Shown in pieces: positions 1 through 20,000 of a DNA stretch of 20,000 bases (its first letter is position 1; every line of letters starts with the position of its first letter). Below the pieces are notes generated by a model. It did no database searches and was not told where the DNA came from. It saw only the letters and a list, made by a program, of their open reading frames with translations. A program made the translations under genes and the position numbers. This DNA is from an uncultured virus (IMG/VR IMGVR_UViG_3300021559_000009) (Duplodnaviria; Heunggongvirae; Uroviricota; Caudoviricetes), in the IMG/VR virus record IMGVR_UViG_3300021559_000009, positions 47,214 through 67,213 of that record; one strand, given 5' to 3'.

Positions 1-226
1 CCTTCTCGGCTGCGTCGCGCTCGGCTTTCAGCGCCTCGGGTAGCTTGACCTTCGCAAGATCGCAAAAGTCCTGGAACCTCATGCGAAAGCCGTAAAGAGC
101 CGCCTCACAGAGCAGCGGAATGATCGTCGCTTGATCGGCAAGCGTCAGCGGAATGTTGACCGTGGACTGCTGAGCGCCGGCACAAGATGGCGCAAGCAGA
201 GCGAAAACAAGTAAAACCTTGCGCAT
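1..226 (-). CDS. Small exported protein, 3' end truncated by window edge (MRKVLLVFALLAPSCAGA/QQSTVNIPLTLADQ...)
   Basis: Translated by hand, not in ORF track. ATG at 226, 8 nt after the previous stop, open to base 1. Basic-hydrophobic-AGA signal peptide. Two Cys in the visible mature part. Confidence 0.75.
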   Translation of the reverse strand, partial: MRKVLLVFALLAPSCAGAQQSTVNIPLTLADQATIIPLLCEAALYGFRMRFQDFCDLAKVKLPEALKAERDAAEK

Positions 227-234
227 TCAGCATC

Positions 235-585
235 TCACTTCGGTGCAATGGGCGTATAGGTGCTAACCGCGTTTTGCTGCAGTATTTGCTGATCGAATCC
301 GCTCACATCAGAAACGATCCCATTTTTTATGGTATCGGCCCAAAAGGTCAGCACCTGCCCCGCCGTGCAAATACCGTTTATGCTGCCATTGCAGCCCTTT
401 TGATACGTCGCGATCATCTTCGCAATTGTGACATTAGGTGGCGTAGCCGTAGCGTCGCTATAAGTTTTTGTGCATCCGGCGCCAGAGCATAGGCCGACAG
501 GTGCTGTTAGCGTGATCGTCAATGTATCGGCGATAGCCGCAAATGAAGTGCAAACCAGCGCCATAGCGATTAAAGTGCGTTTCAT
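235..585 (-). CDS. Exported hypothetical protein, 116 aa (MKRTLIAMALVCTSFAAIA/DTLTITL...), four Cys in mature region
   Basis: Start re-assigned from 648 to the ATG at 585, 4 nt after the upstream stop and downstream of GGGAG. Classic signal peptide ending AIA. Confidence 0.8.
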   Translation of the reverse strand: MKRTLIAMALVCTSFAAIADTLTITLTAPVGLCSGAGCTKTYSDATATPPNVTIAKMIATYQKGCNGSINGICTAGQVLTFWADTIKNGIVSDVSGFDQQILQQNAVSTYTPIAPK

Positions 586-589
586 TTTC

Positions 590-2011
590 TTACGCTCCCT
601 TCCACGAAGTGCCATCATAGAATACTGGACAAACCACAGACCCTCCACCTGTCGGAGCAGCCAGGAATGTGCAGGCGACCGCGTCGGTCACATAAGCCAT
701 CGCGCCAGTTATGCCTGTTGGCAATCCAGCTACCGTATAGCCCTTTAAAACAACCGGGATAGCTGCGGTGATCGCAGTAGCCGTCACCGTTAAGTCAGTT
801 ACGCCGCTGCTCTGAATAGACAACGTACCTAGATTATTCCAGGTCGTACCGTTTGCAATGCCTGCGCCAGAAGTAACATTGGTGCTGCTGTTGACCGTAA
901 AAATAGACTGCCCTGATATGTTTGTATTATTTCCCAATAAAATTGTTGCATAGGCACTAGAAAGAGCATTACTATTTTGAGCATAAATAGCTCCTCCCTG
1001 ACCATTATTGGACAAACTTGATTGTATAGTTGAACTAGCGGTAATGCCATTATTTAACGTAAGTTGCCCATTCCGAGATACGCTAAATTCACTCGTAGTG
1101 CCGGAAGCGCCGCCATAGAGATTAAATAATGTCGTGCTTGCACCTCTTGCCGTATCCGTAATACGAATAGCAACGACATCCGGCGATCCCGTTGTATTCA
1201 ACGTGCCAGAAAGATCAAGCAAAGATGACGCATTCGATCCGGTAAGAGAATATCCGGTCTCCTTGATCGCTATGCTGTTAGCTTGGCCAACAACATTGAT
1301 TCCCTCAGTTCCGAGTGCCCATGCATTGGTAAGCGTTACATTAGTTCCGGCCACCGGCACCTTAATATATGCACCATAGTAATTCGTAAATGTAGCCGCG
1401 CTTGATGCCGCAACCGTGTTGCCGCCAAAAACATCCGTATATGCAGCCGCAACCGTTCCACTCGACGATGTGTCAGTCATTGTCGCTGCAACATTCGCGT
1501 AGCGAATACCGCTCGTAGTCCATGCCGCCGCCGATATGTTGCCGCTCAAGACGAAACTGGCGCCCGCTACAGTAGTCTTTCCATTGAGCGTCGTGGTTCC
1601 TGTCGTACACAAAACATCCGTACCAATGGTGCAGCCGCCAATCGCAACCGAGGTCGCGGTCGCAACCCCGAGCGCAGGCGTAACAAGCGCTGGCGAGGTC
1701 TGCATCACCGCGACCGTACCACTGCCGGTCAGCGTGTATTCTCCAAGCACTCCCGCATTGTCGTAGAGAATGCGCGTCGTCGTCCCGCTCGTGATCGTGC
1801 TAGTTCCAACAGTGAGCCCACCGCCACTGCCACATGCGCCGGAGCCCACAGTGCCGCTGCTGATCGTGAGGCATTGGCCATTTGACCCGCCCGTAACAGG
1901 CGTCGTATTGACGACAATCGTTGTCTGCGCCGAAGCCGTTATGGTCTGCGGGTAGGCAGGCGACAGCGCGAAAAGTAGGCCAAAAAGAACACCAGCCAAG
2001 GTTCGTCGCAT
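590..2011 (-). CDS. Fibre/adhesin-like Gly-Thr-Ser-rich protein with signal peptide, 473 aa
   Basis: Start re-assigned to ATG 2011 (TGATG overlap with the upstream gene): MRRTLAGVLFGLLFALSPAYP/Q. Beta-rich low-charge composition. The C-terminal YTVAGLP...AYVTDA...GGG..V.PVFYDGTSW module resembles ends of phage fibre proteins (recognised by eye). Six Cys in three local pairs. Confidence 0.75.
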   Translation of the reverse strand: MRRTLAGVLFGLLFALSPAYPQTITASAQTTIVVNTTPVTGGSNGQCLTISSGTVGSGACGSGGGLTVGTSTITSGTTTRILYDNAGVLGEYTLTGSGTVAVMQTSPALVTPALGVATATSVAIGGCTIGTDVLCTTGTTTLNGKTTVAGASFVLSGNISAAAWTTSGIRYANVAATMTDTSSSGTVAAAYTDVFGGNTVAASSAATFTNYYGAYIKVPVAGTNVTLTNAWALGTEGINVVGQANSIAIKETGYSLTGSNASSLLDLSGTLNTTGSPDVVAIRITDTARGASTTLFNLYGGASGTTSEFSVSRNGQLTLNNGITASSTIQSSLSNNGQGGAIYAQNSNALSSAYATILLGNNTNISGQSIFTVNSSTNVTSGAGIANGTTWNNLGTLSIQSSGVTDLTVTATAITAAIPVVLKGYTVAGLPTGITGAMAYVTDAVACTFLAAPTGGGSVVCPVFYDGTSWKGA

Positions 2012-3366
2012 CACATCACCATGCCATGAATGAAGCCCGTAGTCGCCAGCGTCAACGTCGCACAAGTCGTGGAAGAAATCGCCGCAGTAATCCCTACCGA
2101 ATAAACAGCAGGCGGTCCGCCAGCATAATTAACCGATCCAAAACCGCCGGCTGAAATCGGAATACACTCGACCATATTGCCAGATGCAACACCTGCCGTA
2201 GTTGATCCATTACTCGGTGCAGAGGTCGAATTGAACACCATCAACCAGCAAGCCGCCGAACATTCAGCGTAGACACTATAAAGATTGCCGGCCGCATTTT
2301 TAAGAACAAGTGATGACGCTGCCGAACCACCAACGACCGGTGTTATGCCAACCAATGCCGAAGATGACGGAGCAGGACCAACAAATGGAACAGCGTTCGC
2401 CGCAGCAGCAGGACCAAGCGTGATAATGCCTGGACTATCCGGCCGGAGATCGACCACAAGCGCCGTATTAGTTGCCGTAACCGGAGCAGTGTTTACTGCA
2501 ACTTGACCTGTCGTAGTTGCAGTACCACCAAAAGCTGCAACATTAACTGGAATATTAGATTGATTACTCGCAACTACAACTGGCGACGAATTCGCCATCG
2601 TCGCTTGACCATTAACGTTCGCATTCGTGACATCGACATTGAGCGCGTTCGATGTCGATGCAATCACGTTGCCCGCGCCGTCTACAACCTGGGATTTTTG
2701 CGAAGCGTTCGTCTGGTTGGCAGAGGTCGCGAGCGTCGAGGTATTAAGATTGGTCCCAGCATTTGCGGTAACGGTAGGCGTATTTGTTATAAAAGCATTG
2801 ACGCCCGGCACAAGAACCGCCCCCGGCGACGTGCCGTAATTCGCCATCGCGCCGAGGGTGCCGCCAGCCCAGGTCGTTATCGCTGACGATCCTCCGCCGC
2901 CTCCGCCACCACCGCCGGAACCCGTAGCGAGTCCCGTTCCGCCCGAAAGAACCACGAGGTTAGAAACCGTCCCCGTCTGGTCGATACAAGCGATATTGGT
3001 GTTGGCCCCGACCGTGTAGGAAAAAAACCCTCCTGGCGCTATTTGGTCTTCATTTGCAACCGCCGTCACACCGAGCGTGCAAGAAACGGCTGTCGTCCCG
3101 GTATTGTAGGCGACAACAACAATCCCGGCCGGCAGCGCAGTAGTTGCTGAAGAGCCCGTGGCGGTCAGCGTCGCGTAGGCGCCCCCTGGCGCGAAGCCGC
3201 CCACTGTGGCGCTAACCGTGGCGGTGACAGGCAAAGGGTTAGACGCCGAGACAGGGGGGCAGTTATTAACCCCTAGCGTCACACACGGACGCACAATAGC
3301 TTGCGCCGACCCCTCGACATAACTTAGTAAAAGCAGGGCGATGGCAAGCCCGAGTTTGCGGAGCAT
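2011..3366 (-). CDS. Fibre/adhesin-like protein with signal peptide and poly-Gly hinge, 451 aa
   Basis: Start re-assigned to ATG 3366 (GAGG upstream, 2 nt after previous stop): MLRKLGLAIALLLLSYVEGSA/Q. Ala/Thr/Gly/Asn-rich, SGGGGGGGGGSS linker, eight Cys. Confidence 0.75.
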   Translation of the reverse strand: MLRKLGLAIALLLLSYVEGSAQAIVRPCVTLGVNNCPPVSASNPLPVTATVSATVGGFAPGGAYATLTATGSSATTALPAGIVVVAYNTGTTAVSCTLGVTAVANEDQIAPGGFFSYTVGANTNIACIDQTGTVSNLVVLSGGTGLATGSGGGGGGGGGSSAITTWAGGTLGAMANYGTSPGAVLVPGVNAFITNTPTVTANAGTNLNTSTLATSANQTNASQKSQVVDGAGNVIASTSNALNVDVTNANVNGQATMANSSPVVVASNQSNIPVNVAAFGGTATTTGQVAVNTAPVTATNTALVVDLRPDSPGIITLGPAAAANAVPFVGPAPSSSALVGITPVVGGSAASSLVLKNAAGNLYSVYAECSAACWLMVFNSTSAPSNGSTTAGVASGNMVECIPISAGGFGSVNYAGGPPAVYSVGITAAISSTTCATLTLATTGFIHGMVM

Positions 3367-3368
3367 AG

Positions 3369-3599
3369 CTATTTTTCCTCTTTTTCCTCGCTCGACTTTG
3401 TTGGAGGAATGAGTTGGGTATTCGCCTGCGAGATCAGTTTTTGCAATAAGGGGTTGACCTCGTTCCACGGCGCCTCGCCGAGTTTTTTTATGATCTGGTT
3501 GGCTTCAGAAAGCGTTATGGTCCACGTAACATTGCGCTCTTGCGCCAAGACTCCCGCGGGCAGTAACAGCAATATCGCGATAAACGTGCGCCACATCAT
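3369..3599 (-). CDS. Small exported helical protein, 76 aa (possible fibre-associated or chaperone-like protein)
   Basis: Start re-assigned to ATG 3599 (or 3596), overlapping the upstream TGA: MMWRTFIAILLLLPAGVLA/QERNVTWTITLSEANQIIKKLGEAPWNEVNPLLQKL. Confidence 0.75.
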   Translation of the reverse strand: MMWRTFIAILLLLPAGVLAQERNVTWTITLSEANQIIKKLGEAPWNEVNPLLQKLISQANTQLIPPTKSSEEKEEK

Positions 3600-3850
3600 C
3601 GCTTTCTCACAATCCAGTTGGCCGCAAGCACGAACAGCGCGTAAATCGAAAGCGAGGTGATCTGGTAGACATTCGGATCGGGCACTGACCACCACAGCCA
3701 CCACGCGCCGAACACGGTGAGTAGACAAAAAAGGTCGGCAGCAGCCACGAGAGCGCGCTGAGAGAGGGCACGCAGCGCCAGCATCACGCCGGCGACGGCC
3801 GCCGGCTCGGCGTCACCCTCTTCAACTATCTCGAACTTTCGCTCGGCCAT
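3596..3850 (-). CDS. Small membrane protein with two predicted TM helices (holin-like topology, function unproven)
   Basis: 84 aa. Hydrophobic segments LVAAADLFCLLTVFGAWWLWW and ITSLSIYALFVLAANWIV, basic C-terminus RKR. GAGGAAG upstream. Confidence 0.7.
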   Translation of the reverse strand: MAERKFEIVEEGDAEPAAVAGVMLALRALSQRALVAAADLFCLLTVFGAWWLWWSVPDPNVYQITSLSIYALFVLAANWIVRKR

Positions 3851-4067
3851 TACCCACTTCCTCTACTTGCGCTGCAAAGTCCTCGAAGGTCGGCGTATCG
3901 TCCCGCTCGGGCGTCTTGCTACGGTTCTTGCTCACTATAGCAAGATACGCCGCCAAAGTCTTGAGCGCATCCACCTTCTCGCCAAAGCGAGGGGCGCCCT
4001 TGCCCGACTTGACCGCCTCGGTTGCGACGTGGGCAGCGAGCGCCCCAATGTCGTCGTCTATGCTCAT
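3822..4067 (-). CDS. Hypothetical protein, 81 aa
   Basis: ATGA overlap with the upstream large gene. Fills the gap in the operon. Confidence 0.7.
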   Translation of the reverse strand: MSIDDDIGALAAHVATEAVKSGKGAPRFGEKVDALKTLAAYLAIVSKNRSKTPERDDTPTFEDFAAQVEEVGNGRAKVRDS

Positions 4068-7000
4068 TCGACGGCCTCCGATGACGGTTCTGACGCCTGT
4101 TCAAGTCCCTCGCCCACCCCCGCCCCAACGGCGCCGCCACGCTGGAGCGCCTTTTGAACCTGTTGGCGCACTATCTCGCGTGCCGCGGGATCGCCAGTCA
4201 ATCCTTTCTGCACCCAGCGCAGGAAAGCGGGCGAAGTCGCGAGCTTACGCACGAGACCGTAGTAGCTGCCAAGCATTGTTCGTCCAGTCGCGTCGGCAAA
4301 AGGGACGATCTTGGTCGGTGCCATTAATGTCCTTGCAATTGCGCCACCGCGTCCCAAGATCGATGCCCACGGGTGCTCCACTTTGGACTGTGCAGACATC
4401 GACTTAGCGGTACCCTGCGTCCCCCTGGTTGACATCAAAAAATCCATCTCTTTGGCAAGCTGCTGCATCTGATCGAGCGTCACTCCGGGGAACATGACCC
4501 GCTGCACCTCGGGCGATATCTTGGCAAGTTCCTTGCCCGGCTCAAGTGTCCCCTGAAGGATGCGTTGCGCGTGTACCTGCCGGAGCATCTCGAACTCGGG
4601 CGAGTCTTCGCCAAACCGCGCGGCGGCGGCGAGGATCAAATCCTCCGAACCTAGAATGCGGTCAACCGCATCAGCGGCGCCCGTCGTGGGCTTGAGCAAG
4701 AACCCGAACGGACCGGCCAGCCGCTTGGCCCGCAAATCAGCCGACTCCTTCTTCGTTGCCGCCTCGATCCCGCCCATCTCGCGCTTGAGCGTGCCCAGCG
4801 GATCCTGTTTAGCGACCGCTTTGGCGGCGTCACCCGCTGCCCGCGCGCGAGCAATTATTTCGGTCACGGTGTCACCAGGCCGCACCGGTATCTCCAGGCG
4901 TCCGCCCAGCATCTCGATGCGCCGCGCCTGCTCGATGAGCTTGGCTGATGCCTCGCGCCCGTGCACCGCCTCCAGCATATTACCGACGCTGCGATGTCGC
5001 TCCAGAACTTGACGGGCGAAAGCACGACCATCGATCTGATCGGGCACTAAAGTCTTGCTGGCATCTAACATGGCCTGCACGTCGGCCGCCTTGACGCCTG
5101 CCCACAAGTTGGGACCCACCAGACGCGCGACCGTCCTGGTGAGGTCCGAGCGTCCCTCCCTGACGAGCGTGTCGAACAGGTTCTTGGGATCGGCCGGCAT
5201 GCCTGACTCAAGCCCGCTTACCACCGCCTGGATATGCTTGTCGGTCAGCGGCCTGATGGCATCGCGGTAGAAATCATCCGCTGCCCGCAGCGCGCGCGCC
5301 GCCTCTTGCAGCTCCGGCACCGCGCCGGGATCGTTGAGAATCTCATCCACCCGGTTGGCAAAAAACTTGAAGGTGCCCTGCTTCACATCGGGCGTGAGAT
5401 CGAGGTGATTGTAATTGGCGCGCAGCACGGAGCGCAGATTGTGCAGCTGCCCGAACGTAGGCGTCGCAGGCTCCTTCTCCCACTCGCCGGTCGGCACGCC
5501 ATGCTCATCTAGCTTCTGGACGCCCGCGAGGTCGCGAATCTGCTTGACGATCGAGGGGTAGCGGTTCTCGAACCCTTCCGGCAGCTCGGCCAGGAACTGC
5601 GCGGCGCGCTCGGGGAGCCCCGCCATGTCGGGCAAGTGCCCACCCGCAAGCGCATCAGCCTCGTTGTACATCTTGCGCGCACGCGCCTGGATACCTTGCT
5701 TTACTGCCTTGAGCTTCTCACCCACCATCTGCCACAGATCGCCGGAATTACCTCCTGCCTTGGACACCTTAACGGCACCGTCAATGTCCTGTTGGATGTC
5801 CCGAAACCCTGCATCAATCAGGTTTTCAGCGGCTTTTCGCGCCGCAACTTCGGCCTGCCGCAACCCCTCAACGCGCGCGCTGTGCTCGCCCGCCTGACCC
5901 ACGACCCTGCCGAGCGCAGCGCCTACCTCGCCCTCCCGCCTCGCCGCGTGCTCCGCCGCGAGACGCGCGTCCTGCTCAGCAGCGACCGCTTGCGCACGAA
6001 CGAGGATCGCCGTACCGGCGCGCTCCGTGGACACCGCTTCGGTCGGACTGGAAATCGAGCCCGCAGGTCTATCGCCAAACTGCTCTAGGATGTCACCCGC
6101 TTTTTTCTCGTAGTGACGAGTAGCCGATTGTAGAAGCGGTTTTTCAGTGTGAAAAGCGGGATCAAACACCTCGTGCACGTTCTGAAGATGCGGCGCTCCC
6201 TTGGCCCAACCCGACAGCGGAGCCATTGCACCAGGCTCAGTAATGCCTAACATGCGCAATAAAGCGTTCGAAGACTCGTGTTCACCTCGCTCGCCACCTT
6301 GCTCGCCTAACGTAATAGCCGTTTGCAGCCCTTCGGGATCGACGCCAAGAAATTCGGCCGCCACGCCAGGCAGTCCCAACTTGGCGCCACGCATCCGGGG
6401 CAGCACGGAAGCAACACCGCGCCCCATCGCAGTCCCGGCGCCTGCCATCACGCCCGAAGCGCCCAGCTCCATTGCCTCCTCGCCCGCGGAACGATCGTAG
6501 ACCCCCGCGAGCGCCATGATCGCGTCGTTAAACCCCTGGCCCACCGCGCCGCCCGCTGCCGCGCCACCGACCGCCCCTGGCAGGCCGCCCGCGAGACCGC
6601 CGCCGATCTCACCCGCAACCGCGCCTACGGTCGGAAAAACGCCGCCCGTCGCCGCGGCGCCGGCTGCCTTCCAGTTCTCAGCGAGCGACTCGTGCTCTTC
6701 CGACGGCCCTCTGGGACGACGGCGCGTGCCGTTCCGCTCCTGGACGTAGAGACCCTTCGGATCGTTCCTGATCTCAGCGCCGGGATAACCGCGCTCCAAA
6801 GCGCGACGCTGTTCCCGCTCGTTGACCGCCATGTTGAACAATGAATGAGTCGTGAAATCCACGCTCTCATAGCGCGGCTTGGTACGCAGATTGCCGCGTG
6901 GGTCAAGGAAGTCGGCGCCCTCGGGCACTGCTTCGTAAGAATCTTCATCCGCGACCGACCACGGCTTGGTTCGGGTATTGCCCTGCGGATCAAGGAAGTC

Positions 7001-7171
7001 GGTACCAGGAGAAAGAGCGTCGTACTCCTGCTGGGACGCTACTTTCGGAGGTGGCGCCTTGTAGGCAATGTCGGGCCGGTCCCGCATCGGTGCGCGGGGC
7101 TCGGCTGCAAGCCCGCGCTCCTTGAGAAGAGAGCGCTCGGCATCGAGCTGCGAGGAATACGCGTCACTCAT
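4064..7171 (-). CDS. Large internal virion / DNA ejection protein (P22 gp16 / T7 gp16 positional analogue), 1035 aa
   Basis: Last of three Ala-rich helical proteins after the GNAT-like gene. Gly/Ala-rich hydrophobic segment GGLAGGLPGAVGGAAAGGAVGQG. Coiled-coil-like stretches. Confidence 0.7.
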   Translation of the reverse strand: MSDAYSSQLDAERSLLKERGLAAEPRAPMRDRPDIAYKAPPPKVASQQEYDALSPGTDFLDPQGNTRTKPWSVADEDSYEAVPEGADFLDPRGNLRTKPRYESVDFTTHSLFNMAVNEREQRRALERGYPGAEIRNDPKGLYVQERNGTRRRPRGPSEEHESLAENWKAAGAAATGGVFPTVGAVAGEIGGGLAGGLPGAVGGAAAGGAVGQGFNDAIMALAGVYDRSAGEEAMELGASGVMAGAGTAMGRGVASVLPRMRGAKLGLPGVAAEFLGVDPEGLQTAITLGEQGGERGEHESSNALLRMLGITEPGAMAPLSGWAKGAPHLQNVHEVFDPAFHTEKPLLQSATRHYEKKAGDILEQFGDRPAGSISSPTEAVSTERAGTAILVRAQAVAAEQDARLAAEHAARREGEVGAALGRVVGQAGEHSARVEGLRQAEVAARKAAENLIDAGFRDIQQDIDGAVKVSKAGGNSGDLWQMVGEKLKAVKQGIQARARKMYNEADALAGGHLPDMAGLPERAAQFLAELPEGFENRYPSIVKQIRDLAGVQKLDEHGVPTGEWEKEPATPTFGQLHNLRSVLRANYNHLDLTPDVKQGTFKFFANRVDEILNDPGAVPELQEAARALRAADDFYRDAIRPLTDKHIQAVVSGLESGMPADPKNLFDTLVREGRSDLTRTVARLVGPNLWAGVKAADVQAMLDASKTLVPDQIDGRAFARQVLERHRSVGNMLEAVHGREASAKLIEQARRIEMLGGRLEIPVRPGDTVTEIIARARAAGDAAKAVAKQDPLGTLKREMGGIEAATKKESADLRAKRLAGPFGFLLKPTTGAADAVDRILGSEDLILAAAARFGEDSPEFEMLRQVHAQRILQGTLEPGKELAKISPEVQRVMFPGVTLDQMQQLAKEMDFLMSTRGTQGTAKSMSAQSKVEHPWASILGRGGAIARTLMAPTKIVPFADATGRTMLGSYYGLVRKLATSPAFLRWVQKGLTGDPAAREIVRQQVQKALQRGGAVGAGVGEGLEQASEPSSEAVE
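6875..7042 (-). repeat. Two tandem copies of a ~29-aa motif V.....Y.A...G.DFLDP.GN.RTKP
   Basis: VASQQEYDALSPGTDFLDPQGNTRTKP versus VADEDSYEAVPEGADFLDPRGNLRTKP. Nucleotide similarity is also visible (tcaaggaagtcgg twice). Confidence 0.9.
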
Positions 7172-10100
7172 CGCTGGCAGTCCGCGAGGCGCGCTTGCGC
7201 TTCGGCTTCAAGCCGGGAGGAAGCTCCTCGTCCTCATCCCTCACCAGCTCGGGCAGCGTTTGCTTCGGCGAAGCAGCTTTCTTGCGGGGCGTGCGAGCGG
7301 ACGCGACAAGCCCTTTGGAACGCGCGGTGGGCGGTACCGTGCGCCCCGGCACCGGTATCTTGGTCGAGGTGACTGCCGGCGGCAGGCCCTCCAGGATGCT
7401 TGACGGCAGGCGGCTGCCGTATTCCGACGGGTTGGTCAGGTTCTCCCAACCCTGCTTCTGAGCCTCGGCGCCGCGCGGCAGCACCGTCGCATCATAAGCG
7501 TTGGGAACCACAAAGGAAGCGTCGAATGGCAACGTGGCAGCCGCCGCGATAGTCACCGGGCTGTGCCCCTTGTCAGCCAGGGTTTTGAGAATCTCGGCGT
7601 GCTCCTTGTTGTACTCCTTGAGCGTGTTGACGAGAGGCGTCGCCGCGGTCTTGTCACCAGCTGCTAGCGCCTTTTCGGCTTTTTCGGCAGTCTCTTCCCA
7701 CTTTTTTATGTACTTGTTGGCAGCGGACGCCTGCCGCAGCTTCACGGCGTAGGGGATCGCTGCAGAGAGCGAGGTCCCAATCCACGGGAGCATAGAGTTG
7801 AGAACGGGATAACGGTCGCGGAAGGCCGCGGTGCGCGCCTTGTATTCCGCCGCTTCCTTCTCATCGGCCTGGTGCTTGCGCTCAGCCTTGTCAGCCCAAA
7901 ACTTAGTACGCTGCTCAGCATTAAAACCACGGTAAAGAGCACGCTCGTCCTCCGGCAGGCTCGAAACCTCGGCCTCAAGCTTGGTTCTGGCCTCCTCGTC
8001 GTGCTTAGCACGTTCTTCCTTCTCGCGCCCCTCCCTCTCTTGCTCGACTTGACGCTCGCGCGTTTCCTTCTCGGTCTGGGCGCGACGCTCGCCCGCCTCC
8101 TTGGCGAACGACTGGAGCAAAGCCGGCCGATCGGCGCGCGGGCTTCGGCGCAAAATTTCCTTCTGCTCCGCCGTCAACCCCTCGTCGCCCGCCTCAGCCC
8201 TTGATGCTGCGAGCGTCGTGCCCGCCCCTGCACCGGCGCCGAGCAACGTCGTCATGAGCTGCCGCACCATCGGCCGTGCAAGCGGCATCCCGGCACGCAC
8301 TGCGGCGCCGCCAACCGGTATGGCCGCCGACATAGCGTGGGCGCCTGCCTCCGATGGATTGTCTGCCTGAATAGATTCCTGGGCGCTCAGAGCCGCGCCC
8401 ACGGGCGTGAGATCAAGCGCCGAGATGCCGCTGCCGCCGACACCAGTCGTACCAATGCCGGACGACCCAATCGTCTCGCGTGCCATCTGACGCGTGTGGT
8501 AAGACGCGCTATCGGGCAATATAAAGTTGGCAAGCCGATCACGCCACGTCGGCTCGTAGGCGCGCAATTCCGCATTCTGCGAGGAAATGGGCTGCGAAAA
8601 AAACCCGCCTGCCTCGCCGGCACGTTCTGACCGGGCGGGAGGAAGCTCCTCCGCCTGGGCCGCCCCTACTGGATTGAAAAACGACGCGATTTTACCAAAA
8701 GAAGACTCGTTGGAAGACCTCTTATCCGCCGGCGTCTTGATGGGTGCCGCGTCCCACGGCATCTTCTCGTCGCCAGTCCCGCCAGCAGGAACTGTTTCAC
8801 GTGGAGCACGAGGAGCGCCCGCGTCGCGAGGATCGAACACGCCCTCATAGCGACGCGTTGATTGCTCGCGCATCGTCCTAAACAGTTCCTGAAGGCGCAG
8901 GAGGCGCTTGGCGGTGTTCGCTGTGGTGTCGCCAGCGCTGAGACCAGGGATGATCCGTGCGATCTCGGCTTCTTCGGCCGCCAGCGGGCGTCCTTTCGAT
9001 TCGTTGAGAAGCCGTGGACCCCACTCGCGCAACTCGGAAATGTAGCTCGCGAACTGCGCCCGATCGGTCGCGTTCGACCCGAACACGTTGCCCACCACTT
9101 CCGCAGGACGCGTGATCCGCCCGCCGAGGCCCGCAAGCGCGTTGTGCTTCTTGAGCAGCGCCTCGACCTTATCAATCGTTTGATCCGACAACTGGAGTCG
9201 CTCGATCTGTCCCGCGAGATCGTCCTTGGTCTTGCCCGATATTGCCGCACCCTCAGTCTTAAGCTGCCGCGACACGTCTTCACGAATGCGGGCGATGTCC
9301 TCCTGGCTCTTGCCTTCCAGCTCACCGCTCTGGCGTTTCTCCTCCATGATCTTGCGTACCGCGTCAGCGCGCTGGCGCTCGTCGGTGAGGTTGACATTGC
9401 CCCCGCTGCCCGCTCCACCAAGATACGGTCGCGTCAGCGCCTCGGTGATCTCCTTGTTCTTGGCGATCAGCTCATCGGCCGTCGGCAATCGCCCCTTGCC
9501 CTTGATGGTTTCAGCCGCGAACTGGCCCAGCGCCTGCGCGCGCGGGTCGCCCGGCTTCATGTGGAGAAAAAACGCGTTGTTGAACGCGTCGAGCAGCGCC
9601 TGCCCCCTCTGAGTCGGGTCCTGAATGTGCTCCTCAATCGTCTTGGCGTCGCGCTCGAACACCAGCTTCTGGAGTCCGCGCCCCGTCATCTCCTGCACGG
9701 CCTGCCCGGTCTTGTTGATCGCGTCGGCGCGCTTCTCCATCGCCTCGTACAGCTCGGGGAACATGCCGTGCTCGATGAGCACCATCTCCTTGCTCATCCC
9801 GAACTGAGCTGCCACCATGCGCGCTTTTGCCGCACCCGCCGCCATATCCGTGTCCATCAGACGCAACGCATCGCCCAGGCGCTCGTGCTCAAGCTGATGG
9901 CGCTTGAAAGTGAGGTCGGTGTTCTCCTTCCACGCGTCATGAGCGCGGTTATACGCCTCCTCGTCGCCAGCCCTGACTGCGTTCATAGCGGCAGCCGAGG
10001 CGTTAAGGGCGTTCTCCATCGGGGCGCGCGTGAACGCGCTCGCGAGCATCCCGAACACGCTGCCAAGCGAGCCGAACGCCTGAATCGGATCGGTCTGGTA

Positions 10101-10412
10101 CTTCTTGCTCTCAGCGCCCGCGTCCCACTTCTGAAACTCGCCGGGCCCAACACCCTCCGCTTCGTACTGATGCTCGATCCGCGCGCGATCACGTTCCATG
10201 CGCGCCTCGGTCTGCGCATCCACGTCGAGCAAGTGCTTGAACGTGCCGCGCTGAGCCTGCGTGTAATCTTCCTTCAATCCCGGCGGCAAACCGTCGTCGT
10301 CAGAAACTGGTAAAGCTCCGCCCGTACCACCAAGCGGGATGCGCGCACCCGTCATGTTTTGCGGTTGCTTGCCATCCAAAAGGTCGTTGCCAACAAAGGC
10401 AGAATCAGTCAT
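7164..10412 (-). CDS. Large internal virion / DNA ejection protein, 1082 aa
   Basis: Position, size, helical charged composition and several hydrophobic Gly/Ala segments. Overlaps the next gene by 8 nt. Confidence 0.7.
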   Translation of the reverse strand: MTDSAFVGNDLLDGKQPQNMTGARIPLGGTGGALPVSDDDGLPPGLKEDYTQAQRGTFKHLLDVDAQTEARMERDRARIEHQYEAEGVGPGEFQKWDAGAESKKYQTDPIQAFGSLGSVFGMLASAFTRAPMENALNASAAAMNAVRAGDEEAYNRAHDAWKENTDLTFKRHQLEHERLGDALRLMDTDMAAGAAKARMVAAQFGMSKEMVLIEHGMFPELYEAMEKRADAINKTGQAVQEMTGRGLQKLVFERDAKTIEEHIQDPTQRGQALLDAFNNAFFLHMKPGDPRAQALGQFAAETIKGKGRLPTADELIAKNKEITEALTRPYLGGAGSGGNVNLTDERQRADAVRKIMEEKRQSGELEGKSQEDIARIREDVSRQLKTEGAAISGKTKDDLAGQIERLQLSDQTIDKVEALLKKHNALAGLGGRITRPAEVVGNVFGSNATDRAQFASYISELREWGPRLLNESKGRPLAAEEAEIARIIPGLSAGDTTANTAKRLLRLQELFRTMREQSTRRYEGVFDPRDAGAPRAPRETVPAGGTGDEKMPWDAAPIKTPADKRSSNESSFGKIASFFNPVGAAQAEELPPARSERAGEAGGFFSQPISSQNAELRAYEPTWRDRLANFILPDSASYHTRQMARETIGSSGIGTTGVGGSGISALDLTPVGAALSAQESIQADNPSEAGAHAMSAAIPVGGAAVRAGMPLARPMVRQLMTTLLGAGAGAGTTLAASRAEAGDEGLTAEQKEILRRSPRADRPALLQSFAKEAGERRAQTEKETRERQVEQEREGREKEERAKHDEEARTKLEAEVSSLPEDERALYRGFNAEQRTKFWADKAERKHQADEKEAAEYKARTAAFRDRYPVLNSMLPWIGTSLSAAIPYAVKLRQASAANKYIKKWEETAEKAEKALAAGDKTAATPLVNTLKEYNKEHAEILKTLADKGHSPVTIAAAATLPFDASFVVPNAYDATVLPRGAEAQKQGWENLTNPSEYGSRLPSSILEGLPPAVTSTKIPVPGRTVPPTARSKGLVASARTPRKKAASPKQTLPELVRDEDEELPPGLKPKRKRASRTASDE

Positions 10413-10413
10413 T

Positions 10414-11367
10414 TCACGCCGCCATCCTCGTCATCGGCCCCGACAGCGCGCCCGCGAAATTAGCAATGGCTTTCCCCATATTCGCGGTCTGCTGCTGGTC
10501 AATCTGCATTAGTTTATCGAGTATCTGGCTCGATAGCTGCACCTCGTTCGCACCAGCCTGGAACAACTGCTCGCCCTCCTGCGCCACCGCAATCAACGCG
10601 TTGCGGTCAGCCGACGCCAAGTCCTGCGCCAGCGCGCTGTTCTGCGTCGGATCGGTCGAGAGCCCGTTGCGCGCCGCGTTGGCGATAATCTGCGCCTTGG
10701 CAGCCTGGGTCGCGCGATCGACCGCCGCCTGCAACCCCGCCGGCAAAGTGCCGGTCTGCAGGTAGCTCATAAACTGCTGCCCCTGCGCGCTAAGCTGGTT
10801 CGCCTGCCCCTGGAGCTGATTCTGCTCGGGCAGTTTCTTCTGCCCTTGCATCATGTTATAGATGAGCCCGCCGGTACCGGCAGCGACGCCCAGCGGATTC
10901 TTGAGAATCTGATTACCGATCGCGCCAGGAATCCCCTCGACACCACCGATCAGCTTGCTGATGAAGCTATCGCCCCCACCCGTCGCGGCGCCAAGATCGA
11001 GACCGGGCGTACCGGGGCGAGGAATTGGCAGCGGCACATCGCCCGACGCAGCGTCGGCAAAAGAAAGCACGTTGCCCCCACCCCCACCACTCCCGATCAG
11101 ATCGGTAATCGCGCCGCCGGCATCACCAGTCGCAGCTCCTCCCTCCGCCGCGAAGGGCAACGCACCACCAGCGGCTTCGGCTCCACCAAAACCGAGCGCA
11201 CTACCCGCCCCAGCGGCCAACCCAGGCAAGGCAGCAAGCGCAAAAGGCGCCGCGACCGCTGCAGTTCCTTCCAGCGTCTGCGCCAGCTCATTCGGCCGGA
11301 ACATGCCGCTGATATCATTGCCGAGATTCGAGGTCTTGCCTTCAAACAAATCGCTAAAAAAGGAGAT
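10414..11367 (-). CDS. Small DNA ejection/pilot protein (P22 gp7 / T7 gp14 positional analogue), probably 317 aa from an ATC start
   Basis: Gly/Ala-rich N-half and Gln-rich helical C-half. AGGAGG lies 5 nt before an in-frame ATC giving (M)SFFSDLFEGK. The ORF-track TTG at 11349 lacks its own SD. Confidence 0.75.
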   Translation of the reverse strand: MSFFSDLFEGKTSNLGNDISGMFRPNELAQTLEGTAAVAAPFALAALPGLAAGAGSALGFGGAEAAGGALPFAAEGGAATGDAGGAITDLIGSGGGGGNVLSFADAASGDVPLPIPRPGTPGLDLGAATGGGDSFISKLIGGVEGIPGAIGNQILKNPLGVAAGTGGLIYNMMQGQKKLPEQNQLQGQANQLSAQGQQFMSYLQTGTLPAGLQAAVDRATQAAKAQIIANAARNGLSTDPTQNSALAQDLASADRNALIAVAQEGEQLFQAGANEVQLSSQILDKLMQIDQQQTANMGKAIANFAGALSGPMTRMAA

Positions 11368-11378
11368 GGCAGCCTCCT
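11356..11378 (-). promoter_or_regulatory. Hairpin AGGAGG-ctgcca-TCTCCT followed by a U-tract; sequesters the SD and resembles a weak intrinsic terminator
   Basis: Minus strand reads TGA T AGGAGG CTGCCA TCTCCT TTTTT AGC. Six-bp stem including one G-U pair. Confidence 0.5.
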
Positions 11379-11379
11379 A

Positions 11380-11841
11380 TCATAACCTCGCGAACACAAC
11401 CTGCCGCGTGAACAGCCGCCCCATGCGCTCCTTGATCATGTCGTGCGGCACATCGCTCATGGCCTCAACCATCACAGCATCGACGCCCTGGTTCTTTCCC
11501 CACCTCACGAACTCGTCGTAGAAAGCGACGGCCTCGCGATCGTGCCCCTCCTTAACGAACACGAACATCTCCTGCACAACGGGCTTCATCTCCAGCGGGT
11601 GCGCGCGCGTGACCGTCGCAAGCGCCACACCGTGCTCCTGGTAGAGGAACAAAAACTCGTTCGAGTAGATGATCCCGCGCAGCCAGCCCGCGAGATCGCG
11701 CGCGGTGCGATGCGGATACGCCTTGAGCAGACGGTCCGTGATCCAGCCTCCGTGGCGGTCGAGATCAGGCACCTCGAACCGGCGCATCGCAATTTGCTCT
11801 CGCACCACCTCGCGCTTTGCAATTTCAGCTGTTACGGCCAT
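11380..11841 (-). CDS. GNAT-fold (acetyltransferase-like) virion morphogenesis protein, 153 aa
   Basis: Start re-assigned to ATG 11841 (TGAGG 5 nt upstream). Pattern VQEMFVFVKEGHDRE...FVRWGKNQGVDAVMV resembles GNAT motif A/B. Located immediately before the ejection genes, as in many podoviruses. Confidence 0.6.
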   Translation of the reverse strand: MAVTAEIAKREVVREQIAMRRFEVPDLDRHGGWITDRLLKAYPHRTARDLAGWLRGIIYSNEFLFLYQEHGVALATVTRAHPLEMKPVVQEMFVFVKEGHDREAVAFYDEFVRWGKNQGVDAVMVEAMSDVPHDMIKERMGRLFTRQVVFARL

Positions 11842-11848
11842 ACGCGCC

Positions 11849-12001
11849 TCATTGCCCCAATATAAACTTCGCTTGCCGCATGTACGCAGCCTGCACTTGC
11901 GCCGGCTGTGCCGCACATACCGACTGCTGATCCGCCGGTTTTGCCAACGCGATATTGTTTTCCAGGATGCAAAGCATCAACGCTAGTTGCACTACCGTCA
12001 T
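11849..12001 (-). CDS. Small hypothetical protein, 50 aa (MTVVQLALMLCILENNIALAKPADQQSVCAAQPAQVQAAYMRQAKFILGQ)
   Basis: Translated by hand. GAGGG SD before the ATG. Fills the intergenic gap without overlap, and its TGA is part of the next gene's SD. Confidence 0.65.
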   Translation of the reverse strand: MTVVQLALMLCILENNIALAKPADQQSVCAAQPAQVQAAYMRQAKFILGQ

Positions 12002-12010
12002 TTCCAACCC

Positions 12011-12346
12011 TCACAGATTAAGAAGCGTCCTCGCCCTGTCGTGGTTGTCGCCGTTGTCATTCATCCAGCGTATCACGTCCTGCGGGTCGCGCCAATCGAT
12101 CGAGAGCAAGTCGTAGCCCTGGATGCCCAGCGCGTTGTTCATCTGGTCGTGCATCGCCTGGTGACGATAAAGCCACGAGGAGTCGTCGCGCCGGAACGGG
12201 TCAAGCACGTACTCAACGACCCTGATTCCCAGCGTCTGCAAGACCACCCGGTCAATGTCGCGATGGTCGGCGGCGTGCGCAAAGGACCAGCGAGTAAAAT
12301 CGTCCTCCGTCCACCCTTCCTCGGTGAGCTGGTCAATGTTAGGCAT
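12011..12346 (-). CDS. Hypothetical His/Trp/Asp-rich helical protein, 111 aa
   Basis: TGATG coupling to the nozzle gene. Motifs HAADH, HQAMH, NGDNH. Confidence 0.8.
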   Translation of the reverse strand: MPNIDQLTEEGWTEDDFTRWSFAHAADHRDIDRVVLQTLGIRVVEYVLDPFRRDDSSWLYRHQAMHDQMNNALGIQGYDLLSIDWRDPQDVIRWMNDNGDNHDRARTLLNL

Positions 12347-14646
12347 CAGCCACGATACCCCACCACGTCCTCGCCCAGCATAATCGACACCAACGACGCA
12401 TCCGCCGCATTAGTCTTCCACGTCATCCCGGTCAGCTCGCCCACCTGCCCCACCGCTTGCGGCGGCACCACAAAGTAGCCAGTCGCGGCCGGACCGGCAA
12501 TCGTGTAGGTCGCCGAGTTAGCTGGCGCCTGCTGGTCCACGATCGCAGTCAAATTAGGGGAAACAACGCTATCGTACTTGGCAAGACCCCACAGGCGCGT
12601 CGCGGCTTTCTTGAACAAGAAACCACCGGGCGCCTCCCACAATTTGGTCTGCACCGTCTTCTGGAAGCCCGACGAGGGGACCGCGAACAGCGGCTTGATC
12701 GTGATGCCGTCGGTCCCGTAGGTCGTGATCTGCGACTGGATTTCCTGATGCTTCACGTAGGTCAGCGTCATACTTTGCTGCGACGCGAACCACTCCTTCT
12801 CGTGGTAAAGAAACAGCTTGTTTACGGTCGCGCCCGACACCGGATCCACGATCGCCGCCAGCACCACAATCGCCTTCTTGGAACCGAAGATCGTCGCCTG
12901 CGCAGCCGACGGCTGCATGCCAAAGTTGTAGCCGTTCGCCAGCGTCGCAACCGTGTTCCACACGCCATCCAGCTCGTGGCTGATCTTCTCGACGTTGCCG
13001 CCACGAATAACGTGCACGCCAAAGGCGTTCGCAAACAGCACGTCGCGCCCAAAACTTTCTACCGACGCCGGGAACGGCGTGCCGGTCTGCGTGTCGGCAT
13101 TGAGGTTCGAGAAGGTCGTGGTCGGCGGCGTCCCCGTCGTCTGCACACCGCTGATGTAATTGACCGATGAGTCGCCGATCGCCCACAAGTAAGCGTTCGC
13201 CTGGATGAACTTGGAGTAATTGACGCGCAAGACCGAGTCGGCCGACGTGGTGTTGCCCCCACCATCCGAGGTCGCGAAGTCAGTGAGTGAACCGGGAGCG
13301 CTCCAGTAATAGGTCGCCCCATTCGCGACCCACGCATGCCCCTGGTAGATCTCGACCGTCGTCCCCTGGATCGCAAAAGGCATGAGCGAGATAGTTGCGG
13401 TTGCCTGGACCGCTGCGTCATTTATCGCAAGCGTAGGAGGCGTATTGGTACCATAAAGACCGGCCCCGACAATAGTTACGCCTGTAATGACGCCGCCGGA
13501 GATCACCGGCTGCAACGTCGCCTGCGCAACCGGCGAGCCACCGCCCGACGCCGTGATCTTGGTCGAGGGCGAGTAGCCCGTACCAGTCGGCGTCCCGGTG
13601 ACGCTACTGACATAAAATCCTGCACCGTTATCCGTGACCGTCACAGTTGGTGGCGTAGAAGACGTGTATTCGTTATGTCCACTAAAACCGTTAGGAACAG
13701 GAACCGCACCTGTTATAATACCTCCCACTATCGTCAACTGTACAGCAGGAACGCTTCCTGGGTTATTAAAAGGATTTCCGCCAGAGAGAGAAGCCGTGGT
13801 ATTACTGCTGTATCCACTCCCGCCGTTGTTCACCGTAATGCTACTAACAAAGAAAATACCGCCGCCACGGGCTGTCATAACAGCCGTCAACACGGCGCCA
13901 GACCCACCCGCTTGATGACTTAGCACCGCCGTGAGAGACGCTCCAGTGCCAGTCGAAGCTCCTCCAGTCAGCGTGAGCGTCGGCGTATCGCCAGCAATAT
14001 ATCCAGTTCCCGGATTGAGCACCGTGATGCCGGTAACCTGCCCATTGCTGACAGTCGCCGCGAATGTCGCCCCCGTACCATGACCGCCCGAAATGACGAC
14101 TGCGGGCGGCGTCTGATAAGCCGCTCCAGCATTAGTCACCACAACCAGCGGCGATAACCCGCCCGCCCCAAACGTCGTCGTGCCATCCCAAAGCCAATAT
14201 CCGTTCGTCTGGTTGGAAACGGTAATGAGGTATTGCTGCCCCCACTGCGTGATCCCCTGGTTGAGTACCGACGGATTGATAATCGAACCGGCCGTTAATA
14301 TCGTCGTGACCGCAAGCGTCGTCGTGTTGACCACGACCACCGAACCGTCGGACATAAACACAACGCAGTAGGGCGTCACTCCGATGTTGAAAAAATCGAA
14401 GAATACGATCGTCAGGGAATCGGTACGCGTGAAGATCGCACTGCCCACATCCCACAGAGTACGAAGTTGCCGCGGCCCGACCCGGATAAAACCGTCTATC
14501 CAGTAGCACTTCTCGTCCGGCACGCCGGTCCGGCCGCCCGACGTATCAAGTCCCATCCACTGGTCGTGGATAAGAGGTTGCGGTCCCGCGGGGAGATACG
14601 GGTTAGCCTGCTCTTGGGCTGCTTGCTCGGGCTGTTCGAGAGACAT
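12346..14646 (-). CDS. Tail nozzle / DNA stabilisation-like protein (P22 gp10 / T7 gp12 analogue) with inserted Gly/Thr-rich repeat region, 766 aa
   Basis: Follows the adaptor genes. Beta-propeller-like motifs (YYWSAPGSLTDF, LWAIGDSSVNYISG, VEKISHELDGVW). Central GxGY repeat insert. Confidence 0.65.
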   Translation of the reverse strand: MSLEQPEQAAQEQANPYLPAGPQPLIHDQWMGLDTSGGRTGVPDEKCYWIDGFIRVGPRQLRTLWDVGSAIFTRTDSLTIVFFDFFNIGVTPYCVVFMSDGSVVVVNTTTLAVTTILTAGSIINPSVLNQGITQWGQQYLITVSNQTNGYWLWDGTTTFGAGGLSPLVVVTNAGAAYQTPPAVVISGGHGTGATFAATVSNGQVTGITVLNPGTGYIAGDTPTLTLTGGASTGTGASLTAVLSHQAGGSGAVLTAVMTARGGGIFFVSSITVNNGGSGYSSNTTASLSGGNPFNNPGSVPAVQLTIVGGIITGAVPVPNGFSGHNEYTSSTPPTVTVTDNGAGFYVSSVTGTPTGTGYSPSTKITASGGGSPVAQATLQPVISGGVITGVTIVGAGLYGTNTPPTLAINDAAVQATATISLMPFAIQGTTVEIYQGHAWVANGATYYWSAPGSLTDFATSDGGGNTTSADSVLRVNYSKFIQANAYLWAIGDSSVNYISGVQTTGTPPTTTFSNLNADTQTGTPFPASVESFGRDVLFANAFGVHVIRGGNVEKISHELDGVWNTVATLANGYNFGMQPSAAQATIFGSKKAIVVLAAIVDPVSGATVNKLFLYHEKEWFASQQSMTLTYVKHQEIQSQITTYGTDGITIKPLFAVPSSGFQKTVQTKLWEAPGGFLFKKAATRLWGLAKYDSVVSPNLTAIVDQQAPANSATYTIAGPAATGYFVVPPQAVGQVGELTGMTWKTNAADASLVSIMLGEDVVGYRG

Positions 14647-14835
14647 TTAGTAAGTCCAAGTCCAATGCACTTTCGAACGCCTGACCATCCAATTTCCAAC
14701 TAAATACATTACTCGCCGCCAACGTGGATACGAATACCAGCGAGCCAAAGACTCTTGATTAAGCCGAACGTTCAAATCGCGAAACCGCTGAAACATAGGG
14801 TCTTGCCCCTTTGCGTGCTCGCCAAAAGAACCCAT
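14647..14835 (-). CDS. Small basic Trp/Arg-rich hypothetical protein, 62 aa
   Basis: Start re-assigned to ATG 14835 (GGGAGA upstream, 1 nt after previous TAA). Its TAA abuts the next ATG. Confidence 0.55.
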   Translation of the reverse strand: MGSFGEHAKGQDPMFQRFRDLNVRLNQESLARWYSYPRWRRVMYLVGNWMVRRSKVHWTWTY

Positions 14836-14836
14836 A

Positions 14837-15766
14837 TTAGATTCTCCCGTATCGATTGGGCGCGCGCCCAACCCGCGCATAGTTGCTGTAGCGCAGCAAA
14901 TGCATGTCAAACAGTTCGAGGTAGAACTTAGCAGCATTGTAATTTTGAAGGTCGAGGTAGCACAAATGTGCAGTGAAATACTTCACTGCCTCGCTCCAAG
15001 GATCAGGGAGAATCTCGACGCTCAAGTCGGTCTTCAGGTCTTGCGGCAAGCACAGACAATCCATCTCGTACTGATACGCTTGCGACGGCAACGGATAGAC
15101 AAACAAGCTTCCCGCCGTCCCCTGACCAAATTGAGCAGCGAACGCTGGCACATACTGGTATTGAAACGGGTACTGGCGAATCATCGCCTGATAGTCGGAG
15201 AACGCCGCAACGTAGAGCGTGTAGCGATAATTCGCGTAAATCACCGACACCGTGCGCGCATAATAGATCGCCCCCACACCGGGGAACGCGCTGAGATCGA
15301 TGTCAGCGTAATTGTAAACCTCCAATCCCTGACTAAACTGCGTAGTCGCCGAGAGCACCGGCGTCGCCGCCGCCCCAGTTCCCCCGCCGCCCGAGAACGA
15401 TATCTGCGGCTGGAAGTAGCCATAGCCGCCGTAGTTGATGTCCACCGTCGAGACCTTCCCGCCGCTGATCAGAGCCTGCGCAGTCGCCTGGCTGCCGTTA
15501 GGAAACGCCCCCATGCCCGACGGAAAATCCGGCGCCGTGATCGTGACCGTAGGGGGACTGGTGTAACCCGACCCGCCGGCCGTCACGCTCGCCGACATGA
15601 TCGAGCCCGAAATCGGCGTGAGCACGCGCACGCACTGCGCGCGCATCGCCACCTCGCGGCGCGCGGTGTTGACGTGGGCGATCATATCAAGCGGGTTGAT
15701 CGACTCTTGACGTGCGTCGCGCAGGAGGCGAGTGGTGTCCTTTAAATACTGATTCAGCGACGCCAT
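14837..15766 (-). CDS. Head-tail adaptor-like protein, paralog 2, with GxGY module insertion, 309 aa
   Basis: N-terminal helical LNQYL...VNTARREVA and C-terminal LPDPWSEAVKYFTAHLCY patterns resemble adaptor/ring proteins. Aligns by eye with the upstream gene. Confidence 0.65.
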   Translation of the reverse strand: MASLNQYLKDTTRLLRDARQESINPLDMIAHVNTARREVAMRAQCVRVLTPISGSIMSASVTAGGSGYTSPPTVTITAPDFPSGMGAFPNGSQATAQALISGGKVSTVDINYGGYGYFQPQISFSGGGGTGAAATPVLSATTQFSQGLEVYNYADIDLSAFPGVGAIYYARTVSVIYANYRYTLYVAAFSDYQAMIRQYPFQYQYVPAFAAQFGQGTAGSLFVYPLPSQAYQYEMDCLCLPQDLKTDLSVEILPDPWSEAVKYFTAHLCYLDLQNYNAAKFYLELFDMHLLRYSNYARVGRAPNRYGRI

Positions 15767-16515
15767 CAGCCCGTCGCCTTCTGCAGACCGAGCTTGCTCG
15801 TAAGCGTCGGATCAAGCGCTTGTTCGTACTGAGAGCGCAGCACCGATGGGTTCGCAAATTGTCGCGCGCGCCCCATGAACGTCTTGTACTGCCCGAATAA
15901 ACGCTCGGCATCCGCAATCCGCGCATTCGTCTGCGCCGACATGAGCGCAAGATACGCAGCAAAGAACGGTGCAGCGTCAGTCCATAAAAATGGAATTGCC
16001 TCCACGTCGCCGTCGGCCGCTAGCTTCTGCGGGTAGCAAACGCAATCGCAGCTGAGCACATAGACCAGGTCGGGGGGCGGGTCGAGGTAGAAGCTCCCCG
16101 ACGCGCCGCTCCCCGTGCTCTGCCCGCTTGAACCCTGAGCGAATTGACTCCACTCGACCGGCGAACCCGCCTGCGGCTCCGGGTTGTTCAGCGAGAACAG
16201 CTCAAACCACGGCCACGCTCGCGACTCAACGCGCTGAAAACCGTCGCCGACCGCGTAGCGCACCGACCGGACGTGAATCACGCCCTGCACGCCCGTCGTC
16301 GCCGCGACCCCGACGTTGATGGACGAGAAGTTGTAGGCGCGCTGCCCGATAACGGTCGGAATCGTGCCAATGGCGCGGATACATTCACCCTCACCGGCGA
16401 GCTGCCCGCGCGCCGTATTGATCCACCCCGTGAGGTCAGACGTAGCGTAGAGTGGCGATGGCGCTGCCGGGTTCTGGAGAAGCTGCTGGGTTTGAAGGAG
16501 ATATTGATTGAGCAC
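15766..16515 (-). CDS. Head-tail adaptor-like protein, paralog 1, 249 aa
   Basis: GTG start with GGGAGG SD. Motifs LNQYL...WINTARGQLA, YLDPPPDLVY and IPFLWTDAAPFFAAYLA. Confidence 0.65.
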   Translation of the reverse strand: MLNQYLLQTQQLLQNPAAPSPLYATSDLTGWINTARGQLAGEGECIRAIGTIPTVIGQRAYNFSSINVGVAATTGVQGVIHVRSVRYAVGDGFQRVESRAWPWFELFSLNNPEPQAGSPVEWSQFAQGSSGQSTGSGASGSFYLDPPPDLVYVLSCDCVCYPQKLAADGDVEAIPFLWTDAAPFFAAYLALMSAQTNARIADAERLFGQYKTFMGRARQFANPSVLRSQYEQALDPTLTSKLGLQKATG

Positions 16516-16534
16516 CGGCAGTCCTCCCGCCGGT
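16514..16534 (-). promoter_or_regulatory. 8-bp hairpin covering the SD and GTG start of adaptor paralog 1
   Basis: Minus strand: tg[ACCGGCGG gagga CTGCCGGT]g. The 5' arm starts at the A of the upstream TGA, and the 3' arm ends in the GT of the GTG start. Confidence 0.6.
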
Positions 16535-16758
16535 CACACACGCCTCAAAACCGGGTTGGCAGGTGTCGATCGTCCAGCGTCCAGCACATAATACGCCTGC
16601 GATCCATCGGGGTTCAAGCACAGCAGCGGCGTATGAAGCTGCTGCGCCCGCGCCATGGCCCCCGGCGTCGCGCCCGAGTCGGGCAGCGTATGCACTTTTT
16701 GCGCAAACTTCTGTCCGATACCGGCGCCCGTGACCGCAAGGCTATAGGTCTCAGCCAC
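16534..16758 (-). CDS. Small hypothetical virion-associated protein, 74 aa
   Basis: GTG start 1 nt after the upstream TAA. Fills the operon gap. Confidence 0.7.
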   Translation of the reverse strand: MAETYSLAVTGAGIGQKFAQKVHTLPDSGATPGAMARAQQLHTPLLCLNPDGSQAYYVLDAGRSTPANPVLRRV

Positions 16759-16759
16759 G

Positions 16760-17950
16760 TTACGCCGCCGGCTGGATGATGCACACGTCGGGCTTGGAAC
16801 CCATCGTCAACGAGATGGTGCTGGTGCCCACGATGGTGCCGGTCGTGGCTGTGACCGGATCGGCAATGAAAAGCGGTGACGGCGCCGAGAAGAACAGTCC
16901 GCTATCGTAGATCGTCCCAACCTGCGCCGCAATCGTGCCGGCACCGCCAACCGTTAGCGCGATCTGCGCGGCACGCGGCCGCGCGCGAAGGAAGAGAAAA
17001 TCCTCGCTGTTGGTGAACGTGCCCTGCGGCGGGTAGCCGCCGACGGTCGTCACATATCCCAACGTGCCGGCATCTCCCGAAATCGTCGAGCCCCCGATCA
17101 CCGACGCCGTGACCACGGTCTGAAGCATGACCGGATTGACGCTGCCCGCCGTACCGACGCCCGACACCACCAGCGAGATGTTTGCCGGGTTCGCAATCGG
17201 GTTGCCGGGGTTGGTGCAAAGCAGGCCGGTAAGCGAGCCCGACGCGCCGACCGTGAACGTGATGGTGCCGAGAGTGATGCCCGTCACGAGATTCGGATCG
17301 GTCGGGTTCGGCAGACACACCGCGTTGAACGTCGTACCAGTGTAGCCGGCACCCGGATTGGTAAAGGTGAAACCGCTGACGGTCCCGCTGGAGATCGTCG
17401 CGTAACCCGACGCCGCGATGCCACCGACGCCGTTCGGGTTCGATCCCGCCGGCGGCGGCGAAGGAATCATCACGATCGGCGGCACACCATAACCAGCACC
17501 CGCATTAGCGGTCACGATCGTCGCCGTGTTCATTGACAACTGGCCACCAACAATCGGCTGCCACGTCGAACCGCCACCGCCGGTCACCGCGACCGTGGTC
17601 GATGCTTGCACGTAGCCCGAACCGGGCGCAATGATCACGCCCCACACCGGACAGCCAAGCCGGTTGGAGATGCGCAGGTTGAAGCCGTCACTCTTGACGT
17701 AATAGAGCCCGTCATTCCACGCCGCGGCGGCAGCCATCACCCACACGCCGGTGACGGGGTCGAGGAACTCCAATGTGAGGTACGAGCCAAGCGATATCGC
17801 CCACGTACCCGCAGGGATCGGGATCTGGTCGCCGGCATTCAGCGTGATCTTGTTGCTCGGCGCATCCAGCGGAGCGTTTTGCAGCTCGCTGGGATACAAA
17901 TTCTGCGGCAACTGAAAGCCAAGGCCGGGACCTGACAGGGGAGCGGACAC
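16760..17950 (-). CDS. Capsid-associated (decoration/head-fibre-like) protein with Gly/Thr/Pro-rich GxGY modules, 396 aa
   Basis: Immediately downstream of the capsid gene. TAAGGAGG SD overlaps the capsid stop. Beta-rich composition. Confidence 0.6.
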   Translation of the reverse strand: MSAPLSGPGLGFQLPQNLYPSELQNAPLDAPSNKITLNAGDQIPIPAGTWAISLGSYLTLEFLDPVTGVWVMAAAAAWNDGLYYVKSDGFNLRISNRLGCPVWGVIIAPGSGYVQASTTVAVTGGGGSTWQPIVGGQLSMNTATIVTANAGAGYGVPPIVMIPSPPPAGSNPNGVGGIAASGYATISSGTVSGFTFTNPGAGYTGTTFNAVCLPNPTDPNLVTGITLGTITFTVGASGSLTGLLCTNPGNPIANPANISLVVSGVGTAGSVNPVMLQTVVTASVIGGSTISGDAGTLGYVTTVGGYPPQGTFTNSEDFLFLRARPRAAQIALTVGGAGTIAAQVGTIYDSGLFFSAPSPLFIADPVTATTGTIVGTSTISLTMGSKPDVCIIQPAA

Positions 17951-17962
17951 TGGCTAACCTCC

Positions 17963-19015
17963 TTAGAACGAAGCGCTGAGCGGGGACAAATTATAGCCCC
18001 AGAAACCCGAGCTGGACTTGGCCGACACGTAGTCGTAGCCAACCACCACGACGCCCTGCTGCCCGATCTGCCCGAGCGGCACCAGCGAGTAAAAGCCAGA
18101 GAAGTCGAACGCCGCGTCCTCCGACAGGTACATCGCCGTGTACTTGACATTGACCCCGAACACATTGCCCTGCGGCACGAAGTGATCGGCGAAGATCGGT
18201 ACGCCCGACACAATGAGGTTCGGGAACGACGACCTGATCTCGATGTCCTTGCTGCCGGCCCCCGACATGCCGGGATAGACGACCTGCTGCTCGTTCCCGA
18301 TAAAGTCCTTATTGAGCGTCGCGTAATCGCCGGGCGCCATGACCACGAAAGTCGGCGCTTCGCCACCCGCGTTATTCGTGACGTAGGCGAGCAGCGTAGA
18401 CATAGTCGAGCGCGTGAAGCCGATCGTGCCGAGGTTGAACGTGCCCGACCCGAGATTGATGTACTGGCCCTTGAAGGCCGAATTGCCCGCAGCCGTGCGC
18501 GAGATGCCCCCGTAGGTCGGGAAGTTGGTCCCGTCGTCGAACGCATCCTGCATGCTGTTCGGAAACAGCGGGTTCGACGAGTTGTTCGTAAACGACAGCC
18601 GCGCCATGTTCTGACGCGTCACCGCAAATACGTCGTTCATGCGCGCCTTGAGAAGGCTGATCTCGCGATCGGTCGCCTGCAGCACCGTCTCGCCAAAGGG
18701 GAGCGGCACGGGCACGACCCAATAGGCAAGATTCCACTGGCCGTTTTGAACACCGGGCGTGATAACGGGACTGTTGAAGCCGCCGCCGTAGCCAGTAAAT
18801 TGACCCTGTACCATGCTTTGCCCTTGCATTGGTACGGTAATCTGGTTGAGGCCGCCAGCCGCACGCTGCGCGTTGCCGGTCATGTAAAAGAGGAAGGGGC
18901 TTCCAAAGTAAATTTGAACGAAAAGTCTGGGCACAAACGCCCTTCTCATAACAGCCGAAAGCTCGTTATAAAGGCTGCCCGCCGCTGGCGCGACGCCAAT
19001 ACCAGGAAGTGGCAA
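17963..19015 (-). CDS. Major capsid protein (probable HK97 fold), 350 aa
   Basis: Follows the scaffold-like gene with a strong AGGAGG 5 nt before TTG. Size and late motifs (VVMAPGDYATL, VSGVPIFADHFVPQG.VFGVN) fit capsid proteins. Confidence 0.8.
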   Translation of the reverse strand: MPLPGIGVAPAAGSLYNELSAVMRRAFVPRLFVQIYFGSPFLFYMTGNAQRAAGGLNQITVPMQGQSMVQGQFTGYGGGFNSPVITPGVQNGQWNLAYWVVPVPLPFGETVLQATDREISLLKARMNDVFAVTRQNMARLSFTNNSSNPLFPNSMQDAFDDGTNFPTYGGISRTAAGNSAFKGQYINLGSGTFNLGTIGFTRSTMSTLLAYVTNNAGGEAPTFVVMAPGDYATLNKDFIGNEQQVVYPGMSGAGSKDIEIRSSFPNLIVSGVPIFADHFVPQGNVFGVNVKYTAMYLSEDAAFDFSGFYSLVPLGQIGQQGVVVVGYDYVSAKSSSGFWGYNLSPLSASF

Positions 19016-19029
19016 ACTAGCCTCCTACG

Positions 19030-19623
19030 TTAGCGTCGCGCTTGTCCGCGAATCTCGCTCAACGCCTCGCGCGCGAGCTTGTCCACCACAAGCGTTGACT
19101 GGCCCTGCGACTCGATGAGCTTCTTAAGGTCCACCTGGTCGTCAGCCGGCGGCGCGAGGAAATCCCACGGTCCCGAACTGGCGCTGGTCGCGACCGGCGT
19201 CTGCGGCGGATGCTCGCGAAGGAAGTGAGCCCAAGCAATCTTCGGCTTGGTAATGCCCTCTTCTTCCATGATCTTGCGCACAGCCGCTTCGCCCTCAGCA
19301 AGCAGGCCGTGGTTCCGACGCAAATCTTCGAAGTCGCGCTCGATGCCGGTGCTCAGATCGGAAAGCTTCTTCTCCTGCTCGCGCGCTGCCTTCTCGTCGG
19401 CGAGCTGCTTCTTCAGTTCCTCGACGGAGGTTTGGAGCGGCGCCACGCGCTGCTCAAGCGGATCAGGCTGATCCAGCTCGGGAATCTCGGCTTTGGGATC
19501 GAACGCCTTGTTGGCCTCAAGCAGCTTGCGCCGCGCGACGGGATTCTTCATCCACGCACCGATCTGCTCACGCAGTTTACGGTTAGCGCGAACTTCCTCC
19601 TCGTCCACTTCGATAAGCGCCAT
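19030..19623 (-). CDS. Putative capsid scaffolding protein, 197 aa
   Basis: Highly charged coiled-coil protein directly before the capsid gene. ATG 19623 coupled by TGATG. Pro-rich linker and basic C-terminal helix (EIRGQARR). Confidence 0.65.
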   Translation of the reverse strand: MALIEVDEEEVRANRKLREQIGAWMKNPVARRKLLEANKAFDPKAEIPELDQPDPLEQRVAPLQTSVEELKKQLADEKAAREQEKKLSDLSTGIERDFEDLRRNHGLLAEGEAAVRKIMEEEGITKPKIAWAHFLREHPPQTPVATSASSGPWDFLAPPADDQVDLKKLIESQGQSTLVVDKLAREALSEIRGQARR

Positions 19624-19802
19624 CACTTGGTTCCGATGCTGCTACCCGCGTTCGGGATGTGGGAGATAGTCATGGCGGGCGACGACGCCTGCGCCGGCAG
19701 GTGCGACTTGCGTCCCTGGATGTCATCCGACTCCATATCGACGCGCACGATCTGCTCGTCCGACTTGGGGATCGACTTGGCGGAATTGTGAAAAAGGTCC
19801 AT
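19623..19802 (-). CDS. Small hypothetical protein, 59 aa (MDLFHNSAKSIPKSDEQIVRVDMESDDIQGRKSHLPAQASSPAMTISHIPNAGSSIGTK)
   Basis: Translated by hand. GAGGAG SD. Its TGA overlaps the scaffold ATG. Confidence 0.75.
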   Translation of the reverse strand: MDLFHNSAKSIPKSDEQIVRVDMESDDIQGRKSHLPAQASSPAMTISHIPNAGSSIGTK

Positions 19803-19814
19803 TCGCTCGACTCC

Positions 19815-19988
19815 TCAAACGGCGTGGCCGCGACGCGGCCTCGCGACGTGTTCAACCGATCGGCCGGACAAATGCTGTTCGCCGGACAAGAGCGGCGTGC
19901 CGGGCAGCGTGTCCTCGCGCACCATGGCAGTCGCCGTGTTCTCGTACTTGGACGGCATCTCGTCCTTGCACTTGAAAATGTCGGTCAT
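19815..19988 (-). CDS. Small hypothetical protein, 57 aa (MTDIFKCKDEMPSKYENTATAMVREDTLPGTPLLSGEQHLSGRSVEHVARPRRGHAV)
   Basis: Translated by hand. Possible ATGA overlap with an upstream ORF ending ...GMAA*. Its TGA is part of the next gene's SD (TGAGGAG). Confidence 0.65.
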   Translation of the reverse strand: MTDIFKCKDEMPSKYENTATAMVREDTLPGTPLLSGEQHLSGRSVEHVARPRRGHAV

Positions 19989-20000
19989 GCAGCCATCCCT

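Follow-up and report, generated by a model that had tools for sequence, protein, structure and literature searches.

Background

To our knowledge, the assembly of tailed phages is taken to be wholly cytoplasmic. Fibres such as T7 gp17 and the P22 tailspike fold in the cytoplasm and begin with a virion-attachment domain, not a signal peptide; the P22 tailspike and the T4 decoration proteins Hoc and Soc, which are made in the same compartment, dock on finished particles in vitro. Leader-bearing virion proteins are found in inoviruses, where pIII and pVIII are membrane-anchored and assembled during extrusion. The prophage morons Eib (trimeric autotransporters), Lom and Bor act in lysogens and are anchored by a beta-barrel or a lipid.

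The late genes described here share features with each of these systems. Like pIII and pVIII of filamentous phages they carry leaders, but no anchor was found in the proteins of the window, whereas the inovirus proteins stay anchored. Like Eib, Lom and Bor they are phage-encoded, predicted to be exported and located near fibre genes, but the anchors of those proteins were not found. By their predicted leaders, these genes depart from the leaderless, cytoplasmic synthesis typical of a podovirus fibre. A literature search (titles and abstracts outside the subscription journals) retrieved no work that describes Sec leaders on virion proteins of tailed phages, in keeping with the preliminary description of this DNA, which knew of no characterised example.

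Organization of the late operon

The window is a stretch of 20,000 nucleotides from a podovirus-like genome of approximately 66.5 kb. The features discussed below are as follows (C1 coordinates lie beyond the window):

P0001, 3599-3369, minus strand: 76 aa; leader at 3543-3599, then a short Cys-free protein
P0002, 3366-2011, minus strand: 451 aa; leader at 3304-3366 (GSA/Q), 8 Cys
P0003, 2011-590, minus strand: 473 aa; leader, mosaic fibre shaft, Mtd_N-like tip, 6 Cys
P0004, 585-235, minus strand: 116 aa; leader at 529-585, small protein with 4 mature Cys
P0005, 226-<1 in the window and on to C1:47179, minus strand: 86 aa in the genome; leader at 173-226, 2 mature Cys
303-aa and 507-aa leader genes, C1:47182-44737: continue the leader run beyond the window
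463-aa QSG-motif fibre, C1:40109-38718: eighth leader gene, further on
84-aa membrane protein, 3596..3850, minus strand: conserved; in most cases stands at the head of the leader block
Two large Cys-free, leaderless proteins, 4064..10412, minus strand: ejection-protein-like by position and size
Leaderless core virion genes, 12346..19015, minus strand: nozzle-like protein, two adaptors, decoration-like protein and major capsid protein

Among the core genes, the major capsid protein matches phrog_9953 (major head, E 2.4e-8) and an adaptor matches SU10_adaptor (E 5.1e-7), the two adaptor copies being paralogous; the nozzle and decoration-like roles are putative. The two large proteins at 4064..10412, for which Pfam and PHROG searches gave no informative family match, serve as context and as a leaderless, Cys-free negative control. 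Coupling ties the leader genes to the late operon: the gaps at the five starts in the window are -1, +2, -1, +4 and +8 nt, and promoter or terminator sites show no excess in the leader block. An 815-aa spike in the same block is leaderless, yet contains 14 Cys.

Prediction of leader peptides

Leaders were called with a home-made rule requiring a basic n-region, an uncharged 10-residue core with a KD value of at least 1.9 and small residues at -3/-1. Starts were assigned by a picker ignorant of signal peptides, using coupling, SD and ATG. It chose the same five starts as the preliminary description (for P0001, the second of two adjacent ATGs), and the N-termini quoted there are present at these coupled ATGs. 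All five proteins, which had been said to carry Sec-type leaders, pass the rule, versus 0/2000 internal windows of each. Genome-wide, 37/1914 possible starts pass. Outside the leader set the rule passes 2/88 genes in total: 1/67 other minus-strand genes (a membrane-anchored CHAP endolysin) and 1/21 plus-strand genes. When any start within 40 codons is allowed, the minus-strand count becomes 2/67; with this control and the blind start picking, a start-site artefact was rejected. An autotransporter or lipoprotein moron was also rejected as a candidate identity (no Pfam match, no lipobox and no later hydrophobic segment).

The five leader genes are indeed consecutive, but they are part of a longer run of seven late genes, followed by one further fibre gene; 8/12 called genes in the block pass the rule, and 1 of the 12 is probably a false call. 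Of the five, two are fibre-sized, the other three being small, putative accessory proteins. The AYP cleavage site given for P0003 is present as quoted, but the cut may instead fall at ASA/Q (residue 28).

Leaders are conserved at homologous loci. In 21 relatives, 58/81 genes located just after the conserved membrane gene pass the rule versus 2/158 upstream genes; in a further count, a leader is present in 20/21 matched genes and 33/37 next genes versus 13/163 upstream genes. These loci are mutually related, such that P values overstate the evidence. A leader is carried by 107/120 P0002 homologues, and 6 homologues of P0001 have divergent leaders in front of an almost identical mature part. Export of the leader proteins is a prediction well supported by computation.

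In the search for cultured relatives none was found for P0002 or the QSG fibre, and the capsid and terminase matched only Hydrogenobaculum phage 1 and two genomes designated Manatee Spring (approximately 32-35%). A GTDB scan matched two small MAG contigs, insufficient for a host call. PHROG tail or head families are matched by 12/91 leader-bearing proteins and moron-class families by 3.

Docking domains and QSG fibres

Another podovirus group links a leader to a virion-attachment domain: in 4/5 orthologues (L081-L083 and L085) the leader immediately precedes a Carin-1-type tail-docking domain. This domain, at the mature N-terminus, is homologous to that of Carin-1 Dpo31/Dpo36 (PDB 8CK1/28LX; residues 5-128, E 2.5e-9) and of HTVC010P-like fibres. 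In Carin-1, attachment of the Dpo31/Dpo36 domain to the tail is reported on structural evidence (PMC13317679). In Carin-1 the match begins at residue 5 of the chain, leaving no room for a leader, whereas in the relatives a leader precedes the domain. Conservation among the orthologues begins abruptly at the cut site, which corresponds to the start of the leaderless orthologue. The leader-bearing gene is the single copy of the docking domain in two genomes that are 99% and 100% complete. Podovirus fibres and spikes with this docking domain include S74 and pectate-lyase modules, which also occur in fibres of the family described here, but domain and profile searches found no Carin-1-type docking domain in this genome or in its five window proteins.

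Two kinds of fibre begin with the QSG motif: classical ones that lack a leader (Gp53-like_C; TSP_Ig plus Gp49 lyase) and ones that bear it (S74, pectate-lyase-like). In relatives whose capsids are 70-83% identical, both kinds occupy the same position between adaptor and nozzle genes. Clustering at 50% identity places the motif in 1,084 clusters, and a leader is present in 128 of the best 150; a PDB search with it gave no match. A tree of 27 QSG proteins needs 4 changes of leader label, only 1 of which is forced by strong branches. We lean towards the view that podo-, sipho- and myovirus-type soil phages of unrelated lineages share a general, so far undescribed route in which appendages, the primary tail fibre among them, are secreted, folded with disulfides in the periplasm and attached to virions at lysis, and that gain or loss of a leader on one docking domain can move host-range genes between compartments.

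Cysteine content and predicted leader cleavage

Cysteine parity is independent of the inputs to the leader rule, with the exception of the cut site. Even and odd Cys counts in the mature chain stand here at 48:5, versus 26:50 in the comparison group. P0002 homologues show 105:2, a further homologue set 116:10, and P0003 homologues 45:4 versus 20:28; for P0003 homologues with at least 4 Cys the ratios are 34:0 and 10:1, and here parity does not separate the groups. In P0003 homologues C127 and C135 are both present in 14, both absent in 37 and never found singly. The even counts fit disulfide folding in the periplasm. Together with the conserved leaders, they support the earlier suggestion that these late-operon proteins are exported.

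The leaders could instead be uncleaved hydrophobic docking peptides or membrane tethers on proteins that fold in the cytoplasm and form disulfides after release. Precedents exist: the RcGTA head fibre is reported to dock via a hydrophobic N-terminal peptide (PMC7296036), and the tails of crAss001, which are assembled in the cytoplasm, to carry disulfides (PMC10172136). Our leaders are moreover called by a home-made rule alone. We nonetheless give this account very little credence: leader identity in A10 is 31% versus 76% for the mature part, the docking-domain orthologues are conserved only from the cut site onward, predicted leaders are mostly 15-24 residues long with small residues at -3/-1, and Cys content triples with a leader (0.86% versus 0.29%).

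Proposed route of appendage assembly

We consider it likely that the cell exports the fibres and head spikes, that they become oxidised in the periplasm and that they dock on virions at lysis. The capsid, adaptor rings, nozzle and ejection proteins would be assembled in the cytoplasm, while the parts that serve adsorption (tail fibres or spikes, head spikes and small helpers), made from the same late operon, would pass through Sec, be cut by signal peptidase I and fold with disulfides in the periplasm. There they would wait as soluble subassemblies until lysis breaks the inner membrane, and then dock on finished particles via their mature N-termini. The phage would gain disulfide-stabilised appendages and could draw on lectin and hydrolase domains that its host secretes. 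The leaders and their conservation, the paired cysteines, the virion-type domains and the lack of anchors come from sequence analysis; that the proteins are actually exported and cleaved is something we infer, as are their oligomer state, their docking, its timing, the host and the benefit.

The preliminary description had left open whether the exported proteins join virions or decorate the host surface. Joining of virions is favoured because no lipobox or later transmembrane segment was found after the leader and because, in two complete genomes of the other podovirus group, the docking domain lies behind a leader in the sole gene that encodes it. The opposing view, that the proteins are exported but act off the virion, either on the infected or lysogenic cell (as surface or vesicle adhesins, or in receptor masking) or, set free by lysis, as unattached depolymerases, lectins or decoys, appears unlikely to us, although several observations fit it. 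Two relatives are proviruses, block proteins include lipase, esterase and pectin-lyase matches, and some relatives also bear a leader-bearing ADMPVKAP-motif gene (no Pfam match), whose product we take to be an outer-membrane protein. The MAT fibres of Bdellovibrio are also similar by their described design: a shared signal peptide, a conserved N-terminal region and a mosaic phage-like fibre, with S74 in some (PMC10769870). In MATs the conserved region is a beta-rich domain of about 130 aa behind the signal peptide. MATs, however, are chromosomally encoded and found on the bacterial surface, whereas the leader proteins here are phage late genes, coupled within the operon and with no promoter of their own seen. 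The P0002 match to the Bd2133 C-terminal domain is a generic jelly-roll match (Z 6.5). Also against action off the virion are the missing anchor or outer-membrane translocator signal, the sole docking-domain gene with its leader in two complete genomes, and the frequent location of the block directly downstream of capsid genes.

If appendages do join virions, docking could precede lysis: particles or tails held at the inner membrane, for instance by the 84-aa protein, would encounter the fibres in vesicles or in the periplasm. The membrane gene, present in 23/33 loci, has a conserved place immediately in front of the block, separate from the lysis cassette, and its product is holin-like only by a weak phrog_2877 match (E 0.026). 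The block also occurs in lineages without this gene (1/21 loci matched it), however, and the genome encodes an endolysin of the normal kind. No route by which a capsid could cross an intact inner membrane is known to us, and we regard docking before lysis as improbable.

Were docking at lysis correct, infectivity would depend on the host Sec, signal peptidase and Dsb pathways, offering bacteria a new point of defence and tying maturation to lysis. Disulfide-rich secreted lectins and hydrolases could be recruited as receptor-binding domains, and many genes annotated as secreted hypothetical proteins or morons in soil viromes would be re-annotated as virion parts. Finished capsids might also be decorated in modular fashion with disulfide-bonded proteins.

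Proteins encoded in the window

None of the five window proteins gave an informative match in Pfam or PHROG. Queries of the PDB with the sequences of A5, A6 and A9 found nothing real, the A9 matches being Gly-linker artefacts, and ESM Atlas feature scores were all below 0.9, such that the features it named, Mtd_N among them, serve as leads only.

P0002 is predicted to consist of an N-terminal jelly roll, a Gly/Thr stalk and a C-terminal jelly roll. The jelly roll is modelled with high confidence, but its fold matches are generic (best Z 8.4); the 62 BFVD matches are mostly to uncharacterised phage proteins. In domain-cut profile searches the C-terminal domain resembles leaderless RSK1 ORF22 (E 3.3e-11), while matches to the N-terminal domain are weak (E 0.019 and 0.26). 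P0002 is probably a head-spike base or hub rather than a tail fibre. As with the RcGTA head spike, a predicted jelly-roll protein precedes lectin-like proteins, which have Gly linkers and share recurring short peptides at their N-termini; the genes often lie beside capsid genes. The likeness to the RcGTA head spike (a pentameric jelly-roll base, Rcc01079, and a fibre, Rcc01080) is mechanistic only: among the matches listed, Rcc01079 has no sequence or fold match to P0002, which differs from it by its leader and stalk, by Cys pairs of the disulfide type and by an additional jelly roll.

P0001 may have an accessory or chaperone role. A domain-cut profile search of a 324-protein set identified a leaderless 50-aa homologue downstream of the MW202825 tail fibre (E 1.3e-7); when P0001, P0002 and the membrane gene were compared one by one with genes of MW202825 and RSK1, no match was significant. 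P0004, a putative fibre accessory protein, weakly resembles a leaderless, Cys-free 90-aa gene product in L041 (24%, E 0.003, in a single comparison), encoded near a leaderless fibre-like gene.

The P0003 monomer is poorly modelled (pLDDT 62), and its fold matches, to HylP, Mtd and tailspikes only, are weak (E at least 0.8, Z at most 4.2). Its homologues carry S74, phiTE_241_C and Gly_rich_2, its tip recurs in L047 on a leaderless fibre encoded next to the nozzle, and Bradyrhizobium phage ppBjS10J-1 has its shaft repeat in a 551-aa gene that lacks a leader (E 1.2e-15). The cultured phages that share single modules with the block (ppBjS10J-1, RSK1, phiM12 and Mwe-JY13) have leaderless versions, and because of these counterparts the modules appear to be phage virion parts.

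Genome organization

The virus record is a single sequence of 67,213 nt, of which the window covers C1:47214-67213. A terminal repeat of 705 nt, with 12 mismatches, makes the genome probably complete, at approximately 66.5 kb. Database searches gave no cultured relative. The minus strand carries a major capsid gene (phrog_9953, E 2.4e-8), two adaptor paralogues (SU10_adaptor, E 5.1e-7), a decoration-like gene, a nozzle-like gene and two large cysteine-free proteins of ejection type; the nozzle, decoration and ejection labels are assigned from gene position, and the gene order reads as a podovirus layout. The second adaptor and the nozzle-like gene each contain an inserted Gly/Thr-rich beta-repeat of approximately 90 aa (window 12346-17950), which has PHROG baseplate and virion matches; the decoration-like gene shows it weakly. 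Some relatives (loci L042 and L049) have three adaptor paralogues, which recalls crassvirus ring proteins. The rest of the genome (coordinates with C1) encodes DNA polymerase A, a primase-polymerase, a helicase and the following:

C1:38711-37533, membrane-anchored endolysin (N-terminal transmembrane segments, Pro-rich linker, CHAP domain)
C1:37055-36732, small separate peptidoglycan-binding-domain gene, after the endolysin
C1:40178-40687, plus strand, coiled-coil ORF interrupting the late operon
C1:17577-16894, minus strand, DnaJ-domain gene
C1:11049-10330, minus strand, lone resolvase
C1:15704-8851, sugar cluster (reversibly-glycosylated-polypeptide-like gene, NAD-dependent epimerase, TPR protein, probable glycosyltransferases)

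The sugar cluster may serve virion or DNA glycosylation; a similar cluster stands after the leader block of locus L071. At C1:21411-21584, inside the primase region, the N-terminus of the L047 short fibre gives a weak tblastn match (E 4e-4) that is probably spurious.

Leader peptides in the late genes

The preliminary description reported five consecutive genes with Sec-type leaders; the leaders stand, as do the five N-termini quoted, but the run is seven genes long. The coupled ATG starts proposed there were also chosen by a leader-blind start picker. Under our own von Heijne-type rule (not SignalP), all five window proteins (P0001-P0005) pass and 0/2000 internal windows of each do; genome-wide, 37 of 1914 possible starts pass, with 2 of 88 genes passing outside the block. 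No lipobox or transmembrane segment follows the leader in the leader-bearing block proteins of this genome. Promoter-like (3 versus 3.1 by chance) and terminator-like (7 versus 5.2) sites in window 1-4600 are at chance level. The run is followed by three leaderless genes (the spike below, 366 aa and 162 aa), a leader-bearing 463-aa fibre and the endolysin.

C1:44737-42290, 815-aa spike of pectate-lyase fold, within the leader block and outside the window, with no leader, no obvious docking domain and 14 Cys

A conserved frameshift fusion of this spike with its upstream gene is unlikely, as the junction differs among relatives (-1 versus +12 nt).

Conservation of leaders

An 84-aa membrane gene (window 3596-3850, minus strand) is conserved in 23 of the 33 loci examined. 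Among the first four genes downstream of it, 58/81 pass the leader rule, versus 2/158 upstream (two near-identical relatives left out); both upstream passes belong to L037, whose block stands upstream of the membrane gene, and L047 is one locus with no passing gene among the first four. Of 137 P0002 homologues, the best 120 were scored, and 107 of them bear leaders; the preliminary description had proposed a survey of homologous loci. P0003 homologues bear them in 50/119, the rest including fragments and many typical leaderless fibre starts. A second common leaderless fibre start motif (DSTInAL...GxE type) was also seen by eye directly behind leaders in L013, L044, L071 and the protein P0059. 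The family includes wholly or mostly leaderless appendage blocks:

L028:3719-9970
L039:3632-9967
L047:9995-14640

Leader-bearing genes with an AD(M/L)PxKAP-type motif follow the lysis genes in four loci:

L007:18951-19757
L020:18002-18820
L034:13824-14597
L031:13977-14657

These proteins, which have no Pfam match, we take to be alphaproteobacterial outer-membrane proteins, possibly acting in superinfection exclusion. From the ADMPVKAP motif in relatives we presume, as a guess that Pfam did not confirm, a Hyphomicrobiales host.

Leader-bearing and leaderless forms

The P0003 monomer model is poor (pLDDT 62) except for the last 45 residues, and its best fold matches are weak and phage-fibre-like (HylP, E 0.8; Mtd N-terminal domain, Z 4.2, rmsd 1.7, 39 residues). 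S74 and other fibre domains are present in its homologues; its shaft repeat recurs in Bradyrhizobium phage ppBjS10J-1, in a 551-aa gene with no leader (E 1.2e-15), and its tip also occurs in a leaderless fibre adjoining the nozzle. P0002 is predicted to fold as two jelly rolls linked by a stalk; it has 62 BFVD matches at E <=0.001, many to small uncharacterised phage proteins, generic PDB matches (best Z 8.4) and a leaderless match in RSK1 ORF22 (E 3.3e-11). Leaderless homologues also exist for P0001 (downstream of the tail fibre in MW202825, E 1.3e-7) and, weakly, P0004 (L041). By these homologies, P0001-P0004 are phage late-region modules with cytoplasmic as well as leader-bearing forms.

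Putative docking elements behind leaders

Two fibres of this genome, a leaderless mini-fibre of 162 aa and the 463-aa fibre that bears a leader, open with the same motif (QSG) of approximately 25 residues. Among proteins with the motif, those without a leader terminate in classical fibre or spike domains (Gp53-like_C, E 1.6e-10, or TSP_Ig with Gp49 lyase), and those with one include S74 and pectate-lyase-like proteins; most members have no Pfam match. In phages with capsids 70-83% identical to this one, the QSG gene between adaptor and nozzle is leader-bearing in L042, L046 and L049 and leaderless in L043 and L045; L049 has both. The motif occurs in 1,084 clusters (leader in 128 of the best 150) with no match in the PDB, and the branches of its tree do not settle the direction of leader change. 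We infer that QSG is a docking element.

The stronger comparison comes from another podovirus group, whose fibre gene after the ejection proteins opens with a domain that matches residues 5-128 of Carin-1 Dpo31/Dpo36 (E 2.5e-9) and also fibre genes of 84 phage records. According to the Dpo31 paper (PMC13317679), it is by this domain, D1, that the protein is fastened to the tail. A leader directly precedes the domain in four of five orthologues, the fifth beginning with Met at the cut site; identity is 31% in leaders and 76% in mature parts. Two of the genomes are rated 99% and 100% complete, and their sole match is the gene with the leader. If the only tail-docking fibre of a phage is exported, it must be fitted after export, unless the leader is unused. 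That the leaders are uncleaved hydrophobic peptides seems very improbable. Both comparisons suggest that exported proteins probably reach the virion; action at the cell surface or as free proteins, on the model of Bdellovibrio MATs (PMC10769870), is an unlikely alternative for the block.

Cysteine parity

An even-cysteine bias is an established sign of periplasmic disulfide formation. Mature cysteine counts of the eight leader-bearing proteins here are 0, 8, 6, 4, 2, 6, 16 and 10, the odd cysteine of P0004 and P0005 sitting in the leader. Even:odd counts are 48:5 in leader-bearing block proteins versus 26:50 in the rest, and the bias holds with fixed cut points at four or more cysteines (41:3, 39:3, 33:6). 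It recurs in the P0002 homologue set (105:2), the QSG set (116:10) and P0003 homologues (45:4 with a leader versus 20:28 without), although at four or more cysteines the latter two classes are alike (34:0 versus 10:1). Pairs are gained or lost jointly across homologues: P0003 C127/C135 are both present in 14, one in 0 and neither in 37, and P0002 C96/C127 in 74, 1 and 2, respectively. Parity adds a second argument for export, within the limits that the leaderless 815-aa spike has 14 cysteines and that crAss001 tails, built in the cytoplasm, can carry disulfides (PMC10172136).

Proposed assembly route

The most likely route, which we consider probable as a whole, is that appendage proteins would be exported by Sec and cleaved, fold with disulfides, be stored in the periplasm and, as compartments mix at lysis, dock on finished particles. 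Such late docking is feasible because P22 tailspikes and capsid decorations attach in vitro. Joining of particles at the membrane before lysis would equally place exported appendages on virions, and is very improbable. To our knowledge, the exported proteins so far described from phages act in lysis or lysogeny (such as T4 RI) or are inovirus coat proteins. Searches of the open full-text literature listed no paper on tailed phages whose virion appendages bear leaders, in line with the preliminary description, which knew of no characterised example. Pending virion proteomics, docking after export would be a new assembly route for tailed phages.

Spread and resemblance to a head spike

A PHROG scan of 91 leader-bearing proteins assigned 12 to tail or head families and another 12 to nothing but unknown, other or moron families; the remaining 67 had no match. 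A P0002-family search gave 26 loci (21 non-redundant); in these 21, the matched gene passes the leader rule in 20, as do 33/37 of the next two genes and 13/163 upstream genes, with a cysteine even:odd count of 43:6. Contexts include GP7-type and other capsid genes, P22-like portals, a Baseplate_J myovirus and a GTA-like siphovirus tail. The RcGTA head spike has a jelly-roll base and peptide-docked fibres (PMC7296036); P0002 had no match to this base among the matches listed. The likeness, an analogy only, is of a jelly-roll protein with short N-peptides: block proteins downstream of the jelly roll show, by eye, recurring mature N-peptides (xxHG, LLGAG or MTGAG, FAIFQ). Together with the jelly-roll fold and the frequent place right after capsid genes, these suggest that P0002-type blocks may form an RcGTA-like head spike.
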